In this document: one piece after another, positions 1-64,000 of the stretch | How positions within the stretch are numbered: the first letter of the stretch is position 1 | Layout of the letters: every line of letters begins with the position of its first letter | NCBI GenBank assembly: GCA_963698075.1 | Contig: OY969116.1 | Location: 313,010-377,009 of the forward strand | Direction: 5' to 3' | DNA: 64,000 nucleotides | DNA from: an uncultured Candidatus Berkelbacteria bacterium | GTDB lineage: Bacteria; Patescibacteriota; UBA1384; UBA12157; JAENIV01 | The notes under the pieces: generated by a model | Seen by the model: the letters and a program-made list of their open reading frames with translations, nothing else | Told to the model about the DNA's origin: nothing | Database searches by the model: none | Position numbers and translations under genes: made by a program

Positions 1-1382
1 AGAAAACCTAACTTTTGGATAACGCTTGAAATAATTTCTTTAGCAATGGTTTTTTCACTCTGTGAGAGTCCTCCAGATTGGGGTAAATTTTTAAAATAAT
101 TCTGGAGGCTGCCAATGTCCATCTCCGTTATCCCGACGATATTTTTGTTAGCCTGCGACGCACCAATGGTAATATTCAAAACTTCTGGCCGAAGACGTTT
201 ACCTTTACATGTCGGACAGATTCTTTCAACCATATATTTTTCAATTTCTGTCTTCAAATAATCTGAATCTGTTTCTTTATAACGTCTCTCTAAATTGGGA
301 ATTACTCCTTCAAATGTGCCGTCGCCGTAAAGAACAATCTGACGAACTTTCCGCGAAAGTTCTCCCACGGGCATATCTAGAGAAAATTTATGCCGATCCG
401 CCAAATCTTTAAGAGTTTTGTTATACCAGCTCGCATGGGAAGTAATTCTGGACCAAGGCCTAATTGCTCCTTCAGCTAAAGTTAATCGGGGATTTGGCAA
501 AACGAGACTCGGTTCAATCTCATATTTTCGTCCCAATCCTTGACAGGTCGGGCAGGCACCTTGCGGAGAATTGAAAGAAAACAATCTGGGATGCAATTCG
601 TCTAAAGTCGTTTGGCATTTAGGACAATTAAACATTTCCGAATATTTTTTCTCTTTGTTACTGACAGGATCGAGCACAATCAAGTTACCTTGCCCCATTC
701 TTAAAGTTTTTTCAACTGCCTTAATGACTTCCGCTTCTTCGAGATTATCATTCTCCAAAACAACGGCCTCGATTGAGTGTGGTTTGTTTTTATCCAGCGT
801 CAATAATTGAGCTTCGACCATATCCATCAAAACATCATCAATTCTAACTTTGGAAATTTTGAGGGCCTTCAGTTTCGCCAAAAGATATTTGTGTTCGCCC
901 CGCTGCAGTCTCACTTGTGGCGCCAAAAAGGCAATTTTTTTGGTCGACTTAAATTCAGCCATGATATTGGCGGCAATATCTTTGGCTTCCTGTTTGGTCA
1001 AAATACTCTTACAATTGGGACAATGTGGCCGGCCAATACGGGCAAAAAGAACTCTTAAATAGTCATAAATTTCGGTAACGGTTCCGACAGTTGAACGTGG
1101 GTTTTGTGAGGCGCTACGTTGATCAATCGAAATTGCTGGCGAAAGATTTTCAATCCAATCAACGTCAGGTTTTTCTAAATTACCAAAAAATTGTCTGGCA
1201 TACGTTGAAAGTGATTCCACATAGCGACGTTGACCCTCGGCATAAATCGTGTCAAAAGCCAATGATGATTTGCCCGACCCGGAAATACCGGTGATTACGA
1301 CGATCTTGTCACGGGGGATTTCTAAATTGATATTTTTGAGGTTGTGTTCGCGAGCGCCATGAACAATAATTTTGTCTCTCAT
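1..1382 (-). CDS. uvrA: Excinuclease ABC subunit A (UvrA), N-terminal ~460 aa; gene continues beyond window start
   Basis: Minus-strand translation from ATG at 1382-1380 gives [65 protein letters not shown] plus zinc-finger CxxC pairs, the classic UvrA N-terminus. Not in the ORF track because the ORF runs off the window. Confidence 0.85.
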
Positions 1383-1521
1383 TTTTTTCTTTCTGATTAA
1401 CTTTAGCTATTGTAACATAAATTAAAGTCTTTGACAATATCTAGAGACTATTTGACAATCTCTCAAATTTTCCTTAATTTTAAAATGAATAATATTTATC
1501 TTAATTAGAAATGGAGGTTAA

Positions 1522-1941
1522 ATGCTAGGAGGAAAAACTACCGGTCCCTCTGGTCCAGGGACGGTTGTTGGTGCCAACGTCAAACTCGTTGGCACCTTGC
1601 AAGATGCCAGTGACATTACCATTCATGGTCGGATTGAAGGGGAGGTCATTTCCTCCCAGGGAATTTCTGTCACTGAAACCGCCTACATCAAAGGGCCAGT
1701 TTCTGGCGAAATCATCACCATCGCCGGAAAAGTCAGGGGATCAATTACTTGTACCGGAAGAATGGAAATTTTGCCAACGGGAAAAGTGTTCGGATCGATT
1801 ACCAGTAAAGATCTTTCGATCAAATCTGGGGCCATCTTTGTCGGCAAATGCACCATGCCAGAAGGCGAGAAAGAAGAAGAGGAAGAAAAATTGCCCGAAA
1901 AGGAAATCTCAAAGGAGACAGCCGCCTACGAAGTCGAATAG
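1522..1941 (+). CDS. Bactofilin-like polymer-forming protein with acidic C-terminal tail
   Basis: Repeated beta-helix-like motifs (IHGRIEGEVIS, ITIAGKVRGSI, GKVFGSITS) typical of the bactofilin/DUF583 family; E-rich tail. Confidence 0.55.
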   Translation: MLGGKTTGPSGPGTVVGANVKLVGTLQDASDITIHGRIEGEVISSQGISVTETAYIKGPVSGEIITIAGKVRGSITCTGRMEILPTGKVFGSITSKDLSIKSGAIFVGKCTMPEGEKEEEEEKLPEKEISKETAAYEVE

Positions 1942-1946
1942 CATAA

Positions 1947-2696
1947 ATGTACTATTACATAATGGAGTCTCCGAAGGCAAAAATTGTCTCCCGACAGGAA
2001 AAAATTAAAGATATCTTGGGCGACTTGGGCATCGCTGGTGAGACAGTCTCACCTTCGGCGGCTCGCACAATTGAAGAACTGACCCATTTAGGAATCATTA
2101 AGGGATATTCCACTATCGTTGCTGTTGGTCCAGAAAGTCTGGCTAATAAAGTTATCACGGTGCTGGCGACTCAAAAAGAAGTTAAAGATGTTGTTTTGGG
2201 GATAATCCCTGATGATTTCACCTCCCAGATTGCTCGAAAAATCGGCACCAAAGATTTATACACTGCCTGTGAGGCTTTGAAAAACCGCAAACTAGAAACT
2301 ATTGATCTCTGTTTGCTGGAACCCAACAAATATTTCTTAACCGACGGCACAATCGAAACTTTCTTTAACCAGGAAATTTACTTCTCGATTGAAAATCTTA
2401 AAGGTAAAGCCATCGCTAATAAAGTTGTCATTAAACCAGGCTTAGAAGTTTTCTTTTATGATAAATCACTCCAGGGAACCCCTTTGTCTTCTTTTTGGCG
2501 ATGGCTTTTTGGGAAAAAACAAGATGATATTTATTCTAGCTACTTTCAAAGCAAACGCTTAAGAATTGAGTCACAAAATAGTCTTTCTTTAAAAGTCTCC
2601 GGTCAAACAATCGCTAAAACTCCTCTAACCTTACATAATCGTTCTCGGATCTTGAAAATTATTGTCGCCCGTGATAGAATCAAAAAAGAAAAGTAA
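1947..2696 (+). CDS. Diacylglycerol/lipid kinase catalytic-domain-like protein, degenerate (GGDGT motif replaced by GPESL)
   Basis: VLGIIPDDFTSQIARKIG resembles the DAGK_cat LGIIPxGTxNDFAR motif. The upstream VAVGPESLANKVITVL aligns to the (V)AxGGDGT(V)NEV region but lacks the GGDGT glycines. Confidence 0.35.
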   Translation: MYYYIMESPKAKIVSRQEKIKDILGDLGIAGETVSPSAARTIEELTHLGIIKGYSTIVAVGPESLANKVITVLATQKEVKDVVLGIIPDDFTSQIARKIGTKDLYTACEALKNRKLETIDLCLLEPNKYFLTDGTIETFFNQEIYFSIENLKGKAIANKVVIKPGLEVFFYDKSLQGTPLSSFWRWLFGKKQDDIYSSYFQSKRLRIESQNSLSLKVSGQTIAKTPLTLHNRSRILKIIVARDRIKKEK

Positions 2697-2706
2697 AAAT
2701 GACACT

Positions 2707-2790
2707 CCGTCGACGTAGTCGACGGTATCTTATCCTCCATTCCGGCGGAGTGGAAATCCGCCGAAGCCCCGCTTAGCGGGGCGAAGGAGG
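2707..2790 (+). promoter_or_regulatory. infC leader: three consecutive hairpins then SD GAAGGAGG
   Basis: Perfect inverted repeats ccgtcgac-gta-gtcgacgg (2707-2725), ggcgga-gtggaaa-tccgcc (2744-2762) and gccccgc-tta-gcggggc (2766-2782), then gaaggagg (2783-2790) and ATT. Confidence 0.4.
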
Positions 2791-3327
2791 ATTATCAAAG
2801 GGTTAACGATTAAAGAATTAAAAACAAACCAAGAAATTATTTCATCCGAGGTCGTTCTCATTGATGAGAACGGCAAATCCCAAGGAGTCACCAGTCTCGA
2901 CCAAGCGTTACTTCTTGCCTATGAAGCTGGTTTGGATCTGGTTGAAGTCAATATCCATTCCCGTCCACCGGTCGTAAAAATCATGGATTACGGCAAATAT
3001 CGTTACGCCCAAGAAAAGCAAGAATCCAAACAAAAATCGAAATCGAAGGGACCTGAGATAAAGGAAGTTCGCCTTAGTCTTAAGATATCTTCTCATGACT
3101 TGGAATTTAAAACCCGTCAAGCACAAAGGTTTTTAAATGAAGGAGATAAAGTTAAGGTAGCTGTCAAACTTATTGGCCGAGAAATGATGTTTCGTGAGAA
3201 AGCTCGAGAGATGATCGAAAATTTTCGTCGAAATACCAATACCGAATACGAAAGTCCGGTGGAAAGACTGGGTAACCAATTTTCTGCCGTCTTGATAGGA
3301 AAAAAATATGAAGCAAAAGACCGTTAA
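2791..3327 (+). CDS. infC: Translation initiation factor IF-3, ATT start codon
   Basis: In-frame translation from ATT 2791 gives IIKGLTIKELKTNQEIISSEVVLIDENGKSQGVTSLDQALLLAYEAGLDLVEVNIHSRPPVVKIMDYGKYRYAQEK..., a full IF-3. A non-AUG (AUU) start is characteristic of infC. SD is 7 nt upstream. The ORF track shows only the internal Met at 2932. Confidence 0.85.
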   Translation: MIKGLTIKELKTNQEIISSEVVLIDENGKSQGVTSLDQALLLAYEAGLDLVEVNIHSRPPVVKIMDYGKYRYAQEKQESKQKSKSKGPEIKEVRLSLKISSHDLEFKTRQAQRFLNEGDKVKVAVKLIGREMMFREKAREMIENFRRNTNTEYESPVERLGNQFSAVLIGKKYEAKDR

Positions 3328-3502
3328 ATCAGCCAAAAAAAGATTAATGACCACGGGAAGTGGGAAAATATTGCGCCGGAGACTCTCGGCGCAACATTTG
3401 GCTATGGGGAAATCAAAAAGGGTCCGTCGAGCGGCCGGCAAAAAGGTTTTAATTTCCTCGGTTGATTCGCGTAAGATTAAAAAATTAGTCCCCAATAGGT
3501 AA
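3308..3502 (+). CDS. rpmI: 50S ribosomal protein L35
   Basis: 64 aa, basic, MKQKTVKSAKKRLMTTGSGKILRRR; position in the infC-rpmI-rplT operon. Confidence 0.85.
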   Translation: MKQKTVKSAKKRLMTTGSGKILRRRLSAQHLAMGKSKRVRRAAGKKVLISSVDSRKIKKLVPNR

Positions 3503-3508
3503 TAAAAC

Positions 3509-3856
3509 ATGGCCAGAGTAAAACGTGGAGTTACAACCAAAGCAAAACATAAAAGATTATTGGCTAAGACTAAGGGTTTTCGTCATGGCCGCAAAAATTT
3601 AGTGCGGATGGCAAGACAGGCGGATTTGAAAGCTGGTCAATACGCTTATCGCGACCGCCGAGCCAAAAAGCGCGATTTCCGCCGCCTTTGGATTATTCAA
3701 ATCAACGCCGCCTGCCGGCAAAATGATATGAAATATTCGGCCTTTATTAAAGCGCTCAAAGAAAAAAAAATCGACCTTGACCGAAAAGTTCTCGCTGACA
3801 TTGCCGAGAACAATCCTGAAGAATTTACGAATTTAGTCGAAAAAGTCAAATCTTAA
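3509..3856 (+). CDS. rplT: 50S ribosomal protein L20
   Basis: MARVKRGVTTKAKHKRLLAKTKGFRHGRKNLVRMA... is the canonical L20 N-terminus. Confidence 0.9.
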   Translation: MARVKRGVTTKAKHKRLLAKTKGFRHGRKNLVRMARQADLKAGQYAYRDRRAKKRDFRRLWIIQINAACRQNDMKYSAFIKALKEKKIDLDRKVLADIAENNPEEFTNLVEKVKS

Positions 3857-3911
3857 TTAAAAGAAAGATGCCCCGGGGTTCCCAGGGCACCGATGAACTC
3901 GTTATAGTCTC

Positions 3912-5144
3912 TTAGGATGTGGCGATGCTAGCGTGCTCTTCGATACTAGCGTAAGGAAGGAAGGGCTCGACCCACTCCTCGACAGGTCTGGCGTCGAAGA
4001 TATTCCGGCGCAATAGCCGGTTGCCAACGGTTCCGATTGCCTGCTCCATCATCCAGACGGACTGGCGAGTGGCTTCCTCGATCTGCTGGTCAGTCACATA
4101 CTGGTTGATGTAATGGAGCCAGTCGTCCCCGTGGTCTCGCATTGCTGATTCCTTGGCCGCGTAGATCCCCTGTGCCCGGAAGACCGCGCGCTGGATCTCT
4201 TTATTCGCGGGAATCAGGTAATTGATATCACCTCGAGCGTAGGGAACTGCCAGGCGATTTTCATCGACCGTACAGGCGAAATCGCCGAAGCGTCCAGCGG
4301 CTTCCTCGACTTTGCCATCAATGTTGTCGATGCCCGCAGCCCGACAGAACGCGCGTTGATGATGGGCATTGCGCACTAACGTGGCCTGCCAGGCGGTGAA
4401 GGACAGATCGTCGAGATGCATGAAGCGCTGAGCTTCCTCGGGGGTGATGTCCTTATCGCCGGCCGGATCGTACTTTGCGTTGAAACTGATCGCCGGTTCA
4501 TCCATGAGGAATCCAGGGTTCGGAATCCGGTCGAGGTTGGCGTCGGCGAATACCTGCCGCATCTTGGGATCTTCCATGATTCCAGGAATCGCCCGAATCT
4601 CGTCGAGCCCGACGACCGTCTCGTCATAGGTCGCCAACTGCTCATAGCGATTCCCCATGCCCGCGGCGTTGAAGATCCGTTTGAATGTTGAGCTGCCGAG
4701 CGGGAAGCCGAACCGGAAGATGCATTCGGCGTCCGAGACGAAGGTCGTTATATGGCCGGCTGCGATGAGGCGGTGGTAGATGGCGCGGCTCTCGACAGTG
4801 AGAACGTCGCTGAGGATGTATGGGGTGGCCGCCAACCGCATAACCACCTTGTTGCTCTTCTCTCCTCGGTCAAGGAGAGTCCCGACGGTAACGACCTGGT
4901 CGCCATGATCCAGCATGCCGACGTAGGTGCTCCGGAACCCGGCCTTAGCCGCTTCTTCCCAGTAGTATGCCGCGGTCATCGCGAGGACATATCTCTTGCC
5001 ACGTATCTCCTGTGATGGAATCTTCTTCTTGAGATCGGCGACCGAGAAGCGCCCGCTGACGATCCACGGTCCGATGCCCAGGTACCAAAGCCCGGGCGCC
5101 ACGAATTGCGGCCAGGTTGGATCCAAGTCCTTGACGCTACCCAT
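3912..5144 (-). CDS. ATP-dependent purine-pathway-type ligase (PurP/FAICAR-synthetase-like or PurC-like); GC-rich, assignment uncertain
   Basis: 410 aa; segments YVLAMTAAYYWEEAAKAGFRSTYV and GMGNRYEQLATYDE resemble archaeal PurP (TIATLGSH..KGAKxEGFxTV; GARGGRGYFIA). Partial resemblance to SAICAR synthetase also noted. GC about 58% against the low-GC background. Confidence 0.3.
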   Translation of the reverse strand: MGSVKDLDPTWPQFVAPGLWYLGIGPWIVSGRFSVADLKKKIPSQEIRGKRYVLAMTAAYYWEEAAKAGFRSTYVGMLDHGDQVVTVGTLLDRGEKSNKVVMRLAATPYILSDVLTVESRAIYHRLIAAGHITTFVSDAECIFRFGFPLGSSTFKRIFNAAGMGNRYEQLATYDETVVGLDEIRAIPGIMEDPKMRQVFADANLDRIPNPGFLMDEPAISFNAKYDPAGDKDITPEEAQRFMHLDDLSFTAWQATLVRNAHHQRAFCRAAGIDNIDGKVEEAAGRFGDFACTVDENRLAVPYARGDINYLIPANKEIQRAVFRAQGIYAAKESAMRDHGDDWLHYINQYVTDQQIEEATRQSVWMMEQAIGTVGNRLLRRNIFDARPVEEWVEPFLPYASIEEHASIATS

Positions 5145-5163
5145 CGTTTCCTCCTTGCCTTTC

Positions 5164-5736
5164 CTAGCGTTGACCGGCTACCGCATTACCGGCCAAAACG
5201 ATGGCCTCATCCAAGAGTAGTACTTCGACCGGACGCGGCTTGGGAAGCTTGACCTCGGGGAGTTGTCCCTTGATGGCAAACCTGCAGGCACGCAAGAAAC
5301 CCTCGGATCCGACGAACGTGCGGATACCATCACCACTAACCACCTGGGTTCCTGGGACTTCCGTTATAGACAGCTTCGCTGCCAAGGTATGCTTGTTGTT
5401 GCTTGGATCTTCGAACGCTACTCCTACCACGATAATATGAGTGTCATTAAGAGAGTAGCGCAGATATGAATCGCATATCCCCGTGAGGTGATTTGCCCAT
5501 CCCGCCGCCGTTAACAGAACGTCGATTGGCGGCTTCATTTTGCTCAGAGACTCCAGATGAGCAAGCGTCTCCCGCGTTACACGATGGATGCTACTAGCCC
5601 GGATATCGATGAGCTCGATTTCCCCGTGCTTCTTGGCCGTTGCGAGCAACTGAAGGCCATCAAGGCACTGCTTGAGATCGGACTTTGAACCAACTATTAC
5701 AGCGATTCTTCTCATGCCGTGTTTTCCCTCCATCAC
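5164..5736 (-). CDS. PurE-like (AIR carboxylase / N5-CAIR mutase fold) protein, GC-rich
   Basis: IAVIVGSKSDL (GSxSD motif) and LLTAAGWANHLTG (AGxAAHLPG-like) match PurE-family signatures. Confidence 0.5.
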   Translation of the reverse strand: MMEGKHGMRRIAVIVGSKSDLKQCLDGLQLLATAKKHGEIELIDIRASSIHRVTRETLAHLESLSKMKPPIDVLLTAAGWANHLTGICDSYLRYSLNDTHIIVVGVAFEDPSNNKHTLAAKLSITEVPGTQVVSGDGIRTFVGSEGFLRACRFAIKGQLPEVKLPKPRPVEVLLLDEAIVLAGNAVAGQR

Positions 5737-5845
5737 GAAGGTTCATCCCGCCTTTGGCAGGAGCATTTTAAGAGTACAAATTCACCCTGATTTTGTCAAT
5801 CCATTCGACTTCGCTCAGGATTGATACTGAGTTAAAATCGAAGTG

Positions 5846-6514
5846 TCAAACTTTGATTTCTAAAGTATCGTAGGCCAAATTAAAACGCTTATCGCCTAAT
5901 TTTTGAACAATTGCCGTCATTTCTTTGTGGGTTTTTCGCGTATGGCCGTTATGGGTAAAATAGATCTTTTTTAAATTTTTATAGGGCTTGATTGTCGCGA
6001 TGATCTCGTTGATTGACAGATGTCCCCCAAAAGTTCTACCGAGCATCGAACCGTCAAGGATAGCAATTTTGACTTCTTGTAGATATTTCTCCGCTAAATT
6101 GAGTGATAAACTATCAGGAATATAGGCAACGTCGTTAACTATTAAACCGACGGTGGGGGCCATTTTAGAATGTTCAACTTTGAAAGCAAAAAAATCAATT
6201 CCCAGAAGTTTAAAATGTTGACCGGGCTTTGCCCGGATTAACCTGATATCGCGGTTAATTCTTAAGATAAATTTGAGACCACCGATATGATCCTCGTGCT
6301 CGTGAGTGACAATTAAAGTATCAATATTTCTTATTTGGGGAGTCCTCAACTGCTTTAAAATATCAGGGGAGGCATCGATTAAAATTTTTTTGTTAATCAA
6401 AATTGATGACCGTAATCTTTGGTCTTTTTTATCTTTTGATTGACATTGGGGACAATCGCAGCTTTCTCGCGGGATGGCTTTTTCACTTGAGGTACCCAAA
6501 AATTTTATCGTCAT
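5846..6514 (-). CDS. MBL-fold metallo-hydrolase (PhnP/ElaC-like)
   Basis: THEHEDHIGG metal-binding motif; additional His/Asp further downstream. Confidence 0.6.
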   Translation of the reverse strand: MTIKFLGTSSEKAIPRESCDCPQCQSKDKKDQRLRSSILINKKILIDASPDILKQLRTPQIRNIDTLIVTHEHEDHIGGLKFILRINRDIRLIRAKPGQHFKLLGIDFFAFKVEHSKMAPTVGLIVNDVAYIPDSLSLNLAEKYLQEVKIAILDGSMLGRTFGGHLSINEIIATIKPYKNLKKIYFTHNGHTRKTHKEMTAIVQKLGDKRFNLAYDTLEIKV

Positions 6515-6519
6515 AGTTT

Positions 6520-6879
6520 TTATCTTTGAAGCTTCCGCTGAAACTTCTTATTTGCACAAGTGACACAAAGGTCAGCTCCGGGATACGCTTTAAGTCTTCC
6601 TTGCTCTATTGACCCCTTGCACTGTTCGCAGAAACCATAACTGCCTTTTTCAATTTTGGTTAGGGCTTTCTTGGTATCTTGGATTAGATTGCGGATATTT
6701 TTCTGCAGACTTAAATTCTCCTGAAATTTCTCTAATTCTTGAACATTTTCATCTTCAGAAGTGCCATATTCAGGAAACTTTCGAGTTAACTTATACTGCT
6801 CTTCAAGATGGGCTAATTCCCTCTGAAGCAATTTTTTCTGTTTCCTCACAAAAAGGGTGTTGGAAATTTGTTCAAGCAT
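6520..6879 (-). CDS. DksA/TraR family C4-type zinc-finger protein with coiled-coil N-terminus
   Basis: C-terminal CEQCKGSIEQGRLKAYPGADLCVTC four-Cys finger; coiled-coil-rich N-terminal half. Confidence 0.6.
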   Translation of the reverse strand: MLEQISNTLFVRKQKKLLQRELAHLEEQYKLTRKFPEYGTSEDENVQELEKFQENLSLQKNIRNLIQDTKKALTKIEKGSYGFCEQCKGSIEQGRLKAYPGADLCVTCANKKFQRKLQR

Positions 6880-6983
6880 TGGGCTCCTTTCTCAAATCTA
6901 TCCCAACTTGATATTAAACCATAATTTAAGATTGTCAAATCATCATTGAAAATCAACCCATTTTCGAATAAAATAATCTAAGA

Positions 6984-7056
6984 GGGCGTTTAGCTCAGCA
7001 GTTAGAGCGCTACGTTCACATCGTAGAAGTCAGAGGTGCGAATCCTCTAACGCCCA
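6984..7056 (+). tRNA. tRNA-Val (anticodon CAC), no encoded CCA
   Basis: Cloverleaf built by hand: acceptor gggcgtt/aacgccc, D-arm gctc..gagc, anticodon arm ctacg-ttcacat-cgtag, T-arm agagg-tgcgaat-cctct. Confidence 0.9.
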
Positions 7057-7069
7057 CTATCAATATTTT

Positions 7070-7855
7070 TTGTATAAAAAAATGTTTTATTTAATCGTTG
7101 CTCTCATCAATGCAGTCTATGGAATAATGCTTTTAGTGAGCATCACCCGCGATACCCCGGGATTTTTGCTAATTTTATTTATTGGGCTTGTTTTATCAAT
7201 CTTGGGGTTGGTTGGCCTGGGACTTTGGCTATGGCAAATGATTGTCAATATTAAGGGAGGGTCGAAAAAGGCCGAGCTCGCTTTAAAGAATTGGTGGCAA
7301 ATTGCCAAGGGAATTGATGTTCTTTTAATTGTGGGATTACTTTTTAGATTTCTCGTTCTCGAGCCATTTGTCGTCGAGGGAAATTCTATGGAACCTAACT
7401 TTCATGACCATGAATATCTTTTAGTTAATCAACTGACCTATCGAATTCGTGCTCCCGAAAGAGGTGAGACTATCATTTTTCAATATCCGAAAGATCCCAA
7501 GGAAGATTTTATTAAAAGGATTATCGGTTTGCCGGGAGAAAAAGTGGAGATCAAAAATGGTCAAGTTTTTATCAACGATCACTTGTTAGAAGAAAAATAT
7601 CTTAATTTAGCTGAAGGTAGCGTGAGTTCCACTTCGGGTGAAAGTTTTCTAGTCCTTGGAAATGATGAATATTTTGTCATGGGCGATAATCGCAATCACT
7701 CTTCAGACTCGCGTGACTGGGGATCGCTCCCTCGTAAAAATATTATTGGCCGCGCCTGGCTTGACGTTTATCCATTTCGATATTGGGGCTTGGTTAAAAA
7801 TTACGAAAGTAGTTTTTTGACCTCATCATCACTTATTTGGGGAAATTCTTCATAA
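7070..7855 (+). CDS. lepB: Signal peptidase I with two N-terminal TM helices
   Basis: GNSMEPN (Ser box), KRIIGLPGE, GDNRNHSSDSR motifs. Confidence 0.8.
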   Translation: MYKKMFYLIVALINAVYGIMLLVSITRDTPGFLLILFIGLVLSILGLVGLGLWLWQMIVNIKGGSKKAELALKNWWQIAKGIDVLLIVGLLFRFLVLEPFVVEGNSMEPNFHDHEYLLVNQLTYRIRAPERGETIIFQYPKDPKEDFIKRIIGLPGEKVEIKNGQVFINDHLLEEKYLNLAEGSVSSTSGESFLVLGNDEYFVMGDNRNHSSDSRDWGSLPRKNIIGRAWLDVYPFRYWGLVKNYESSFLTSSSLIWGNSS

Positions 7856-8412
7856 AATTGACCGACGGCGAAAAACATTGGCTCAATATTGAGAACTATT
7901 ATTTCGTCAACTTTTGGCTTTAGATTTTCAACAGTTTCTGGTGGCGCCACCGGCACGGCAATAATAATTTTAGCCGGATTTTGTAATTTCACTTCCTTTA
8001 TTGCCACTTCCATCGTTAAACCGGTAGCCAATCCGTCATCAACAAGAATCGCCATTTTGTTTTTTAAATCAATCTCTGGTTTTGAGCCGCGATATTCTTT
8101 AAGACGTCTTTGGATTTCTTGGCGCTCTTTTCGTGCCTCGTCCTGGAGATATTCTGGATTAGGGTTTTCTCGCGGGCTGATGATCATTTCGTGGGCAGAA
8201 ACCGCCGCCACCGCGTATTCCGGATTCATGGGCGCGCCGATTTTGCGGGTGACAATAATATCTAATGGCGAGTTTAGAGTTTTGGCAACTTCAGCGCCGA
8301 TGATAATCCCACCGCGGGGCAAAGCTAAAATAATCCCCTTTTTAATCTCGGGAAATTTACTTCTTAATTTTTGAGAAAGCATCTGACCAGCCTCAACTCG
8401 ATTTCTAAACAT
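7801..8412 (-). CDS. Type I phosphoribosyltransferase-domain protein
   Basis: ILVDDGLATGLT PRPP-binding motif; about 200 aa. Confidence 0.55.
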   Translation of the reverse strand: MFRNRVEAGQMLSQKLRSKFPEIKKGIILALPRGGIIIGAEVAKTLNSPLDIIVTRKIGAPMNPEYAVAAVSAHEMIISPRENPNPEYLQDEARKERQEIQRRLKEYRGSKPEIDLKNKMAILVDDGLATGLTMEVAIKEVKLQNPAKIIIAVPVAPPETVENLKPKVDEIIVLNIEPMFFAVGQFYEEFPQISDDEVKKLLS

Positions 8413-8964
8413 TTAATCCCCCAAAGGCAAAGTCTTTATTAAAGTATGTTTCGGCCCATCGCTTAAGAGTTCAGATTCGAATAGGATAATTTCTTTTACC
8501 GGAAAACAAGGAAAATCTTTTTTGGATATCTTATTGACAATATTTTCAAGATTTCTGGATTTTTTTATTCTGGCAAAAGTGACATGTGGCTTGAATTTGC
8601 GTGAATCATCAAACTGGATATCAGCCGCCTTCAAAATTTTACTGATTTTTTCTTGAAAATGAATAATTTCTTCATTTTCCTTAAAGCCCACCCAAAGATT
8701 ATGAGGTTTTTCTAAATTCGGAAACCCGCCTAAATTCAAACAAGTTAGCTTTAGTTTTTCAGATCTAATTTTTCCCAAAGACTCCACAATTTTTGGAATC
8801 AAAGTATAGTCTGTATCACCTAAAAAAACCAAAGTCAAATGGATATTTTCCGGTTTAACCCATTTGGCGTCAACACCAGCTGATTTCAATTCTTCCTGAA
8901 TCACCCTGATTTTTTGTTGAATTTCGTCGGGGATTTCAATCGCCACGAACAATCTCTTTTTCAT
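8413..8964 (-). CDS. thpR: RNA 2',3'-cyclic phosphodiesterase (2H phosphoesterase, LigT/ThpR)
   Basis: Two HxT/S motifs: HLTLVFLG and HVTFAR. Confidence 0.7.
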   Translation of the reverse strand: MKKRLFVAIEIPDEIQQKIRVIQEELKSAGVDAKWVKPENIHLTLVFLGDTDYTLIPKIVESLGKIRSEKLKLTCLNLGGFPNLEKPHNLWVGFKENEEIIHFQEKISKILKAADIQFDDSRKFKPHVTFARIKKSRNLENIVNKISKKDFPCFPVKEIILFESELLSDGPKHTLIKTLPLGD

Positions 8965-9017
8965 GGCTTCATTTTACCATATCTGTTATAATGAATAAAG
9001 AAATCACAAATAAATTG

Positions 9018-9168
9018 GGAGCGAAGCCAAGTATCCTCAAAAGTGGCTATCGCAGGCCAAAAAGCATGGTTCCGAGGTAATCCGAGGATTTTTGGCCGAG
9101 ATCGCAGGCACCGATTGCGCGCTGGAGCAATCGTAGTGCCGGCATCTTTTGACGGATACTGGCGAGCG
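9018..9168. mobile_element. MITE-like element copy 1 (intergenic), imperfect terminal inverted repeats
   Basis: Ends GAGCGAAGCCAAGTATCCTCAAAAGT ... ACTTTTGACGGATACTGGCGAGCGA are shared with the copy at 16621-16749. Core is GC-rich with internal direct repeats (atcgcaggc x2, tccgagg x2). Confidence 0.5.
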
Positions 9169-9173
9169 ATATT

Positions 9174-10058
9174 ATGAAAGAATGCTACCTCTATCAAAAA
9201 TCAGGCGATTACACCGTTTGTGCTACTTGCAACCACCGCTGTCGGATTGCGCCTTATAAACGCGGTATTTGTGGAGTAAGAGAGAATCAGCAAGGAAAAT
9301 TACATCTTTTAGTCTATGGTCGAATTATTGCTGAAAATATTGACCCAATCGAAAAAAAGCCCTTGTATCATTTTATGCCCGGAACTTCCTCTCTTTCTAT
9401 CGCCACTGTTGGCTGTAATTTTCGTTGTCTTTGGTGCCAAAACTGGGATATCGCCCAATGCACTAAAGACAATGCCGACCGCACCGAAATTACCAGTAAA
9501 ATGGGCATTGAAATGGAACCGGAACAAATAGTTGAAGACGCCAAAAAATACGGCTGTCCCTCAATTTCTTATACTTATACTGAACCGACAATTTTTCTCG
9601 AATTTGCCTTAGATACCATGAAACTGGCAAAAAAAGCGGGTCTAAAAAATGTTTGGGTCTCCAACGGCTATATGACAACGGAGACACTTGATTTAATCAC
9701 GCCATATCTGGATGCGATTAATGTAGATTTAAAGGGATTTAGCGAAGAAAATTATTTAAAATATTCCGGGGCCAAGTTACAGCCGGTCCTAGATAATATC
9801 CGCGAGATCTATAAACGCAAGATCCATCTTGAAGTCACGACTTTGATCGTCCCAGGGGTTAATGATGACGAAAAACAACTAAATGATATCGCCCAATTTC
9901 TCGCCTCGATATCAAAAAACATTCCCTGGCATATTTCCCGGTTTTTCCCAGCCTACAAAATGCCCGATACACCGGTAACGCCCATTGAGACCTTAGAACT
10001 GGCCGAAAAACTTGGCAAAAAAGCTGGTTTAAAGTATATTCATTTAGGAAATATTTAA
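9174..10058 (+). CDS. AmmeMemoRadiSam system radical SAM enzyme
   Basis: CNFRCLWC CxxxCxxC motif; PFL-activase-like architecture; immediately followed by Memo-like and AMMECR1 genes. Confidence 0.7.
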   Translation: MKECYLYQKSGDYTVCATCNHRCRIAPYKRGICGVRENQQGKLHLLVYGRIIAENIDPIEKKPLYHFMPGTSSLSIATVGCNFRCLWCQNWDIAQCTKDNADRTEITSKMGIEMEPEQIVEDAKKYGCPSISYTYTEPTIFLEFALDTMKLAKKAGLKNVWVSNGYMTTETLDLITPYLDAINVDLKGFSEENYLKYSGAKLQPVLDNIREIYKRKIHLEVTTLIVPGVNDDEKQLNDIAQFLASISKNIPWHISRFFPAYKMPDTPVTPIETLELAEKLGKKAGLKYIHLGNI

Positions 10059-10066
10059 GGAATAAA

Positions 10067-10885
10067 ATGTCTCTTAATTTTGCTGCCATCACCCCTCATC
10101 CCCCAATAATTATCCCCGGAATCGGTTCTCCGAAAGATTTAGAAAAAGTTGCCTTAACCGTCCAGGCGATGCGTAAATTAGCCAATTCCTTCCGCGAAGC
10201 CGAAATTGAAACATTACTGGTTATATCCCCCCATACTTTAGTCTATCCCGACCGTTTCAATATCGGCGGCATGAAAAAACTTTTTGGCACTTTTGCCCCT
10301 TTCGGGGCACCCGATGTAATGCTGGAATTTCCGAACGACATTGACCTTGCCCGAGAAATTGACGCTCAGGCTAATCAACAAGACATTAAAACCCTACTCT
10401 ATGACAATAGCGGCGAATTTTTTGAACTTGACCATGGAATTATGGTGCCTTTGTATTATCTGACTATGCAACAGGAATCCGCTCTGAAGGTCATCCCTCT
10501 CGCCTATTCCAATTTAGACCGCGCCAAACATTTTGCTTTTGGCCAGATTATTGGCGAGGTTATCAAGAAAAACCCGACGAGGATTGGCATCGTTGCCTCC
10601 GGCGATCTTTCCCATCGTCTAATCCAAGGCGCACCAGGTGGATACTCCGAGGCCGGTAAAAAATTCGATCAGAAATTGGTCGACGATTTAAAAGCTGGCA
10701 ATATTCAAGAAGTCATGTTCTATGACGAAGAATTTGTTGATGATGCTGGCGAATGCGGCTACCGCTCAATCTTGATTTTGTTGGGTATTTTAGATGGACT
10801 TTCTCTTAAGCCCGAGATAGTATCTTATGAAGGTCCTTTTGGCGTCGGTTATTTAGTCGCCAATTACCCACTCAAAAATGACTAA
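10067..10885 (+). CDS. AmmeMemoRadiSam system protein B (Memo-like / class III extradiol dioxygenase fold)
   Basis: TPHPPIIIPG, ISPHT, DHGIMVPL, IVASGDLSHRL parallel Memo-family APHAGY..GPSHH..EHSIEM..SSDFCH positions. Confidence 0.6.
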   Translation: MSLNFAAITPHPPIIIPGIGSPKDLEKVALTVQAMRKLANSFREAEIETLLVISPHTLVYPDRFNIGGMKKLFGTFAPFGAPDVMLEFPNDIDLAREIDAQANQQDIKTLLYDNSGEFFELDHGIMVPLYYLTMQQESALKVIPLAYSNLDRAKHFAFGQIIGEVIKKNPTRIGIVASGDLSHRLIQGAPGGYSEAGKKFDQKLVDDLKAGNIQEVMFYDEEFVDDAGECGYRSILILLGILDGLSLKPEIVSYEGPFGVGYLVANYPLKND

Positions 10886-11408
10886 AATGAACGCTTGTGT
10901 TGATTTGGCTCAAAAAACAATCAAAGACTATTTAATAGATGGTCGAATTTTTGACGCCGATTTGGCCCCAGAGACTTTAAGAAAAAATCGCGCTGGTTGT
11001 TTCGTCTCTTTGCACTTAAAAGATAATAAGGAATTACGCGGATGTATTGGCACGATTTTGCCAACCTGCAAAAATCTCGCTGGTGAAATTATTAACAATG
11101 CTATTTCTGCCTGTCGGGATCCGAGATTTACGCCGGTAACTAAAGAAGAATTGGATAACTTGGATATTTCGGTCGATGTTTTAAGCGATCCAGAACCGAT
11201 TTCTTCGGTTAAATCCCTTGAACCAAAAAAATATGGCGTGATTGTCAAAGCCAAAGACGGCCGTACCGGATTGCTCCTTCCTGATTTAGAAGGAATAGAT
11301 GACGCCGCCTATCAAGTGGCCATTGCTAAACAGAAGGCTGGGATATTACCAGACGAATCGGTATATCTTTACCGTTTTACTGTCGAGAGACATAAGGAAA
11401 TAACTTAA
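10878..11408 (+). CDS. AmmeMemoRadiSam system protein A (AMMECR1 domain)
   Basis: AGCFVSLH...LRGCIGT hallmark of AMMECR1. Confidence 0.75.
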   Translation: MTKMNACVDLAQKTIKDYLIDGRIFDADLAPETLRKNRAGCFVSLHLKDNKELRGCIGTILPTCKNLAGEIINNAISACRDPRFTPVTKEELDNLDISVDVLSDPEPISSVKSLEPKKYGVIVKAKDGRTGLLLPDLEGIDDAAYQVAIAKQKAGILPDESVYLYRFTVERHKEIT

Positions 11409-11423
11409 TTCGAAAGGAGTCCT

Positions 11424-12389
11424 GTGGGAGAAAAACCTTCGTTTAGCCCTGAAGAAAATTATGCTCAATTTAAAGAAACTCAAAGAAAAAAACAAGAACT
11501 AGCTTTGAAAAAAGGTCAATTCGATGCTAGTAATTGGCTGGTTAAACTTTTTCACAAAAGATCATTTGCTAAAGAGTACCAACAAATAGCATCTAAGTCG
11601 GCTCAATTAGAAAAAGAAAGTGAAAGGATGATTGCGGATGCAAAATTTCATATGAGGCAAATACAACAAGAAGCACAGATCGAAGAAATTAAAAGAAATC
11701 CCCAAGTATTAAAAACTTTGGAAGATGATTATTCACGCCTAGACGACAGTGAAAGAGACCGTTTTTTTAATCAAAGAATTCCTATTGCGGTAGCCTTTGC
11801 TCGAGGATATGTTTTGCGAGGAAAAGATTTTTCCAGCGCAGGACTCTTACCAAGTGAGAAGACTAATGGTCATATTGAATTCACTAAGCCATGGAGACCG
11901 GAAGATTTTGAATTAGGTAGATATTCCGGTCCAGAAAGACAACCTGACCAGAACGTCGTCAAGTTGGACGAAAGTGGTAAACTTAGTACGTCAGCATTAA
12001 GAAATGCTCTACTCACATTATTTGAGCCAACGCAAGAACTAATTGCAAAAGACGAAGCTGCAGCCTCAATTAGTCCAACACTATGGAACAGAGAGCTTTT
12101 AAAAATTGTAAATTCTTTGTCTGAATTAAATCGATTTTTAACCTATCTTTCACCTCATTTAGTTGAGACTAGTATAAATTTAGAAGAAGTTTACGAAGGC
12201 AGTAGGCATCTACCAAAGGCGGATCTAGGGAGAATGAATGTTTTACCTTCTAGGTCTTATCAGAACGCAGCGCTTGGTGAATTCTATTATGTTAACACAG
12301 TTTCGGGTATATATACGCTTTATCCGCTTCTAATCGAAAAAATTAAAGAATCCCAAGAATCTAATCCTGACGTATTCTCAAACTCTTAG
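11424..12389 (+). CDS. Hypothetical protein (GTG start), coiled-coil N-terminus
   Basis: 321-aa ORF with no motif I can recognise; starts gtgggagaaaaacc. Confidence 0.3.
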   Translation: MGEKPSFSPEENYAQFKETQRKKQELALKKGQFDASNWLVKLFHKRSFAKEYQQIASKSAQLEKESERMIADAKFHMRQIQQEAQIEEIKRNPQVLKTLEDDYSRLDDSERDRFFNQRIPIAVAFARGYVLRGKDFSSAGLLPSEKTNGHIEFTKPWRPEDFELGRYSGPERQPDQNVVKLDESGKLSTSALRNALLTLFEPTQELIAKDEAAASISPTLWNRELLKIVNSLSELNRFLTYLSPHLVETSINLEEVYEGSRHLPKADLGRMNVLPSRSYQNAALGEFYYVNTVSGIYTLYPLLIEKIKESQESNPDVFSNS

Positions 12390-12398
12390 TATGTAACT

Positions 12399-12755
12399 AT
12401 GCAAATAGCTCAAATTGTTCCCAAAGTGAGAACTCAAGATGAGGGTGTTTTTGATTATGCGATACCACCGGCATTATTGCCAATGATAAAAGTTGGTCTC
12501 CTAACCGAAATCCCCTTTCACGGTCGAAAAATTGAAGGGATAATAGTTAAATTAAAATCCAAATCGCATGCGGTACAAATTTCAAATCTCAAATCTATTT
12601 CAAATATTATCGATCCAGTCCCTGCTGTTGATGATACCCATATCAAACTTGCCCAATGGATGACGAATTATTATTTGGAGCCGTTAGGAAAAACTCTCTT
12701 TGAATTTATCGTCCCGCCGGCCAAAAGAACCATTAAAAAACTGGCCCATGAATAA
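12399..12755 (+). CDS. priA: Primosomal protein N' N-terminal (3'-DNA-binding) domain, as a separate ORF
   Basis: 118 aa; stop TAA overlaps ATG of the next ORF (ATGAATAA at 12748-12755); PriA-type N-terminus. Confidence 0.55.
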   Translation: MQIAQIVPKVRTQDEGVFDYAIPPALLPMIKVGLLTEIPFHGRKIEGIIVKLKSKSHAVQISNLKSISNIIDPVPAVDDTHIKLAQWMTNYYLEPLGKTLFEFIVPPAKRTIKKLAHE

Positions 12756-14190
12756 AAAATATTTAATTATTGGCGACTTTCAAACGAGATTAAAGTTCTA
12801 TTTGGCGGCTATCCAAAAAACGCTGACTAAAAATCATTCAATAATTATTTTAGTCCCTGATTTATCGCTGATTTCATATTTTACTCGGTATTTCAAAAAT
12901 CCTTATTCAATTCTGCACGCCGGCCTAAAAAAAACCGAGCGTTGGCTCGAATGGAACCGTATTCGCGAAGGAAAAGTAAAAATTATCATTGGTTCACAAT
13001 CAGCTCTTTTTGCGCCGGTAAAAAATTTGGGCTTAATTATCATTGATCAAGAAGAAAATGAAACCTATAAAAACGACCGATCACCAAGATTCCACGCTGT
13101 CCGGGTGGCCGAAGAATTATCTCGCCTCGCCAGGACCAATTTAGTTCTGGGAAGCATCTTGCCGCGTGTCGAAACCTATCATCAAGCGATTAAAGGCAAA
13201 TATCAAATCCTCAAAAAATCGGCCTTAGCTTCCAAGAATATTACCATTGTCGATATGAATTCGGAAAAATATGTTATTTCAAATACCTTGGAAAAAGAAA
13301 TTGAAAATACATTAATTCAAAAACAAAAAATATTATTAGTTCTCAATCGCAAAGGCGAAGGGACAAAATTTTCTTGTACCGATTGCGGTTGGATTGCTCT
13401 TTGTGAAAAATGCGGCCTGCCCTTGATTCCTCAAAGAGCGGAAAATGTTTGTTATCGCTGTGAGAAATCATCTCCCCCGCCTTTATCCTGTCCAAAATGC
13501 CGCGGCGTTCATCTGAAACCAATGGGTTTGGGCACGGCCCGCTTAAAAAAATTTGTAACCGATTTATTCCCGAAGGCAAAAATCATCCAGGTCGAAAAGG
13601 AAAGCGACGGCCGTCTTGTTAGATACAACTGGGATATTGCCATCACGACAATTTACGGGCTCAAATTCAGCTGGCCGAAAATTGGTTTGGTTGGCATAAT
13701 CGACGCTGACCAAGGTTTGAATTTTCCTGATTTTTCGAGCCCTCAAAAAACTTTCCAAAATTTATATAAATTTTTACGAATAGGCGAGAGGGGAATAGTC
13801 CAAACTCATTTGCCAGAAAACTATTGTTTACGGGCTCTGGCAGGCTTAAACTATGAAAGATTTTTCTTAGATGAAATCACCCAAAGACGAAAATTTGCCT
13901 TTCCGCCGTTTAATCGCCTTGTTCGCCTTTTATTCAAAAATGCTGATGAAGAAAAAGCCAAAAAAGAAACAGTGAGAATATACCAATCACTAATCACCAA
14001 TCACTTTCCACTAACCACTATCTCCAGACCACATCCCGCTTTCATTTCCAAAGAACGCGGGAAATATCGCTATCAGATTGTAATAAAAATCTCAAGCCTA
14101 AGATCTAAGTTCTCAAATCAGTTAAAAGATACTTTACGAACTCTTCCCAAGGGCTGGATTATTGACGTCGATCCCGTGAATTTGCTATGA
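12748..14190 (+). CDS. priA: PriA helicase-core-like protein with degenerate motifs plus Cys4 zinc module
   Basis: LIIIDQEENETYKNDRSPRFHAVRVA aligns to E. coli PriA motif II region (IVIDEEHDSSYKQ..RYHARD) with DEEH changed to DQEE. No Walker A GKT near the start. CTDCGW..CEKCG..CYRCE..CPKCRG zinc-binding region retained. Confidence 0.65.
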   Translation: MNKKYLIIGDFQTRLKFYLAAIQKTLTKNHSIIILVPDLSLISYFTRYFKNPYSILHAGLKKTERWLEWNRIREGKVKIIIGSQSALFAPVKNLGLIIIDQEENETYKNDRSPRFHAVRVAEELSRLARTNLVLGSILPRVETYHQAIKGKYQILKKSALASKNITIVDMNSEKYVISNTLEKEIENTLIQKQKILLVLNRKGEGTKFSCTDCGWIALCEKCGLPLIPQRAENVCYRCEKSSPPPLSCPKCRGVHLKPMGLGTARLKKFVTDLFPKAKIIQVEKESDGRLVRYNWDIAITTIYGLKFSWPKIGLVGIIDADQGLNFPDFSSPQKTFQNLYKFLRIGERGIVQTHLPENYCLRALAGLNYERFFLDEITQRRKFAFPPFNRLVRLLFKNADEEKAKKETVRIYQSLITNHFPLTTISRPHPAFISKERGKYRYQIVIKISSLRSKFSNQLKDTLRTLPKGWIIDVDPVNLL

Positions 14191-14232
14191 TAGTGGCGAC
14201 GATACCCCGCCGAAAGGACGCCAACCACGACC

Positions 14233-14667
14233 ATGAGCAAAGAGTTAATGGTTTTTCTGGCCGGGCTTATTTTCTTACTCATAATCGCGGTTCTATCACT
14301 CCTTCATGGCTATCTGCATTATCGACGCCGAGAGCTTGAACGTCGAGAGTCACAACCAGTCGTCCAAGATGTAATTTCCAGGCTCGTCAACGCCTTATCC
14401 TTTTGGGCCAAGATCCAATTACTCCAACAAACGAAAAGCACCGTCTTCCTTGCCAAAGGTTCAAGTGTTATCTTTCGCTGCCCAAAATCAAGCTGTGATC
14501 ATTGGTGTGAGGGTTTCTACTCCTGTCCTGAGTGCCACCATTATCCTTCCTTTACTTCAAAGGAACGAGACCTTATTACGTTAATCCCCCACAAAACCGC
14601 CGAACTCTCTGCTTTGAAAGAAGCTGTCCACAGAATCAACGCACCCTCCTTAGACATCGGCCTTTAA
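14233..14667 (+). CDS. Hypothetical membrane-anchored Cys/His-rich protein
   Basis: N-terminal TM helix; CPKSSCDHWCEGFYSCPECHH cluster. Confidence 0.3.
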   Translation: MSKELMVFLAGLIFLLIIAVLSLLHGYLHYRRRELERRESQPVVQDVISRLVNALSFWAKIQLLQQTKSTVFLAKGSSVIFRCPKSSCDHWCEGFYSCPECHHYPSFTSKERDLITLIPHKTAELSALKEAVHRINAPSLDIGL

Positions 14668-14756
14668 AGCCATTTGTCGGATCATTCTACCGTAGCAAAA
14701 CGCTACGGTTTTCTGTTATCTTAGGATATGGTAGAATGAACTTAAAGGATGGGAAA

Positions 14757-15926
14757 ATGAGAAAATTAAAGATCGGCATTTTTACCGAATGTTATCATCC
14801 GGTACTCAATGGCGTGGTGGTTTCGATTGAAACTTTTCGTCAAGCCCTTGAAAAACGTGGGTTTGAGTTTTTCATTTTCACCACTCAATGTCCGGGTTAT
14901 CACGAAAAAAATGCCCGCGTCAGGCGATTTAACTCAATGATCCCCTTCCCGTCCAAAGGCGGACGTTATCCGATTGCCTGGCCGCAAATCGCCAGATTGC
15001 AAGCCCCACGCATCGCGCCATCAAATCTTGACCTCATTCACAGCCAGCATCTTTTGGGTATTGGTCATTTAGGTCTAAAAGTTGGCAGAATCCTAAAAAT
15101 TCCGACCATCCTCACTTACCACACCCTCTTGGCTGAATACACCCATTACGCGCCCGGAATAGGGGCAATTTTAAAATGGTATCTAATCCATGCCAGCCGA
15201 GAAATTTCCAACCAATACGATCGAATTGTCACCCCTTCACCATCGATGAAAAGGGTTTTACGTTCCTATGGCGTCAGACGTCCAATTGAACCCATCCCTA
15301 CCGGCGTTAATATTGCTGATTTTCAAAATCATTATTCAAAAGAGGAAATCAGAAAAAAATGGCAAATACCCGAGCACCAAAAAATCCTTCTTTACGTCAG
15401 CCGAATCGCCAAAGAAAAAAATCTTGACTTTCTCTTTGAATCTATTGAACGAATAGCTACCAAGCGTGATGATTTTCATCTTTTGATGGTTGGTGGCGGA
15501 CCAGAGCTTAAATACTATCAAGCAAAAATCCACGAGTGGCATCTGAAACCATTCGTCACTTTTACTGGAATGCAACCCAAAAAAGAAGCTAACCGTTTTT
15601 ATGGCGCGGCGGATATCTTTGTCTTCCCCTCAATCACCGAAACCCAAGGAATTGTGGTCACCGAAGCCATGGCTGCCGGTGTGCCGGCAGTGGCTGTCAA
15701 TCAAATGGGACCAAGCGATATTATCCAAGATGGGATTGACGGCTTTCTTGTGCCCTTGAAAACGGATGAATTTACTGCTAAAATAGAACTTCTGCTTGAC
15801 GATGATAACTTAAGAACCAGGATGGGCCGCGAAGCTCGCCAGAACGCTCGTAAGTTCTCAGTCGAAGCTTGCGCCCAGAAAATGGAAAAAATATATGAAA
15901 GAACCATCGATCATCACCGTTCCTAA
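14757..15926 (+). CDS. GT4 family glycosyltransferase
   Basis: ETQGIVVTEAMAAGVPAVAVN (EX7E-type motif) and GT-B layout; SD aaggatggg 5 nt before ATG 14757. Confidence 0.7.
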   Translation: MRKLKIGIFTECYHPVLNGVVVSIETFRQALEKRGFEFFIFTTQCPGYHEKNARVRRFNSMIPFPSKGGRYPIAWPQIARLQAPRIAPSNLDLIHSQHLLGIGHLGLKVGRILKIPTILTYHTLLAEYTHYAPGIGAILKWYLIHASREISNQYDRIVTPSPSMKRVLRSYGVRRPIEPIPTGVNIADFQNHYSKEEIRKKWQIPEHQKILLYVSRIAKEKNLDFLFESIERIATKRDDFHLLMVGGGPELKYYQAKIHEWHLKPFVTFTGMQPKKEANRFYGAADIFVFPSITETQGIVVTEAMAAGVPAVAVNQMGPSDIIQDGIDGFLVPLKTDEFTAKIELLLDDDNLRTRMGREARQNARKFSVEACAQKMEKIYERTIDHHRS

Positions 15927-17433
15927 TGAGAAACTTTCCGAGGCGACAAGTAAAGTCACCTCTTTTGTGCAAGATTCTAATGAGCTTAAAAAACAAATCC
16001 GAAATATGGTGGCAATCCTGCGCCAAGAAGGCGGTATTGGTCTGGCTGCTAACCAATTGGGTTATGATAATCAAGTCCTAGCTATTGAATTTAAGGAATC
16101 TGATCAAAAGTCTTCTAAAAAGTCCTCGAAAAAAAATGCGGAAAAGACGGAAATCCCTTTGACAATTTTTGTAAATCCCGAAATTGTCGAATACGGGAAA
16201 ACAATTGAATGCTTTGAAGAGGGATGTCTTTCGGTGCCTAAAATCGAACTTGAAGTTGAGCGGCCGACCCAAATTAAAATTAAATATCAAAACGAAAAAG
16301 GGAAAAAAATCAAAGCCGCCCCCAAAGGTTTGCTCGCCCGCATCCTTCAGCATGAAATTGATCATCTGGGTGGCATCATCTTTACCGAACGTGTCAGAGA
16401 GCAGTTTTTTCAAAAATACCCAGAGTTGAAAAAACTAAAAATCGCATTTTTCGGTAGCGGAGAGTTTGGGGCTATCATTTTAGAAGGTTTAATCTTACTT
16501 GGGCTGAATCTCGATATCTATACGGAAAAATCAAAACCGGCCGGCCGCAGCCAAGTAACTCGCGCGACGCCCGTGGCAGAAGTGGCTAAAAAGTTTGGAA
16601 AAGATTATTTTGAAGTAGAAGCGAGCCAAGTATCCTCAAAAGTAAATCGCGGAGGCGAGCCGCACGGACAAGGGCGAGCCGAGCGTTTAGACCCGATTTC
16701 CTCGCAGGGGAAATCGAGGTCGGTACTTTTGACGGATGCTGGCGAGCGACCATTTGATTCTCTCGTCTGTGTTGATTTTGGTCAAAAAATCCCCGAATCG
16801 ATATTAAAACAAGCCAAAATTGCCGCCCTCAATATTCATCCCTCGCTTTTACCAAAATATATCGGCCCGACACCAATTCAAACGGCGATACTTAATGGCG
16901 ATAAGAAAACTGGCGTGTCAATTATTCAAATGACCGATAAAATTGATCAAGGCCCGCTTTATTCCCAAATTGAAACGGAAATTCTCGAAAACGATACCAC
17001 ACCCCTTCTCCACGACCGCCTCGCCACTTTGGGTCTAAAATTATTAATCAAAACCTTACCCAAAATCGTCCGTGGCGAAATCGAAACTGTCAGTCAGGAT
17101 TTATCCAAAACGATAAGGACGCGCAAATTCACTAAAGCCAATGGTGAAATTGACTGGCGAAAATCCCCCAAAAAAATTGATGCCAAAATCCGCGCCTTTT
17201 CCCCTTGGCCGGGTTCGTATACCCGCCTGCCAGCGCCTGAAGCCGCAGGCAATGGCGGGCAGGCTTTCGTCGATAATAAACGCCTAATTATCCACAAAGC
17301 TCATATTAAAAAAGACAAATTAGTTCTCGACATAGTTCAGAGTGAGGGCAAAAAACCAATGAAATTTTCTGAATTTTTACGCGGCTTTCACGGTCCAAAA
17401 CCGGAGTGGTTTAGGAAAGTATTATTGACATAA
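15895..17433 (+). CDS. fmt: Peptide deformylase - methionyl-tRNA formyltransferase fusion (single 512-aa ORF)
   Basis: N-terminal GIGLAANQLG, EGCLSVP, QHEIDHLGG (PDF motifs). C-terminal IAFFGSGEFG ... NIHPSLLPKYIGPTPIQ ... WRK..FSPWPG (Fmt). No stop or start between the two parts. Overlaps the upstream GT4 gene by 32 nt. Confidence 0.75.
   Translation: MKEPSIITVPNEKLSEATSKVTSFVQDSNELKKQIRNMVAILRQEGGIGLAANQLGYDNQVLAIEFKESDQKSSKKSSKKNAEKTEIPLTIFVNPEIVEYGKTIECFEEGCLSVPKIELEVERPTQIKIKYQNEKGKKIKAAPKGLLARILQHEIDHLGGIIFTERVREQFFQKYPELKKLKIAFFGSGEFGAIILEGLILLGLNLDIYTEKSKPAGRSQVTRATPVAEVAKKFGKDYFEVEASQVSSKVNRGGEPHGQGRAERLDPISSQGKSRSVLLTDAGERPFDSLVCVDFGQKIPESILKQAKIAALNIHPSLLPKYIGPTPIQTAILNGDKKTGVSIIQMTDKIDQGPLYSQIETEILENDTTPLLHDRLATLGLKLLIKTLPKIVRGEIETVSQDLSKTIRTRKFTKANGEIDWRKSPKKIDAKIRAFSPWPGSYTRLPAPEAAGNGGQAFVDNKRLIIHKAHIKKDKLVLDIVQSEGKKPMKFSEFLRGFHGPKPEWFRKVLLT
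16621..16749. mobile_element. MITE-like element copy 2, 129 bp inserted in-frame within fmt
   Basis: GCGAGCCAAGTATCCTCAAAAGT ... ACTTTTGACGGATGCTGGCGAGCGA. Adds 43 codons (ASQVSSKVNRGGEPHGQGRAERLDPISSQGKSRSVLLTDAGER) between DYFEVE and PFDSLVCVDFG, the position where E. coli Fmt has a short linker. Confidence 0.5.
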
Positions 17434-17461
17434 GATAAAAAGTCCTGTAAAATTTAAATAT

Positions 17462-18019
17462 ATGTTAGCTATCAGACTTCGCCGGCAAGGCAAAAAGGGA
17501 CAACCAAGTTATCGCATTGTCGTGGCCGACCAAAAGGCCCCGATTTTGGGTAAATATATTGAAATGCTCGGCCATTACAATCCTTTCACCAAGGCCATCG
17601 TTTTGGATAACCAAAAAGCCCTGGGCTGGCTCAAAAAAGGTGCCAAACCCTCAAATACAGTGGCGAAATTAATGCAAAAGCAGGGGCTTAAACACAATTC
17701 AATTGTGATCAAAAAATTCCGCGCGGTTTCTAAAGCCGAACTGGAAAAACAAAAAGCCGCGGAAGAAACCAAAAGAGCCGAAGAAGCGGCCAAAAAAGAA
17801 GCTGCCAAGGCGGCCTTCGAAGAACAAGTTGAGAAAGAAAAAGCGGCTGAACCCAAGGAAGATAAACTCCAGGCAATGGCCGAAGAATCAATTAAAGAAG
17901 TGAAAGAAGAAGTCAAACCAGCTGAGAAAAGAAAAAGAAGCGAGCGAAGCGAAGTCCGTCGAAGCCGAAGGCGAAGTGCGGAAAAAGCCGAAAGAAGAAA
18001 AAGGATCTTGATTTATTGA
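17462..18019 (+). CDS. rpsP: 30S ribosomal protein S16 with ~100-aa K/A/E-rich C-terminal extension
   Basis: MLAIRLRRQGKKGQPSYRIVVAD..GHYNP is the S16 core; low-complexity tail. Confidence 0.8.
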   Translation: MLAIRLRRQGKKGQPSYRIVVADQKAPILGKYIEMLGHYNPFTKAIVLDNQKALGWLKKGAKPSNTVAKLMQKQGLKHNSIVIKKFRAVSKAELEKQKAAEETKRAEEAAKKEAAKAAFEEQVEKEKAAEPKEDKLQAMAEESIKEVKEEVKPAEKRKRSERSEVRRSRRRSAEKAERRKRILIY

Positions 18020-18109
18020 AAGATTTGTGATATATTGATACACTTAAATTGGTAAGTGATAGCAGTCACGGTCGAGCTGCTTAAAAGATACGATCCATCG
18101 GAGCAAATC

Positions 18110-18445
18110 ATGGCAGAACCAGACAAAGAGTTTGTGGAAAATGTTGTTAAAGCGATTGTTGATCATCCGGACGATGTCAAAACCAAAAGATCAGTTGATG
18201 AAATGGGAGTCTTGATTGAACTCACCGTTCATCCTGAAGACATGGGCAAAATCATCGGTAAGGAAGGTCGCACCGCTAAAAGTATCCGCACACTTCTTCG
18301 AGTTTTGGGGGCTAAGAACAATGCTCGCGTTAACCTCAAGATTGTTGAACCCGAGGGTGGACGCGAAGTCAAAGTCCCGGCTGAGGAAAAAAGCGAGAAA
18401 GCGGAAAAACCACTTGAGGAAGGCAAAGCGACCGAAGTGGTTTAA
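18110..18445 (+). CDS. KH-domain RNA-binding protein (YlqC/UPF0109-like)
   Basis: GKIIGKEGRTAKSIRTLLR KH GxxG loop; located between rpsP and trmD as in many bacteria. Confidence 0.6.
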   Translation: MAEPDKEFVENVVKAIVDHPDDVKTKRSVDEMGVLIELTVHPEDMGKIIGKEGRTAKSIRTLLRVLGAKNNARVNLKIVEPEGGREVKVPAEEKSEKAEKPLEEGKATEVV

Positions 18446-18532
18446 AACACCCGACTAAATTAAAAAGAAAAATATCGAAAGATCGCCACAATCTTTATAT
18501 TGCTAAATGGCGGTCTTTTGATAAATAATCGT

Positions 18533-19213
18533 ATGAATCGCATGATTTTCCATATAATCACAACCCAACCTTCAATTTATGACTCGTTTCTAAAAACGGG
18601 TCTGGTTGCGCGTGGAATTGATAAAAAGATTATCGATATCAAGATTCAAAATTTATATAAATTTGGTCTTGGTGTTCACAAATCGATTGATGACACCCCT
18701 TACGGCGGTGGCGCCGGGATGATCATTCGCGTCGACGTTATGGATAAGGTCCTGTCGACGCTCAAACGAAAAACGAAAAACGAAAAACGAAAAACTATAT
18801 TATTGACTCCACAGGGAAAGAAGCTCAATCAAAAAATAGCCAAAAGATTAGCTAAAGAAAAAGAGTTAATTTTAATTTCCGGCCGGTTTGAGGGTTATGA
18901 TGAACGAATCCGCCGGCTGGCGGATGAGGAAATTTCTATTGGTGATTATATCTTAACTTCCGGCGATCTACCGGCCATGGTTTTAATTGAGGCGATCTCT
19001 CGCCATGTTTCCGGTTTTATCGAAAAAAAAGAATCGCTCAAATCCGAATCTTTCGAAATGAATCTTTTAGAATATCCCCAATACACGAGACCATTGGAAT
19101 TTAAAGATAAAAGAGTCCCGGAAATTCTTCTTTCCGGTGATCATGCCAAGATTAATAGGTGGCGCGAGATCGAATCTTTGAAACGTACTCATAAAAGACG
19201 ACCTGATTTATAA
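18533..19213 (+). CDS. trmD: tRNA (guanine37-N1)-methyltransferase
   Basis: DDTPYGGGAGM, ISGRFEGYDERI, SIGDYILTSGDLPAM (SPOUT knot) motifs. Confidence 0.8.
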   Translation: MNRMIFHIITTQPSIYDSFLKTGLVARGIDKKIIDIKIQNLYKFGLGVHKSIDDTPYGGGAGMIIRVDVMDKVLSTLKRKTKNEKRKTILLTPQGKKLNQKIAKRLAKEKELILISGRFEGYDERIRRLADEEISIGDYILTSGDLPAMVLIEAISRHVSGFIEKKESLKSESFEMNLLEYPQYTRPLEFKDKRVPEILLSGDHAKINRWREIESLKRTHKRRPDL

Positions 19214-19283
19214 CTATTTGACAAAAATGGAAATCTGGCGTAAAATATTCATAAGGGACGCTATGCGTTCTTAAAGGAGAAAA

Positions 19284-19568
19284 ATGCCCAATTTGCACGA
19301 GATTATTGCCCAGATTCAAAAAGAGCTTTATTGTCCGGTCTGTGGCAAAAACTACGAAATTGGTGAGATTCACGTCAGGGGTCTCTTCGATCAAACCCTC
19401 ATCATTCAGACCGTCTGCGCCAACGGCCATATGACCCTCTTTATGACCACTCTTCGCGGCAAATCTCAGGCAAAAAATTCAATTTCTTCAGATGATATCC
19501 TTGACATCCATAATACCCTGAAGCAATTTGATGGAGATTTTCAAAGCTTATGGAACAACCAACCTTAA
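19284..19568 (+). CDS. Hypothetical small zinc-ribbon protein
   Basis: CPVCG ... CANGH; preceded by TTGACA-17-TAAAAT and aaaggag SD. Confidence 0.3.
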   Translation: MPNLHEIIAQIQKELYCPVCGKNYEIGEIHVRGLFDQTLIIQTVCANGHMTLFMTTLRGKSQAKNSISSDDILDIHNTLKQFDGDFQSLWNNQP

Positions 19569-20287
19569 AAGCAGAGCCCCGCGAGATCTTGGGTAAAAGA
19601 GTTAAAATTTTACGTGGGAAAGATCAAGTTCCCGCTATTTTATATGGTCGCAATTTCAAAAGCGTACCCCTTGTTCTTTCAATTGGTGAGGTCAGCAGGA
19701 TCACCCAAGAAGCAGGTGAGGCCACTTTAATTAATCTTGAAGTCCCGGGCCAGAAACCGATGAAAGTTCTCATCCGCCACCTGCAAAAAGATCCTGTAAG
19801 AGACAACCTAATTCATCTTGATCTTTATAAAGTTGACATGAGCAAAACTATCCAGACGGAAATACCCTTGGAATTTGTGGGTACTTCGGCAGCAGTTAAA
19901 GAACTCGAAGGCAATTTGATTACTAATAAAAATAGCGTCAAAGTCGAGTGTTTACCTGATAAACTCGTTCCTAAAATCGAAGTTGATATTAGCTCGCTTA
20001 AAACTTTCGACGACATTTTACTTGTCAAGGACTTGAAAATTTCCGAAGGTATTAAGGTCATCGATGAAGCGGAAGATGTTGTCGCTCAAGTTACTCCTCC
20101 TCGCTCTGAAGAAGAATTGGCCGCAATGGAAGAGGAGGCCAAAACCGCCGCCACCACCGAAAAAGAACAAATTGAGACGATGGAACAGGCGGCCCAAGCC
20201 GAGACCGCCGCCGAAAAGCCCGAGGAAGCAGCTACTGAAGAAATTGAAGAAAAGCCACCAGTGCCTGAAAAAGGTAAAGAAGAATAA
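19550..20287 (+). CDS. rplY: 50S ribosomal protein L25/general stress protein Ctc, acidic C-terminal tail
   Basis: PAILYGR, LINLEV, HLDLYKV typical of L25/Ctc. Confidence 0.75.
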   Translation: MEQPTLKAEPREILGKRVKILRGKDQVPAILYGRNFKSVPLVLSIGEVSRITQEAGEATLINLEVPGQKPMKVLIRHLQKDPVRDNLIHLDLYKVDMSKTIQTEIPLEFVGTSAAVKELEGNLITNKNSVKVECLPDKLVPKIEVDISSLKTFDDILLVKDLKISEGIKVIDEAEDVVAQVTPPRSEEELAAMEEEAKTAATTEKEQIETMEQAAQAETAAEKPEEAATEEIEEKPPVPEKGKEE

Positions 20288-20339
20288 AGAAACAAGAAGG
20301 GGCCCCGGAGGGGCTTCTTCTTTAAGATAATCAAGGGAG

Positions 20340-20636
20340 GTGAAGCCGACTATGGGCGCAGCCATGCGGACGAGGCGGCAAGAAACAACCATCCAAGAGT
20401 TCTGCGAGTCCGTTTATCGGGCCATTGTCTCACAGCTCGAAAACGCTGGCAGAACTAGCCAAGCACACGATCCCAACATAAGGAACGAAGTGCTTTGGCA
20501 CGCCTCGAAGCTTTGGGATGGAACTCATCCCCAGTATCGAGGCACGACCCGTAGGAGCAGGAAGCGGGTAACCGAGTTGGTCTACAAACTAGTAACCTCG
20601 GGCGAGGAAACCAATGCAGCAAAACAGGCGACATAA
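20340..20636 (+). CDS. Hypothetical GC-rich small ORF (could alternatively be a structured RNA)
   Basis: 98-aa ORF in a roughly 350-bp stretch of clearly elevated GC. No motif I can recognise. Confidence 0.2.
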   Translation: MKPTMGAAMRTRRQETTIQEFCESVYRAIVSQLENAGRTSQAHDPNIRNEVLWHASKLWDGTHPQYRGTTRRSRKRVTELVYKLVTSGEETNAAKQAT

Positions 20637-20650
20637 CCACCCCGCAGTTC

Positions 20651-20689
20651 GGCCCTGAGTTTTACCATCAAGCTCAGGGCCACCCTTTT
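20651..20689 (+). terminator. Hairpin ggccctgag-N13-ctcagggcc followed by accctttt
   Basis: Perfect 9-bp stem then T-run. Confidence 0.4.
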
Positions 20690-20697
20690 AAAAAACG

Positions 20698-21780
20698 ATG
20701 AAATATTTTATCTTTACACTCGGCTGCCAAATGAATGTGAGCGATTCAGAACGGATCGCCACCATTTTAGAAAAGCGGGGATACTCTCCGAACGCTGAGA
20801 AAGTGGCCGATTTAATTATCGTCAACGCTTGTTCGGTCCGCCAAAAGGCGGTTGACCGAATTTGGGGCAAAGTCAAAATTTGGCAACTGCACCATAAAAA
20901 AATTTTATTAACTGGCTGTGTTTTGCCTGCCGACCGCAAAAAATTTGCCGAAAAGGGGATTGGTTACTTAAACTTTTATGATGATAATTTTTTTGATATT
21001 GTCCCTAAAAACCTATCCCCTATAACCTATATACCGATCATGACTGGCTGTGATAATTTTTGCTCTTATTGTGCCGTCCCCTACACTCGCGGCCGCGAAA
21101 AATCCCGACCGGTAAAAGATATCTTGGACGATGTCAAACGTGCTCTCAAAGACAAATCTAAGGAAATATTATTGTTGGGCCAAAATGTCAATTCTTATGG
21201 AAAACTAAAAAGTAAAAACTCAAAAGTTAAAACTTCAACTAAAAAGTTAAAAGATAATAAAGAATTTATAAAACTATTAAAATCCATTGATAATCTGCCT
21301 GGAAATTTTAAGTTCAACTTTATTTCATCTAATCCCCATGATATGGACGATGAACTGATTAAAACTTTTGCTAAATTAAAAAAATGGCCCCGAGAACTTC
21401 ATCTGCCGCTCCAATCCGGTGATGACGAAATTCTACACAAAATGAATCGCAAATATACTAGCGCTCAATATCTTAAACTAATTGAAAATTTAAAATTTTC
21501 GCCGAAGGCAGGCATGCAAATTGAAAATTTATCTTTAACCACCGATATCATCGTCGGTTTTCCTGGTGAGACCAAAAAACAATTCGAAAATACTCTAAAA
21601 CTTTGTAAAAAAGTCAAGTTCGATAAAGCCTACATTGCCCAGTATTCCCCTCGCCCCGGCACCGCGGCAGCCGAATTTAGAGATGATGTTTTATCAACCG
21701 AGAAAAAAAGAAGATGGGAATTACTCGATAGCTTAATCAACAAAAAAACGACGGCTTGCCCCGTTAATGACGCACTGTGA
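20698..21780 (+). CDS. MiaB/RimO-family radical SAM methylthiotransferase (short form)
   Basis: N-terminal MTTase domain FTLGCQMN; radical SAM CDNFCSYCAVP. Confidence 0.7.
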   Translation: MKYFIFTLGCQMNVSDSERIATILEKRGYSPNAEKVADLIIVNACSVRQKAVDRIWGKVKIWQLHHKKILLTGCVLPADRKKFAEKGIGYLNFYDDNFFDIVPKNLSPITYIPIMTGCDNFCSYCAVPYTRGREKSRPVKDILDDVKRALKDKSKEILLLGQNVNSYGKLKSKNSKVKTSTKKLKDNKEFIKLLKSIDNLPGNFKFNFISSNPHDMDDELIKTFAKLKKWPRELHLPLQSGDDEILHKMNRKYTSAQYLKLIENLKFSPKAGMQIENLSLTTDIIVGFPGETKKQFENTLKLCKKVKFDKAYIAQYSPRPGTAAAEFRDDVLSTEKKRRWELLDSLINKKTTACPVNDAL

Positions 21781-21823
21781 TAACACTATGTAATAGGTTT
21801 CGCAGTAAGGAATTTTACGGGGT
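21759..21823. repeat. 65-bp repeat copy 1 (CCCCG...CGGGGT closed) overlapping the last 7 codons of the MiaB-like gene
   Basis: About 83% identical to 57850-57914: ccccgttaat..cgcact..ataa.actatg.aatag.ttt...agtaaggaatttt.cggggt. Confidence 0.4.
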
Positions 21824-21858
21824 GGCAGGTCTTAGAGAACTTGATTAATAAATAATAA

Positions 21859-22434
21859 TTAGTACTCTTCATATTTAACTTTTTTGGGAAAAAGCAAAAT
21901 GTACGGATAACCGTTGTAGTTTCGTATGATTTTACCAACTCCCAATTTTTTTAAAAATTGAATCATCTCGTTGGTAATTTCTACCGGCCTTTTAGTAGTT
22001 TTTCCCGCGAATTCGACCTCCACAAACTCACCCAATTTTTTTACTTGGGCGACTGAAATGATATAGGACTTGAATCTATAATCCAGACGTTTTTTATCGA
22101 CAACAACGATTGGTTTAAAATTGAGCGCTTTTAAAATCAATTTGAGTTGCTCCATATCATCTACAGCACTTTCATACTCATCCGAATAATGGCTTCTGTC
22201 ATCTTCGTCTACATGCCAATATTTATAATTAATTGAATTTCCTTTATCAGTCTGTCTTAATCGAAGCCATTCGACAGCCGGATATTTCTTGAGAAAATCC
22301 CGGTGAGTCGGTGTGTAATAATAATCAATTTGCCGGCTTTTACGCAACAATTTTGCCTTTTTGTTTAAAAAAGCTTTCAGGGGTCGAATATTTTCTAGCT
22401 GCACTTGGATTTCAATTTCAATAATTTTAGCCAT
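21859..22434 (-). CDS. CYTH-domain protein (class IV adenylate cyclase/thiamine triphosphatase-like)
   Basis: N-terminal IEIEIQV (ExExK-like) signature; about 190 aa. Confidence 0.55.
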   Translation of the reverse strand: MAKIIEIEIQVQLENIRPLKAFLNKKAKLLRKSRQIDYYYTPTHRDFLKKYPAVEWLRLRQTDKGNSINYKYWHVDEDDRSHYSDEYESAVDDMEQLKLILKALNFKPIVVVDKKRLDYRFKSYIISVAQVKKLGEFVEVEFAGKTTKRPVEITNEMIQFLKKLGVGKIIRNYNGYPYILLFPKKVKYEEY

Positions 22435-22499
22435 AGACAATTTTAAATTCATCATCAAAATATATCAAATTATGATTTTTGACAACTTAAGAGCAGGTC

Positions 22500-23642
22500 T
22501 TAGATTAGTTCATCTTGATCCGGACCTTGAATCCCCTTCTTCTTTCGATACCAGTTCCAAATAAGATAGGCAATGATGGTAATTAAAATTCCGGCCCCAA
22601 GAATGATTAAGGCTATTTTAGTCGACTGATTCAAGCCGGCAACTTGAACTTCGGGGCTGGCCGAAGGTATCGGTGAGCCAAATTCTTCTGGAGAGGTAAG
22701 GCCGGCTGACTCGGCGGCTGAAGGCGTGATTTGATTTGGTGTAGGCTCAACTTGGCCAATTATCGGTGGAGTTTCCGGTGATTGACTAACTGAAGTAGGA
22801 GTGGAAGTTGGCGTTGGTGTTGGTTGGGCCGCGGTTGGTGTATTTCCCTCTGGAGGAGGTGTCGACTGACACTCAGTGTTTTCAGAACATTGATTGGTTC
22901 CTTCACCCTCAATTGTATCGCAGGTTTGGCTATTGGAATTGCACACTCTATGGGTTTTTGGTTGGCAATCGGCATTAATCGCACATTCGTTGGTTCCAGC
23001 GCCGCTAATGGTTTCACAGACACGATTGGTAGTATTGCAAACCGTGTGGGTAGATTCTTCGGGGCCGGTGACATCATAAGTGCCGTTGACAACATTGGCC
23101 AAGATGCAGGTACCGTCGACCATCGAAATTATATTCGTATCATTTGTCGCCCCAGGAGTGAAATCAAAATATACCTGTGAAGCCGTTATCGGCTTTAAAG
23201 CTTTGAAGGTTGCGGTCGCAAAAATGCCGCTGCCAGTCCAGCCGGGAGAATTTTGTTCGGTTTTGACCATCCCCGAAAGGGCAATTTTTCCCGGATGGGA
23301 GTCAACTCGTTCGCCCATATAAATATCAAAAATAGTACCATTTTGAATTTGGACCCCGTCCTGATTTGGATCAGCGTCCTGAACTTCTAAAACTCCCGGA
23401 TCATAATTGAGATAAAAAAGATCTACCCCGACCACTGGCTGATTATCGGTATTAACTCTGATATTAACATTAAAAGTTTGGCCTTGAGCTACAATCAGCG
23501 AATTTGGTTGCAGCTCTAACGATGGGCCAGCCGCGGCCTCGGGTTTAATCTTACCTGTTTTCAATAGGTAGATTAAAGCTCCGATCAAAGCGATAACTAA
23601 AATAATGGCTAACCCAATAAAGATAAATTTCTTTTTGGCCAT
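22500..23642 (-). CDS. Membrane-anchored surface protein: cohesin-like domain, two Cys-rich repeats, P/T linker, C-terminal TM
   Basis: N-terminal TM then NVNIRVNTD...QVYFDFTPGATNDTN, a cohesin-like beta-sandwich paralogous to the next gene. VCNTTNRVCETISGAGTNECAINADCQ and VCNSNSQTCDTIEGEGTNQCSENTECQ repeats. Confidence 0.5.
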   Translation of the reverse strand: MAKKKFIFIGLAIILVIALIGALIYLLKTGKIKPEAAAGPSLELQPNSLIVAQGQTFNVNIRVNTDNQPVVGVDLFYLNYDPGVLEVQDADPNQDGVQIQNGTIFDIYMGERVDSHPGKIALSGMVKTEQNSPGWTGSGIFATATFKALKPITASQVYFDFTPGATNDTNIISMVDGTCILANVVNGTYDVTGPEESTHTVCNTTNRVCETISGAGTNECAINADCQPKTHRVCNSNSQTCDTIEGEGTNQCSENTECQSTPPPEGNTPTAAQPTPTPTSTPTSVSQSPETPPIIGQVEPTPNQITPSAAESAGLTSPEEFGSPIPSASPEVQVAGLNQSTKIALIILGAGILITIIAYLIWNWYRKKKGIQGPDQDELI

Positions 23643-23662
23643 CTATGCTCCTTTAATGATAT

Positions 23663-24700
23663 TTATTGATCTTGTAATAACCAGTTTAAACTTAACCAGG
23701 CAAAATCACTAGTGTTGACGATCCCATCCTTATTAATATCAGCCGAAGCCGTATTCTTAAACCAATTAACTAATAAAACTTGATAGTCGGCGGTGTTGAT
23801 AATATTATCGCCGTTGAGTTCTCCAGCTCTTAACTCGCCAAAATCAAGCGTTAAAGGATTGGTTAAAGGTTTATTAATCAGCGCATTGATTAGGTACATT
23901 CCCACTTTAATTCTAAAATCGTAGTTGCCGGCCGGTACACCGGTTAAAGTGAGACTGCCAACACCACTAGCATTGGTCGTCACATCTGTTTTTTCAAAAA
24001 TTTTAGTCGTCGTGCCGGTATTGTAGACTCTAAAGACCGTGCCACTAGTTGAAAAATCACTTCTCCCCTGAAGTTTTAAATTTATGGTGGTTGGTACGTC
24101 AGCGGGGACAAGGCTATAGCTTCCGTTAGTGACTGATAAAAGAATTTCCGCTGGCGGCACGTACGGCGACAAGGTTCCGGCTGACATCACGTTAGTATCG
24201 TTGGTCGCTCCTAAAGTAAAGTTAAAAGTCACCGGACTTGTTGCTGTCCGCAGAACTTTAAAGGTAATCGTGGCCAAAATCGCCGTCCCCGCACCGGTTG
24301 AATAACCTGTTGTACCGGGGTCAATCATGGCCGAATAATATATTTTTCCCAGTGTACTATCAACCGAATTGATCGCCACATTTTTATAAACCGTGGGGGT
24401 GTTGGCTTTAATCTGGACTCCGGCCGCGACGCTATCAGCGTCCTGAACTTCTAAATCTTGGGGATTATAATTTAACATTACATCCGTGCCTGAAGTTAAA
24501 CGCGAATTAGTATTGAGCAAAATATCGACATTGAAATTAGTGCCGATTATTTTGGTCCCGGAGTTTGGCGATAAAGCTAAAGTCGCCACTTCTCCCGCCG
24601 CAAAAGGTTTAATCTTACCGGTCCTGGCCATATAAATAATAAATCCGACTACAATAATCATCAGGACGATCAAAATCGCTAAAATAAATTTTTTCCTCAT
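23663..24700 (-). CDS. Cohesin-like + Ig-like + dockerin-domain surface protein
   Basis: C-terminal GELNGDNIINTADYQVLLVNWFK...ADINKDGIVNTSDFAWLSLNW are two dockerin-type Ca-binding repeats. N-terminal region paralogous to the upstream gene. Confidence 0.6.
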   Translation of the reverse strand: MRKKFILAILIVLMIIVVGFIIYMARTGKIKPFAAGEVATLALSPNSGTKIIGTNFNVDILLNTNSRLTSGTDVMLNYNPQDLEVQDADSVAAGVQIKANTPTVYKNVAINSVDSTLGKIYYSAMIDPGTTGYSTGAGTAILATITFKVLRTATSPVTFNFTLGATNDTNVMSAGTLSPYVPPAEILLSVTNGSYSLVPADVPTTINLKLQGRSDFSTSGTVFRVYNTGTTTKIFEKTDVTTNASGVGSLTLTGVPAGNYDFRIKVGMYLINALINKPLTNPLTLDFGELRAGELNGDNIINTADYQVLLVNWFKNTASADINKDGIVNTSDFAWLSLNWLLQDQ

Positions 24701-24717
24701 TTTTTACCTCCAATTAA

Positions 24718-25402
24718 TTATTGATCTTGTTGTAACCAATTTTGTGACAACCAAGCAAAATCGGCGGTATTAACGATTCCATCTTTATTAATATCGGCGG
24801 TTGCGTTGCTTGTAAACCAATTGACTAAAAGTATTTGATAATCAGCCGTATTAATAATATTGTCATTATTTAAAGCTCCGCCTCTTAATTCGCCGAAAGA
24901 AAAGCGTCATCGGATTCGAAAACGTTTTATTTGTTAAAGCGGTCACGAGATACATATTAACTTTTATTTTAAAATCGTAATTGCTGCCCACATTGAGTCC
25001 GGTGGGCACAACTGTCGCATTGCCTGAAGCATCAGTGGCGACGTTGTTTTGTTCGAAAACGAGCGTTGTTGTCCCAGGGATAAAAACTTTCAAATCGGTG
25101 TTGGTGGTCGAAAAATCAGTTCTTCCTTGAAGTTTAAGATTCAAATTTATAGTCGTGCCTGTCGGGCTGGGTGAAGGTGGGGGGGTCGTAACGGTCGTCG
25201 TCACCGTATTGCTTTGAGCTGATTTGTCCACGCCTCCTTCTTGATAATATATGGTCGCGGTGTTGGTAATATCATTTCCGGCGGCAAAAATGTTGAAAAA
25301 TTTATTCGCAATTAAAATTCCCGCAACAATAATAATTACTAATAGAATTATCCCAAGTTGGATTTTTCTTTTTCGAGGGATTTTTTTAAAAAAACGAATC
25401 AA
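24718..25402 (-). pseudogene. Dockerin-bearing paralog interrupted by a +1 frameshift near 24893-24905
   Basis: ORF 24866-25402 ends ...NPMTLFFRRIKRRSFK*. The -1 frame continues FGELRGGALNNDNIINTADYQILLVNWFTSNATADINKDGIVNTADFAWLSQNWLQQDQ* (dockerin), about 85% DNA identity to the 3' end of 23663-24700. Confidence 0.5.
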
Positions 25403-25478
25403 TACTCTAATATCCCCTCCTATTACTAGGGGATTTATCTAACATTATTGTCTAACTATCAGAAGAATATGTCAAGGT

Positions 25479-26975
25479 TTAATTTATTCTCACCTGAAAT
25501 GTTACCGTTCCCGAACCCCCGGCAGCCAAAGTTCCTAAGTTCCAGATGACTTTGGTACCATCAAAAGTCCCACCACTACTAGCCGAACCAGTAACGTAAG
25601 TCGTGCCATTGGGGATAAAATCTTCAAATCTAACATTGGTGTAAGGATTAGTTGACCCATTAGAATAATTTAACGTATAGGTTAATATTCCCCCTGTTTG
25701 CGCGGTAATCTTATCGACAGACTTGGTAACAACCAATGGCCCTACACAGGGATTGGGATAAGAATTAGGAGATATGGCGTTATTAATCTTGCCTCCGCCT
25801 GCCAAGGCATTCCATAAAGCCGTTTGTTCATCAGTGTCCCAGGTCCAAAAAAGCGCACCCTTAAAACCGAAGTTGCAAATGGCCGCTAAATGACTTCGGA
25901 GCATCGCCGCCGCTTGATCAAGATTAGGGTAGGAATATTTCAAAGCGCCAAACTCACCCACAAGACGGGGCTTATCTTTACCCAGTAGTCCAATCTCGGC
26001 TGAATTTAAATCAAGAGTAAGATCGTAACTCGTTCCAAGTGGATATTGGTGAATATCAATAAGATCGAGGTTCGAATCATACAGCGCTGTTGGCCTAAAA
26101 GGTGATCTAGGATCGGGATGTTCCGAATTAGTCGGTGCCACTCCGTCAAAGCCATCGCGTCCGACAGCTTTAGGAGTAAAAACACTGGTCTCTACTAAAA
26201 CATTTGGGTCCATACTTTTGATACCTTCTGTCATTTGGTTAACCCAATATTTAGCACTATTATCGGCGGCTAGCTGACGGCTAGTCGTGCTTGCCATATC
26301 ATAAGTACCTCCTTCTGCTGGTGTGACAAGTCCACTTGTCATCGAAAATGGCTCGACATTCGACTCAAAACGTCCCTCATTCCAAGGATCCCAAGAAAAT
26401 ATTGTCGAAAGTAAACTTGAATCAGTATTTTTTATATATTCAACCAGGTCAATCATCATCTCTTTATAGGCGACAACATATCTCTGACTCATAAAGATAG
26501 TATTTACCCCTCCGCCCTCGGCGTGAGGAGTCGGCGGTAAAGACCAGACAAAATAATAGTAATTCGAAGGTAACCATTCAGTTGTAATAATCACATAGAT
26601 TCCATGGGCGCGGGCACGCCTCATAAAATCAAGAAGATTGGTCATATAAGCTGGGTCAACTCCTGGCACTGTCAAGGCGCCGCCAAGGACTCTGGTATCG
26701 AGGAAAACACGCGTGATGTTATAGCCATTGTTTTGCATTTGTCCTAATGCCAGCTCTGATCTGGCTGCATCATAGCTTCCCGGATTAAACAAATTATGAT
26801 AGCCGTCGATCGCATCAAGCCGAATATAATTGTTGCCCCTTGGAGTAAAAGTGTTACCGGTCACGGTATCATAAAACTCTCCGTAATGATCAGCACCAAC
26901 TCTCGTGCCGATACGATGAGAAACTAAATCTTCGGCCAAAACTGCCTTAATATGGTATTTGGCCGGAAATATCAA
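25479..26975 (-). CDS. Glycoside hydrolase family 5-like enzyme with C-terminal Ig-like (DUF11-type) domain; apparent TTG start
   Basis: (beta/alpha)8-type motifs NEGR, GEFG. C-terminal TYTLNYSNGS...GSGTVTFQVRI domain shared with 27041-29287. No in-frame ATG between the upstream stop and TTG 26975. Confidence 0.6.
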   Translation of the reverse strand: MIFPAKYHIKAVLAEDLVSHRIGTRVGADHYGEFYDTVTGNTFTPRGNNYIRLDAIDGYHNLFNPGSYDAARSELALGQMQNNGYNITRVFLDTRVLGGALTVPGVDPAYMTNLLDFMRRARAHGIYVIITTEWLPSNYYYFVWSLPPTPHAEGGGVNTIFMSQRYVVAYKEMMIDLVEYIKNTDSSLLSTIFSWDPWNEGRFESNVEPFSMTSGLVTPAEGGTYDMASTTSRQLAADNSAKYWVNQMTEGIKSMDPNVLVETSVFTPKAVGRDGFDGVAPTNSEHPDPRSPFRPTALYDSNLDLIDIHQYPLGTSYDLTLDLNSAEIGLLGKDKPRLVGEFGALKYSYPNLDQAAAMLRSHLAAICNFGFKGALFWTWDTDEQTALWNALAGGGKINNAISPNSYPNPCVGPLVVTKSVDKITAQTGGILTYTLNYSNGSTNPYTNVRFEDFIPNGTTYVTGSASSGGTFDGTKVIWNLGTLAAGGSGTVTFQVRIN

Positions 26976-27040
26976 AAGAGTACCAATTAAATATATTGTC
27001 AGTAAAGATGTAGTAAATTGTTTTGTTTGAATAATTTTAC

Positions 27041-29287
27041 TTATTGTACTCTCACTTGAAATGTCATGTTTCCACTAGCGCCAGCAGCCAGATTTCCCAG
27101 ATTCCAAATCACTTTATTATTGGGCTGATCATAAGTGCCATTGTTGGTGGCCGAACCAATCACATAGGTGGTCCCCGTGGGAATTGGGTCTTCGATGCGC
27201 GTGTTGGTGACTGCTTGACTACCATTAGTATAGGATAAAGTGTAGGTTAAAGTATCGCCTGAAGCCGCTTGGGTTTTGTCAACGGATTTAGAGAGAGTTA
27301 TTGTTGGAGTTGTGCCACCAGGCAGAATAAAAATATGATCCGCGCCACCAGATTCTCCACTTGAATCTTTGGAAAAGACTCGGAAATGGTAGAGTGGAGC
27401 AACCAGCCCAGTCAACTGTAATGAATGATTGGTGGTGGAGGTTGCGTCAGTCTTTGTTTGACCATAATTAGTGGTTTCACCATAATCAACTTTCGAATCT
27501 GAAGCTTTATCAGTTTGCCAGATAATAGTGGCAGTTTTGGCGGCTGAATCAACCGCTGCGATTACATTGGAGATAATTGGCGCTTGATTGGTTGCGCCTA
27601 AAACTATGGTCATCTCTTTGGAATTTGTCATGTTAAGACTTGGTAATGTAAATGTTGGCAGACTCGATTTCGAAACCGTAATGTCGTGAGGTGTATAGCT
27701 GGTTTTGGTTGGCGTTGTACCGCCCAAAACATTGCCTTGTTGAAAATACTCGGTTAGCTCTAATCTCGCCCGGCCACTCGAATCTGTCGTTGCCGTGGGA
27801 CTTTCCGTGCCTCCTCCTTTGGCCACGGCCGAAACAGTTGCTCCGGAGACAGCGTTACCTGCATTATCTTTAACTAAAGTATCCAAATACCACTTAAAAT
27901 ATAAGCTGTATGTTCCACCGCCACTTTGTGAAGTTTGAACAATATCATGAACATCGGCTCCATTGAGAACTTTAGTATCAATAAAAATCTCATTTTTAGC
28001 AGCATAATTCGAGAAACCTTCGCCAATGGTGTGATAATTAATTGGACTATCGCCTTTAATTAGGGTATTGGAGCTAAAGACAAGGCCATCAGCTCCTTGA
28101 CCATCGTAGGTGCTGAATTGAATATTAATGTTGTTGCTGGTAATAGTATTATTATAGATTTTCGAACCGGTATTGGCAGCAACATAGCCGGCAACCGCTA
28201 TCCCATAGGCATATTTGGGTTTGGTTGAAGGAGTGATTATCGCTTTAATATTGTTGTTATAAAATTCATTATTGAGGTTTGATGGGCCATCATAAATCCC
28301 TATACCAGCTGCCTGATCGACTAAACCATCACCAGTTTGCGTCGTAATGTCATTGTCATGAACTTTTAAATTATAAGAATTTGTCCCCGGTGGAATTCGA
28401 CATTTAATTCCCCAGGCAAAATAGCCAGAGCCATATTCTGATTTTGGACCCATCTGAACATTAATTGTATTGGAATAAACCTCAACATCTTGGACTTCAT
28501 TATCAACCAAAATTCCCAAACCATCAGTCGTGTGAATATAATTTTCATAAACTTTGGTACTATGTGGCTTATATAAGGCAACACCGAAACCATTGCTGTC
28601 AACCGCTTTATGGTTAATGTCATTGCGGTAGACGCGGCTGTTAGGAGCAGTGGTATTAAAAGCAATGCCGCCATGGCCACCAATAATTTTATTATCATGA
28701 ATATCATAATTCTGACCTTGTTGGACTTGGAGGGCATAACCATCATAGGCCATCCGGTTGCCGATAGCGGCGACGCTGCTTCGAAAAATATTATCATGAA
28801 TGCTCAGATTGATTGTTCCTCTTTCGTTAACCGAGGTTGAAGAATTACCCCGGACTGAAACATCCAGACCACTGAGTTCAACATTCCTTGGATTAGTGTT
28901 GTAAATATAGATCGCATAGCTGTAAGTTGAAGTGCCTTGTTGAACAATTTTACCGTTTTTAAGCTTAAAGCCGTTATCATCCAAATTGACCCAGTGGCTG
29001 GCATCACCAATGGTCACTCCTGAAAGACCATTTGTGCCTGATGAGGCCGTATCAAAATTAATTGTCTTGCCATTCAAATCCAAAACAATCCCTGTGGCTG
29101 TAATCGTAAAACAGGTCCCGGTCGCTGAAACATCTTGATCTAAAATATAGGTCGTATTGGCTTGGGAAAGCAGTCCGCAAGCGGAAATGTGGACTTCGGC
29201 CGCTTGGGCTTTGGGAATCTTAAAACCCAAAGAAACAGCCAAAAGAACCATAAGCGCGATGATAAAAGTGAAAACATATTTCTTCAT
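27041..29287 (-). CDS. Secreted right-handed parallel beta-helix protein with the same C-terminal Ig-like domain
   Basis: Signal peptide, repeated PbH1-like HDN/NNTI turns, C-terminal TYTLSYTNGS...GNMTFQVRV. Confidence 0.55.
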   Translation of the reverse strand: MKKYVFTFIIALMVLLAVSLGFKIPKAQAAEVHISACGLLSQANTTYILDQDVSATGTCFTITATGIVLDLNGKTINFDTASSGTNGLSGVTIGDASHWVNLDDNGFKLKNGKIVQQGTSTYSYAIYIYNTNPRNVELSGLDVSVRGNSSTSVNERGTINLSIHDNIFRSSVAAIGNRMAYDGYALQVQQGQNYDIHDNKIIGGHGGIAFNTTAPNSRVYRNDINHKAVDSNGFGVALYKPHSTKVYENYIHTTDGLGILVDNEVQDVEVYSNTINVQMGPKSEYGSGYFAWGIKCRIPPGTNSYNLKVHDNDITTQTGDGLVDQAAGIGIYDGPSNLNNEFYNNNIKAIITPSTKPKYAYGIAVAGYVAANTGSKIYNNTITSNNINIQFSTYDGQGADGLVFSSNTLIKGDSPINYHTIGEGFSNYAAKNEIFIDTKVLNGADVHDIVQTSQSGGGTYSLYFKWYLDTLVKDNAGNAVSGATVSAVAKGGGTESPTATTDSSGRARLELTEYFQQGNVLGGTTPTKTSYTPHDITVSKSSLPTFTLPSLNMTNSKEMTIVLGATNQAPIISNVIAAVDSAAKTATIIWQTDKASDSKVDYGETTNYGQTKTDATSTTNHSLQLTGLVAPLYHFRVFSKDSSGESGGADHIFILPGGTTPTITLSKSVDKTQAASGDTLTYTLSYTNGSQAVTNTRIEDPIPTGTTYVIGSATNNGTYDQPNNKVIWNLGNLAAGASGNMTFQVRVQ

Positions 29288-29301
29288 TTTTCTCCTTTCA
29301 A

Positions 29302-29919
29302 TTATTTATTAACATAAAAAGAATAAGTACCGGTTGGTGGCGTTCTTAAGACATAACCAGTAGTGATTGCATAGTAAGTATGATCTCCTGCTCGCATTTT
29401 TTTGGTATAAACGCAAGAAGAAGCAGTACAAGTCTTGACTACCCTATTATCAAGGTAAATCTTGATTGTTTTCACCCAATGATTGGGATCATTAGCTACT
29501 TGGGCAGTCAGGCTAACATAAGTAAACCGGTTGGGATTAGTCGGCGACTCTGAAACAGAAAGTTGTGGCGGGGCTGTTGGCGAAACACTGGGCGAAGGCG
29601 TGGGAGTTGATGGACTTGGTGATTCGATTGGCTTGGAAGAGGACGTCGGACTGGTTATTGGCGACGGTGATGGGGATGGAGTAAAAATAGTCGTCAGAAT
29701 CGTATTGGAAGAAATTGAATGACTATTGCCAGATGAATCTTGATAACTCAATAGGGCCGTGTTGGAGATAGAATTAGTCAGAGCCAAAGGATTTATCCTA
29801 CCAATTACCGCTGCCAAAATAATTCCGGCACAAATTAAAATTATAAAGATAAGAAATAATTCATAAATTAATTTTTGTCTTTTTGGAAGAGTCCGAAGTT
29901 TTCTAAAAAAATTATTCAT
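29302..29919 (-). CDS. Membrane-anchored P/S-rich surface protein
   Basis: N-terminal TM; SPSPSP linker paralogous to the N-terminus of 24866-25402. Confidence 0.35.
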   Translation of the reverse strand: MNNFFRKLRTLPKRQKLIYELFLIFIILICAGIILAAVIGRINPLALTNSISNTALLSYQDSSGNSHSISSNTILTTIFTPSPSPSPITSPTSSSKPIESPSPSTPTPSPSVSPTAPPQLSVSESPTNPNRFTYVSLTAQVANDPNHWVKTIKIYLDNRVVKTCTASSCVYTKKMRAGDHTYYAITTGYVLRTPPTGTYSFYVNK

Positions 29920-29964
29920 CGCCCTCCTTGAGAGCTTAGATAATTTCTTGGTTCAAATTTAATA

Positions 29965-31164
29965 CTATTTCAGTTCATTGTCAAGATTTTTAATCCATGC
30001 TGAAATTTTTTGAGTTTTTAATTCCTTTGAACCGCGAATTCTTGCGGTGATATTTTCCGCTTTTTCCTCTTTATCACCAACAACAATAATATAGGGTATC
30101 TTTTGTAATTCGGCGTCGCGGATTTTTTTGTTGATCGATTCGTTGCGGTCATCAATTTCCAATCTTACCTCGCCCATTTCTTTGGCGACTTTTTTAGCAT
30201 AGTCAAGGTGCTTTTCCGATACCGGCAAAATTACCGTCTGTACTGGTGAAAGCCACGCCGGCAATGCACCGGCAGTATGTTCCAATAAAACCGCGATAAA
30301 CCGTTCCACTGATCCCAAAATCGCCCGATGGATAATTACAGGATGTTTTTTGGCGCCACTTTTGTCAATATAATTGGCATCCAATCTTTCAGCCGTGGCA
30401 AAATCAAGCTGGATCGTCCCCATCTGCCACGAACGACCAATTGAATCTTTGACATGGAAATCAATTTTCGGACCGTAAAAAGCCCCCTCGCCTTTATTTT
30501 CTTTATATTCAATTTTCGCATCTTTAAGAGCTTTAATTAAACCGGCTTCAGCCTTCCGCCACTGTTCGTCTGTGCCAATTGATTTTTCTGGCCGAGTGGA
30601 AAGCTCAATTTTCACATCTTCAAAGCCGTATCTTTTGTAAGTTTCATAGACAAAATCAATCATCCCCAAAATTTCCTCTTCCATTTTATCCTCGGTGCAA
30701 TAAACATGGGCATCATCGATCGTCAATGCCCGCGCCCGCAATAGTCCATTAACTTCCCCCGGTTGTTCATAACGATAAACTGTACCAATCTCAGAAAATT
30801 TCATTGGCAGATCTTTATAAGAACGCATTTCTTCATTGAAAATAATAATTGAACCAGGACAATTCATTGGCTTAAGACACCAGTTGACTTTTTTCCCGGC
30901 CATCTCCTTTTCATTGCCAACAAAAAAGAGCTTCTCACGATAATTATCGTAGTGACCGCTGGCTTTGAGAGTTTCTAAACTAATAATTGTCGGGGTAATG
31001 AGATCCCGGTATCCTTGCTCGGCCAATTTCTTCTTGAGATCATTCACAATTAAGTTAAAAAGTATCGTCCCTTTAGGCCACCAATAACAAGTCCCGGGCA
31101 CAGTTCGGGAAAAACTAAATAATCCTAATTTTCGGCCAATTTCTTTGTGATCGACTGCTGGCAT
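29965..31164 (-). CDS. thrS: Threonyl-tRNA synthetase, catalytic + anticodon-binding domains only
   Basis: Starts at the DHKEIGRKLGLF region (E. coli RDHRKIGKQLDLY, about residue 240). Class II motifs present. The approximately 240 N-terminal residues (N1/N2 editing domains) are absent. Confidence 0.8.
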   Translation of the reverse strand: MPAVDHKEIGRKLGLFSFSRTVPGTCYWWPKGTILFNLIVNDLKKKLAEQGYRDLITPTIISLETLKASGHYDNYREKLFFVGNEKEMAGKKVNWCLKPMNCPGSIIIFNEEMRSYKDLPMKFSEIGTVYRYEQPGEVNGLLRARALTIDDAHVYCTEDKMEEEILGMIDFVYETYKRYGFEDVKIELSTRPEKSIGTDEQWRKAEAGLIKALKDAKIEYKENKGEGAFYGPKIDFHVKDSIGRSWQMGTIQLDFATAERLDANYIDKSGAKKHPVIIHRAILGSVERFIAVLLEHTAGALPAWLSPVQTVILPVSEKHLDYAKKVAKEMGEVRLEIDDRNESINKKIRDAELQKIPYIIVVGDKEEKAENITARIRGSKELKTQKISAWIKNLDNELK

Positions 31165-31226
31165 AACTTCTCCTATAAATATTCTACTACAATAATTCTC
31201 TGGATACAAGGAGAAGTTAAGATAGT

Positions 31227-31886
31227 TCAGTCAAATTTGGGGTTGAGAACTTGCCAAATTTTTTCAGCGATCTCTCGACGCGAAAGAATCTGATTATTTT
31301 TGACGCAATTTATTCGGTGCCAAGTTTTTTTGGCTTGTGAAAGATGAAGGTATTCTAAGCGGGTTTTTTTTAAATAATCTAAATTTTCTTCATGAATATC
31401 TTTCTTTATGCCTCTGCCATCCACCAATTCGCGGCTAATCTCCACCGGCACATCTAAATAAATTACTTGATCAGCGCGTGGGATGGCAAAAACTTTAAAT
31501 TCCATCTCGTTAAGCCACTGAAGAAATTTTTTCCGCTCTGATGGCGATTTTATTTTGGCGCCCTGATGAGCCATATTCGATTCGGTATAACGATTGGCAA
31601 TAACGATATAGCCATCATTGAGATATTTTTCGATTTTCTCTTTGGCTCGCCAACGGTCAGCGGCATAAAGAATCGAGGCCAAATAGCCGCTGACTTCATC
31701 AACTCCCCCAAATTCGCCATCCAAATATCGCCGGATAACTTTGCCAAAAAAATCATTATATTGAGGAAAATTTATGAGTACTACTTTTTTCTTTAGTTTT
31801 TTAAGGCGTTTGATTAACATTTCGGCTTGCGTTTTTTTCCCCGAACCATCAACCCCATCAATTACGATAAGTTTTCCTTTATTCAA
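31227..31886 (-). CDS. tmk: Thymidylate kinase
   Basis: IVIDGVDGSGKKTQ P-loop; DRY-like motif. Confidence 0.85.
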   Translation of the reverse strand: MNKGKLIVIDGVDGSGKKTQAEMLIKRLKKLKKKVVLINFPQYNDFFGKVIRRYLDGEFGGVDEVSGYLASILYAADRWRAKEKIEKYLNDGYIVIANRYTESNMAHQGAKIKSPSERKKFLQWLNEMEFKVFAIPRADQVIYLDVPVEISRELVDGRGIKKDIHEENLDYLKKTRLEYLHLSQAKKTWHRINCVKNNQILSRREIAEKIWQVLNPKFD

Positions 31887-32537
31887 TTAATTCTCCTTTA
31901 TTTCTTTGTCCAATTCTTTGTAAAATTTCAACATAAAATTAGCGCGTTTCTTTGATATTTTTCTAGAAATAGAAAAGTTTAAATTTTCCCATTTTTTGAT
32001 ACCATCTCTGCGAAGCTGATCGAGCAAACTATGGTCAAGCCAGACTTCTTTTGTGTTAGGAACAGATGCCGGATTAAATATTGGAAAACCCATTTCGCCA
32101 AACCAATATGAGAATCTAGCCACGCCAATAGCGCCAATAGCCTCAATCCGATCTGCGTCCTGTATTATTTTTGTTTCAACATGGTCTGTTGGTTCATGAT
32201 CATGGCCCCAAGAAAAATTATCGTGCAAGCGAATAGTTTCGAGAACCTCAGCAATTTTATCTTTTGGAAAACCAACTTCATTAAGCCACTTTTTTGCCAA
32301 TTTCATTCCATAAACTGGGTGGTTCTTAGCATCCTGTTCGTGATTTTTATATCCAACATCATGCAAAAGTGCGCCCGCATAAACAACATCTTTATCGCAT
32401 TTAATATTTTTTGCTATTTTTAATGCGTTTTTTTGCGTGCGTAGATGGTGGTAAAAATCATGACAGGCGGTATATTCATTAAGATAGTTTTTCAGTTTTA
32501 ATGAGAGTTCTTTTTTCCAATGTTTGCTATTTGACAT
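31887..32537 (-). CDS. HD-domain phosphohydrolase
   Basis: H..GALLHDVG ... DAD metal ligands. Confidence 0.6.
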   Translation of the reverse strand: MSNSKHWKKELSLKLKNYLNEYTACHDFYHHLRTQKNALKIAKNIKCDKDVVYAGALLHDVGYKNHEQDAKNHPVYGMKLAKKWLNEVGFPKDKIAEVLETIRLHDNFSWGHDHEPTDHVETKIIQDADRIEAIGAIGVARFSYWFGEMGFPIFNPASVPNTKEVWLDHSLLDQLRRDGIKKWENLNFSISRKISKKRANFMLKFYKELDKEIKEN

Positions 32538-33225
32538 GAGACATTAATTTGATTGATTTATCTTTTTTAGGCAAGCCGCAATTTTTTTCGTCTTCCCAAC
32601 AAATTCCTTCGGTTTTGCAAGTTGGACCGGCATATTTGAAAATTGTCGGAGCAACTTTCATCAATTCTTTATGCATCAAATAAGCCATGCTGCGAATTTC
32701 CCACTGCGCTCGATTACACATTCTTCTTGCCAAAAAATTAAACAATGAACGGGCGTTCATAGTGATAACAATTTTGACATCTGTCGCATTTGGTAAAATA
32801 AAACGAGCGTCTTCTTTTGGAATACCTAAATTAATTAATCTTTCGTAAACCATTCCCAAATTGTAAATCGTATAGTCAAAAAGTTTAAAAGCTTCTTCGT
32901 TGGAACGAATGGTTGGAGGAATAACAAACCCGAAATTTTTTCCGTTGATGTAACGCTGTGATTGTTGCGAATAACTTGCAATTCTATGACGAACTAATTC
33001 ATGAGTTAATACGCGCGATACCTCTTCAACAGCAAAAGTAAAAGAAACGTGTTCAATGGTTGAAGTGTGACCGCCGGCAATAACCATTTTAATTAATTTG
33101 GTTCTTTCTGCTTCAGTTAATTTTTCTTTTATTTGTTCGGCTGAGTTAGGCGAATAACATTGACGAATCGCTGCGGCCACCACTTTTTCGGGATCTTTAG
33201 TGTAGGAAATTAATTTTACTTTCAT
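32527..33225 (-). CDS. thyX: Flavin-dependent thymidylate synthase
   Basis: HELVRHRIASYSQQSQRY (RHR...S.SxR ThyX motif). Confidence 0.85.
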   Translation of the reverse strand: MKVKLISYTKDPEKVVAAAIRQCYSPNSAEQIKEKLTEAERTKLIKMVIAGGHTSTIEHVSFTFAVEEVSRVLTHELVRHRIASYSQQSQRYINGKNFGFVIPPTIRSNEEAFKLFDYTIYNLGMVYERLINLGIPKEDARFILPNATDVKIVITMNARSLFNFLARRMCNRAQWEIRSMAYLMHKELMKVAPTIFKYAGPTCKTEGICWEDEKNCGLPKKDKSIKLMSHVK

Positions 33226-33227
33226 AA

Positions 33228-34466
33228 TTATTTTTTAATCGGAAATTTCTGACAAAGTCTCGAAACTTCTTTTTTGATTTTTTCTTTCGGCATTTCTTGC
33301 TTCAAAGTTACATAAATTAATTCTGCCACTTTTGCCATTTCTTTTTCTTTCATCCCCCGGGTGGTTAAAGTCGGCGTGCCAACTCGAATACCGGAACCAA
33401 TAAACGGCTTTTCCGGGTCGTTGGGAATGGTATTTTTATTAACGACAATCCCTACTTCTTCTAACATATTTTGGGCTTCTTTGCCCTTGATTTTAATGGA
33501 CCGTAGGTCTACGAGCATCAAATGATTATCCGTTCCGCCACTTACTATACGTAGCCCCAGTTTTTGCAAGGCTTTGGCCAACGCTTTGGCATTTTTAACA
33601 ATTTGTCTTGTATAAACTTTAAAATCCGGATCCATGGCTTCGGCGAAACATACCGCCTTTGACGCGATTTGATGTTCATGCGGACCGCCTTGAGAGCCGG
33701 GGAACACCGCCCGATCAACTTGCTCAGCGAATTCCTTGCGAGTAATGATAATGCCCCCACGTGGCCCTCGCAGGGTTTTATGAGTAGTTGTAGTGACAAC
33801 GTCAGCATACGGGAAACACGAAGGATGGACTCCGCCCACAATCAAACCGGCAATGTGAGCGATATCAGCGAATAGAAGCGCGCCAACTGATTTCGCAATT
33901 TCGCCGAACTTTTTAAAATCAATAATTCGCGAATAAGCGGTTGCTCCGCAAACAATCATTTTTGGTTTTTCCCGCTTCGCAATTTTTGCTATCTCATCAT
34001 AGTCCAGTGTTTCTGACTCGGGATCAACACCATAGGCAACAAAATTGTACGCTTTGCCAACTAAACTAATTGGCAGACCGTGTGAAATATGCCCACCTTG
34101 GTCAAGTCGCATTCCCATTATTTTATCGCCGAATTCTAAAAAAGCAAAATAAACCGCAATATTGGCAGGTGTGCCGGAATAGGGCTGAACATTGGCATGC
34201 CATTTTGCGGGCGTTAGTTTAAAAATTTTTAAAACACGTTCTATTGCCAAATCCTCGATTTTGTCAATAATTTTGTTACCGCCATAATATCGGGCGTGTG
34301 GTTTACCTTCGGCATATTTATCGTTAAAAACCGAACCCAGCGCTTCTCGGACTTCGGCGCTGGTAATATTTTCAGAAGGAATTAATTCCAAAACATTTTC
34401 TTGGCGATCCTCTTCGGCCGCAATCAGCTTGGCCACCTTTGGGTCATTTGATTTTAAGCTCATCAT
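33228..34466 (-). CDS. glyA: Serine hydroxymethyltransferase
   Basis: TTTTHKTLRGPRGG PLP-lysine motif; full-length SHMT. Confidence 0.9.
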   Translation of the reverse strand: MMSLKSNDPKVAKLIAAEEDRQENVLELIPSENITSAEVREALGSVFNDKYAEGKPHARYYGGNKIIDKIEDLAIERVLKIFKLTPAKWHANVQPYSGTPANIAVYFAFLEFGDKIMGMRLDQGGHISHGLPISLVGKAYNFVAYGVDPESETLDYDEIAKIAKREKPKMIVCGATAYSRIIDFKKFGEIAKSVGALLFADIAHIAGLIVGGVHPSCFPYADVVTTTTHKTLRGPRGGIIITRKEFAEQVDRAVFPGSQGGPHEHQIASKAVCFAEAMDPDFKVYTRQIVKNAKALAKALQKLGLRIVSGGTDNHLMLVDLRSIKIKGKEAQNMLEEVGIVVNKNTIPNDPEKPFIGSGIRVGTPTLTTRGMKEKEMAKVAELIYVTLKQEMPKEKIKKEVSRLCQKFPIKK

Positions 34467-34990
34467 TGCCTTTCATACTTTTCGATCTTGTCTTCTAAAA
34501 CTCTTAATTTAACTTTGGCCTTTTTAAAAATTCTTCTGGTTTCTTGTCCCGCGTGATACTTTCTTAATGCCACAACTTCTTTAATACCACTATTGACAAT
34601 CATTTTAGCACAGGTTGAACATGGCTCCATCTTAATATAAATTGTTGCGCCCTCTATTGAAGTACCAAATTTAGCCGCTTGACAAATGGCATTTTGTTCG
34701 GCATGAATTGTCCGAACGCAATGTTCGGAAATTTTTCCCTCTTCATCAATGACTTTCCTCATGTCATGACCAACGTCGTCGCAATGGGGTTGACCAATTG
34801 CTGAGCCAACGTAACCGGTTGATAAAATGCGTCGGTCTTTGACAATCACCGCCGCCGATCTACCTCTGTCACAAGTTGACCGGTTGGCAACTGTCTGCAT
34901 CACCGAAATAAAATATTCATCCCAACTCGGCCGTTTGTATTTGACCTTTTTGTCTATTTTCCTTTTTGTCTTTTTATCTCTATTTGGCAT
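34463..34990 (-). CDS. comEB: dCMP deaminase
   Basis: HAEQNAI and PCSTCAK zinc-binding motifs. Confidence 0.8.
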   Translation of the reverse strand: MPNRDKKTKRKIDKKVKYKRPSWDEYFISVMQTVANRSTCDRGRSAAVIVKDRRILSTGYVGSAIGQPHCDDVGHDMRKVIDEEGKISEHCVRTIHAEQNAICQAAKFGTSIEGATIYIKMEPCSTCAKMIVNSGIKEVVALRKYHAGQETRRIFKKAKVKLRVLEDKIEKYERQ

Positions 34991-35561
34991 TGATTTTTCT
35001 CCAAAGTTTTTCCAAATTATCGGCTAATTCTTTTTTTGTTTCTTCATTCACAATCGTATAATCAGCCATGGCGATCGGACCGCCTTTGTTCAAATTTTCC
35101 AGTTCGGCTCGGTCGCGCGCTCTTGCCTCATCTAAACTAAATGAACGATATTTCATCAAAGGATCAGCCCCGTGTTTTCGCGAACGTCCACCAAGTCTTT
35201 TATAGCGCGTTTCCGGGCTCGAGTAAACTGCCAGGCAAATAAAATTTTTGTAGCGTTTTTTAAAGGCTAAATATTCTTCCCACGAATAAAGACCATCAAC
35301 AATAATATCTCCTTTAAGTTTATCAATTTTCGGAAAATTTAAAGTGGCAAACGCAGCCATTCCATATTTTTTTCGGAAACCTTCGCGGATTGGCCGTTCA
35401 TTTTTTTCCGTCGGTTCCAGTCCCCGTCGCTTAACTTCATCTAAAGTGATTTGCCCAAGCCGAATATAACCAAAACCCTTGCGGACAAAAAAATCCGCCA
35501 CTTCACTTTTACCTGCCCCCGGCATGCCGACAATCGCAATAATTTTTCGCATGCTGTTCAT
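34980..35561 (-). CDS. P-loop nucleotide kinase (dephospho-CoA-kinase/adenylate-kinase-like)
   Basis: IVGMPGAGKS Walker A; about 190 aa; embedded in the dNMP metabolism cluster. Confidence 0.4.
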   Translation of the reverse strand: MNSMRKIIAIVGMPGAGKSEVADFFVRKGFGYIRLGQITLDEVKRRGLEPTEKNERPIREGFRKKYGMAAFATLNFPKIDKLKGDIIVDGLYSWEEYLAFKKRYKNFICLAVYSSPETRYKRLGGRSRKHGADPLMKYRSFSLDEARARDRAELENLNKGGPIAMADYTIVNEETKKELADNLEKLWRKINAK

Positions 35562-35983
35562 CTTCTCCCCGTGCTTCCAAAACCTCTTTGCCCTCGCCTA
35601 GAATCGGACAAACTTTTAACTTCTTTTATTTTTGCTCGGATGATTGGTTGGATTAATAATTGAGCAATGCGTTCGCCCTTGCTAATTTTAACTCTTTTTT
35701 TGGATAAATTCCAAAGAGCAATTCCAATCTCTCCACGATAGCCAGCATCAATGACGCCGCCCAAGGAAATTAAACCCTCTTTTGTTGCTAAACCACTTCG
35801 TTCCCAAATTAAGCCGGCGAATTTTTTTGGAATTTCTACAGCTAATCCAGAGCTAAATGTATACCGTTCCCCGGGCTTGAGAATTTTATCTTCGATACTA
35901 TATATATCCATGCCGGCGTCGCCGGCGTGAGAATATTTCGGTAAAATCGCTTTAGATAATAATTTCTTGAATTTGATTAACAC
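35558..35983 (-). CDS. dut: dUTP diphosphatase
   Basis: AGMDIY, GLIWERSGLA, GVIDAGYRGEI, FGSTG dUTPase motifs. Confidence 0.85.
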   Translation of the reverse strand: MLIKFKKLLSKAILPKYSHAGDAGMDIYSIEDKILKPGERYTFSSGLAVEIPKKFAGLIWERSGLATKEGLISLGGVIDAGYRGEIGIALWNLSKKRVKISKGERIAQLLIQPIIRAKIKEVKSLSDSRRGQRGFGSTGRR

Positions 35984-36043
35984 AACTGCCTTTATAGTAT
36001 TTAGGGACTAAAATTTTGTCAAATAATCAGGTATAATAGATTT

Positions 36044-36463
36044 ATGAGACCCATTGCTTTTAATCGTCGCGCCTTGCACGACTATCATATTTTGGAAAAA
36101 TTTGAAGCAGGAATCGTTCTCACTGGTGAGGAAATTAAAGCCATCCGCGCCCATCGTGCCAATTTAGCCGGCGCCTTTTGTCGAATCCAACAAAATGAAG
36201 CCTGGATATTAAATCTGCATATTGCCAATACCAAAGAACCAGAACGAACACGAAAACTTTTATTACATAAAAACGAAATCCAATCTCTAATCGGCAAAAC
36301 CCAACAAAAAGGCTTATCGCTAATAGCGCTCTCGCTCTATATCAAAAAAAATCATGCCAAATTAGAACTCGCTCTTGCTCGCGGCAAAAAACTCCACGAC
36401 CGCCGCGAAGAACTCAAAAAACGTGATATCTCGCGCCAGACGGAAAGAGAATTAAAAGAATAG
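36044..36463 (+). CDS. smpB: SsrA-binding protein
   Basis: NRRALHDYHILEKFEAGIVLTGEEIK...HKNEI typical SmpB. Confidence 0.85.
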   Translation: MRPIAFNRRALHDYHILEKFEAGIVLTGEEIKAIRAHRANLAGAFCRIQQNEAWILNLHIANTKEPERTRKLLLHKNEIQSLIGKTQQKGLSLIALSLYIKKNHAKLELALARGKKLHDRREELKKRDISRQTERELKE

Positions 36464-36537
36464 CGTTGTTATCTGACTATTTTTCGTTTAAGAAAACACT
36501 CCGATATTCTGCAGAATATCGGAATATCTGTTATGAA

Positions 36538-37053
36538 CTATAACTTGTAAATGAATACTTTTCTGCTATTTATATGGTATTCAGTGCCATTTTGCAGAGC
36601 TTTAATCGGGAATCCTACCGAAATCAGACGGCTTCCGGCTTTGAGCTCGCTTTTGAATTTCGGGGCCAATTTCGAAAGCATTTCTGGCATTAAATAGCAG
36701 TAAACCACATCAGCCTTGGAAAAATCTAACTTGAAGATATTTTGATAGCGAATCTCAATGTTTTGGAATTTGGCCGTACGGATTTTAGTTAATATATAAT
36801 AGTAGGGGGAAATTTCTATTCCCCGTCCTTTTGCTCCCATTTTCGCCGCCTCAATTAACACATCGCCATTACCGCAACCGAGATCATAGAAAATTTCACC
36901 TTTTGCGAGGCCGGCTAATTTAAGCGCCTGGCGAATAACAATTTTATTTGCCATCACATAGGGACTGCCAAAAATCACTGAAATAAGATTAGACGCTTGC
37001 CAAAACAATAAACCGAACGATACTATCGCTAAAATTATTAAGAGAACTATCAT
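36538..37053 (-). CDS. Class I SAM-dependent methyltransferase with N-terminal TM
   Basis: DLGCGNGDVL motif I. Confidence 0.55.
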   Translation of the reverse strand: MIVLLIILAIVSFGLLFWQASNLISVIFGSPYVMANKIVIRQALKLAGLAKGEIFYDLGCGNGDVLIEAAKMGAKGRGIEISPYYYILTKIRTAKFQNIEIRYQNIFKLDFSKADVVYCYLMPEMLSKLAPKFKSELKAGSRLISVGFPIKALQNGTEYHINSRKVFIYKL

Positions 37054-37093
37054 ATCTCTATTGTAGTTTAGAAATTAGAAATTAGAAATTTCT

Positions 37094-37699
37094 TTAGTAG
37101 ATGTATCCCTTAATCGCGCCGTATGAGTATGAGATGGAAATCGTTCTTGAGGTAATTTTGGCAAAACCGCTATAATTCATTTCCGAAATCGTAATTGTCC
37201 CATCGTTATTAACCGCTTCGACAATCCCAACATGTCCAAAACGGCTTTCCGAGGTGACAATAATGGCGCCAACTTGGGGAACATTGCCGGTCGCAAAACC
37301 GGCGGCTCTTGCCCCAGAAAGCCATGTGCCGGCATTGCCAAACCACGGAATGTTGCGGCGCGAGGCAACATAATAAGTACAATAGCCGTAGGCGAAATGA
37401 TTGCGACCATCATTGGCTAATTTTACCGTGGGTTTAACCGTTTTGGCTGAGACCGAAGATTTTGGTAAGAGTTTGGCTGGAGTCACTTTTTCAGTAATTT
37501 GAGTCTCGGCGACCAATGGTTTTGAGAGAAAGCCATCGGGTGATAAAACTACCGGCTCTTCGCCAGCATCGGTCTTATTTAGTGACCCTGGAGTGACATT
37601 TTTAATCGCCTCTTTGGCCAAACCAAGATTGGCATCCAAAGGGCTGGCTGCGTGGGCGCGAGGAATTTCAAATGAACCAACTAGAATTCCCAGAATCAT
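37094..37699 (-). CDS. Secreted CHAP-domain peptidoglycan hydrolase-like protein
   Basis: GYCTYYVA (Cys) ... FGHVGIV (His) CHAP arrangement. An open frame continues upstream with a signal-peptide-like YLRLLGVGALMILGILVGSFEIPRAHA but no ATG/GTG/TTG (possible ATT start). Confidence 0.55.
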   Translation of the reverse strand: MILGILVGSFEIPRAHAASPLDANLGLAKEAIKNVTPGSLNKTDAGEEPVVLSPDGFLSKPLVAETQITEKVTPAKLLPKSSVSAKTVKPTVKLANDGRNHFAYGYCTYYVASRRNIPWFGNAGTWLSGARAAGFATGNVPQVGAIIVTSESRFGHVGIVEAVNNDGTITISEMNYSGFAKITSRTISISYSYGAIKGYIY

Positions 37700-38023
37700 T
37701 AAAGCCCCTACCCCAAGTAATCTGAGGTAAATTTGAGAACGATTTAATTGTGATATTGGTAAATTGTAATTTTCTTTTTGTTTGAGGCTAATTTTGGCTG
37801 ACTGCTTTTCCCCTTTAACCGCGCTGGCGGATATACAAATAATATACCTCCCAAAATCGAAGAAATAACTGGTTTCCCGTCCTTGTGAAGGTGCTCTGAA
37901 ACAACTATTCTCTCCGATATGTGCCTTTACGACAACACGTTTTCCATTCTATCAAAGGAGTCAATTTTGTCAAGGGTCAAGATCCCTCCTGTTAAAAAAG
38001 GCAACCAGTAGACTGTGGATAAC

Positions 38024-38052
38024 TTGACTAGCTATCAAAAAAGTGCTATAAT
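38024..38052 (+). promoter_or_regulatory. Consensus sigma70-like promoter TTGACT-17 bp-TATAAT for ssrA
   Basis: TTGACT 38024-38029, 17-bp spacer, TATAAT 38047-38052, 10 nt upstream of tmRNA 5' end. Confidence 0.5.
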
Positions 38053-38062
38053 TTTAAGCGAT

Positions 38063-38365
38063 GGGGCTATCAAGCTTCGACGGGAAACAATTTGACAATT
38101 TCAAGTCGAGAAGGCTACGAACCTCGCAAAATCCGTGGCAAACACTAAACGCTAACAAGCAATTAGTACCTGCCTTAGCCTAATAGGCTAATGCACGTCG
38201 TTCCATTTGTTGGTTGACCGAATGGAAACGGCGCCAACCGTCAACCTCTGGGGATGGAAGATCGTCCTGGTACTATCCTTGAAACAAACGAGGGCAAATG
38301 CTAAGCTTGTCAACGATTATCAAAGAGTTTTTCGGACGGGAGTGCGATTCTCCCTAGCTCCACCA
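38063..38365 (+). ncRNA. ssrA: tmRNA (ssrA), short form with encoded CCA
   Basis: 5' GGGGCUAUCAAGCUUCGACGGG and 3' GGACGGGAGUGCGAUUCUCCCUAGCUCCACCA match tmRNA tRNA-like-domain consensus. Internal frame gct aac aag caa tta gta cct gcc tta gcc TAA TAG (tag ANKQLVPALA). Confidence 0.8.
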
Positions 38366-38374
38366 TCAAAAAAT

Positions 38375-38398
38375 CACCCTTAAAACGGGTGGTTTTTT
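38375..38398 (+). terminator. Rho-independent terminator after ssrA
   Basis: caccc-ttaaaac-gggtg then gttttttg. Confidence 0.5.
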
Positions 38399-38432
38399 GT
38401 TAAGAAAGAAGGCCCGCCAACATCAGCGAGCC

Positions 38433-38720
38433 CTACTCGATTAGGTCAGCCCTTTTGAGAGCTTCAATCACCTCATCTTTGAGTGACTCGCCCCGGGGAA
38501 GCCCGAAGCTCTTGACTCTGATTGGGCCGTTAGCCCCTTCCTCGTGGAGGATGACTACCTCAAAACCATCGCACAAGACAATGATACTGCCAGGAGTTGG
38601 GGAATGATATTTGCGGCCCCAACAACGACCGACGAAACCGGTGAGATTGCACTTATTCCAGATGCCGTCTAAGGCCTTTCTTGCCTCAACGAGTCGTTCG
38701 CCATCGCGTTGTCTGGCCAC
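38433..38720 (-). CDS. Hypothetical small protein, moderately GC-rich
   Basis: 95-aa ORF directly downstream of ssrA; no recognised motif. Confidence 0.2.
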   Translation of the reverse strand: MARQRDGERLVEARKALDGIWNKCNLTGFVGRCWGRKYHSPTPGSIIVLCDGFEVVILHEEGANGPIRVKSFGLPRGESLKDEVIEALKRADLIE

Positions 38721-38826
38721 CTTTGACCTCCAAGAGAAGGTTTGCTATATCATAGTAATATAAAGCTTGAGTGTCAACCCTTGACAAAATGTAAAGTTGA
38801 CTTTACAATGTAGGTGGAGAGGAAAT

Positions 38827-39492
38827 ATGAAAATTTACATTCAACGTATCTCCCGTAGGTTAAGAAGTCTAAGGGAAGAGAAAGATCTCACTCAAGAAGA
38901 GCTTGCCGATCGACTGGGAATATCGAGACAATCGATAATCTCGGTTGAAAAAGGCAAATGTTTACCTTCTCTTCCCTTAGCCCTACGTATTTCGGAAATT
39001 TTTGAAAAATCTTTAGAAGACTTGTTTTTTGGTAATCAAAAAGAGAAAGGAGGTGATAATATGCCACGTTTCCTTATGCCCTGGTCGCCTTTCCGCAGAT
39101 TGGATAATTTTTTCGAGGATGAGGATTCATCGGCTTCCCCGCGATGGCGAGGATTCCAGTTCCCGATGGTTAACGTCAAACAATCTGACAAAGATATCGT
39201 TGTAACGGCTGACATTCCGGGGATCAAAGAAGAGGATGTCAATATTGAGGTTGGCGATACTTTTGTTGATATCTCTGGTGAGCGAAAAGAGGAAACCAAG
39301 AAAGAAGACGAAGGTTATTTCCACCAGGAAGTACGCTACGGTTCCTTTGCCCGACGCATTCCACTCCCGACTGAAGTCAAAGCAGATAAAGCCGACGCCA
39401 CAATCAAAGATGGACAACTGCGAATCACAATTCCCAAGCTCGAACCCGAAAAACCCAAAGTGACCAAAATCAAGGTCAAAAAAGCAAGCTAA
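38827..39492 (+). CDS. XRE-family HTH domain fused in-frame to an Hsp20/alpha-crystallin domain; internal RBS+ATG at 39061
   Basis: LTQEELADRLGISRQSIISVEKG (HTH_XRE) then MPRFLMPWSPFRRLD...VNVKQSDKDIVVTADIPGIKEEDVNIEV...GQLRITIPK (sHSP). AAGGAGGTGA 4 nt before the internal ATG. Upstream TTGACA-17-TACAAT. Confidence 0.6.
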   Translation: MKIYIQRISRRLRSLREEKDLTQEELADRLGISRQSIISVEKGKCLPSLPLALRISEIFEKSLEDLFFGNQKEKGGDNMPRFLMPWSPFRRLDNFFEDEDSSASPRWRGFQFPMVNVKQSDKDIVVTADIPGIKEEDVNIEVGDTFVDISGERKEETKKEDEGYFHQEVRYGSFARRIPLPTEVKADKADATIKDGQLRITIPKLEPEKPKVTKIKVKKAS

Positions 39493-39559
39493 AAATTTTG
39501 TTTGAAAGTCATTTTACCCTTGTTTTAAGATTTAATCTTTGATAATATACAAGATAGAT

Positions 39560-40204
39560 ATGACACCCCAAAAAGAAAGTAAAAAACCCTACATTATCGG
39601 CATTACCGGTGGTACAGCATCAGGAAAAACTTTCGTCATTGAGGCCTTAAAAGATGCTTTCAACGGCAAGATTTTAGTCATTTCCCAAGATCAATATTAC
39701 AAAGGCGAAAGAGTCAAAAGATTTGATCGTTGGGAAAGGGCTAATTTAGACCAACCAAGCGCTTTTGATAATGAGTTGTTAGAAAAGCATCTCCATGATT
39801 TGATTGCCGGAAAAACAGTCCTCGCACCGGTTTATAATTATCAACTTCATCAACAAACCAAAGCCAAAGTGCCGCTTGAGCCCAAACCAGTGATAATCCT
39901 CGAGGGAATCATGATTTTCAATGACGAAAGATTAAGAAATCTCATGGATTGGAAGGTTTATCTTGAAGCCGCCCCGGACATTCGTCTGGCCCGCCGTTTA
40001 CTGCGCGATATTGAAGAGCGGGGCGTTACCATTCAAAACATCCGTTCAACCATTGAATGGTACGTCCAAAACGTCAAACCGATGCATGATAAATATATCC
40101 ATCCGATGAAACAATATGCTGACGCCCGCCTTAACACTGACAAAGGCTCGCTCGAGGCCGCCAACACGGTCAAAGAAAAGGTTAAGGAAATTTTGCGCGC
40201 TTAG
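39560..40204 (+). CDS. udk: Uridine kinase
   Basis: IIGITGGTASGKT P-loop, Udk-like length. Stop TAG 40202-40204 lies inside the tRNA-Val 5' acceptor stem. Confidence 0.8.
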   Translation: MTPQKESKKPYIIGITGGTASGKTFVIEALKDAFNGKILVISQDQYYKGERVKRFDRWERANLDQPSAFDNELLEKHLHDLIAGKTVLAPVYNYQLHQQTKAKVPLEPKPVIILEGIMIFNDERLRNLMDWKVYLEAAPDIRLARRLLRDIEERGVTIQNIRSTIEWYVQNVKPMHDKYIHPMKQYADARLNTDKGSLEAANTVKEKVKEILRA

Positions 40205-40269
40205 CTCAGTGGCAGAGCGTCTCTTTGACGTAGAGAAGGTCACTGGTTCAAGTCCAGTAGCGCGCACCA
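40195..40269 (+). tRNA. tRNA-Val (anticodon GAC) with encoded CCA
   Basis: Hand-folded cloverleaf: acceptor gcgcgct/agcgcgc, anticodon arm tctct-ttgacgt-agaga, T-arm actgg-ttcaagt-ccagt. Confidence 0.9.
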
Positions 40270-40296
40270 TTGGTAAGGGGGCTTTTTTATGAAGAA

Positions 40297-40317
40297 GCGG
40301 TCGCCTATGGCGACCGC
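40297..40317. terminator. Perfect palindrome gcggtcgcc-tat-ggcgaccgc between convergent tRNA-Val and GC-rich gene
   Basis: 9-bp perfect inverted repeat, preceded by gggggctttttt. Confidence 0.4.
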
Positions 40318-40335
40318 CTTGAACTCGACTTTGAT

Positions 40336-41403
40336 CTATTCTTCGAACTCGATTTCGCGGACCGCCTTTCCCGAGGCCTTGACGATACCAAGACCATGCG
40401 TTTCCCCATAGCCACCTTTCTTGACGACGACGGTGTGGATGCTTGAACCAGCAATGAGCTTAGCGCAACTCAGACAGGGTATGGAGTTGACGTAAATGGT
40501 GGTGCCGGCGACCGGGATCCCGACATTGGCCGCCGTCAGAAACGCCATTTCTTCAGCATGAATCGCTCGACAAACCTCAAGCATTTGTCCCGACGGGATG
40601 CCTCTTTCATCCCTTTCGCAGCCCACGTCGGCACAAAGTTCCGAACCGGGATATTGGCCATTGAAACCTGTCGCAATCACCCTCAGCTCCTCGGGGATGG
40701 CAATCACGCAGCCGTATCGCCGGGTCTGACCCACGAGATATCCCTGTTCGTCTCGAGGGAAACTACCATCAGCAGCACGCTGACAACCCCTAACGCAATT
40801 AGAAAGCCGAGAGGTGGCCACGACAATCCCCATGAAGTAGCGATCCCGGCGAGCAATCTCTCTTTGGTATTCTTCAGTACCGAGACCAACGCCTGTCAAA
40901 CCCGTCGAACCAAATCCACCTATCCCCCTCATTGTTGGTGGTAACTCCTCTGCTGTCGCCACCTCAAGCAGATCAGGAATTTCCACCTGTGAAAAGATAA
41001 GCTGAGCAACACGCATCTCAGGCTCGATGGTAAACGGCTGACGGCCACGGTTAACCAAGAGACACCCCGCCTCGCCGCGGAAGTCCGGATCAATCGTTCC
41101 AGGACTGTTTCCCAGTTCAATTCGGTGCTTGGTTGCCAAACCGCTTCGCGGTCGCACTTCAACCTGGTGACCCCAGGGAAGAGCCATCGCAAAGCCAACA
41201 CCAATCAAAATGGCATCGTCAGGAAGAATTGTTACTGGTAGTTCCTCTCTCACTTCTCGTGTGTTTGGATCAAGAACTCGAGAGGCAAAGACATCATAGC
41301 CGATAGCCCCGGGGCTTGCCCTCACTGGCAACCGAGCATCAGGACGAACCTTCCAAACTCGAATACTTCCCAGCACTTCCGGCATCTTCCTTCCTCCACT
41401 CAA
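40336..41403 (-). CDS. Bifunctional dUTPase - dCMP deaminase fusion, GC-rich
   Basis: N-terminal GAIGYDV ... RSGLA ... GTIDPDFRGE ... GFGSTG (dUTPase). C-terminal HAEEMAF ... PCLSCAKL (cytidine/dCMP deaminase zinc motifs). GC far above background. Confidence 0.7.
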   Translation of the reverse strand: MSGGRKMPEVLGSIRVWKVRPDARLPVRASPGAIGYDVFASRVLDPNTREVREELPVTILPDDAILIGVGFAMALPWGHQVEVRPRSGLATKHRIELGNSPGTIDPDFRGEAGCLLVNRGRQPFTIEPEMRVAQLIFSQVEIPDLLEVATAEELPPTMRGIGGFGSTGLTGVGLGTEEYQREIARRDRYFMGIVVATSRLSNCVRGCQRAADGSFPRDEQGYLVGQTRRYGCVIAIPEELRVIATGFNGQYPGSELCADVGCERDERGIPSGQMLEVCRAIHAEEMAFLTAANVGIPVAGTTIYVNSIPCLSCAKLIAGSSIHTVVVKKGGYGETHGLGIVKASGKAVREIEFEE

Positions 41404-41472
41404 AGGTGCTCTCCAACCGCCTTTAATATAGCAAAGACAAATTTTAAAGCAACAGAAAAATATTGAGTTCTT

Positions 41473-42222
41473 TTAATTAGAGCTTTTTTCAATTACAATC
41501 GTCATTTTCCCGGAGCTGCTACCAAGATGGGCAATTCGTTGGCGCCAATCATAGTCACGATGATATTTCTTGATTTTAATATTATTGCTGCAAATATTTT
41601 TTATCATCGACTCTAACTTTTTTGGCGTCAAAAAAAACACTATTGAATTAGGTGTGACTTCCAATGACTTTATTCTTAATCCAATTCTAGCGTTAATTTT
41701 AGATAAATAATAAATTAATTTCGATCCCAGGGACGATTCATCAACTAACTCTTCGATAAAAATTGCTCCGTCCGGTTTCAAAGGCCGCCAAAGCTCTTTA
41801 AGAGCTTTTTCTTGATTATTGAGTGTTTCTTGATAATTTTTACCGATAAGATGATGGAGAATATCACGAATAATTAAACAATCGAAAGATTTATCAGCCA
41901 ATTTCGAATCCAGGATCGATCCATGAACAAAATTAATTTTTTTTAAAATTTGGCGGTTTCGATAGCTGGCGATTAGTTCGATATTCGTTAACTCACTTTG
42001 AGGAAAAGAATGATGAATTTGGGCCAATAATTGACCCGCGGCCCCTCCAAACTCAGCTATCTTAATTTTTTTTCCGCCAGAGGCGGATCGGCCTTTGGCC
42101 GACTTTTTTCTCGCCCAAGCTAAAAAAAGCGGAATAATTGGCGAGGTTGCCGCCGATTGATCTTTCTTCGCATAGTAATCAAGCTGTTCTTCAAAGAGCT
42201 TTGCCACCGAGGGATCTTGCAT
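41473..42222 (-). CDS. Class I SAM-dependent methyltransferase
   Basis: IAEFGGAAGQL motif I-like; DILHH. Confidence 0.5.
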   Translation of the reverse strand: MQDPSVAKLFEEQLDYYAKKDQSAATSPIIPLFLAWARKKSAKGRSASGGKKIKIAEFGGAAGQLLAQIHHSFPQSELTNIELIASYRNRQILKKINFVHGSILDSKLADKSFDCLIIRDILHHLIGKNYQETLNNQEKALKELWRPLKPDGAIFIEELVDESSLGSKLIYYLSKINARIGLRIKSLEVTPNSIVFFLTPKKLESMIKNICSNNIKIKKYHRDYDWRQRIAHLGSSSGKMTIVIEKSSN

Positions 42223-42223
42223 T

Positions 42224-43243
42224 CTAACTTCTCAATTTCCTAATTTCCGGCCACTCTTGAATTAAAACCGATATTGCCGCCGCAATTGGCACGGCAATCA
42301 AAACGCCCAAGATGCCCATAAGTTTAGCGCCCACCAGTAAAGCTAAAATAATGATCACTGGCGAAAGTCCCACCGCCTTACCCATTACTTTCGGGGCTAA
42401 AAACTGAGCTTCCAATTGTTGAATGACCAAATAAGCAATAAAAATCAATAAAGCTTTTAGGGGCGAAACCGTTAAGGCAACCAAAAAAGCCGGTATCAAC
42501 CCTAACCAAGGTCCAATATAAGGGATGACCTCAGTAATCGCTCCCCAAACAGCTAGAACTAAAGCATAAGGAATTCCCAAAGCGAGTAAGGCAACTGCAT
42601 CTAAAACTCCGATGATGACCATCAGTATGGCTTGACCTCTGAGCCATCCTCCCATTTTGCCGCCGATTTTTCTTAAAATTTCAAAAATTTTTTCTTTTTG
42701 GGTAAAAGGAAGAGTCTGCTCTAAAAATTTCTTTAAAGATTCTTGTTCCAAAAGCATATAAAAAGCCAAGACTAAAATTGTCAAAAAAGCCACGACCCCG
42801 GTAATAAAACCGACGGTCGTCGAATAAATTCCTGAGCCCAAACGACCCAATTGCGAGGAAATATTAAATAATCCTTCTTGGTAATTGCTGATCGAATTTT
42901 GAATCGTCTGATAAAAGGGTCCCAATTTAGATAAAATCGTCGGTAAATTGATGGCCAATAATTGAAGCTGGTGGACAATCGGCGGGATGATTAAATAACC
43001 TATGCCCCCCAAAACGCTCAAGAAAACCAAAGAAAATATAATCACTGCCAAGACCCGAGGCATTAATTTGGCCAGCCAATCAACAATTGGACCAAAAGCG
43101 GCGACAATGACCAAGACAATAAAGAAGAGGACGACAATATCACGGATGGCATATATAAACCAAACGGCAAAAACCGCCAAAATTAGCTTGATAATTGTTG
43201 ACGTCGAAATTTCAAATTTTATCCGGTCAGCATGCTTTTCCAT
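42224..43243 (-). CDS. AI-2E family transporter (PerM/YdiK-like)
   Basis: About 8 TM helices with the characteristic conserved loop ...LRGQAILMVIIGVLDAV... of the UPF0118/AI-2E family. Confidence 0.7.
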   Translation of the reverse strand: MEKHADRIKFEISTSTIIKLILAVFAVWFIYAIRDIVVLFFIVLVIVAAFGPIVDWLAKLMPRVLAVIIFSLVFLSVLGGIGYLIIPPIVHQLQLLAINLPTILSKLGPFYQTIQNSISNYQEGLFNISSQLGRLGSGIYSTTVGFITGVVAFLTILVLAFYMLLEQESLKKFLEQTLPFTQKEKIFEILRKIGGKMGGWLRGQAILMVIIGVLDAVALLALGIPYALVLAVWGAITEVIPYIGPWLGLIPAFLVALTVSPLKALLIFIAYLVIQQLEAQFLAPKVMGKAVGLSPVIIILALLVGAKLMGILGVLIAVPIAAAISVLIQEWPEIRKLRS

Positions 43244-43304
43244 CTTTAGTTCTACTTTATTCTAACAGGTAAAAGGTGAAAAAACAAGATTTTTAAGCTC
43301 GAGG

Positions 43305-43333
43305 TTGACTTTTGGGTCATTTTATGGTATAAT
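43305..43333 (+). promoter_or_regulatory. Consensus TTGACT-17 bp-TATAAT promoter upstream of the GC-rich beta-propeller gene
   Basis: TTGACT 43305-43310, TATAAT 43328-43333, then an 80-nt GC-rich hairpin-containing leader and ggaaagg SD. Confidence 0.45.
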
Positions 43334-43415
43334 CTCTAGGTTGTACCTGAAAAACCGGGTGTATCCCGGATAAAGCCTTGCGCCCCGAGGGGACAAGGCG
43401 GAAAGGCATTGAGCG

Positions 43416-44411
43416 ATGAAGCACAGCTCGGTCGTACTGATGGTTCTGGCGTTGGTCTTGTTGTGTATGATGGCCTGCAGCGCGGTGATGGCGTACGTTC
43501 CAGACTACCCCCCTATCTCTGAATCGCTGGCAGGAAGAACCCTCGCCCTCGCGGCGGTGCCCGCGGGCTCGATCGCACCCGTGCCGCAGGTCTTCGTCTG
43601 GCAGTATGGACGCCAGCCGGTCCAGATCACCAACTCCCGATGGGCCGTTACCCATCCGCGCTGGTCACCCAACGGCCACCTCCTTGCCGTCAACGACGGC
43701 AACCAGGTGGCGACGATCAACCTCGCCAACGGCAGAGAGACCATCGTCGTACCCGGTCCCCGCAAGTTCCTGGGAGACTGGTCATCGGATGGCCGTTTCC
43801 TCTGCTACACGGCGTTGACGTGGGTCCCGGAGTGGGACGACTTCTTCTTCCCGCGCGTCTGGTACGTGGACGTTCACACCAAGAAGAACTTCCAGATCCC
43901 GGACCATGGTGTGGACCAGCGCAATCCCACCTGGGGGGCCGACGGCACCATCGCCTACGAAGAGTGGGAGGGGGTCCCGCCGGTGATCAAGGGCTACAAC
44001 CCTTACACCGGCGAAGAGAAGCCCCTGGTGCCGATCGATGAGAAGTTTCATGGAGCGGAGAATCCGGTCTGGACCCCCGAGGGCGATCTTTACTACAACA
44101 ACTGGCCGCCCTACACCGACACCAACAAGATCTTCTTGGTTACAAACGAGGAGATCCCGGGCCGCGGCGACCCCGTCACCCACAACCTATGGGAATGGGG
44201 TGAGGACACGCCGGAACTGGCGACTGCCGAGGGTGACCTGTTCTACTACTCCCTGGGTCAGAACCAGTACACCACCTACCACTTCTTCCGCGACCGTTTC
44301 GGCACGCTGTGGGGCCTTGATCACATCATCGGCCTCGACTACTGGTGCGGATCAATCACCATCACCCAGAGCCAACCGATCCACCGCCGTTACTGGCGAT
44401 GGCGCCGATAA
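43416..44411 (+). CDS. Secreted (possible lipoprotein) TolB-like beta-propeller protein, GC-rich
   Basis: Signal peptide with LLCMMAC. Repeated PD40/WD40-like blades (PRWSPNGHLLA, DWSSDGRFLCY, PTWGADGTIAYEE, PVWTPEGDLYY). GC about 60%. Confidence 0.5.
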   Translation: MKHSSVVLMVLALVLLCMMACSAVMAYVPDYPPISESLAGRTLALAAVPAGSIAPVPQVFVWQYGRQPVQITNSRWAVTHPRWSPNGHLLAVNDGNQVATINLANGRETIVVPGPRKFLGDWSSDGRFLCYTALTWVPEWDDFFFPRVWYVDVHTKKNFQIPDHGVDQRNPTWGADGTIAYEEWEGVPPVIKGYNPYTGEEKPLVPIDEKFHGAENPVWTPEGDLYYNNWPPYTDTNKIFLVTNEEIPGRGDPVTHNLWEWGEDTPELATAEGDLFYYSLGQNQYTTYHFFRDRFGTLWGLDHIIGLDYWCGSITITQSQPIHRRYWRWRR

Positions 44412-44435
44412 CTATCACCGCACACTCAGACATGA

Positions 44436-44466
44436 ACGGCGGTCCACCCGGACCGCCGTTTCTTTA
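44436..44466 (+). terminator. Rho-independent terminator
   Basis: acggcggtcc-accc-ggaccgccgt then ttctttat. Confidence 0.5.
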
Positions 44467-44486
44467 TATCTAAAAAGAGATCCTTT

Positions 44487-45569
44487 TTATTCATCCGCCA
44501 AACGAAATCTTAAGACCGAAATCACTAACGTCACCACAATCCATACGAGTACTATTATTATATTAACTGGATTAGTAAAAGGTGATGAATTTTCTAAGCC
44601 GACCTGACGAATCATACGAAGTAAGGGTGCTAAGGGTAAATATTGGACAATACTGAAAAGCCATTTTGGTAATTGATCAATCGGAAAAAATACGCCGGCC
44701 AAAAACATCATCGGAATACTAATCGCTACTGACATTCCTTGAGCGGCGTCAACGGTTTTGGAAGCCGACGCCACGGCAAAACCAATTGATTGAAAAAGCA
44801 AACCGCCAAGCAAGGAGATTAGAACAATTAGCCAGAGGCTGCCCACAATGTGAGCATTAAAACCCCAAATACCGATGGCCAGAATCAGTGATATTTGGAT
44901 AATATTAACCACTAATCTCGACATCACCTCAGCGAAGACAAACTTCCATGGCTTGAGAGGCGTTGTTGTAATTCTTTTTAGGATTTTATCTTGACGATAG
45001 CGAGCCATGGTAATGGCGATTCCCTGAATCGAACCATTCATCAGCGCCAAACCAATAATCCCAATAAGAACAAAATCAAAATAAGTCAAATTTTTATCAG
45101 TCAGGGTTTCATTTTTTACCGAATAAATTGGTCGGGCATTTTGGATTTGAAAATTAACATTATTTAAAAATTTATCCAAAAATCCGGCAACCGCTAAATT
45201 AGCTTGAGCGTTAGAGGGATCGTTGATAAAAATTATTTGGGTGGGTGCACCAGGTTTAGGATTACCAAAATCTCGAGGAATTTCCACCACTGCTGTCACT
45301 TTATTTTTCTTTAAGAGATCTTTGCCAGCATTAACATCTTGTTCTTTTTGAATCTTAAAAATACCCGAATCAGTCATTGTTTTTTCGATTGTCGCCGCCA
45401 GCTCACTGTTGGAATTATTAATTAAGGCGACGGTCCCCACATTAGTATTATTGCCGCCGAAAAAAAGCCCAAAAATAATCGTGAACATCAAGGGGAAAAA
45501 CAAGCTCCAAAAAAGCGCCTGTCGGCCGCGAACTAACATTTTTAGGTTGGCGATAAATAGTCGAAACAT
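44487..45569 (-). CDS. ABC-2 type transporter permease
   Basis: N-terminal TM, large extracytoplasmic loop, then 5 TM helices. Confidence 0.6.
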   Translation of the reverse strand: MFRLFIANLKMLVRGRQALFWSLFFPLMFTIIFGLFFGGNNTNVGTVALINNSNSELAATIEKTMTDSGIFKIQKEQDVNAGKDLLKKNKVTAVVEIPRDFGNPKPGAPTQIIFINDPSNAQANLAVAGFLDKFLNNVNFQIQNARPIYSVKNETLTDKNLTYFDFVLIGIIGLALMNGSIQGIAITMARYRQDKILKRITTTPLKPWKFVFAEVMSRLVVNIIQISLILAIGIWGFNAHIVGSLWLIVLISLLGGLLFQSIGFAVASASKTVDAAQGMSVAISIPMMFLAGVFFPIDQLPKWLFSIVQYLPLAPLLRMIRQVGLENSSPFTNPVNIIIVLVWIVVTLVISVLRFRLADE

Positions 45570-45582
45570 TTTAATTTAAAAA

Positions 45583-46548
45583 TTATTTATTACTATTTTC
45601 TTCGTCAGTAATTGTTTTACCGGTCAATTCGATAAATACATCTTCGAGGGTCGCCGAGCCAACATTGATGCTTTCTGGTCTTTCTTTTTGGACTAAGTCT
45701 AAAGCATCATTCAAAGCAGTCTGGGATTTTAATTTAATTTCGTAATGGGCCGTTTTTCCGGGAAAAGTCTTAATGTCACAGTCTTCAACATGACAATTAG
45801 CCCTTAATTTATCAATTAATTGGGGATTCTCATAAGACAAAATAAACTCAATTTTATAAGGACTATCTGTTTTCTCAATCAACCGGTGGGGTTTATCCAA
45901 AACAATAATTTTGCCTTTATCCATAATCGCCACTCGGTCGCAGAGAATTTCCGCTTCCTCCATGTAGTGAGTTGTCAAAACGATCGTTTTCCCCTGCTTT
46001 TTTATCTCGGAAATTATTTCCCACAAATTACGACGACCGATCGGATCAAGACCGGTCGTGGGTTCGTCCAAAAAGACAATTTGAGGATCATTAATCAATG
46101 AAGCGATAATCGAAAAACGCTGTTTTTGCCCGCCAGAAAGATCTCTAATATATTGATTAGCTTTGCTCTCCAGGCCAACCATTTTCAAAAGCCGTGCTGG
46201 ATAAAGATGCATTTTATAAAAACCGCCGAATAATTCAAGAATTTCTTTGAGCTTCAGATCGTCAAAATAGGCGCTTGATTGCAGTTGGACGCCAATTTTT
46301 TCCTTGATAGTTCCGAGTTCTTTTTTGACATCTTTGCCCAAAACTAAAATCTCGCCGTGGGTTGGCTTTCTCAAACCTTCAATCATTTCTAAAGTCGTGG
46401 TTTTACCGGCACCATTTTCGCCCAAAAGACCAAAAATCTCGCCCTTTTGAACTTCAAAAGAGATATCGTTAACCGCTAAGAGTCCATTATCCCCCGCATG
46501 ATATCTTTTGGATAAATTCTTAACTTCAATGACTTTTCCGTTCATCAT
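45583..46548 (-). CDS. ABC transporter ATP-binding protein
   Basis: GLLGENGAGKTTT, LSGGQKQR, VFLDEPTTGLD. Confidence 0.8.
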   Translation of the reverse strand: MMNGKVIEVKNLSKRYHAGDNGLLAVNDISFEVQKGEIFGLLGENGAGKTTTLEMIEGLRKPTHGEILVLGKDVKKELGTIKEKIGVQLQSSAYFDDLKLKEILELFGGFYKMHLYPARLLKMVGLESKANQYIRDLSGGQKQRFSIIASLINDPQIVFLDEPTTGLDPIGRRNLWEIISEIKKQGKTIVLTTHYMEEAEILCDRVAIMDKGKIIVLDKPHRLIEKTDSPYKIEFILSYENPQLIDKLRANCHVEDCDIKTFPGKTAHYEIKLKSQTALNDALDLVQKERPESINVGSATLEDVFIELTGKTITDEENSNK

Positions 46549-47747
46549 CTTGTAATCACCCGTTTAAAAACTGGCACCGAGATTGCTAAAGTGACCACTC
46601 CGAAGATTAAAAGAATCAAAAATTCGGTTCTCACGGCCGTAAAACCTGCACCCAAAACCATCACTTTTCGTATCGCATTAATGGCGTACGTCAGAGGAAT
46701 GACATGGGCAATTTTCTGCATGAAGTTGGGCATCAAGGCGATGGGGAAGAAAACACCAGATAAAAATAGCATTGGGAATTGGAACATAAAGAGAAGCTGA
46801 GTGGCGGTTTCCTGCTCCGTGGCAATCGCTGAAACCAAAATGCCCAAACCAACAAAGGAAAAAATTCCTAAAACTAAAAGCAGCGCTACCAATAAAATAT
46901 TGCCATGAACAGTGACGCCAAAAAGCAGAAATGCGAGCAATAAAACAATCGCTCCTTGAACCAAGCCTCGAATTGATTGTGATAAAGCCTTGCCAAGAAC
47001 TATTGCCAAGCGGTTAATCGGTGAAATTAAAATTCCGTCTAAAGTGCCTTGTTCCTTTTCTCTTGATATCGAGGCCGCCAATCCCGTCAATACGGCGGTC
47101 ATCACAATCATCGCCATAATACCCGGGGCGACAAATTCAAAATAGTTCGGATTGCCGGGAATAATCCCTTCGATTTTTGCTTGGATTGGCGCGATAATGG
47201 ATTGAACCGAAATACTGGAAACCGGATTAGTGGCGGGGACGGCGGTTAGAAGTTGATTGATTTTTTGGGCGCCCACTTGGGTACTGAAACCCGAGACGAC
47301 TTGCGCCAAAATTTGGTCAACCATCTGCGAAATCTGCGGGTTGGATTGGTCTTGGACGATGGTCACTTGCGCTTGTTCGTTAGAAGTGATTTTTTGATCA
47401 AAATCGGCTGGGATATCAATTCCGCCACTAATTTGCTGCGATTTAATTGCGTTCTTAATTGCATCGATACTATCGTAAGTTTTGACTTCAAAAGCTAAAT
47501 CGGGTTTGTCGGGTGATAATTTTAAGTTGGTAATAGTGGTTACCAATTGCTGACTGATCGTTTCGCCATCTTGATTGGCGATGCCGATCGGGACATTTTT
47601 TAAAGTATTTTGGTTGGGAAAAATAAACCCGACCATAATCATCATAAACATCGGCATAATAAAGAATGTCACTAAACGCAATCGGTCGCGCGTAAATTCC
47701 AATAAATCTTTTTTAGCAATTTGCCATAAATCTAAAAGTGTTCCCAT
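46545..47747 (-). CDS. ABC-2 type transporter permease (second)
   Basis: Same topology as 44487-45569; 4-nt overlap with the upstream ATPase gene. Confidence 0.6.
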   Translation of the reverse strand: MGTLLDLWQIAKKDLLEFTRDRLRLVTFFIMPMFMMIMVGFIFPNQNTLKNVPIGIANQDGETISQQLVTTITNLKLSPDKPDLAFEVKTYDSIDAIKNAIKSQQISGGIDIPADFDQKITSNEQAQVTIVQDQSNPQISQMVDQILAQVVSGFSTQVGAQKINQLLTAVPATNPVSSISVQSIIAPIQAKIEGIIPGNPNYFEFVAPGIMAMIVMTAVLTGLAASISREKEQGTLDGILISPINRLAIVLGKALSQSIRGLVQGAIVLLLAFLLFGVTVHGNILLVALLLVLGIFSFVGLGILVSAIATEQETATQLLFMFQFPMLFLSGVFFPIALMPNFMQKIAHVIPLTYAINAIRKVMVLGAGFTAVRTEFLILLIFGVVTLAISVPVFKRVITR

Positions 47748-47749
47748 TT

Positions 47750-48571
47750 TTACCTCACCCTGCTAGTTGGCTGACCGCCGAAACGATGACCGTGACCGAC
47801 TGTGCTTTTGATTTTTTCCGTGGCCGCATCGCGAATTTCTTTGCCAGTGATGGCCAAAAAGACATCTTCCATCGTTGGATTAACTTTTCCGGGAACTTGT
47901 TTTTTTAGATTTTGCACCGTATCTAAGGCCACAATTTTACCATGATCAATAATCGCAATTCGGTCCGAAAGCTCCTCGGCTTCGAGCATATCGTGGGTGG
48001 TCAGTAAGACCGTGACACCTTGGTCATTTAATTCTTGAATAAATGTGCGAATTAAATGGGTCGTTTGCGGATCAAGCCCCAAAGTCGGCTCATCCAAAAA
48101 CAAAACGTCTGGCTCGGTCAAAAGCGCTCGGACGATATTAATTCTCTGTTTCATGCCGGTCGAAAAAGTCTCGACTCGAGAATCCATCCATTCGGTCATA
48201 TGCAACCGCTCAACCCATTTTTCTGAGCGTTCCTTGATTTGTTCCTTGGTCAAATGGAAAAGTCGGCCGAAGAAATTTAAATTTTCTCGCGCCGTCAAGT
48301 GCGGATACAGGATGATTTTTTCCGCCACAAGACCGATGTGTTTTCTGACCTCGTCCTGGTCGCGTTCGATATCGTAGCCGGCCAACTTTGCCTCGCCGAA
48401 AGTGGGTCGAAGCAGGGTGGTCAACATTCGGATAGTTGTCGATTTACCGGCACCATTTGGACCCAAAAAACCAAAAATTTCCCCCTTGTGAATTTCAAAA
48501 TTAATGTTATCGACTGCCACAAAATCACGAAATTTTTTGGTGAGGTCTTTTACCTCGATAATATTTTCCAT
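47750..48571 (-). CDS. ABC transporter ATP-binding protein (second)
   Basis: GFLGPNGAGKSTT, FSTGMKQR, LFLDEPTLGLD. Confidence 0.8.
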   Translation of the reverse strand: MENIIEVKDLTKKFRDFVAVDNINFEIHKGEIFGFLGPNGAGKSTTIRMLTTLLRPTFGEAKLAGYDIERDQDEVRKHIGLVAEKIILYPHLTARENLNFFGRLFHLTKEQIKERSEKWVERLHMTEWMDSRVETFSTGMKQRINIVRALLTEPDVLFLDEPTLGLDPQTTHLIRTFIQELNDQGVTVLLTTHDMLEAEELSDRIAIIDHGKIVALDTVQNLKKQVPGKVNPTMEDVFLAITGKEIRDAATEKIKSTVGHGHRFGGQPTSRVR

Positions 48572-48843
48572 TACTCTCGCTCTCCTTCTATTTTTGAGAG
48601 AATTCTTTTCAAAAATCCAGACATTTCGTCGATCTTGATTAAACCGATAAATCGATCGTGTCTGGCAAAGACAAACAATTTTTCTCCTTTTTTTAATTTG
48701 AGATCTTTGCGAATTTCAGCGGGAATAACAATTTGACCCCGTTCCCCCACCGAAGTCACACCCGTAAGTTTATTTTCAACAAAGTGTTCAAAGATATGTT
48801 TTTTCATACATTTCATATTACTATTGTATTTATCATTTGTCAA
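48571..48843 (-). CDS. AbrB/MazE/SpoVT-type swapped-hairpin DNA-binding protein
   Basis: GERGQIVIPAEIRKDLKLKKGEKLFV resembles the AbrB-N/MazE looped-hinge helix fold. Stop overlaps the start of the downstream ABC ATPase. Confidence 0.5.
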   Translation of the reverse strand: MTNDKYNSNMKCMKKHIFEHFVENKLTGVTSVGERGQIVIPAEIRKDLKLKKGEKLFVFARHDRFIGLIKIDEMSGFLKRILSKIEGERE

Positions 48844-48853
48844 GCCCCGCCTG

Positions 48854-49906
48854 TCAATATTTATCTAAAACCATCTGCCAAATTGCAGCAGCGACATTAC
48901 GCGGCTTTCCTTGACAGGGATAATGGTGCATATCAATAAAAGGCAAGGAATTAATTTCAATAACATAAACAGAATTCTTCCGACTAGGACTTTTTGCAAT
49001 GTCTGGCACTAGAATGTCTAAACCCAGAATCCTCGCATCGAAGATTTGAGTAACCCTAAGACAAAGCTCTGCAATTTTAGGATTAATTTTTTCTGTCACA
49101 TCAATGATATCTGCCCCTGAACCAAGGTTGATTTTTTGATTTAAAACTACCACTCGATTTTTGGCTGGTATAGTCTCGGTATTCAAATTCTGCTCTCTTA
49201 ATAATCCTAAATCGATTTTTATTGGACAAATGGTAGGAGCAACGCGCCGGGGATCTCGATTTTTGATTTTAACCAACTGAGAAATCTTATGGGCCCCATC
49301 ACCAATAACTTCTGGTGGTTTTCGTAAACAGACAGCAACAATATGATTATTGACAATTGTCACTCGGTAATTTTGACCAATTAAAAATTCTTCGATTAAA
49401 AATTTTCTGCCGTATTCTCTAACATCTTTAACTGCCTGAATAAGCTCTTTTTTATTTCTAATATTAATTGTCACTCCCAAACAACGTGATTCATTGATCG
49501 GCTTAATAACAACTGGATAATTCTTGGTCGCAATGTAGCGCAAGGCTTCCTCGACGCTAGAAACTAATTGACCATCAGCGGTAGGGATTCTTTTCTGCCA
49601 CAAAATTTTTTTGACAAACCATTTATTATCGACTGACTCTTGATAAAAACGGTTGTAGGCGTTGCCTAAAGGCATGGTTTCATAAAAATAGTACTTGCAG
49701 TTTTTATGAACTTGGTAAAAACGAGTCGGCTTGCCTTTTAGTGAAAGATTTTCAATTTTTAGGCAGCGCTTTTTTGCCTCTTCAATTAAAACTAAATCAC
49801 GGCCGTTTATTTTATGATTTATTTCTTGGGTCCATTTAGCGATGCCAAAGATTTCTAAAGTTTTAATTAAAGTTTTTAGGAAACATTCAAAAATCTTATT
49901 TTTCAT
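48854..49906 (-). CDS. ATP-grasp ligase (cyanophycin-synthetase/RimK-like N-domain type)
   Basis: YPVVIKPINESRCLGV, EEFLIGQNYRVTIV, VIGDGAHKISQLV, VIEINSLP ATP-grasp elements. The track ORF's first 38 residues read through two tRNA genes and are artifactual. Confidence 0.6.
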   Translation of the reverse strand: MKNKIFECFLKTLIKTLEIFGIAKWTQEINHKINGRDLVLIEEAKKRCLKIENLSLKGKPTRFYQVHKNCKYYFYETMPLGNAYNRFYQESVDNKWFVKKILWQKRIPTADGQLVSSVEEALRYIATKNYPVVIKPINESRCLGVTINIRNKKELIQAVKDVREYGRKFLIEEFLIGQNYRVTIVNNHIVAVCLRKPPEVIGDGAHKISQLVKIKNRDPRRVAPTICPIKIDLGLLREQNLNTETIPAKNRVVVLNQKINLGSGADIIDVTEKINPKIAELCLRVTQIFDARILGLDILVPDIAKSPSRKNSVYVIEINSLPFIDMHHYPCQGKPRNVAAAIWQMVLDKY

Positions 49907-49913
49907 AATTTTC

Positions 49914-49989
49914 TGGTGCCCTCGGCAGGATTTGAACCCGCGACCTCTGGCACCGGAGGCCAGCGTTCTGTCCACTGAACTACGAGGGC
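49914..49989 (-). tRNA. tRNA-Arg (anticodon CCG) with CCA
   Basis: rc gccctcgtagttcagtggacagaacg-ctggc-ctccggt-gccag-aggtc-gcggg-ttcaaat-cctgc-cgagggc-a-cca. Confidence 0.85.
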
Positions 49990-49990
49990 C

Positions 49991-50066
49991 TGGCGCCCTC
50001 GGGCCGAGTCGAACGGCCAACCTCTCCCTTAGGACGGGATCGCTCTATCCATTGAGCTACGAGGGC
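49991..50066 (-). tRNA. tRNA-Arg (anticodon CCT) with CCA
   Basis: rc gccctcgtagctcaatggatagagcg-atccc-gtcctaa-gggag-...-ggccg-ttcgact-cggcc-cgagggc-g-cca; 1-nt spacer to the previous tRNA. Confidence 0.8.
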
Positions 50067-50171
50067 TTTAGATAGATTTTATCATTTTTGTAAGATATAA
50101 TAAACTTGTTTAAAGAATCACTCCTTAGGGAGAAGTTTTTTTCAAAGAGTAAATTTGAAAATAAAGTTACT

Positions 50172-50246
50172 CGGGGACTGGCCTAATGGTAAGGCGCAGC
50201 GTTCGGGACGCTGAGATTCCGGGTTCGACTCCCGGGTCCCCGACCA
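50172..50246 (+). tRNA. tRNA-Pro (anticodon CGG) with CCA
   Basis: cggggac-tg-gcct-aatggta-aggc-g-cagcg-ttcggga-cgctg-agat-tccgg-gttcgac-cccgg-gtccccg-a-cca. Confidence 0.85.
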
Positions 50247-50369
50247 ATCTACTCTTCTCTTGACCTAATAAACCTATGATGTTAAGATGTTTATCGGCAG
50301 CAATATGGAAGTTATGCTTTCAGCTTGCTGCCTGTAAGCAGTGCATCAACGCCAGGAGGTAGCGAGACA

Positions 50370-50795
50370 ATGGCTGTCGCGTCCATCGAACTCCGAGATC
50401 TTGAATGTCCCAAATGCCAACAGGTCTTCCTTGAAAGCGATTTCATCTATTGTCCGTATTGCGAAGACGATGAAGTCCTCCATAATGCCGTTCTTGTCCC
50501 CAAAGGACCCGATCCAGCTGAACTCGCGGTCTTCGACGAAACCCAGATTTGGCTAATTGCCTCCCAACTCGGTGACGCCATTCTCCAAGAGATCCAGAAA
50601 CCGATTGATCGCCCCTCAGGCAATTGCTTTCACGAATATGGCTACTACCGAGGGTTAGCTATGCTTATTGCCAGCACCTTTGATCTTCCAGAAATCCCTC
50701 CTTACCACCTTGAATATCGCGTTGACGACTTCAGGCAACTTTGTTGCTACATTCTCTGGGCTAAAGACCACAAGGAGCATCTGCAAATTGACTAA
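50370..50795 (+). CDS. Hypothetical zinc-ribbon protein (moderate GC)
   Basis: CPKCQQ ... CPYCED motifs. A possible small Cys4 ORF (CPWC...CPKCG) follows at about 50785-50955 in another frame. Confidence 0.25.
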   Translation: MAVASIELRDLECPKCQQVFLESDFIYCPYCEDDEVLHNAVLVPKGPDPAELAVFDETQIWLIASQLGDAILQEIQKPIDRPSGNCFHEYGYYRGLAMLIASTFDLPEIPPYHLEYRVDDFRQLCCYILWAKDHKEHLQID

Positions 50796-51124
50796 AGTTG
50801 CCCTACTCAAAGGATTGAAATTATCGTATCGCAACGCCTGTCCTTGGTGCCACCGACCGGTGCAGGGTAAGAAACCAGTTGACCGGTGTCCAAAATGCGG
50901 CCAAACCTTCTATCGAGTCCGCAAGACCAAACCTGTCTTATCACCTCCCGCCTAACGGCGGGAGCTTCGTATCTTGACTTTTATTAATAAATATGCTATG
51001 CTATATTTAGAAGTTTGAAAGTACTCGTGTGTATTGAACGTAAGTGAAATACCCCGAGAAACGCAAACGGGGTCCCGCTAAACGGGATCGGGGTCGATAA
51101 AAATTAAGTTTTCGAAAGTGAAAA

Positions 51125-51394
51125 ATGGAAGAACAAAAGAATAAGCTCTACGTGGGCAATTTGCCCTATTCTGTCAATGATGATAGCTTAAAGGAAACCT
51201 TCGCCGCTTCCGGGGAAGTAACCGAAGCCAAAGTAATCCTCGATAAATTTTCTGGACGATCAAAAGGTTTTGGCTTTGTAACGATGAAAGATGACAAAGC
51301 CGCCGAAAAAGCCATTGCTGATTTAGACGGTAAAGAAGTTGAAGGCCGTCCAATCAAGGTCAATGTCGCTCGTCCAATGAGACCCAGAGAATAA
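51125..51394 (+). CDS. RRM-type RNA-binding protein
   Basis: RNP-2 LYVGNL and RNP-1 KGFGFVTM. Confidence 0.8.
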   Translation: MEEQKNKLYVGNLPYSVNDDSLKETFAASGEVTEAKVILDKFSGRSKGFGFVTMKDDKAAEKAIADLDGKEVEGRPIKVNVARPMRPRE

Positions 51395-51511
51395 ATAGAG
51401 CAAAATACCTGCCCCCGCAGGCAGGCAAAAATCCGCCGATGAGCAATCTGAGGCGGATTTTTGTTTCTTGAAAATGTTATTTATGTTAAAATAATACTAT
51501 AGAAGAAAAAA

Positions 51512-52099
51512 ATGAAAAAAACTTATTGGATTATTATTCTAATCGTTTTGGCCTTAATTGCGGGTGTCTTTGGCTATCTCTTTTTTACCAAACCCAGCCG
51601 ACCAACACCTTCAGCCAGTCCATCCAATCAGCCTAGCTCCACTTTAACTAATACGCCTTCAGCCACAACTTCAACTGCCACCCCTATCGGCACCACTAAA
51701 ATCAAAATCTTTATGATTGCCGTGGATGACAATGGCGCCTCCGGTAAACTAATTGGTTGCGGCGACAGCGCCGTTGCCGTTGAGCGCGAAGTCCCCCAAA
51801 CCCAAGCAGTACTCAAGGCAGCAATGGAGCAGTTGATTTCTGTAAAAGACTCGACCTACGGCGGGTCTGGACTGACTAATCCACTCTCTCAATCCAGCCT
51901 CAATTTTGTCAGCGCCACAATCGACAATGGCAAAGCCACGGTTAAATTTACCGGCAATCTGAGTTTGCCTGGTGAATGCGGCGATGCCCGCATCCAAGCT
52001 CAATTCGAACAAACCGCCTTGCAATTTCCGAACGTCGAAAGCGTTGACATTTTTATTAATGATCAAAACTTGCGTGATTTAATATCTCAAGAAGGATGA
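51512..52099 (+). CDS. Membrane-anchored GerMN-domain-like protein
   Basis: TM, S/T/P linker, then GerM-N-like motifs (KIFMIAVDDNG...LIGCGDS). Confidence 0.45.
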   Translation: MKKTYWIIILIVLALIAGVFGYLFFTKPSRPTPSASPSNQPSSTLTNTPSATTSTATPIGTTKIKIFMIAVDDNGASGKLIGCGDSAVAVEREVPQTQAVLKAAMEQLISVKDSTYGGSGLTNPLSQSSLNFVSATIDNGKATVKFTGNLSLPGECGDARIQAQFEQTALQFPNVESVDIFINDQNLRDLISQEG

Positions 52100-52368
52100 A
52101 AAGAGTTCATGTTTTTTACTCCGGCAATATTCAAGGAATCGGATTTCGCTTCGCCACCCTGGATTTTGCCCAAAAACTTAGCATTAATGGTTGGGTAAAA
52201 AATTTAGCCGATGGTCGAGTGGAAATAGTCGTTGAAGGTCAAGAAAAAATCCTCCAAGTTTTTTTGGATAAAGTCGGAAAACAGTTTCAAAACTATATCA
52301 AAGATGTTAAGCTCGAATGGCAAAAGCCAATTGAAGAATTTAAAAATTTTGAAATAAAATTTGATTAG
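52096..52368 (+). CDS. acyP: Acylphosphatase
   Basis: VQGIGFR-like (NIQGIGFR) and GWVKNLADGRVE motifs; 90 aa. Confidence 0.75.
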   Translation: MKRVHVFYSGNIQGIGFRFATLDFAQKLSINGWVKNLADGRVEIVVEGQEKILQVFLDKVGKQFQNYIKDVKLEWQKPIEEFKNFEIKFD

Positions 52369-52376
52369 GAGGTTAG

Positions 52377-52820
52377 ATGAGAATTTTAAGTTCTGCATTC
52401 CAAAACAATCAAAAGATTCCAGCCAAATACACCTGTGATGGCCAAAATATCAATCCACCGCTGGAGTTTGTCGAGGTTCCTGGCAATGCCCAAAGTTTGG
52501 CTCTTATTTGTGATGACCCTGATGCCGTCGTCGGCACCTGGACCCATTGGTTAGTCTGGAATATTGATCCCAAAACTGCCCAAATCGCCGAAAACAATGT
52601 CCCGACTGGAGCCATTCAAGGTAAGACCAGTTCTGGGGGAAATATCTATCATGGCCCTTGTCCACCCTCTGGTACTCATCGTTATTTCTTTAAAGTCTAC
52701 GCCCTTGATCTAAAACTAGATCCGGCACCAGACGCCGATAAAACTAGTCTTGAGGAAGCTTTGAAAGGTCACATTATTGAAGAAGCGGAATTAATAGGTC
52801 TCTATATGCGAGAACCATGA
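52377..52820 (+). CDS. YbhB/YbcL (PEBP) family protein
   Basis: DPDAVVGTWTHWLVWNI ... GPCPPSGTHRYFFKVYALD. Confidence 0.7.
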   Translation: MRILSSAFQNNQKIPAKYTCDGQNINPPLEFVEVPGNAQSLALICDDPDAVVGTWTHWLVWNIDPKTAQIAENNVPTGAIQGKTSSGGNIYHGPCPPSGTHRYFFKVYALDLKLDPAPDADKTSLEEALKGHIIEEAELIGLYMREP

Positions 52821-52842
52821 AGGATTATCTGGCGATAGAGTC

Positions 52843-53106
52843 CTATTTTTTTAATCCCATTTTTGCTTTAAAAAAAGGTAAAAATTTAGCTGGGATATTA
52901 TGAATTTGTTTTGTCCGAGGGTTAATAAATTCCCGTGCCTTTCTTTGGGCTAAGGAAAAAGTTCCAAAACCAGAAATGGTCACTTTTTCACCACGGCTTA
53001 AGCCTTCTTTAATAGTGCTGACGAAACAATCCAGAATTTTTGTCGCCTCCTCCTCTGATATCCCAGACTCTTGAGAAACAACCTTAATCAATTCACTTTT
53101 TTCCAT
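52843..53106 (-). CDS. hup: HU family DNA-binding protein
   Basis: GFGTFSLAQRKAREFINPRT arm motif. Confidence 0.8.
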   Translation of the reverse strand: MEKSELIKVVSQESGISEEEATKILDCFVSTIKEGLSRGEKVTISGFGTFSLAQRKAREFINPRTKQIHNIPAKFLPFFKAKMGLKK

Positions 53107-53235
53107 AAGCCCTCCGCTCCTGAATTCCGCTCCCGCGAAAGCGGGAAGGAAGTTCAGGAAGCCCCGCAGATGACGCTCCTGTGTGATTGAACGTAGTTCA
53201 ATAAACAGGAAGGAATTGTGCGGGGCATATTTTTA

Positions 53236-54726
53236 CTATTTAGCAAACTCTATCGCCCTGGTCTCACGAATGACATTAACTTTAATTGTCCCCGGATACT
53301 GCAGATCTTCTTCAATTTTTTTGGCAATATTTTTCGATAGTTTGATCGCTTCCAAATCACCAATTTCCTCAGGCTTGACAATAATCCTTACTTCGCGGCC
53401 AGCTTGAATGGCGTATGATTTTTCTACTCCGGGAAAAGAATTAGCAATATTTTCAAGTTCCTCTAAACGTTTGACATAGTTTTCCAGGGTTTCCCGTCTG
53501 GCACCGGGTCTCGAGCCAGAAATGGCATCAGCCGCTTTGACAATAATTGCCTCAACTGTTTTGGCTTCAACGTCATCATGGTGAGCGACGATGGCGTGAG
53601 TGATATCCTCGGAAAGACCGTATTTTTTAGCAATGTCGACACTAATGTGATGATGGGGCCCGGGAATATCGTGGTCAACGGCTTTGCCGATGTCGTGCAA
53701 CAGGGCCGCCTTTTTGGCTAAGTTAACGTCAGCCCCAAGTTCCGAGGCCAACATTCCCGCAATGTGGGCCGCCTCGATTGAATGGGCTAAAACATTTTGA
53801 CCGTAGGATGTTCGAAATTTAAGTCTCCCTAAAATTTTTAATAAATCAGGGTGAAGACCAGCGACGCCCACCTCATAAGCCGCCTGCTCGCCCGCCTCGC
53901 GAATCTCTTGACCGATTTCTTCGCGTGCTTTTTTAACTTGTTCTTCGATCCTTGTCGGATGAATCCGACCATCAGCGATTAATTTCTCTAAGGCAACTTT
54001 GGCTATTTGCCGACGGATGGGATCAAACGCAGAAATCACGACCGTGTCTGGGGTATCATCAATAATTAAATCCGTTCCGGTCTCTTTCTCAAAAATTTGA
54101 ATGTTGCGGCCCTCGCGACCAATAATTCTTCCCTTCATTTCATCAGAAGGTAAACTGACAGCCGTAGTTGTTGTTTCGGCAGTATGTTCTGAAGCCAAGC
54201 GTTGAATCACGGTTGACAAAATTTCTCGAGCAATATTTTGGGCCTCTTCTCGAGCAATTTCTTTTTGTTCCTTAATTTTTTTAATTAAGTCGTCTTTGTA
54301 TTCTTTTTCAACTGAAGCCAAGAGTAATTCACGAGCTTCCTCTTTTTTAATGTTGGCAATTTTTTCCAGAGTCTCTACCTGCTTAACTTTTACTTGAGCG
54401 ATTTCATTCTTGATTGAATTAATCTCTTTTTCTCTCTCAACAACCTTTTCTTTTTCGGTATCAACTGATTCGAGTCGACGATCAATCATTTCTTCGCGAC
54501 GACGAAGATTTTTCTCAAGCTCTTGGAGATCGCGCCTGAGTCTTTCTTCTTCTTTTTTAGCTTCCTCTTTAATTTTTAGAGCTTCATCTTTGGCCTGAAG
54601 TAAAAGTTCTTTTTGTTTTTGTGATGACTGATCCTTTTCCCTTTTGGCGAGGTAAATTCTTCCAAAATAGCCCGCGGCCCCACCGCCCACAACCGCGGCA
54701 ATTAAATACCATATTAAATTGTTCAT
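53236..54726 (-). CDS. rny: Ribonuclease Y
   Basis: N-terminal TM, long coiled coil, KH ([12 protein letters not shown]), HD (LLHDIGKA ... HH). Confidence 0.85.
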
Positions 54727-54796
54727 TTGAAACTCCGTATAAAAAGTCTTTCATCTTAAATTCTCAAATATATTGTACAATATTTTCGCGGAAAAG

Positions 54797-55555
54797 TCAA
54801 AGTAAAATCAGCATTGCCTTACCGCCTTGTTCGATGGAATCCGGAGAGTCGTTCCAATCATGAATGGCATTAAAGAGGACCTTTTGATTGTATTGATAGT
54901 GTTCACCCCGTTTAGTGCCAATGTCCTGAACAATAATATTATTTCCCGAATAACCAATGACGACTAACATGTGGTAGATCGGTCCGGGTTGGCGAAAATA
55001 AGGATTGCCCAACAAACGACCAGCGGTCGGCACGATCACCGGATGGTCTTGTGAGACTTCTTTTTTGATATTATCAATCGTGATATCATATTTCGCCGTT
55101 AAAGTTAGATTATAAAAACCTTTTGCCATTTCAGCCGTCTCTTTAACCGTCAGGTCCTTATGCGAACCCCAATTTTTAATCTCCCAATCCACCATCTTTA
55201 AAATTTCATCATCCATAGTTTGGGCCGAAATTGAGCTTTTTCCTTCTTGCCACCACTGAACCAAAATCACCGCTGCCTCTTCGCAGGCCTCATCGTGCAA
55301 TTGATCCCAATTAGCGAACGGCGCTTGGGGTTGGAAAGGGAAGTTTTTGATTAAATAAGAGTTGGGTAAGCTTTGAGCTGTTGGTGCTGGCGACTCTTTT
55401 GGAGTTGGAGAGGGGGTTGATAGGATCGCCGATGGAGATATCTCTGGCGAAGAAGCTGTATGAGAAGTTGAATAATATTTTTTATTAATAAAATAACCAA
55501 CCGCGATAACGATTATTAAAGTCCCAATTAATATATATAAATTTCTTTTTTTCAT
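54797..55555 (-). CDS. Membrane-anchored C39-like (papain-fold) peptidase domain protein
   Basis: DEACEEAAVIL (Cys) ... YHMLVVIGY (His) in peptidase_C39_2-like spacing; P/S-rich linker. Confidence 0.4.
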   Translation of the reverse strand: MKKRNLYILIGTLIIVIAVGYFINKKYYSTSHTASSPEISPSAILSTPSPTPKESPAPTAQSLPNSYLIKNFPFQPQAPFANWDQLHDEACEEAAVILVQWWQEGKSSISAQTMDDEILKMVDWEIKNWGSHKDLTVKETAEMAKGFYNLTLTAKYDITIDNIKKEVSQDHPVIVPTAGRLLGNPYFRQPGPIYHMLVVIGYSGNNIIVQDIGTKRGEHYQYNQKVLFNAIHDWNDSPDSIEQGGKAMLILL

Positions 55556-55655
55556 TTGGTAGTCAATCGTGGACGACGTTAGAACTATCATAACAAGTTC
55601 AGAGAGTAATATCTATATACCAAAGTTAGTTTGATAGTGTTCTTAATTTCCAATG

Positions 55656-56066
55656 CTACCTATTAACTAAATCTTGCCAATGCTCTTCCAAAAATTGTTT
55701 TTCCTGTGTGAAACCCAAGTCTCTCATTGCTTCTTCGTAGGTAAACCAGTCGTAGTCTTCGTCTGCAGCTTGGTGTTTATAATCATCAGTTTCCAACAAA
55801 AAGAGGTGTATTACTTTTTCTACAACTTCGCCAGTGTCTTCCTTAGATTGCCTTGTTATAGTTCCTAATTTCTTTATCGCTCTCAATCCTTCTAAACCAG
55901 TTTCTTCTTTAACTTCTCTAAGAGCGGTCTGTTCTTCCGTCTCGGCTTTTTGTATATGACCTTTCGGAAACACAAGAAACCCATCCTTGTGTCTAACGAG
56001 AAGCAAGAGTGCGTTTTTGCCATCTCTTTTTAAGACTAAACCGCCAGAAGAATAAGTTTTTTTCAT
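55656..56066 (-). CDS. NUDIX hydrolase
   Basis: GHIQKAETEEQTALREVKEETG Nudix box. Confidence 0.7.
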   Translation of the reverse strand: MKKTYSSGGLVLKRDGKNALLLLVRHKDGFLVFPKGHIQKAETEEQTALREVKEETGLEGLRAIKKLGTITRQSKEDTGEVVEKVIHLFLLETDDYKHQAADEDYDWFTYEEAMRDLGFTQEKQFLEEHWQDLVNR

Positions 56067-56184
56067 CCTATTTCTAACTTAGCAGATAAGCACTTGTCAA
56101 ACAATAAAAAATAGGTCATCACCCCAACGGGATTAGAACCTATTTTCTCCTGTTACTATAATTTCTTAATTTTGTTAACAGGTT

Positions 56185-56225
56185 TGGTAGCGCCGACGGG
56201 ATTCGAAGGTCGGTGTCCAACCGAC
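56185..56225 (-). repeat. Duplicated 3' end (23 nt) of tRNA-Glu fused to shared hairpin motif GGTCGGTGTCCAACCGAC
   Basis: tggtagcgccgacgggattcgaa is identical to tRNA-Glu 56364-56386, but the T-stem partner is absent so it is not a tRNA. Same 18-nt motif follows the tRNA-Lys fragment at 57523-57540. Confidence 0.5.
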
Positions 56226-56363
56226 ATTCCTATCGCGCTCGTATTGATTATCTGATATTTTTTCTGATACTGCAATAAAAATCATTCTAAAAGGTCACGT
56301 CCATCATTCCGGGTTCTACCGCGACATTACCAAACACAAAAAGACCACCAGGGTCTTTGTGTT

Positions 56364-56441
56364 TGGTAGCGCCGACGGGATTCGAACCCGTGATCTCCAG
56401 GATGAAAACCTGGTATCCTAAACCAACTAGACGACGGCGCC
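56364..56441 (-). tRNA. tRNA-Glu (anticodon TTC) with CCA
   Basis: rc ggcgccg...ccagg-ttttcat-cctgg...acggg-ttcgaat-cccgt-cggcgct-a-cca. Its 5' 25 nt are duplicated at 56516-56540. Confidence 0.85.
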
Positions 56442-56861
56442 ATAATGCTTATTTGTCAACTAACGATATATTTCTGGAGCTTTGTTCCAGTGGATGAAAA
56501 CCGCCGTGTACGGCCCTAAACCAACTAGACGACGGCGCCATATTACCATTTTATATGACAATAAGCCTGAAGTAAAGGAGAAACGGTTTTGCTGCAACAA
56601 AAATAACCCCTCGCATAAAGCTGTGGGTTACACCCTTACTTCCTTGTCGCTTCTGGCTTGCCACCCGAAGCTCCAAAGGAACGAAAGGTGGAGAGACATT
56701 CGGGTCTAGAACCTTTTGGCTCTTTTTTATTAATGAAGCAATTTCCTTTTTTCATAAAGGGGTTTAATTTCTTCAGTTAATTGGTTAGTCACTGCATTCC
56801 CTTCATTCTTTTCTCTGTGGTCTCGATCTACAGCCGTGTATGAGATTTGCCACTGTATTCG

Positions 56862-57422
56862 TTATTTAGTCTGATTTAGCGCATCTTTAATATTGCCCCA
56901 GTATTCTTTGGTCGTATCGAAGAACGGTACATTCAGCTTCTTGCAAACCTCCTCTAAACGTTTACTTTCTGATATCAAAAACTCGAACTCCTCAAGTAAT
57001 TCCTCGTTGCTCATTTCATTAGTCCAGTTGGTTACGTCAAATTCGCGGCATTTTGCCAGTCGTTCTTGTGGTGTTGTATTTGGATAACCAAATACAAAAT
57101 ATTGTAAGTGAGGATACTTCGCATACAAATCCTCAAGCGGCAGAAGGAAGCCTTCAATCACAAAGCCATCTACATCCATTCCGTCGATCATTCGGAAGAC
57201 AAAAGGTCTAAACTTTTGACACACCTCGATGTGTTCTTTGAGGTTGGGCGCTCTATGTGTAATACCTAGCTGCGGAAACACATCCTCAAATCCCTCGATA
57301 ATCGGGTCAATACAAATATGCTGAACAAAATATTTCTTCACCAATTCGTGAGAAAAAGTAGACTTACCGGCAGTGGGTACGCCAGTGACTATAAATTGAT
57401 GAAATTTCTGTTCTTGTCCCAT
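56862..57422 (-). CDS. P-loop NTPase/kinase-like protein
   Basis: IVTGVPTAGKST Walker A; 186 aa; sits between the two tRNA-fragment scars. Confidence 0.4.
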   Translation of the reverse strand: MGQEQKFHQFIVTGVPTAGKSTFSHELVKKYFVQHICIDPIIEGFEDVFPQLGITHRAPNLKEHIEVCQKFRPFVFRMIDGMDVDGFVIEGFLLPLEDLYAKYPHLQYFVFGYPNTTPQERLAKCREFDVTNWTNEMSNEELLEEFEFLISESKRLEEVCKKLNVPFFDTTKEYWGNIKDALNQTK

Positions 57423-57498
57423 AACTTGAATCCCTTTGTTCTTGTATCTTAGAGTCTTTTTTGCTTCTCCTACCTTTTACGCGGTCCCAAGCTTCTAA

Positions 57499-57540
57499 TT
57501 GGAGGGCTCGGTGGGATTCGAAGGTCGGTGTCCAACCGAC
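57499..57540 (-). repeat. Duplicated 3' end (24 nt) of tRNA-Lys fused to GGTCGGTGTCCAACCGAC motif
   Basis: ttggagggctcggtgggattcgaa is identical to 57685-57708 of tRNA-Lys, followed by the 18-nt hairpin motif instead of the T-stem. Confidence 0.5.
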
Positions 57541-57685
57541 GTCTCGATTCGTGCTTGTATTGGTTTATCTTAATTTAATGGCTCAATCCATCTGAGCCGT
57601 TCAATTTCTATCTCGTCGGCTATCATTGTGGGTTCTCACCCAACCGACCCAAGCCAGAAACCCCGATAAACCAGGGGTTCTGGCT

Positions 57686-57760
57686 TGGAGGGCTCGGTGG
57701 GATTCGAACCCACGACAAGTTGCTTAAGAGGCAACTGCTCTGCCACTGAGCTACGAGCCC
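57686..57760 (-). tRNA. tRNA-Lys (anticodon CTT) with CCA
   Basis: rc gggctcg-ta-gctc-agtggca-gagc-a-gttgc-ctcttaa-gcaac-ttgtc-gtggg-ttcgaat-cccac-cgagccc-t-cca. Confidence 0.85.
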
Positions 57761-57761
57761 A

Positions 57762-57834
57762 CGCCCTCGGCGTGATTCGAACACGCAACCTAAGGGTTAG
57801 AAACCCTTCGCTCTATCCATTAAGCTACGAGGGC
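57762..57834 (-). tRNA. tRNA-Arg (anticodon TCT), no CCA
   Basis: rc gccctcg-ta-gctt-aatggata-gagc-g-aaggg-tttctaa-ccctt-aggtt-gcgtg-ttcgaat-cacgc-cgagggc-g. Confidence 0.8.
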
Positions 57835-57849
57835 AAAATGCTCTACTCA

Positions 57850-57914
57850 CCCCGTTAATTCCGCACTATCATAATACTATGGAATAGATTTGATAGTAAG
57901 GAATTTTGCGGGGT
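57850..57914. repeat. 65-bp repeat copy 2, adjacent to a tRNA 5'-fragment-like sequence
   Basis: About 83% identical to 21759-21823. Followed by ccactgagctacaggggc (rc gcccctgtagctcagtgg, a tRNA acceptor+D-arm-like 5' fragment). Confidence 0.4.
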
Positions 57915-58024
57915 CCACTGAGCTACAGGGGCATCAAGTAAATTATACCAGATAACCATTTGATGAAAAAGAGACCCAGCCCCCCCCAAGTGGGGGCTGG
58001 GTCTTCGGCAGGCCGCGATTGAAA

Positions 58025-58756
58025 CTACCACCAGTCGACGGCCTGGGATACTTCGACCTCCTCCCCCTCATCGATACTAAAATGGACCGGCAGGGTAAGG
58101 GCTGCGTAGGGCCCCCATCCCAGCGACACCGTATAGCTGCCGGCAAAGAGCTCGGGCCAAACGGCCTGGCCCGAGGAGTTGGTGTAATGATACTCCTCCA
58201 CATGGAGGAGTCCCCCTAGTGTCAATCCATCCAACCAAACCAGGACGCCCGGCGCGGGAGCGCCAGACTCATCGGTCACTGTTGCGGTCACCCTCGAGTA
58301 CTCGCACACATCGAGGGCAACGACGTGGATTTCGCCGGGGGTGCCGGCGAAGTCGATGGTCGCCGTATCTCCATCCTGGCGAAGTCCATCGACCTGCATA
58401 AAGGTCCACCAGTCAGAGGGAAGCTGGAAGATAACCCTCCATTTCCCTCTCGACGCCCTTACCTCAACCGGCGTCGAATACCTCTTGGTCTTTCCGTCGG
58501 GGTTGATGACCCACACCCGCCAGGCGAGCCATTGCTCGCCTAGATCTAGATCCAGGACGAAGTCCAGGTCCTTGTCATCCAAGACTCGGACCTGAAGCTG
58601 AGGCCAAGACGGTCCTCCCTTCTTGAGGGGAACCGCCGGCCCTGCCATCGCACTTGAGGCGATGGCGCAGAGCAACATCGACACTACCAGGAACTGCAAT
58701 ACAGCACCAACCCTTCGTCTCGACATCTTCGGACCCCTCCGTGCCAGTATCCCCAA
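58025..58756 (-). CDS. Secreted GC-rich protein with Ig/prealbumin-like (CarboxypepD_reg-like) C-terminal domain
   Basis: Signal peptide (AVLQFLVVSMLLCAIASSAMA). SGAPAPGVLVWLDG...TNSSGQAVWPELFAGSYTVSL. GC about 65%. Confidence 0.4.
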   Translation of the reverse strand: MGILARRGPKMSRRRVGAVLQFLVVSMLLCAIASSAMAGPAVPLKKGGPSWPQLQVRVLDDKDLDFVLDLDLGEQWLAWRVWVINPDGKTKRYSTPVEVRASRGKWRVIFQLPSDWWTFMQVDGLRQDGDTATIDFAGTPGEIHVVALDVCEYSRVTATVTDESGAPAPGVLVWLDGLTLGGLLHVEEYHYTNSSGQAVWPELFAGSYTVSLGWGPYAALTLPVHFSIDEGEEVEVSQAVDWW

Positions 58757-58892
58757 AACTTCTCTCGGGGGTGGAACTCAGCCTAAATGCCCCTCATCTC
58801 TCCTTTCTCCCTCCTCACCAAATTGTAAAAATCCCAAACCTGGCCACATTATATCGAGAATTTATATAAAAGTCAAGAGTAAGATACCTTAT

Positions 58893-59696
58893 CTACGTCG
58901 CGATATCTCTTTTGGCAAAAATTACGAGTCCTAAAATAAATAAAACCAAAGCCGTCCCCAAAAATACTATATAAGACCAGTGATCAATTTCATTGTAAAC
59001 CAAGGCTTTTTGCGGATTAAAATAATAGAAAAAAGAGGCATATTTAAGATTCATTAGACTTTCTTTAAGACTCGATAAAATATTGAGAACATACATAATG
59101 ACTAAAACAACCCCAGAGATAAAAAAGACCTTGCCCTTATCAGAAAAAATACTTGAAAGAAAATAAGCGATACTAAAAATACTCAAGGCAAACATAAAAG
59201 CTAATATCACTAACGTCGTAAAATTCGGGGCTTTAAAACTAATATTATAAGCCGCGCTCAATGGCGTGGCGGCATAAACCGAGAAAAAGGTAAAGATAAC
59301 CAGCATGAAAATTCCTGCTAAATAACGACTGACAAAAAGTTTGGCCCGCGAAATCGGTTGAGAAAGTAAGACTTCGATTGTCCCCCTCTCAATTTCACCC
59401 GCCAAAGCCGCCCCGGCGTACCCGATCATCATAAAAATCGTAATTATTGGCCAGACAAAAGAAAATTGTTCAGTCGCCAGGTACCCTTCCACCGTGGTAA
59501 AACTTTTAATGTCAAAATTAAAAGCTTTCATAAAACTCTGAGGATAACCTTTGATTAACTGCTCTAAATTGGCCGACTGATCCTTAAATGAAGGAAATAA
59601 AGCAATATACATCCATAAAAGAAGAATCGCGGCCAGACAATAAATCAGGATTAAATTTCTTCGATCTTTAATTGTCCGCCAAAAAATTGTCCACAT
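58893..59696 (-). CDS. ABC-2 type transporter permease
   Basis: 6 predicted TM helices; immediately downstream of the ATPase gene. Confidence 0.55.
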   Translation of the reverse strand: MWTIFWRTIKDRRNLILIYCLAAILLLWMYIALFPSFKDQSANLEQLIKGYPQSFMKAFNFDIKSFTTVEGYLATEQFSFVWPIITIFMMIGYAGAALAGEIERGTIEVLLSQPISRAKLFVSRYLAGIFMLVIFTFFSVYAATPLSAAYNISFKAPNFTTLVILAFMFALSIFSIAYFLSSIFSDKGKVFFISGVVLVIMYVLNILSSLKESLMNLKYASFFYYFNPQKALVYNEIDHWSYIVFLGTALVLFILGLVIFAKRDIAT

Positions 59697-59699
59697 TCT

Positions 59700-60632
59700 T
59701 TAAAGTTTAGGAATTTCATTTAAATCGCTAGAAACATCAGAAGGCATTGTCAAATGATCTGATCTTCCATAAAACTCCAAAAAAATCTCTTCCAAAGACG
59801 CATGAGAAATTTCTAACTCTTTCAAATTGTAATTGGCCAGCATTCTAATTAGAGGATTAATATCGCCTTTAACACCCAAAACCAACCCTTCAGGCAATTC
59901 CTGCTGGATTTCAACCCCGGAAAGGTTAAAAATATTTCTGTCATATGATCCGTTAAAACTAACAGTCACCACGTGCATTCTTTTCTCTTTGAGCTCTCTA
60001 ATGCCCTCAACATCAACAATTTTGCCTTCTTTGATAATTGCCACTCGACTACAAATCCGATCAACTTCGGCTAAATTATGAGACGACATAAAAATTGTTG
60101 TCCCGCGTTTTTGAAGATCTTTTAAAATTCCGTAAATGGTGTTTTGTAGCAGAGGATCTAAGCCCAAAGTTGGTTCGTCCATAATCAATAACTCCGGTTC
60201 AAACATTAAGGCAAGAATCAAACCCAACTTTTGTTTGTTGCCAGATGAAAGCGTTTTAAATTTAATATTTGGATTTAAGTTGAGTTTTTCGATCAAATCC
60301 CGGGCAATTGATTTCCGATGTCTTAGATTTTCTAAAAATAAAATGTGGTCCTTGCCGGTCCAACCGTCATACAGACGAACGTCGCCAGAAAGATAACCGA
60401 TTTTATTTTTGATTGCGGTGGAGTCTTTTAGAGAATCGTATCCTAAAATATTAATGGCGCCACCATCGGGTCGCAAAAAATCTAAGAGACATCGGATGGT
60501 GGTAGTTTTACCGGCGCCGTTGGGCCCCAAAAATCCAAAAACTTCACCCTTTTCAACACTAAAAGAAATATCGTCAACCGCTCGCGTTTTCCCAAAATAT
60601 TTTTTTAAATTTTGAACTTGAATAGCGCTCAT
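59700..60632 (-). CDS. ABC transporter ATP-binding protein
   Basis: GFLGPNGAGKTTT, LSSGNKQKL, LIMDEPTLGLD. Confidence 0.8.
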   Translation of the reverse strand: MSAIQVQNLKKYFGKTRAVDDISFSVEKGEVFGFLGPNGAGKTTTIRCLLDFLRPDGGAINILGYDSLKDSTAIKNKIGYLSGDVRLYDGWTGKDHILFLENLRHRKSIARDLIEKLNLNPNIKFKTLSSGNKQKLGLILALMFEPELLIMDEPTLGLDPLLQNTIYGILKDLQKRGTTIFMSSHNLAEVDRICSRVAIIKEGKIVDVEGIRELKEKRMHVVTVSFNGSYDRNIFNLSGVEIQQELPEGLVLGVKGDINPLIRMLANYNLKELEISHASLEEIFLEFYGRSDHLTMPSDVSSDLNEIPKL

Positions 60633-60743
60633 ATAATTATCCTTAGTCAGATTATATCAAGATTTCACTGATTAGACCATCTTATAAAAAGACAAAGCAC
60701 CGCAAGGTTTTGCGGTGCTTAAGTATGCGCCAGACGCCGGTTC

Positions 60744-61820
60744 TTATCCGACGCTTCCCAGATCGGCGTTGCGCAAGTCTTCGGCGGCATGCTCAGGTGT
60801 GCGGGGATTGATGTAGGCGCCCGAGCCCTTCTCGAGGGCCGCCAGAATTGCTTCGGTGATTGGTTCGATCTGACAATGCCAATGATAGGTCTCTAGCTCA
60901 GTGTCGGTGGGAGGGGCAGTGTGGAAGTAGAGGTTGTAGTCAGGGTCGTTGAGTGTTACCCGAATCCTCTTCAGCGTCTCCTGTAGCAACAAGGCGAATT
61001 CCGTCAGAAGGTCGGCTCCTTGAGGATGGGTCGAGATGTTGGCAAAGTAGCTCTGGTGATACCGCGGTCCCACAATAACCTGATAAGGCGTCCTTGAGGT
61101 GAAGGGACACCAAGCCATGAAGTTTTCGGTGACATTGATCAACCGTTCCTTGGCAAGCAGTTCCCAATCTCTCTCCTCACAGTAGAAACAGGAGCGATTC
61201 AGGTCATAATAGTGCCGGGCGCCTGCCAACTCATGGTAGATCCGCGCTGGCAATGTCGGTAGCGCCACCAACTGGCTGTGGGGATGGGGTTGGCTGGCGC
61301 CAGCGAGCGGTCCATAATTCTTGAAGAGAAAGATGCAGTGGATGTTCCGTTTACTTCCGATTGCCAAGGTCATCTCCCGCCACATGTGCAAGACTTCGCG
61401 GAAGTAGAAGGGGTCGAGAGTCTCAAGAGCAACATCGTGTCGAGGTGATTCGATGATGACATAGTGGAAGCCGAAAGCCGGCAATACCGTAAACGGTCCA
61501 CGCTTCTCCACCACCAGAATCTCTGAAGGAATCGAGGCGTTCACTGCCGGCGCTAGGTTCGGTACGACTCTCACCCACCAGCCAGGATTGTCTGCCTTCG
61601 TCTCTTTAGCACGATAGGAACTTACTTCCTTCGGGGTCTGGCTCTCCCGACCCTCTTCGAAAGAACACTCTTCGCCGCTGACGAGGCGCGGGTTGAACCT
61701 GGACCAATCGCGCTCTTTCTGCCGCCGTAACTTCTCCAACGGCTTCTCCCGGTCTGAACCGATGATCACCAGCGTCCCCGAAATCGGGTTCCTTCTTAGC
61801 TCTTCCACACGACCTGGCAT
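60744..61820 (-). CDS. galT: Galactose-1-phosphate uridylyltransferase-like (GalT/HIT superfamily) protein, GC-rich
   Basis: SQPHPHSQL matches the GalT HPH active-site motif. CFYCE..C/H zinc-site-like residues. ATG 61820 with aggagg SD. The track ORF's upstream 71 residues read through tRNA-His and are artifactual. Confidence 0.55.
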   Translation of the reverse strand: MPGRVEELRRNPISGTLVIIGSDREKPLEKLRRQKERDWSRFNPRLVSGEECSFEEGRESQTPKEVSSYRAKETKADNPGWWVRVVPNLAPAVNASIPSEILVVEKRGPFTVLPAFGFHYVIIESPRHDVALETLDPFYFREVLHMWREMTLAIGSKRNIHCIFLFKNYGPLAGASQPHPHSQLVALPTLPARIYHELAGARHYYDLNRSCFYCEERDWELLAKERLINVTENFMAWCPFTSRTPYQVIVGPRYHQSYFANISTHPQGADLLTEFALLLQETLKRIRVTLNDPDYNLYFHTAPPTDTELETYHWHCQIEPITEAILAALEKGSGAYINPRTPEHAAEDLRNADLGSVG

Positions 61821-61924
61821 CACAGGCCTCCTTGTACCAAAAAGAACCAGTCCTTCTGGTCCTCGTGGTTTTGTCAAAGGTCTACGATAACCACAATAGA
61901 CCTTATACTTTAGTTTGTCAAGAT

Positions 61925-62000
61925 TGGGGTGGCTGACGCGATTCGAACGCGCGACCGCTCGGGCCACATCCGAGTGCTCTACCACTGAGCTACAGCCACC
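61925..62000 (-). tRNA. tRNA-His (anticodon GTG) with encoded G-1 and CCA
   Basis: rc g-gtggctg-ta-gctc-agtggta-gagc-a-ctcgg-atgtggc-ccgag-cggtc-gcgcg-ttcgaat-cgcgt-cagccac-c-cca. Confidence 0.85.
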
Positions 62001-62186
62001 ATATATAAAATGAATCTGCCTTTTGAAGGCCAAATCTCAAATTCTTGCTGATAAATCAATAAATCCCTAAACTACTACTTTTTACGGGACGCCAACCACC
62101 AAATCAGGGCAACGACGACGACGGCAATGACTACCCACCAATACCAAACCATTAAAATCTCCTTTCATTATCATTATACCATTAAT

Positions 62187-62261
62187 TGGTGCCCCCGGGT
62201 GGATTCGAACCACCAACTCTAGGTCCGAAGCCTAGTGTTTTATCCGTTATACTACGGGGGC
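62187..62261 (-). tRNA. tRNA-Arg (anticodon TCG) with CCA
   Basis: rc gcccccg-ta-gtat-aacggata-aaac-a-ctagg-cttcgga-cctag-agtt-ggtgg-ttcgaat-ccacc-cgggggc-a-cca. Confidence 0.8.
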
Positions 62262-62518
62262 AGATTGAACTTTAAACTATTTTTTAATTGCTCTTTCAAT
62301 CTTACTCGACCTGGTCCACTTTTTAAATATCTTTCTCTTCCCTTGGCATCATCTCGATTTAGGTAAGCTTCAAAATAGAGTAACTTATATGGTCTATGTT
62401 GATTGGTATATCTTGAAAATCCTTTATTATGGTCGGAGAATCTCCTCTTTATGTCAGATGTTTCACCGATATACCAACTTTTGTCTTTTAAACTTATTAA
62501 AAGATAAACGTAATGCAT
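62252..62518 (-). CDS. GIY-YIG nuclease-domain protein (YhbQ/UPF0213-like)
   Basis: YVYLLISLKDKSWYIGETSDIKRRFSDHN. Last 3 codons and stop overlap the tRNA-Arg(TCG) 5' end. Confidence 0.55.
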   Translation of the reverse strand: MHYVYLLISLKDKSWYIGETSDIKRRFSDHNKGFSRYTNQHRPYKLLYFEAYLNRDDAKGRERYLKSGPGRVRLKEQLKNSLKFNLPP

Positions 62519-62601
62519 TATTGGCCTCGTATATCCTCTTTGCTTCGCAAATTAGGAAACGCGGCTCATCCCGTTTCCTGTCATAGACAGGATATACGGG
62601 A

Positions 62602-62675
62602 TGGAGCGGGTAGCGGGAGTCGAACCCGCATCTTCACCTTGGAAGGGTGACATAATGCCGCTATACGATACCCGC
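62602..62675 (-). tRNA. tRNA-Gly (anticodon TCC) with CCA
   Basis: rc gcgggtatcgtatagcggcattatg-tcacc-cttccaa-ggtga-agat-gcggg-ttcgact-cccgc-tacccgc-t-cca, near-identical in layout to E. coli tRNA-Gly(UCC). Confidence 0.85.
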
Positions 62676-62707
62676 AAAATTATAAATTTACTCTCCAAGA
62701 ATTCCCA

Positions 62708-63238
62708 TTAATTTCTACTATATAATATGTTCCTTTCCTGAATATAATTCTTATCTAAATCTTTCCATCGGCCAGTAATGTATCCAATGGCTCCCATTAT
62801 CGGATCTCCATGCGACACAACCACGGCATTTTCATTCTTTTTTGCAATTTTTTTTAAAAAATCAAAAACTCTTTTGCCTGAATCTTTTCTTCCCTCCATG
62901 TCTGAAGTTATAAAGGGATTTTTCATATATTCTGAATTTTTCTTAAAATCATCTTTCTTTCTGCCTTGCCAGTATGAACTTTCTACTTCAATAATCTGAT
63001 TGTTGATTTCGATATTCTTTGGATCAATATCTAAGATTTTCGCAGTTATTTCAGCAGTCTCAAGTGTCCTTTCCAATGGCGATGTATATATTCTTTGAAT
63101 ATTTTCCTTTTTTAAATTTCCTGCCGACTCAACTACCTTTCGCCGGCCTTCATTACTTAAATGATAACCCGGTAACCGACCAGGAAAAACATCTTTGGGA
63201 TTATTAATTTGTCCATGACGAAACAAAAATATCTTCAT
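62708..63238 (-). CDS. Histidine phosphatase family protein (phosphoglycerate-mutase-like)
   Basis: LFRHGQ catalytic RHG motif; second His in VVSHGD. Confidence 0.65.
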   Translation of the reverse strand: MKIFLFRHGQINNPKDVFPGRLPGYHLSNEGRRKVVESAGNLKKENIQRIYTSPLERTLETAEITAKILDIDPKNIEINNQIIEVESSYWQGRKKDDFKKNSEYMKNPFITSDMEGRKDSGKRVFDFLKKIAKKNENAVVVSHGDPIMGAIGYITGRWKDLDKNYIQERNILYSRN

Positions 63239-63242
63239 TTAT

Positions 63243-63318
63243 TGGTCGGGGACCCGAGGCTCGAACTCGGAACCTCCGCCTCCCAAAGGCGGCGCTCTAC
63301 CAATTGAGCCAGTCCCCG
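63243..63318 (-). tRNA. tRNA-Pro (anticodon TGG) with CCA
   Basis: rc cggggac-tg-gctc-aattggta-gagc-g-ccgcc-tttggga-ggcgg-aggtt-ccgag-ttcgagc-ctcgg-gtccccg-a-cca. Confidence 0.85.
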
Positions 63319-63371
63319 AGACTATCTATAGTATAGCATTCTACCTGATTTTTCACCAAAAATCAATCCGT

Positions 63372-64000
63372 CTATCTAAGATCGAAAATGAATACACCCG
63401 GCGTAATTTGCTCACGAGGGAAATCTTCAAGCCATTTGAGTTCGGCTAATTGAAAATAGGTAGCTGAAACGATAACATATCCTTTAATGGTTCTATCTTC
63501 CCAAGGGAAGGGTTTAAGATTAATTCCATAATACCGCAAGGCCTCATTACCATCCCAAGGATAGAGAATATAACCATCATTAATTTGATGTTCGTCAAGA
63601 TATTTTTTAATTCGGAAAATGTCTTGTCCCCAGTCTAAATTCGAATCGCCTAAAATTTTATAGCCACCCCTTGGTCCACCGGAAGATTCATTAAAGTAAG
63701 CTAGATAGTTGGGATAGCTTGAAATTGATGACAATAAATACCACAAGATCAACAATATAAATAACAACGCTGGAATAAGTTTTTTAACATCAGCTCTAAT
63801 AATTTTCGTTGCTCTAAAATCAACTAAATTTATCGATTTCGACGCATAAACCGCTAAAAATGGAAAAATTGGCAGAATGTGACGGACGCCTAAATCGGCT
63901 TTCGAAAACATGCTGATGGCTAAAAAGATTATTGGTGCGGTCAACAACACCAACTCATCGAAAGATTCCTTTGCTTTCAATTTCTTCCAGAAAATTATTC
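63372..64000 (-). CDS. C-terminal part of a large polytopic membrane protein (possibly GT39/ArnT-like glycosyltransferase); continues past window end
   Basis: TM helices plus C-terminal soluble region. Open frame runs to position 64000 without a start. Confidence 0.3.
   Translation of the reverse strand, partial: IIFWKKLKAKESFDELVLLTAPIIFLAISMFSKADLGVRHILPIFPFLAVYASKSINLVDFRATKIIRADVKKLIPALLFILLILWYLLSSISSYPNYLAYFNESSGGPRGGYKILGDSNLDWGQDIFRIKKYLDEHQINDGYILYPWDGNEALRYYGINLKPFPWEDRTIKGYVIVSATYFQLAELKWLEDFPREQITPGVFIFDLR

Follow-up and report, generated by a model that had tools for sequence, protein, structure and literature searches.

Small repeats of the Correia/NEMIS, ERIC and BOX type are co-transcribed with their neighbours and can place long hairpins in mRNA. 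CPR/Patescibacteria have small, streamlined genomes that are generally regarded as poor in mobile elements. The closest described counterparts of the element reported here are the Rickettsia palindromic elements (RPEs), details of which were reportedly set out by Ogata and colleagues in 2000. RPEs are ~150-bp palindromic repeats that are carried in frame in genes (PMC10969869). Our literature search returned no paper on MITE-, REP- or RPE-type repeats in CPR/Patescibacteria.

Here we describe a family of structured repeats from Berkelbacteria, two copies of which lie in the 64-kb stretch of DNA that was analysed as a whole (hereafter the window). Like RPEs, the element is palindromic, measures about 100-150 bp, has no ORF of its own, and sits either between genes or in frame within genes of a small, reduced genome (PMC10969869). 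RPEs are read through as an extra peptide at tolerated positions, as is predicted for the element in fmt, and neither has a known transposase (PMC10969869). We claim analogy rather than membership. The phylum differs, CPR here as against Alphaproteobacteria for RPEs, and the Berkelbacteria element is set apart by a three-way junction, tandem G.A steps and invariant loops, by fmt as its sole coding host gene so far, and by resident copies that are unusually well conserved.

The element also resembles the Correia/NEMIS, ERIC and BOX MITEs in its small size, inverted termini, dispersal and insertion polymorphism (PMC10969869 and general background). Unlike these, it shows no target-site duplication, and no cognate insertion sequence was found among the window ORFs or in public scans. 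Its internal hairpins covary and its fold is strand-specific, whereas TIR-based DDE transposition needs neither. With REP/REPIN sequences it shares the character of a structured repeat whose fold matters on one strand, and RAYT-like genes occur in the clade; however, the element is 4-5 times longer than REPs, has no GTAG motif and does not flank the RAYT-like genes. Integron attC sites likewise fold as single strands in a strand-specific way and have conserved ends, extrahelical bases and a central part that varies, but on inspection the element has no RYYYAAC/GTTRRRY core sites, it comes with no cassette array or nearby integrase, and one copy lies inside coding sequence.

Identification of the element family

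Copy 1 is a GC-rich element of 155 bases at 9017-9171 on the + strand. It belongs to the long subtype and is matched at full length by our covariance model, R1, with 109.3 bits (E = 1e-25, model positions 1-137), while its minus strand scores just 13 bits. GC content is 0.45-0.51 at copy 1 against about 0.33-0.39 in its surroundings. The element lies between a thpR/LigT gene (8413-8964, minus strand; PF02834) and a divergent radical SAM gene (9174-10058, +; PF04055) of an AmmeMemoRadiSam cluster, in which Pfam also identifies LigB/Memo (10067-10885, +) and AMMECR1 (10878-11408, +). These calls agree with the location given in the preliminary description, which was made from the sequence of the window. 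A 78-aa minus-strand ORF (8961-9197), already taken there as spurious, does overlap copy 1. It has no Pfam match and is most likely spurious, existing because the GC-rich element has few stops in several frames.

Two exact words link copy 1 to a second site. The 19-mer 5' terminus GCCAAGTATCCTCAAAAGT is found at 9026-9044 and 16625-16643 and nowhere else in the 64 kb (0.04 expected); the 24-mer 3' terminus CTTTTGACGGATRCTGGCGAGCGA likewise has just two occurrences, at 9146-9169 and 16726-16749 (0.00 expected). The 12-mer quoted in the preliminary description is not significant by itself, as two matches were reached in 18 of 100 shuffles. Copy 2, a member of the short subtype, spans 16616-16751 (+) within a def-fmt fusion ORF and scores 153.8 bits with R1. 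Together, the shared exact termini and the covariance model matches bear out the claim that copy 1 belongs to a dispersed element family. With filters off, R1 finds just these two copies in 64 kb; a weak match of 18 bits at 61205-61312 was rejected, being GalT coding sequence with a fold z-score of -0.4.

R1 was built from eight copies and recovers all eight at 109-166 bits. In all, we identified 13 non-redundant full-length copies at 8 genomic sites, namely two in the window, two in L018 (L018a and L018b), and one each in L010, L012, L013, L020, L047, L049, L052, L058 and L059. Every copy found so far is in a Berkelbacteria-like (CPR/Patescibacteria) contig. Genome and metagenome scans with the 5' terminus gave access to L010, a Candidatus Berkelbacteria MAG, and to L012, L013, L018 and L020, which are sediment and groundwater contigs. 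In these public scans, chance accounts for 10 of 11 genome matches and 4 of 9 metagenome matches, in which the remainder of the element is missing. The remaining contigs (L047, L049, L052, L058 and L059) were reached through Def-Fmt homologues and spurious ORFs. Two family-specific patterns found no copy in viral contigs, where 16-mer matches were rejected as chance, the 3' motif being missing. Protein searches with the translated element were also set aside: a word-index search returned one spurious ORF but not the Fmt of the window itself, and an exhaustive representative search returned two spurious ORFs, giving two extra loci and no further host protein.

Copies range from 135 to 155 nt and have no ORF of their own. 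The short subtype, of about 136 nt, includes window copy 2 and L018a, and the long subtype, of about 152-155 nt with an extra tip CGAGGUAAUCCGAG, includes window copy 1 and L018b; both subtypes therefore coexist within the same genomes. Judged by the searched literature and Rfam, the family is apparently undescribed so far.

Some intergenic copies at non-orthologous sites (L013 1580-1613, L018 5819-5851, L020 7562-7594 on the minus strand, and L058 ~955-976) share an AT-rich 5' extension, AAACAAATCCCAATGYTTAAATGRCTRAATR. In L013, L018a, L020 and L058 the element is preceded at 10-12 nt by a TTAAATG -10-like box, and L058 has (ATGCAACA)x3 upstream as well. Some subfamilies may be longer on the 5' side, or carry their own promoter.

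Two further features of the surrounding genes were observed. A 321-aa ORF between AMMECR1 and PriA (11424-12389, +) has no Pfam or NCBIfam match and is missing at the same position in L049, L054, L056 and L062. PriA itself is present as two overlapping + strand ORFs, 12399-12755 with the 3'BD domain and 12700-14190 with the rest. It is also split in L053, L054, L056 and L062 and intact (615-626 aa) in L049 and L052, which could reflect a conserved frameshift or a genuine split.

A conserved three-way junction on the + strand

As the preliminary description had proposed, we predicted the RNA fold. On the + strand, both window copies form a three-way junction consisting of a long closing stem, P1, and two hairpins, with -63 kcal/mol (z = -4.2) for copy 1 and -64 kcal/mol (z = -6.6) for copy 2. 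P1 is built from the conserved termini. In copy 1, its 5' arm (9026-9045, +) pairs with 9143-9163 over 19 bp, according to both helix mapping from the alignment and the MFE fold, and the 3' arm (9143-9163, +) is placed by helix mapping, the MFE fold and covariation. The two arms are the terminal inverted repeats of the element, 19 bp with two single-base bulges (A9030 and C9153 in copy 1), and 11 of the 19 pairs show compensatory change across the family. Beyond P1, the MFE structure of 9017-9171 contains an outer extension, GC-GAA (9021-9025, +), in which GC 9021-9022 and GC 9166-9167 form base pairs on the far side of a G.A/A.G internal loop. The fold therefore also takes in the conserved flanks AGCGA(A)...GAGCGA, which pair outside P1. 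All copies, whatever their locus, carry the same end motif, GCGA(A)GCC...GGCGAGC.

Hairpin H1 (9046-9105, +) is formed by pairing of 9046-9063 with 9090-9105, as indicated by the fold and by inverted repeats. Its tip module, 9071-9088, reads UCC-GA-GG-UAAU-CC-GA-GGA, and is also found in the L018 copy at 9686-9837, with covariation of UCC/GGA and GUC/GAC. The two TCCGAGG repeats reported earlier are present at 9071 and 9081, and represent the two strands of this tip. Likewise, the palindromic segments noted inside copy 1 were recovered as inverted repeats. The direct repeat ATCGCAGGC is real, with copies at 9049 and 9101; the first had been placed at 9048, one base off. Hairpin H2 (9107-9140, +) pairs 9107-9120 with 9125-9140 and carries the invariant loop motif CnCGCnGG; 10 of its 14 pairs show compensatory change. 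Loop and junction nucleotides are invariant across the family. In the short subtype, the hexamer GCGAGC occurs four times, and each occurrence pairs with another as GC-GA-GC. Tandem G.A steps are a hallmark of the copy 1/copy 2 family.

In the family alignment, which was itself fitted to the model, 97.5% of cells are paired and compensatory changes occur at 29 of 44 pairs. None of 500 column shuffles matched the observed pairing and compensatory values, and sliding the partners by 1-3 columns as a control lowered pairing to 31-46%. G.U/U.G cells outnumber A.C/C.A cells by 18 to 2, and the fold therefore belongs to the + strand, as RNA or single-stranded DNA. These results alter the earlier picture of a variable core that shares only its termini with copy 2. 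That impression holds by eye only, since R1 matches the whole of copy 1 with 109 bits and the core of copy 1 is homologous to that of copy 2, with the same two hairpins, covarying.

Across the window, only tmRNA and tRNAs reach the gathering thresholds of Rfam 15. Searches of either window copy at E up to 10 gave chance-level matches of at most 16 bits, and L010, L013 and L018 gave no match at E up to 1. A bulge-helix-bulge, attC core sites and SRP, 6S, RNase P or Y RNA were considered; none fits the sequence, and Rfam gives no support. A small ORF in H1, with GGAGG and an AUG 8 nt later, was also rejected, because the AUG is ACG in the fmt copies.

Insertion polymorphism and genomic context

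In L049, which is syntenic with the window, the spacer between thpR and the radical SAM gene is 31 nt long, keeps a TATAAT box and has no element; the spacer is likewise short in L056. The site of L018b is unoccupied in the syntenic L020, which is 85% identical, but the alignment of the two spacers is not clean. No copy occurs in a combined 55 kb from three close relatives, L053, L054 and L056. The copies in the radical SAM leader, in fmt and in L059 are in the sense orientation, the last one lying between lexA and a Holliday-junction-type endonuclease gene, downstream of lexA. Those in L012, L013, L018a and L018b are antisense within operons. The occurrence of copies in coding sequence, in antisense operon spacers and downstream of lexA excludes the possibility, raised in the preliminary description, of a shared operator upstream of many genes.

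Its comparison with MITEs fits the data in that the element is small, ORF-free, bounded by inverted termini, and present or absent at orthologous sites. At 12 copies tested, no locus-specific target-site duplication was found. Apart from GCGAGC/GAGCGA, a constant part of the element that is missing from empty sites, no direct repeat flanks the copies. Upstream of the copies, there is no conserved target, including no conserved 4-5-nt 5' target.

Position of copy 1 relative to the radical SAM promoter

Upstream of copy 1 lies an extended -10-like box, TGTTATAAT (8983-8991, +), recognised by reading the sequence and by comparison with L049 (1464-1494), L056 and L062; a consensus promoter scan did not call it, as its -35 is weak. 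Relatives without the element keep TATAAT, equally far from the start of thpR. In L049, the TATAAT that aligns with TGTTATAAT is followed by an ATG 9 nt later, and from sequence the radical SAM gene looks leaderless, or nearly so, in relatives. In the window, about 176 nt separate GAATA from the ATG, made up of 21 AT-rich nt, the element and TATT.

Copy 1 would thus have inserted downstream of the -10 box and ahead of the radical SAM start codon, so that a formerly near-leaderless gene would now have a structured leader of ~180 nt. The ATG lies 4-5 nt past the element end, with no GGAGG-type ribosome-binding site between, and the 3' arm of P1 stops 10 nt before the AUG. The gene that follows the L059 copy, unlike the radical SAM gene of the window, has a GGAGG-type ribosome-binding site. 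The pre-existing promoter would now transcribe through copy 1, and given the proximity of P1 to the AUG and the missing GGAGG site, translation or stability of the radical SAM mRNA is probably altered.

The preliminary description had suggested that the element itself could supply a promoter or terminator for this gene. Neither is supported: the radical SAM promoter precedes the element and is also present in relatives that lack it, and copy 1 contains no terminator-like site. In this region, the consensus scan called a single promoter-like site, TTGATA-17-TAATAT, which is on the minus strand and runs from 9197 to 9169 at the 3' junction of the element; promoter-like matches in the region are no commoner than in shuffles. 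The -10 box of this site is formed where the element meets the radical SAM start codon, and use of this site would mean that transcription of thpR runs through the element in antisense. An outward-facing promoter starting from TTGACG in the 3' arm was rejected, because the spacings do not fit.

In-frame carriage within fmt

The ORF that contains copy 2 (15895-17433) encodes a fusion of Def and Fmt, as is typical of Berkelbacteria. Copy 2 keeps the reading frame and contains no stops; it encodes residues 243-285 of the protein, with the peptide ASQVSSKVNRGGE...LLTDAGER. AlphaFold2 assigns residues 244-273 a pLDDT below 50, and the segment is predicted to be a disordered loop; the last ten element-encoded residues are modelled as a strand plus helix joining the Rossmann fold.

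An alignment of 24 Def-Fmt homologues revealed the same insert in P0002 (window), P0003 (L010) and P0006, and divergent inserts at the same loop in P0008 (L049) and P0034 (L052), the latter using a different reading frame of the element. P0016 retains only the last 10 codons (SVLLTDVGER). Most homologues have no insert and show an 11-residue native loop instead. Across five divergent fmt genes and three element lengths, all copies are in frame and stop-free, and in the L049 and L052 copies every helix is kept via compensatory changes. By analogy, in-frame carriage in fmt matches known RPE behaviour and argues against an intron.

A separate insert was observed in the Fmt C-terminal domain. At 17224-17265, a 42-nt in-frame GC-rich hairpin, CCGCCTGCC...GGCGGGCAGG (-28.6 kcal/mol), encodes RLPAPEAAGNGGQA with pLDDT below 50. 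It also occurs in P0004, is longer in P0019 and is missing from most homologues.

Conservation of resident copies and reuse of insertion sites

The fmt copies are more similar to each other than the genes that carry them. Between the window and L047, the element is 92% identical and its flanks, measured over 240-300 nt of fmt, are 64-66% identical; between the window and L010, the values are 95% and 72-75%. L049 has the closest flanks to the window (75-78%) yet a more divergent element (81%). Element divergence does not follow host divergence in fmt, and element-bearing genes are scattered over a neighbour-joining Def-Fmt tree. Such conservation would not be expected of decaying selfish DNA. 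This pattern could arise if resident copies are under selection, if other copies convert them, or if elements home repeatedly to the same loop.

We also observed a second GC-rich structured family, termed B, at L062 ~4650-4788 (+) and L056 ~8700-8815 (+, inside fmt). Its members have the blocks GCCGAGGGGA, GGTCGAG, CGAGTAGGTKGGATAGGG and GGCGACCCGAGGCGAT in common, and its closing helix consists of 3-bp GC steps with tandem G.A between them. Family B occupies the same two sites as the window copies: in L062 it lies in the radical SAM leader, and in L056 it sits in frame within the fmt loop (protein P0005). Family B is not detected by R1, has no Rfam match and does not occur in the window; it looks unrelated to the copy 1/copy 2 family.

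Heptanucleotide tandem arrays were noted in the window (18764-18795, 21201-21245 and 37068-37090), in L054 (10675-10708) and in L018 (5796-5825). Some lie inside coding sequence, in trmD, in a MiaB-like gene and in the fmt loop of L054. In L054, both recurrent sites are empty and carry AATTTCT arrays, and similar arrays adjoin several intergenic element copies, which hints at AATTTCT arrays as a candidate landing pad or recombination hotspot.

Search for a putative mobilising enzyme

None of the 67 window ORFs encodes a transposase, integrase or reverse transcriptase, and the partner transposase with matching ends envisaged in the preliminary description was not found among them. Nor is there a longer element with the same termini: all true matches of the 5' terminus in public genome and metagenome scans are short elements.

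RAYT-like Y1 transposase genes occur on the minus strand of L049 (2902-3552), L054 (3249-3914) and L056 (2382-3044). They match PF01797, and score 61-74 bits with NF047646, below its curated cut-off of 80. Their position just downstream of the radical SAM gene is conserved in relatives; the window has no Y1 gene at this position and tblastn gave no match. In L049, L054 and L056, hairpins of the form TAACCATTTT..CCCAC..GTGGG..AAAATGGTTAG flank the Y1 gene on both sides. These hairpins bear no relation to the element and show covariation of their own. With an empty tblastn result in the window and unrelated flanking hairpins, a link between the Y1/RAYT genes and the element was rejected.

Discussion

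We consider that the family probably represents a non-autonomous structured mobile repeat, RPE- or MITE-like in character. Taking family membership, fold, covariation, strand bias, insertion polymorphism and in-frame carriage as observed, we infer mobility itself. The fold would be the feature that a trans-acting enzyme recognises on a single-stranded intermediate, either RNA or ssDNA. Its copies occupy intergenic spacers in either orientation and, in fmt, would be read through as a disordered loop. A point against mobility is that only two copies are present in 64 kb.

The alternative that best withstands the data, although clearly less probable, is a host-functional three-way-junction RNA module, acting as a protein-binding or processing/stability element and kept by selection, including in the fmt mRNA. 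It would account for fmt copies that are 90-95% identical beside flanking codons at 64-75%, for the retention of all helices by compensation in the divergent L049 and L052 copies, for the invariant loop and junction nucleotides, and for the one-strand wobble bias. The TTAAATG-like -10 box located 10-12 nt upstream in L013, L018a, L020 and L058 also favours it, although -10-like hexamers are common in AT-rich spacers. However, the copies occupy unrelated contexts (leader, coding sequence, operon spacers, downstream of lexA), the structured strand is antisense to the surrounding genes at four sites, close relatives have no copy in 55 kb and lack it at both window sites, and neither a terminator nor an Rfam family was found.

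A broader proposal, which we regard as tentative, is that the element and family B form a new class of tandem G.A-rich three-way junctions that is actively maintained across Berkelbacteria, either as a host-protein-bound RNA module or via re-homing or gene conversion. The latter route could involve specific landing sites, possibly the AATTTCT arrays, a single-stranded intermediate and a putative enzyme. Either form of maintenance would explain why fmt copies stayed 90-95% identical while codons drifted to 64-75%.

Movement as single-stranded DNA by a Y1 (HUH) REP-associated tyrosine transposase, which would make this a REP/REPIN-type element, appears improbable. A strand-specific fold that is independent of transcription direction, with G.T-type wobbles and bulges, is what such a system would lead one to see, and relatives carry a RAYT-like Y1 gene beside the radical SAM gene. 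Yet the Y1 genes are flanked by hairpins of an unrelated kind, the element occurs in the window without a Y1 gene, and genomes that do have Y1 carry one or zero copies in 20 kb. Moreover, there is no conserved GTAG motif or conserved 4-5-nt 5' target, and the NCBIfam score falls under the curated cut-off of 80.

Still more doubtful is an intron-like intervening sequence, removed by self-splicing or by a host nuclease and ligase. Occupation of the same fmt site in scattered lineages, as with homing introns, would fit this idea, as would the conserved RNA structure and a nucleotide conservation above that of the exon-like flanks. However, the five fmt copies, in three lengths and two element frames, are all open, which splicing would not require, although ascertainment via intact ORFs weakens this point. 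Furthermore, most copies are intergenic, where splicing would be purposeless, no ribozyme or intron model matches, and P0016 keeps the last 10 element codons as protein, in the stretch that AlphaFold2 models as strand plus helix. A shared regulatory DNA site (operator, promoter or terminator) is the least credible reading: copy 1 does lie directly upstream of a gene and the minus-strand TTGATA-17-TAATAT spans the 3' junction, but the idea is already contradicted by the distribution of copies, which also lie in coding sequence and antisense operon spacers, by a length of 135-155 nt with three covarying helices, unlike an operator, by promoter-like matches at shuffle frequency with no terminator-like site, and by a + strand promoter that is older than the element.

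The family also bears on annotation. Its copies yield spurious ORFs (8961-9197; proteins P0001, P0122 and P0123) and inflate protein lengths. If confirmed, the unusual conservation of resident copies and the fact that two families use the same two sites would suggest a mechanism of targeting or maintenance that has so far gone unrecognised. In Def-Fmt, an essential translation enzyme, the element is predicted to add about 43 residues without destroying the enzyme. The family shows that small structured repeats colonise CPR/Patescibacteria genomes and reshape 5' leaders.

Follow-up and report, generated by a model that had tools for sequence, protein, structure and literature searches.

Layout of the locus and identity of its genes

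The window analysed here is a stretch of 64,000 nucleotides from a small Patescibacteria genome (929-kb contig), its taxonomy following from named relatives among Berkelbacteria and Patescibacteria. Three consecutive genes on its plus strand encode a radical SAM enzyme (rSAM), a protein referred to as B and an AMMECR1 protein (A). Together with the upstream region they comprise the following features.

8413-8964, minus strand: LigT/ThpR RNA 2',3'-cyclic phosphodiesterase (TIGR02258, 159.8 bits), divergent to the operon; genomic context rather than a proven part of it
8984-8992, plus strand: extended -10-like box TGTTATAAT, read from the sequence as a possible operon promoter
9020-9169, plus strand: MITE-like element copy 1, about 150 nt, with imperfect terminal inverted repeats
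9174-10058, plus strand: rSAM gene, an ORF of 294 aa
10067-10885, plus strand: B gene, an ORF of 272 aa
10878-11408, plus strand: A gene (AMMECR1), an ORF of 176 aa

The original prediction described three overlapping genes. That is true for B and A, which share 8 nt, while rSAM and B are 8 nt apart (TAA at 10056-10058, then ATG at 10067). With the second ATG (10887) as the start codon of A, the overlap is replaced by a gap of 1 nt; the A proteins of relatives comprise 171 aa and start directly after B. The three genes are probably co-transcribed.

The HMM comparison proposed together with that prediction was carried out, and all three NCBIfam/TIGR models pass their cut-offs: TIGR04337 for rSAM with 284.2 bits (cut-off 220), TIGR04336 for B with 34.6 bits (cut-off 26), so that B does not fall below the limit set for it, and TIGR04335 for A with 121.2 bits (cut-off 99). 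The Pfam domains agree, and the E-values of 1e-84 (TIGR04337), 2e-42 (Pfam LigB) and 1e-43 (Pfam AMMECR1) exclude a chance match. The predicted complete triad of the TIGRFAM-defined system is therefore present, and the locus is a genuine rSAM-B-A operon of the AmmeMemoRadiSam kind. We are highly confident of the identity of the triad and of the partnership of its three proteins. As an AmmeMemoRadiSam copy it is ordinary and of a kind that is already known.

The upstream region

As predicted, the operon lies directly downstream of the first copy of a MITE-like element, which ends 4 nt before the ATG of rSAM. A second copy (16619-16749) can be aligned with it, and the window contains two instances of each of the conserved element ends, AGCCAAGTATCCTCAAAAGT and CTTTTGACGGATRCTGGCGAGCGA, compared to an expectation of about zero. 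The RNA of the element is predicted to fold with -66 kcal/mol (z -4.65). A riboswitch was considered for this structured leader and rejected, since there is no Rfam match even at E<=1, the insertion is missing from the orthologous spacer of relatives with 72-79% identical B proteins (L083 and L081), and copy 2 is located inside a coding region.

The box TGTTATAAT is a weak candidate for the operon promoter. A similar box, TGATATAAT, is found in the LigT-rSAM spacer of the relatives L081 and L083, and generic promoter and terminator scans of the region gave nothing above shuffled sequence. Located between this putative promoter and the rSAM start codon, copy 1 is probably part of the 5' UTR.

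The radical SAM enzyme

The CNFRCLWC motif ascribed to the rSAM protein is present as C81-N-F-R-C85-L-W-C88 and forms the cluster site C81-x3-C85-x2-C88. Four further cysteines are located at the N-terminus (C16-x2-C19-x3-C23...C33), and all seven are invariant among 53-54 homologues. The Pfam Radical_SAM domain scores 84 bits.

The TIGR04337 match covers only model positions 8-286 of 349. The window protein is a short form without the C-terminal Cys4 tail (model positions about 287-349), which is found as a CxxC...CxxC segment of 45-63 aa in 47 of 53 homologues and is missing here as well as in L004, L073, L071 and L080. There is no space for such a tail, because the B gene begins 8 nt past the stop codon. 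An assembly artefact or a frameshift was rejected as the cause, as the length of 294 aa is common to the close relatives. Some lineages can dispense with the Cys4 tail.

The nearest solved structure is PflA (PDB 3C8F, E 1.5e-6), and the best NCBIfam matches after TIGR04337 are YjjW (67 bits) and PflA (66.4 bits). The glycyl-radical activase models TIGR02493/TIGR02494 remain below their cut-offs (PflA 66.4 versus 231.75, PFLE_PFLC 57.5 versus 174.35), and no glycyl-radical enzyme is encoded near the operon in the window.

The B and A components

The B protein had been called Memo-like, a term that is imprecise. Pfam LigB (PF02900) matches B over practically its whole length with 145.5 bits (gathering threshold 26.3; residues 6-264, model positions 2-268 of 269), whereas Pfam Memo (PF01875) reaches 39.7 bits in a partial match (residues 93-254) and is thus outscored by LigB within their Pfam clan. 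The TIGR04336 match is likewise partial (residues 97-254, model positions 108-249 of 270) and the cut-off which it passes is very low; B-A fusion relatives score about 25 bits and fall on either side of it (25.5 bits for the fusion P0134). Even HpaD_Fe (TIGR02298) scores higher on B than TIGR04336, with 57.2 bits, which is below its own cut-off of 316; the other models of characterised dioxygenases reach 21-33 bits with cut-offs of 290-837. A PDB search with a B-family profile returned dioxygenase-type chains only. Among the superfamily members, B is structurally not closest to MEMO1, which is its most distant solved relative. The B slot of this operon is filled by a LigB/PCAD-type metalloenzyme and not by a classical Memo protein.

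Across 81 sequences, six residues of B never vary (H11, H56, D122, H183, E229 and C230). Three of them, H56, H183 and E229, occupy the alignment positions of His, His and Glu in HpaD (8IQ8). The predicted metal site consists of H11, H56 and E229, with H183 at the position of the catalytic base. The invariance of the six residues and the alignment of Glu229 with the HpaD glutamate make it likely that this site is active. Specific to the B family are Cys230, which directly follows Glu229, and the motif YEGPFGVGY. With 664 representatives at E<=1e-30, the LigB-type B proteins form a large sister family with an intact dioxygenase-style metal site. Some of its members are named 'AmmeMemoRadiSam system protein B' by NCBI and JGI.

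The A protein is matched over nearly its whole length by TIGR04335 (residues 7-170, model positions 3-173 of 175) and by Pfam AMMECR1 (PF01871) with 149.3 bits (gathering threshold 25). Its motif L53-R-G-C56-I-G-T59 is invariant in 59 homologues. The relatives in the PDB, 1VAJ, 1ZQ7 and 1WSC, were each deposited as 'hypothetical protein'.

Partnership of the three genes in other genomes

The comparison comprised 80 B loci from other genomes of Patescibacteria, Chloroflexota, Bacillota, Actinomycetota and Armatimonadota. B is fused to AMMECR1 in 38 of them and adjacent to it in a further group of 20. An rSAM gene is located within 600 nt on either side of B in 46 of the 80 loci; the full triad is found inside the flank in 47 and is tight in 42. 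Among the best 150 B representatives, about 40% have a length of 430-485 aa, and in 39 of 40 long homologues a TIGR04335 domain follows the LigB-type domain. The LigB-type B is a true partner of AMMECR1, given the fusions of the two in many anaerobes. For the natural fusion P0134 an AF2 model shows both domains with confidence, but its pTM is 0.62 and the linker is disordered; no confident docking of the B and A domains was obtained in that model.

The three genes are not obligatorily coupled. In 18 of the 80 loci, all of CPR type, B occurs without A or neither partner is found within 8 kb, and in the close relatives L081 and L082 two minus-strand ORFs separate rSAM from B. Judging by the record titles, most of the loci come from strict anaerobes, among them Dehalococcoidia, Desulforamulus, Desulfofundulus, Pelotomaculum, Thermacetogenium, Syntrophomonadaceae and Halanaerobiaceae.

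Genomic neighbourhood

It had been suggested that the context in relatives be examined for a conserved substrate gene. None emerged: the flanks of the 80 loci contain no fourth gene conserved across phyla, and the neighbours reflect lineage-specific synteny. The 321-aa ORF following A was dismissed as a possible fourth component or substrate, since it matches no family, occurs in none of the 80 loci and is absent in the close relatives.

A LigT homologue lies within the flank of 11 of the 80 loci, all of Patescibacteria type; in most of them it is encoded immediately upstream of rSAM on the other strand (on the same strand in L073). In the close relatives L081-L083, too, LigT is located upstream of rSAM. 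In three of the LigT loci (L014, L026 and L072) rSAM is missing from the flank. The recurrence of LigT cannot be separated from general block synteny. The Patescibacteria context as a whole (LigT, PriA, Def, Fmt) likewise reflects block synteny and offers no specific evidence. The triad is kept in a genome of about 0.9 Mb amid genes for translation and replication (LigT, PriA, Def-Fmt, bS16, KhpA, TrmD). Neither the window nor the 80 loci contain aromatic-degradation genes around B.

A different context was found in four loci of Actinomycetota type (L037, L062, L066 and L078), in which the genes of the series miaB-B-A-miaA share a strand and are closely spaced, while a dedicated rSAM gene is missing nearby. 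L052 has the order B-A-miaA. A metagenome scan with an actinobacterial B-A fusion gave only five loci; one more miaB-BA case, the metagenome contig L084 with miaB directly upstream of a B-A fusion, makes too few for a test of the link to miaB. Since the miaB/miaA context belongs to one phylum and to an existing miaB...miaA-dapF-hflX syntenic block, the insertion of B-A could be fortuitous.

Proposed function and alternatives

The best explanation of these observations is, at a probability of about 0.55, a genuine rSAM-B-A operon with a LigB-type B whose products form an oxygen-independent three-part enzyme for a housekeeping substrate, perhaps a tRNA base. The rSAM protein, with its CX3CX2C cluster site and the four further invariant N-terminal cysteines, would cleave SAM reductively, and the resulting 5'-deoxyadenosyl radical would take a hydrogen from the substrate, as expected from radical SAM chemistry. 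Because their genes are frequently fused, B and A may constitute a single two-part enzyme whose target is either the same substrate or a radical-derived intermediate; B would contribute its His-His-Glu metal site with His183 as the base, and A the cleft with the invariant Cys56.

Radical SAM clusters are oxygen-labile, and the hosts are mostly strict anaerobes, for which reasons the chemistry would not need oxygen. B would then not work as an aromatic ring-opening dioxygenase. Oxygen-dependent chemistry is formally possible, given the retained dioxygenase-type site. As substrate one would expect a housekeeping molecule of universal occurrence and not a dedicated peptide, because no fourth gene is conserved across phyla and the triad is kept in such a small genome. 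Eukaryotes possess both Memo and AMMECR1 and are not known to have a radical SAM enzyme as their partner, so that radical chemistry is perhaps not central to A and B.

Among the candidate substrates a modified nucleotide base of RNA ranks first, for example the isoprenylated adenine found at position 37 of tRNA. Burroughs et al. reportedly tied Memo-AMMECR1 contexts to nucleotide-base and isoprenoid modification in their work of 2019 on the PCAD-Memo superfamily. An RNA or nucleotide substrate for the triad is nevertheless a tentative proposal. Its most specific version is rather improbable as it stands: B, AMMECR1 and a PflA-like rSAM would form an oxygen-independent RNA-base-modifying enzyme acting on isoprenylated/methylthiolated adenine at tRNA position 37, with MiaB replacing the rSAM in some Actinomycetota. 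If it were true, B would represent an iron enzyme of dioxygenase fold that had taken on anaerobic chemistry, and the miaB-B-A-miaA operons would point to the substrate of the Memo/AMMECR1 pair.

Three other explanations were weighed against the three-part enzyme. B could be an ordinary catabolic extradiol ring-opening enzyme whose position between rSAM and AMMECR1 is coincidental, which would agree with its full-length LigB match, its conserved 2-His-1-Glu and catalytic His positions, the dioxygenases that are its nearest structures and the name 'extradiol ring-cleavage dioxygenase class III subunit B' used for its homologues by some sources. However, B remains under the cut-off of every characterised dioxygenase (HpaD, the best, 57 versus 316), and the closest structure, TK2203, is itself uncharacterised. 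Together with the fusion to AMMECR1 in 38 of 80 loci and adjacency in 20 more, the mostly strictly anaerobic hosts and the absence of aromatic-degradation genes in the window and the loci, this makes a coincidental dioxygenase highly improbable. The relationship of rSAM to glycyl-radical activases (YjjW 67 bits, PflA 66 bits, 3C8F) points to another possibility, namely that rSAM is a protein activase whose target for hydrogen abstraction is an amino acid of A or B, for instance in the LRGCIG loop, so that a protein radical or a modified residue does the chemistry. The invariant Gly-Cys loop of A and the lack of a separate conserved substrate gene would suit such an activase. Yet every activase model stays far under its cut-off (66 versus 232), the match to PflA begins at residue 79 and leaves the N-terminal Cys4 and the usual C-terminal Cys4 tail unaligned, and some loci have B-A beside MiaB with no dedicated rSAM. 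Eukaryotic AMMECR1, moreover, retains the motif although no radical SAM enzyme is known as its partner, and we consider an activase role improbable.

A small molecule, for instance an isoprenoid lipid or a cofactor, is also conceivable as the product or target of the system, with C-H activation by rSAM followed by processing by B/A. Enzymes of the LigB family work on small molecules, and for Memo contexts a modification of aliphatic isoprenoids is said to have been proposed by Burroughs et al. in 2019. Genes similar to acyl-CoA dehydrogenase (ACAD) adjoin the cluster in several Chloroflexota and Bacillota loci (L005, L027, L029, L034, L044, L060 and L068), but these neighbours are lineage-specific and in most loci lie either several kb off or on the other strand. 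Patescibacteria of about 1 Mb generally lack lipid and cofactor biosynthesis and yet keep the genes, so that a small-molecule product seems unlikely.

Implications

Few prokaryotic gene systems that still lack a function are as widespread as the AmmeMemoRadiSam triad, and this copy does not solve the problem. The human homologues of A and B, AMMECR1 and MEMO1, have been linked to developmental disease and to cancer cell motility. The problem is sharpened by a LigB-type B as a true partner of AMMECR1, a Cys4 tail that certain lineages can do without and the lack of a dedicated substrate gene, and the small set of miaB-B-A-miaA operons provides a concrete, testable substrate hypothesis. Names like 'extradiol ring-cleavage dioxygenase' for LigB-type B proteins are probably misleading in annotation.

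Comparison with known systems

With the AmmeMemoRadiSam system as defined by TIGR04335, TIGR04336 and TIGR04337, the window shares the content of three genes and their tight clustering. A and rSAM lie well over the curated cut-offs and B nominally so; Pfam LigB describes the window B far better than the protein B model TIGR04336, and the last 60 or so positions of the TIGR04337 model, i.e. the Cys4 tail, are missing in the window rSAM. A literature search for functional studies of AmmeMemoRadiSam, of AMMECR1 with radical SAM or LigB, and of TK2203 found none.

The nearest characterised relatives of rSAM are PflA and the other glycyl-radical enzyme activases, with which it has the CX3CX2C site and the compact radical SAM core in common; the invariant N-terminal Cys4 motif is extra in the window protein. 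The structure closest to B, with 20-21% identity, is the uncharacterised LigB-like protein TK2203 from Thermococcus kodakarensis (PDB 5HEE). In contrast to B it does not have the Glu-Cys pair, as its 'LPDSY' aligns to the invariant 'GECGY'.

From the class III extradiol dioxygenases (LigB, HpaD, aminophenol dioxygenase, DesB, DODA) B differs by scores far under every equivalog cut-off, by its additional invariant Cys230 and YEGPFGVGY motif, and by its fusion or adjacency to AMMECR1 near an rSAM gene, mostly in anaerobes. Human MEMO1 (PDB 3BCZ, 7KQ8) belongs to the same superfamily and has the same fold as B; the weak Pfam Memo and TIGR04336 matches extend over the C-terminal two thirds of B, and in comparative genomics both proteins are partners of AMMECR1. 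The predicted metal site of B is in an equivalent place to that of MEMO1, which is formed by H49, H81 and C244, with a cysteine replacing the dioxygenase glutamate as the third ligand (PMC11081632).

The operon and its identity

Three consecutive genes had been predicted, and open reading frames were found on the + strand at exactly the predicted positions.

Genes of the operon
9174-10058, + strand: radical SAM (rSAM) enzyme, 294 aa, signature C81-NFR-C85-LW-C88
10067-10885, + strand: LigB-type protein B, 272 aa
10878-11408, + strand: AMMECR1-domain protein A, 176 aa

The rSAM stop codon (10056-10058) is separated by 8 nt from the start codon of B at 10067, and B overlaps A by 8 nt, or is followed by a 1 nt gap if A begins at ATG 10887. 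The operon is indeed tight, with the predicted overlap present at B/A and absent at rSAM/B. Generic promoter and terminator scans gave nothing above shuffled sequence.

The original prediction of an AmmeMemoRadiSam system was confirmed by HMM searches, in which all three proteins scored above the cut-offs of the corresponding models: rSAM with 284.2 bits against TIGR04337 (cut-off 220), B with 34.6 bits against TIGR04336 (cut-off 26) and A with 121.2 bits against TIGR04335 (cut-off 99). A B score under the cut-off, which had been regarded as the sign of an unrelated dioxygenase, was thus not obtained; the match is partial and weak, covering residues 97-254 only. That of rSAM ends at model position 286 of 349. 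The AmmeMemoRadiSam reading of the operon, a system type already defined in public databases, is therefore supported, with B corrected to a LigB-type protein.

Seven cysteines of rSAM are invariant, C16, C19, C23 and C33 in an N-terminal motif as well as C81, C85 and C88. A C-terminal CxxC...CxxC tail of 45-63 residues is present in 47 of 53 rSAM homologues; the window protein and those of the loci L004, L073, L071 and L080 are without it. Truncation can be ruled out, since the length of 294 aa is common to close relatives and the enzyme is therefore a natural short form. In A the motif LRGCIGT is invariant. Its relatives in the PDB are, every one, deposited as "hypothetical protein".

Protein B is of the LigB type

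The match of B to Pfam LigB is full-length and scores 145.5 bits, versus 39.7 bits for Pfam Memo. A profile built from 22 homologues of B and searched against the PDB matched dioxygenase-type chains only (HpaD, TK2203, aminophenol dioxygenase, LigB and DOPA dioxygenase); Memo chains were missing from the matches even at E<10. Conservation was counted over 81 sequences from at least five phyla. Invariant are H11 (PHPP), H56 (SPH), D122, the residues S178, D180 and H183 of the SGDLSH motif, E229-C230-G231 and Y254-E-G-P-F-G-V-G; H123 is kept in 77 and Y262 in 80 of the 81 sequences. In an alignment H56, H183 and E229 each line up with their counterpart in HpaD (His, His and Glu). The iron ligands of LigB are H12, H61 and E242, and the Glu is replaced by Cys244 in MEMO1 (PMC11081632). 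Judged from its sequence, B retains a putative dioxygenase-style His-His-Glu site plus an adjoining family-specific Cys. Pfam scores, PDB matches and conserved residues together make LigB/PCAD-type the better name. The prediction that B is the "Memo" protein of the system holds for its partnership with AMMECR1 and rSAM, and the designation Memo-like is given up.

The B family comprises more than 7,400 matches in 90% clusters and, at the 50% level, 664 representatives at E<=1e-30; of the 150 best of these, about 40% have a length of 430-485 aa. Among 40 long homologues the TIGR04335 domain is present in 39; their N-domains match HpaD_Fe in all 40 and TIGR04336 in 34, with scores about the cut-off (25.5 bits for P0134, a natural B-A fusion). 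One genome per species was scanned for B homologues, which returned at least 592 loci, and 80 of them were kept and scored with the window's own proteins.

Partners of B in the 80 loci
B fused to a C-terminal AMMECR1 domain: 38
separate A directly downstream of B: 20
rSAM gene at most 600 nt from B, upstream or downstream: 46
complete triad inside the flank: 47

Although of the LigB type, B does partner A and rSAM. The family is already partly annotated as an AmmeMemoRadiSam component: some members are named "AmmeMemoRadiSam system protein B" at NCBI/JGI, others "class III extradiol dioxygenase subunit B-like" or "LigB subunit", so that the databases place it in the system inconsistently.

A is missing from the flank of B in 18 CPR-type loci. 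Thirteen Patescibacteria-type loci keep B with neither an AMMECR1 nor an rSAM gene in the flank of up to 8 kb (L001, L006, L012, L014, L018, L026, L028, L032, L046, L048, L055, L072 and L075), usually with B directly upstream of priA-def-fmt. B may therefore also act alone or with distant partners.

Gene neighbourhood

The genome is that of a member of the Patescibacteria (CPR), with Berkelbacteria as the nearest named relatives, and the proteins are encoded on a contig of 929,420 bp. The gene order in the window is signal peptidase, PRTase (-), LigT/ThpR (-), rSAM, B, A, a 321-aa orphan ORF, PriA (split), GT4, Def-Fmt, bS16, KhpA and TrmD. Relatives with 72-79% identical B have the same order without the 321-aa ORF; in the close relatives L081 and L082 two small minus-strand ORFs sit between rSAM and B.

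Gene orders around B
Patescibacteria: GltX, WecG-like, LigT (-), rSAM [ClpB, 480-aa protein] B A PriA Def Fmt
Bacillota: uL13, uS9, amidase ... B-A, rSAM
Chloroflexota: ACAD (-), then rSAM, B-A, RarA
Actinomycetota-type (L037, L062, L066, L078): miaB-B-A-miaA-dapF-x-hflX

The proposed search for a conserved substrate gene revealed no universal fourth gene across phyla in the 80 loci; the neighbours are lineage-specific. In the Actinomycetota-type loci B and AMMECR1, separate or fused, are flanked by miaB and miaA, all on one strand, and no AmmeMemo-type rSAM gene was found within 8 kb of B-A in the four loci listed. L052 reads B-A-miaA and the metagenome contig L084 miaB-BA.

The 321-aa ORF (11424-12389), 15 nt downstream of A, is a singleton 90% cluster. 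It has no Pfam or NCBIfam match, no homologue in the 80 related loci and no counterpart at the same position in close relatives; it forms a lineage-specific orphan insertion that separates A from priA. PriA is split in the window (12399-12755 and 12700-14190) and likewise in the relative L083, whose B is 79% identical (8344-8688 and 8681-10129), into a 3'-DNA-binding-domain ORF of 114-118 aa and an overlapping ORF of 482-496 aa for the remainder; in L081 it is intact (621 aa). A sequencing error seems a less likely cause than a conserved split or a programmed frameshift. Def and Fmt are fused in one ORF in the window (15895-17433, 512 aa), L081 (11383-12774) and L082 (7643-9034; both 463 aa), and separate in most other Patescibacteria loci.

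A MiaB/RimO-family radical SAM methylthiotransferase of 360 aa is encoded 9 kb downstream of the triad (20698-21780). It scores 335 bits against TIGR00089, under the MiaB equivalog cut-off, and matches only to about model position 363 of 429; the missing C-terminal part is presumably where the TRAM domain would be. The stretch 4001-6000 has 54% GC versus 38-49% elsewhere in the window and spans the minus-strand ORFs 3912-5144 (410 aa) and 5164-5736; L083 has a 408-aa gene with no Pfam match at the same position. The window also has a tmRNA gene as well as twelve genes for tRNAs, several of which are grouped in small clusters (38063-38365, 49917-50243, 56367-63318); this set is ordinary and is context for a translation-rich region. 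The loci L018, L026, L028, L031 and L032 come from MAGs labelled "uncultured Gammaproteobacteria"; the gene order typical of Patescibacteria (480-aa CPR protein, B, PriA, Def, Fmt) is found in them, and these taxonomic labels look doubtful.

Possible function

The triad combines cluster-binding cysteines in rSAM, a conserved metal-site constellation in B and an invariant Cys motif in A. We suppose that the rSAM enzyme would take a hydrogen atom, and that B and A would share a substrate, on which they would work jointly as a bipartite enzyme. AlphaFold2 modelled the domains of a natural B-A fusion confidently, but not their docking (pTM 0.62). The chemistry would be oxygen-independent, because the named carriers among the loci are for the most part strict anaerobes and the clusters of radical SAM enzymes are labile towards oxygen. 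As substrate we suppose a universal housekeeping molecule, since a dedicated substrate gene is lacking and a genome of only about 0.9 Mb has kept the triad.

The only specific lead to the substrate is the miaB-B-A-miaA arrangement. It fits a modification of nucleotide bases or isoprenoids, which Burroughs et al. reportedly predicted in 2019. We tentatively put the probability of RNA or a nucleotide base as substrate at about 0.3; a small molecule or lipid appears rather unlikely. That the rSAM enzyme is a protein activase acting on A or B is improbable. Its nearest solved structure is PflA (E 1.5e-6), and its scores against activase models are far under cut-off. We give very little credit to B being a catabolic dioxygenase in a coincidental position; its score against the HpaD dioxygenase model is 57 bits, far under the cut-off of 316. 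The role of Memo, AMMECR1 and rSAM is an important question, whose answer the window copy makes little more testable; what is added here are comparative points on the type of B, the fusions and the neighbourhoods.

The element upstream of the operon

9020-9169: MITE-like copy 1, about 150 nt, imperfect terminal inverted repeats

As predicted, the operon lies directly downstream of this element, which stops 4 nt short of the rSAM ATG. The LigT-rSAM spacer of 209 nt contains it, and a TGTTATAAT box is located upstream of it at 8984-8992. Its predicted RNA fold is strong (z -4.65). The conserved ends are found once more in the window, in copy 2 (16619-16749). Both copies have the same orientation and about 130-150 nt, with conserved, imperfectly inverted ends and a variable interior. 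In relatives the spacer measures 72-88 nt and is without the element, and copy 1 matched none of the Rfam families. A conserved regulator of the operon is thereby ruled out, and together with the second copy these findings indicate that copy 1 is a mobile insertion, which now makes up the operon's probable 5' leader. Copy 2 adds about 36-44 codons in frame to the Fmt half of the Def-Fmt gene, whose product has 512 aa versus 463 aa in the 74%-identical orthologue of L081. Such an in-frame insertion within a coding region is reminiscent of the Rickettsia palindromic elements.

Follow-up and report, generated by a model that had tools for sequence, protein, structure and literature searches.

The priA gene of an uncultured Candidatus Berkelbacteria bacterium is present as two overlapping open reading frames with degenerate helicase motifs, which raises the questions of whether the split is genuine and of what the encoded protein could still do. 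PriA is considered to be a helicase of nearly all bacteria. From the sequence, the locus had been proposed to encode a PriA that binds DNA without being a helicase and is delivered as two polypeptides. It was analysed here within a window of 64 kb, that is, the whole stretch of DNA under analysis, taken from a genome of 929 kb; all the features described below lie on the forward (+) strand, and their coordinates are those of the window.

The two ORFs were found where the original prediction placed them, the first (ORF1) at 12399..12755 and the second (ORF2) at 12748..14190, with the TAA of the former overlapping the ATG of the latter. ORF1, of 118 aa, had been described as the N-terminal 3'-DNA-binding domain (3'BD) of PriA, and it matched PF17764 (PriA_3primeBD) in Pfam with E=9e-20, as a stand-alone domain. 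It aligns to the crystal domain of E. coli PriA 1-105 (2d7e, residues 15-99) and retains the FDY motif, and its residue D19 is the equivalent of E. coli D17, which binds the 3' end of the leading strand (PMC5175346). ORF2, of 480 aa, corresponds to the PriA core, with two RecA-like lobes carrying degenerate motifs, a cysteine-rich region and the PriA C-terminal domain (CTD; 13906..14175, PF18074, E=2.3e-14, ORF2 residues 387-476). Against the NCBIfam model TIGR00595 (priA), ORF2 scored 322.8 bits, above the cutoff of 230.35, in a match that begins at profile position 13 and so skips the Walker A region. The best full-length PriA equivalog of NCBIfam (NF0040xx models) was not reached, at 337 bits versus a cutoff of 813 bits. 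A PDB search of solved structures returned PriA with E=3e-60, and the order radical-SAM, LigB/Memo, AMMECR1, priA, GT4, def-fmt and rpsP is common to all the relatives. Because of these Pfam, NCBIfam and PDB matches and of the conserved synteny, the locus is identified by sequence as the orthologous priA of a Candidatus Berkelbacteria (CPR/Patescibacteria) chromosome.

The junction between the ORFs, ATGAATAA, is an 8-nt overlap (12748..12755), and the same overlap geometry was found in seven other lineages. ORF1 ends in CAT GAA TAA, with its stop codon at 12753-12755, and the ATG of ORF2 (12748-12750) lies 5 nt upstream of this stop, in frame +1 with respect to ORF1. No Shine-Dalgarno sequence was detected ahead of ORF2, whereas around 20 of the 54 genes of the window have one. 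The public gene call for the core (P0001, 496 aa) begins at a TTG at 12700; the relatives conserve the ATG at 12748, and the TTG is a wrong start.

A split of this kind could be produced, in a priA that is normally one gene, by a sequencing or assembly frameshift or by an indel that recently made it a pseudogene. In keeping with such an origin, most relatives in the clade are fused proteins of about 600 aa, and an A-rich run adjoins the junction. However, an independent Logan assembly of the same organism showed 100% identity across 3,616 bp that span the junction, and the survey of relatives revealed this arrangement in two genes, in which the first stop codon overlaps a conserved core ATG, in the seven other lineages, which come from different samples and share 58-80% identity. 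In these lineages the 3'BD ORF has 112-118 aa and its stop overlaps the ATG of the core; with the window included, the overlap is of the ATGnnTAA type at seven loci and ATGA at one. Twenty-two clusters of stand-alone 3'BD homologues were also found (112-144 aa). Moreover, the fused relatives have no Met at the position of the core start and carry there a linker of 15-30 aa that is missing from the split forms. A single-base correction joining the two frames would contradict all eight split loci, that of the window included. The independent assembly and these eight loci rule out a sequencing error, and an accidental origin of the split is hardly credible.

The substitution pattern argues against a decaying gene as well, as dN/dS was 0.07-0.18 for ORF1 and ORF2, values that are approximate, with dS at or near saturation for most pairs. 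Both ORFs are thus under purifying selection. The ratio of 3'BD to core divergence was 0.77 for the split pairs and 0.82 for the fused ones; therefore, fission was not followed by relaxation. Judged by these comparisons, the split is old and maintained by selection and not a sequencing error, and the proposal that the junction is of the translational-coupling style and not a random frameshift agrees with the seven other lineages, the identical assembly and the purifying selection. The overlap, the lack of a ribosome-binding site of its own for ORF2 and the conserved adjacency point to a translationally coupled pair, although the coupling itself is what we infer from these features.

The same junction could also be read as the site of a programmed ribosomal frameshift that yields one fused PriA polypeptide. 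The +1 frame of ORF2, its lack of a Shine-Dalgarno sequence and the fused forms being the ancestral state would fit such a mechanism. Nevertheless, when six junctions were compared (cccATGaaTAA, cgcATGcaTAA, atcATGagTAA, gacATGaaTAA, cctATGagTAA and cttATGAac), the conserved elements were the ATG and the stop, and no slippery or shifty sequence was shared. In addition, the ATGA overlap of locus L038 places its ORF2 in the -1 frame and not in the +1 frame of most lineages, and no single mechanism fits both. A programmed frameshift was consequently rejected on the missing conserved slippery site and on the different frame relation in L038, and we consider it very improbable.

The history of the split was followed in a neighbour-joining (NJ) tree with 100 bootstraps, in which one state gave way to the other, by fission or by re-fusion, at least three times. 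The split P0040 and the fused P0036 are sisters (97%) nested among fused forms (100%), the split P0033 groups with the fused P0031 (73%, inside a 96% clade), and the fused P0007 pairs with the split P0005 (100%) within a clade of split forms. In the linker, an indel of about 70 nt distinguishes P0007 from P0005. A single origin of the split was rejected by the placements of P0040, P0033 and P0007, and according to the tree the split arose or reverted several times. Such repeated events of fission and fusion would mark the inter-domain linker as functionally dispensable.

The second question concerns the ATP motor. When ORF2 was aligned with the canonical CPR PriAs P0116-P0120, motifs I, Ia, II, III, V and VI were all found to be degenerate. 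At motif I (Walker A; 12772..12801), GDFQTRLKFY stands in place of GVTGSGKTEIY; no GxxxxGK[TS] pattern is present in ORF2, the Gly-rich loop is also gone, and in the predicted model a helix begins two residues after the strand. Motif II (Walker B; 13045..13056) reads DQEE instead of DEEH, with the catalytic Glu changed to Gln. At motif VI (13768..13794), KFLRIGERG replaces QVAGRAGRGxxxG, with the loss of both GRxGR arginine fingers and the deletion of six residues, whereas motif Ia has a deletion of four residues and motifs III and V are altered. The missing GxGKT near the N-terminus of the core and the DQEE had both been noticed before, and the alignment with PriA profiles and relatives bears out this motif loss and extends it to motifs Ia, III, V and VI. 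As SF2 motifs I, II and VI are lost, the product of ORF1 and ORF2 would be a PriA member by descent and fold and not as an active helicase.

At motif II, D100, Q101, E102 and E103 and their flanking residues are invariant in the alignment of the close clade, which indicates a site under selection. No Walker A was found among the proteins P0001-P0115, and DQEE was present in nearly all of them. The degeneration of the motor motifs is in fact common to all of the approximately 113 clusters of relatives in the Berkelbacteria clade. Among the 147 nearest representatives of PriA at 50% identity, motifs I, II and VI were jointly missing in 54; some of the 54 come from other Patescibacteria, and those that bear a name are Parcubacteria or Patescibacteria. 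In a rough NJ tree, unreliable owing to long-branch effects, these motor-dead proteins formed three large groups (23, 18 and 11 representatives) and several small ones. A profile scan of genome contigs with the clade alignment returned 34 loci, of which seven belonged to the clade and the others were canonical PriAs of Omnitrophota and other phyla. Motor loss thus appears to be clade-wide and widespread in other Patescibacteria, and not peculiar to ORF2; like the split, it seems to be old and maintained by selection.

Conservation without the canonical residues could mean that the core is an NTPase or a translocase that uses non-canonical ones. The invariant DQEE, the conserved NRKGEG and IDADQGLNFPDF, the full preservation of the two-lobe fold and the weaker second nucleotide site proposed for E. 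coli PriA would be compatible with such an activity. Nonetheless, the P-loop retains neither its glycines nor its Lys-Thr/Ser, the catalytic Glu of motif II is a Gln, both arginines of motif VI are gone along with six residues, and the changes in motifs Ia, III and V add to these losses. The K230R substitution alone kills E. coli PriA, and the PriA of Deinococcus carries the same Walker A Lys-to-Arg substitution and a poor match to Walker B. An unconventional NTPase is accordingly quite unlikely, and the RecA-like lobes of ORF2 would probably no longer bind or hydrolyse ATP.

In contrast with the motor, other parts of PriA are retained. The cysteine-rich region (13375..13500) is intact in the alignment, with four CxxC pairs (C210/213, C219/222, C235/238 and C248/251) and two predicted Zn sites. 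Seven of these eight cysteines (C210, C219, C222, C235, C238, C248 and C251) are invariant and C213 is conserved at 90% or more. The region had been described earlier as an intact Cys4 zinc module; it is indeed intact, but the four CxxC pairs correspond to the two-zinc cysteine-rich region of PriA and not to a Cys4 module. The Pfam search gave no match to PF18319. The four pairs are kept in 100 of the 113 clade members; erosion has gone further in six members that lack the entire region and in six others with only two pairs. In the aromatic-rich loop, K328, R334 and Y335(F) are kept and W333 is replaced by Pro. The winged-helix (WH) domain is missing, as positions 108-286 of the NF004066 profile were unmatched and no such domain is present in the predicted model; the linker of the fused relatives lies at its position. 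Some of the canonical CPR PriAs (P0116 and P0118) likewise have a short WH or none.

The predicted structures agree with this picture. The AF2 model of ORF2 (pLDDT 84.8) matched the PriA structures 8fak, 6dcr and 4nl4 in Foldseek with a TMq of 0.80, and the top matches were all PriA. When ORF1 and ORF2 were concatenated, the AlphaFold model (pTM 0.86) matched full PriA across all 598 residues with a TMq of 0.79-0.81 and was disordered only at residues 106-118, at the junction. In this model the 3'BD occupies its canonical PriA position on the core, a prediction biased toward docking by the artificial single chain and by an alignment built from fused relatives. In PriA itself, tight packing of the 3'BD on the helicase domain has been described (review, PMC5778457).

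The two products might nevertheless have parted in function, the core no longer working with the 3'BD and serving, for example, as a scaffold elsewhere, and ORF1 acting alone as a small protein that binds 3' ends. The E. coli 3'BD is stable and binds 3' ends on its own (PDB 2d7e series), and the six members without a cysteine-rich region and the six with two CxxC pairs hint at a relaxed or changed function of the core. On the other hand, the genes lie side by side and overlap in all the split lineages, the model has the 3'BD docked in its canonical position, and the fused and split forms, which evolve at equal rates, have interconverted at least three times, as expected if covalent linkage is neutral because the parts cooperate. 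Functional separation is therefore unlikely.

We favour, with a probability of about 70%, the reading of the locus as a motor-dead pseudohelicase made as two subunits, which would act as an adaptor for fork recognition without ATP. The earlier proposal of a non-helicase, DNA-binding PriA in two polypeptides is thus the best-supported one, as the fold, the cysteine-rich region, the CTD and the Asp that binds 3' ends are kept and the 3'BD is predicted to dock on the core. In the proposed mechanism, ORF1 and ORF2 would be translated in tandem, the ribosome that terminates at the TAA of ORF1 re-initiating at the ATG 5 nt upstream without a Shine-Dalgarno sequence, and this would supply both chains in roughly equal amounts. 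The chains would then assemble non-covalently, with the 3'BD packed on the core as in solved PriA, and the pair would form a structure-specific platform for the recognition of forks and D-loops, able, with no ATP-driven unwinding of the lagging strand, to recruit the replicative helicase and its loader. Coupling by re-initiation, association of the chains, absence of ATPase, DNA binding and helicase recruitment are the steps that we infer. No dnaB, ssb, dciA, dnaG or recA was found among the approximately 50 largest ORFs of the window. In E. coli, both the PriA-PriC pathway and forks whose lagging strand is duplex require the helicase activity of PriA; therefore, a dead PriA would imply a narrower range of substrates or the help of another helicase.

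A broader reading, to which we give even odds, is that a large part of the CPR restarts replication with PriA as a DNA-binding adaptor only, the 3'BD and the core being a modular machine of two pieces whose covalent link has been repeatedly broken or restored. The motor-dead CPR PriAs often lack the WH, and in the Berkelbacteria clade a few are without the cysteine-rich region too. If this reading is true, a major radiation of bacteria would do without the PriA motor in nature, and reduced genomes would either limit restart to forks that require no unwinding or pass the unwinding to another protein. This bears on a question raised in a 2017 review, namely the solo role of PriA in bacteria without PriB, PriC and DnaT, and the relevance of its helicase outside the laboratory. 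The split forms would be natural constructs for testing the assembly of the 3'BD and the core on DNA. For annotation, the motor-dead genes currently bear either "primosomal protein N'" or the name "replication restart helicase", and their motor loss is not flagged.

The only exception to the conservation of PriA motifs was considered to be Deinococcus (PMC4504706; 2017 review), and a literature search found no paper that links PriA to Berkelbacteria, Patescibacteria or CPR in the sense of motor loss. The natural set of motor-dead PriAs would be far larger, with the approximately 113 clusters of the Berkelbacteria clade and the 54 of the 147 nearest representatives, and one sub-lineage goes further and appears to make its motor-dead PriA as two subunits. 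The pseudohelicase of D. radiodurans has no ATPase or helicase activity and retains binding to ssDNA, forks and DnaB (PMC4504706, Lopper et al. 2015); it is likewise a natural PriA in which the consensus of Walker A and B was lost and the remainder of the sequence is conserved. However, the PriA of Deinococcus-Thermus is a single chain with a recognisable P-loop in which Lys is changed to Arg, whereas the Berkelbacteria protein has no P-loop left, has lost motifs Ia, III, V and VI as well, lacks the WH and is encoded by a split gene. As the phylum and the motif remnants are different, the two losses are presumably independent.

With canonical PriA (E. coli and K. pneumoniae; 4nl4, 6dgd and 8fak), the locus shares the 3'BD, the two RecA-like lobes, the two-zinc region and the CTD, as well as the predicted fold (TMq 0.79-0.81), the def/fmt neighbour and the Asp that binds 3' ends; it differs in that every ATP motif is degenerate, the WH is missing and the protein is encoded as two polypeptides. 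The delta-WH form of E. coli PriA (6dcr) is among the structures closest to the concatenated model (TMq 0.79, TMt 0.74) and also lacks the WH, but it was engineered as one chain and, unlike ORF1 and ORF2, still has the helicase motifs. Each of the two changes has a laboratory counterpart in E. coli (PMC5778457). The priA300 allele (K230R) is ATPase-dead and near wild type, as PriA-PriB restart works without the ATPase, and a split PriA suppressor, with an insertion at residue 154 and a new start at 157 that separate the N-terminal DNA-binding part from the helicase core, functions almost fully as long as the cell has both segments. In that allele the cut falls inside the WH, whereas here it falls in the linker that replaces it. 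These laboratory mutants, engineered or selected, carry one change each; in the Berkelbacteria locus both changes occur together in nature, are old and are under purifying selection.

The priA locus of the window encodes two overlapping ORFs on the forward strand, as the original prediction had stated. ORF1 (12399-12755, +; 118 aa, stop TAA at 12753-12755) matched the Pfam family PriA_3primeBD (E=9e-20) and aligned with the crystallised N-terminal domain of E. coli PriA (2d7e, residues 15-99), with the FDY motif retained. ORF2 (ATG at 12748 to 14190, +; 480 aa), coding for the PriA core, scored 322.8 bits against the TIGR00595 priA profile (cutoff 230.35 bits), also matched PriA_C (Pfam) and matched solved PriA chains at E=3e-60. 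At the junction, ATGAATAA, the ORF2 ATG lies 5 nt upstream of the ORF1 TAA, in the +1 frame relative to ORF1. In the public annotation, the core (P0001, 496 aa, +) is called from TTG 12700, which gives a 56-nt overlap with ORF1; the resulting 16-aa N-terminal extension (12700-12747) was not conserved, and the relatives begin at the ATG equivalent to 12748. Similar out-of-frame extensions are present on P0005 and P0016. The protein is a PriA by descent and fold that lacks intact helicase motifs, the defining feature, as well as the winged helix and the single chain.

The split is genuine, of long standing, under selection and recurrent, and not the product of a random frameshift. An independent Logan assembly (ERR10755944) was identical across 3,616 bp, junction included, and seven other lineages from different samples (58-80% identity) carry a 3'-DNA-binding domain (3'BD) ORF of 112-118 aa that ends in a stop overlapping the core ATG, as ATGnnTAA in six of them and as ATGA in the seventh (locus L038), where the core is in the -1 frame instead of +1. 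Stand-alone 3'BDs formed 22 clusters in the database. For pairs with computable dS, dN/dS was 0.07-0.18 for both ORFs, and the rate of the 3'BD relative to that of the core was the same for split pairs (0.77) and fused pairs (0.82). In a bootstrapped NJ tree, split forms appeared at at least three positions among the fused ones, and the fused P0007 was nested within a split clade (support of 97-100% at key nodes, 73% for P0033). Fused relatives have a linker of 15-30 aa, without a Met at the core start, and split P0005 differs from fused P0007 by a linker indel of ~70 nt. A G8 homopolymer lies in the linker that sets P0007 apart from its split sister P0005 (~3320-3430 of locus L042), as does a tandem repeat of aaaaaatatctt (two copies) that yields KKYLKKYL. 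P0010 has a similar duplication (KRYLIKKYLI); these features hint that some fused PriAs are secondary re-fusions.

In none of the eight split loci was a Shine-Dalgarno-like motif found ahead of the ORF2 start codon; such a motif precedes about 20 of the 54 window genes. Programmed frameshifting from ORF1 into ORF2 is unlikely, as what the split loci share at the junction is the ATG with its overlapping stop rather than a slippery sequence, and the frame of ORF2 relative to ORF1 varies by lineage. Therefore, ORF2 is likely translated by termination-reinitiation, in agreement with the coupling-style junction proposed from the sequence.

The window protein was aligned to canonical CPR PriAs (P0116-P0120) bearing GVTGSGKT, DEEH and QVAGRAGR. 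In motif I, GVTGSGKTEIY is replaced by GDFQTRLKFY, motif Ia (canonical LVPE(I/V)(S/A)L plus TQQT, VPQN or IPQN) has a 4-residue deletion, and motifs II, III and V read DQEE, GSILP and TTIYGLK for DEEH, GSATP and GTQM..KG, respectively; motif VI (QVAGRAGRGxxxG) is reduced to KFLRIGERG, with a 6-residue deletion. The degeneration first noticed as DQEE and a missing Walker A is thus confirmed, and extends to motifs Ia, III, V and VI. The TIGR00595 alignment starts at profile position 13, skipping the Walker A segment, and positions 108-286 of the best full-length PriA profile (winged helix plus Walker A) had no match in ORF2. Walker A is missing in all homologues from P0001 to P0115 (~38-80% identity), nearly all of which have DQEE. 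In the aromatic-rich loop adjoining motif II, K328, R334 and Y335 (as Phe) are retained and W333 is an invariant Pro. The zinc module is intact as predicted, though not as a Cys4 unit: the cysteine-rich region is predicted to be a two-zinc one, with eight cysteines invariant or nearly so. This region, an essential domain in E. coli PriA, has been lost entirely (no CxxC) in six PriAs of the clade (P0077, P0078, P0088, P0094, P0110 and P0112), and six others (P0067, P0095, P0096, P0102, P0103 and P0107) keep two of the four CxxC pairs; its erosion in the motor-dead Berkelbacteria clade is further reductive evolution.

The AlphaFold2 model of ORF2 (32 homologues; pLDDT 84.8, pTM 0.83) predicts an intact PriA fold, with PriA structures ranking first in Foldseek (TMq 0.80). 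In this model, only two residues separate strand 4-8 from the ensuing helix 11-27, so that no P-loop would be formed. When ORF1 and ORF2 were artificially joined and modelled with an alignment of fused relatives (pLDDT 87.2, pTM 0.86), disorder was confined to residues 106-118, the ORF1 tail at the junction, and the chain superimposed over all 598 residues on full PriA structures, including E. coli delta-WH PriA 6dcr (TMq 0.79-0.81), which places the 3'BD of the joined model where it sits in real PriA. Motif loss, the retained FDY and cysteines, and these models support the reading of a putative non-helicase, DNA-binding PriA made as two polypeptides.

In an exhaustive HMMER search over 1.84 billion representatives, motifs I, II and VI were jointly missing in 54 of the 147 nearest, a sample biased toward kin of the degenerate query and hence no estimate for all PriAs, and I and VI in 9 more. 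The named motor-less examples were Parcubacteria or Patescibacteria; judged by motifs, this shows a motor loss wider than the Berkelbacteria clade. Among P0143-P0281, many other Patescibacteria/Parcubacteria PriAs (600-720 aa, 32-40% identical) are likewise devoid of motifs I, II and VI. The remnants left behind are quite different, e.g. LHYQSKNDKETVI or LYDRISNRIKDY, and a rough tree separates these proteins into at least three large groups.

Proteins identical to the window products are encoded on a 929-kb NCBI contig, and relatives with names are Candidatus Berkelbacteria or "Patescibacteria group". The order radical-SAM, LigB/Memo, AMMECR1, priA, GT4 glycosyltransferase, def-fmt fusion, rpsP was kept in every relative fetched, so the window carries the orthologous priA locus beside def/fmt; among the ~50 largest ORFs of the 64 kb, no further replication gene (dnaB, ssb, dciA, dnaG or recA) was found. 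AMMECR1 directly abuts priA, split or fused, in all fetched relatives that have it, and therefore the 321-aa ORF between them (11424-12389, +; no Pfam match), also found in independent assembly L046, is a lineage-specific insertion. The def-fmt fusion (15895-17433, +; 512 aa; Pep_deformylase, Formyl_trans_N and Formyl_trans_C) joins peptide deformylase to methionyl-tRNA formyltransferase, is kept in all fetched Berkelbacteria relatives (387-492 aa) and shares ~30 nt with the upstream GT4 gene. Ribosomal protein S16 (17462-18019, +; 185 aa) extends ~120 aa past its S16 domain (residues 8-64). Elsewhere, the window encodes a cluster of large secreted/surface-type proteins (22500-29287, -; a pair with cohesin domains, of 345 and 380 aa, and a pair of 419 and 748 aa in which DUF11 and Big_1 repeats occur), an unusual fusion of XRE-type HTH_3 (residues 12-66) and Hsp20/alpha-crystallin (117-217; 38827-39492, +; 221 aa), and a dUTPase/dCTP-deaminase-like plus dCMP-deaminase fusion (40336-41385, -; 349 aa) beside ThyX, SHMT, thymidylate kinase, a second dCMP deaminase and uridine kinase in the stretch at 31-41 kb, which is rich in nucleotide metabolism. 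A tmRNA (38063-38365, +; tag ANKQLVPALA) and 12 tRNA genes (49914-50246 and 56364-63318) are also present, most of the latter clustered in the final 15 kb.

The two products could form a two-subunit, ATP-independent recognition platform for forks and D-loops, in which the 3'BD would read the leading-strand 3' end, and the dead RecA lobes, cysteine-rich region and C-terminal domain would hold DNA and dock the replicative helicase or its loader. The 3'BD packs tightly on the PriA helicase domain, and an E. coli PriA severed at residues 154/157 retains almost full function when both segments are present (PMC5778457), which fits two chains working together. E. coli priA300 (K230R) permits restart without ATPase (PMC5778457). 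As the E. coli motor is needed in the PriA-PriC route and on forks whose lagging strand is duplex, Berkelbacteria may do without these substrates or rely on a different enzyme. No paper linking PriA to Berkelbacteria, Patescibacteria or CPR in a motor-dead or split sense was found, and the literature consulted regards Deinococcus as the lone exception to PriA motif conservation. D. radiodurans PriA is a natural pseudohelicase that keeps fork and DnaB binding (PMC4504706). The window PriA may work like this pseudohelicase, although its motor is eroded much further, and also like the split E. coli allele, both features being naturally combined in it.
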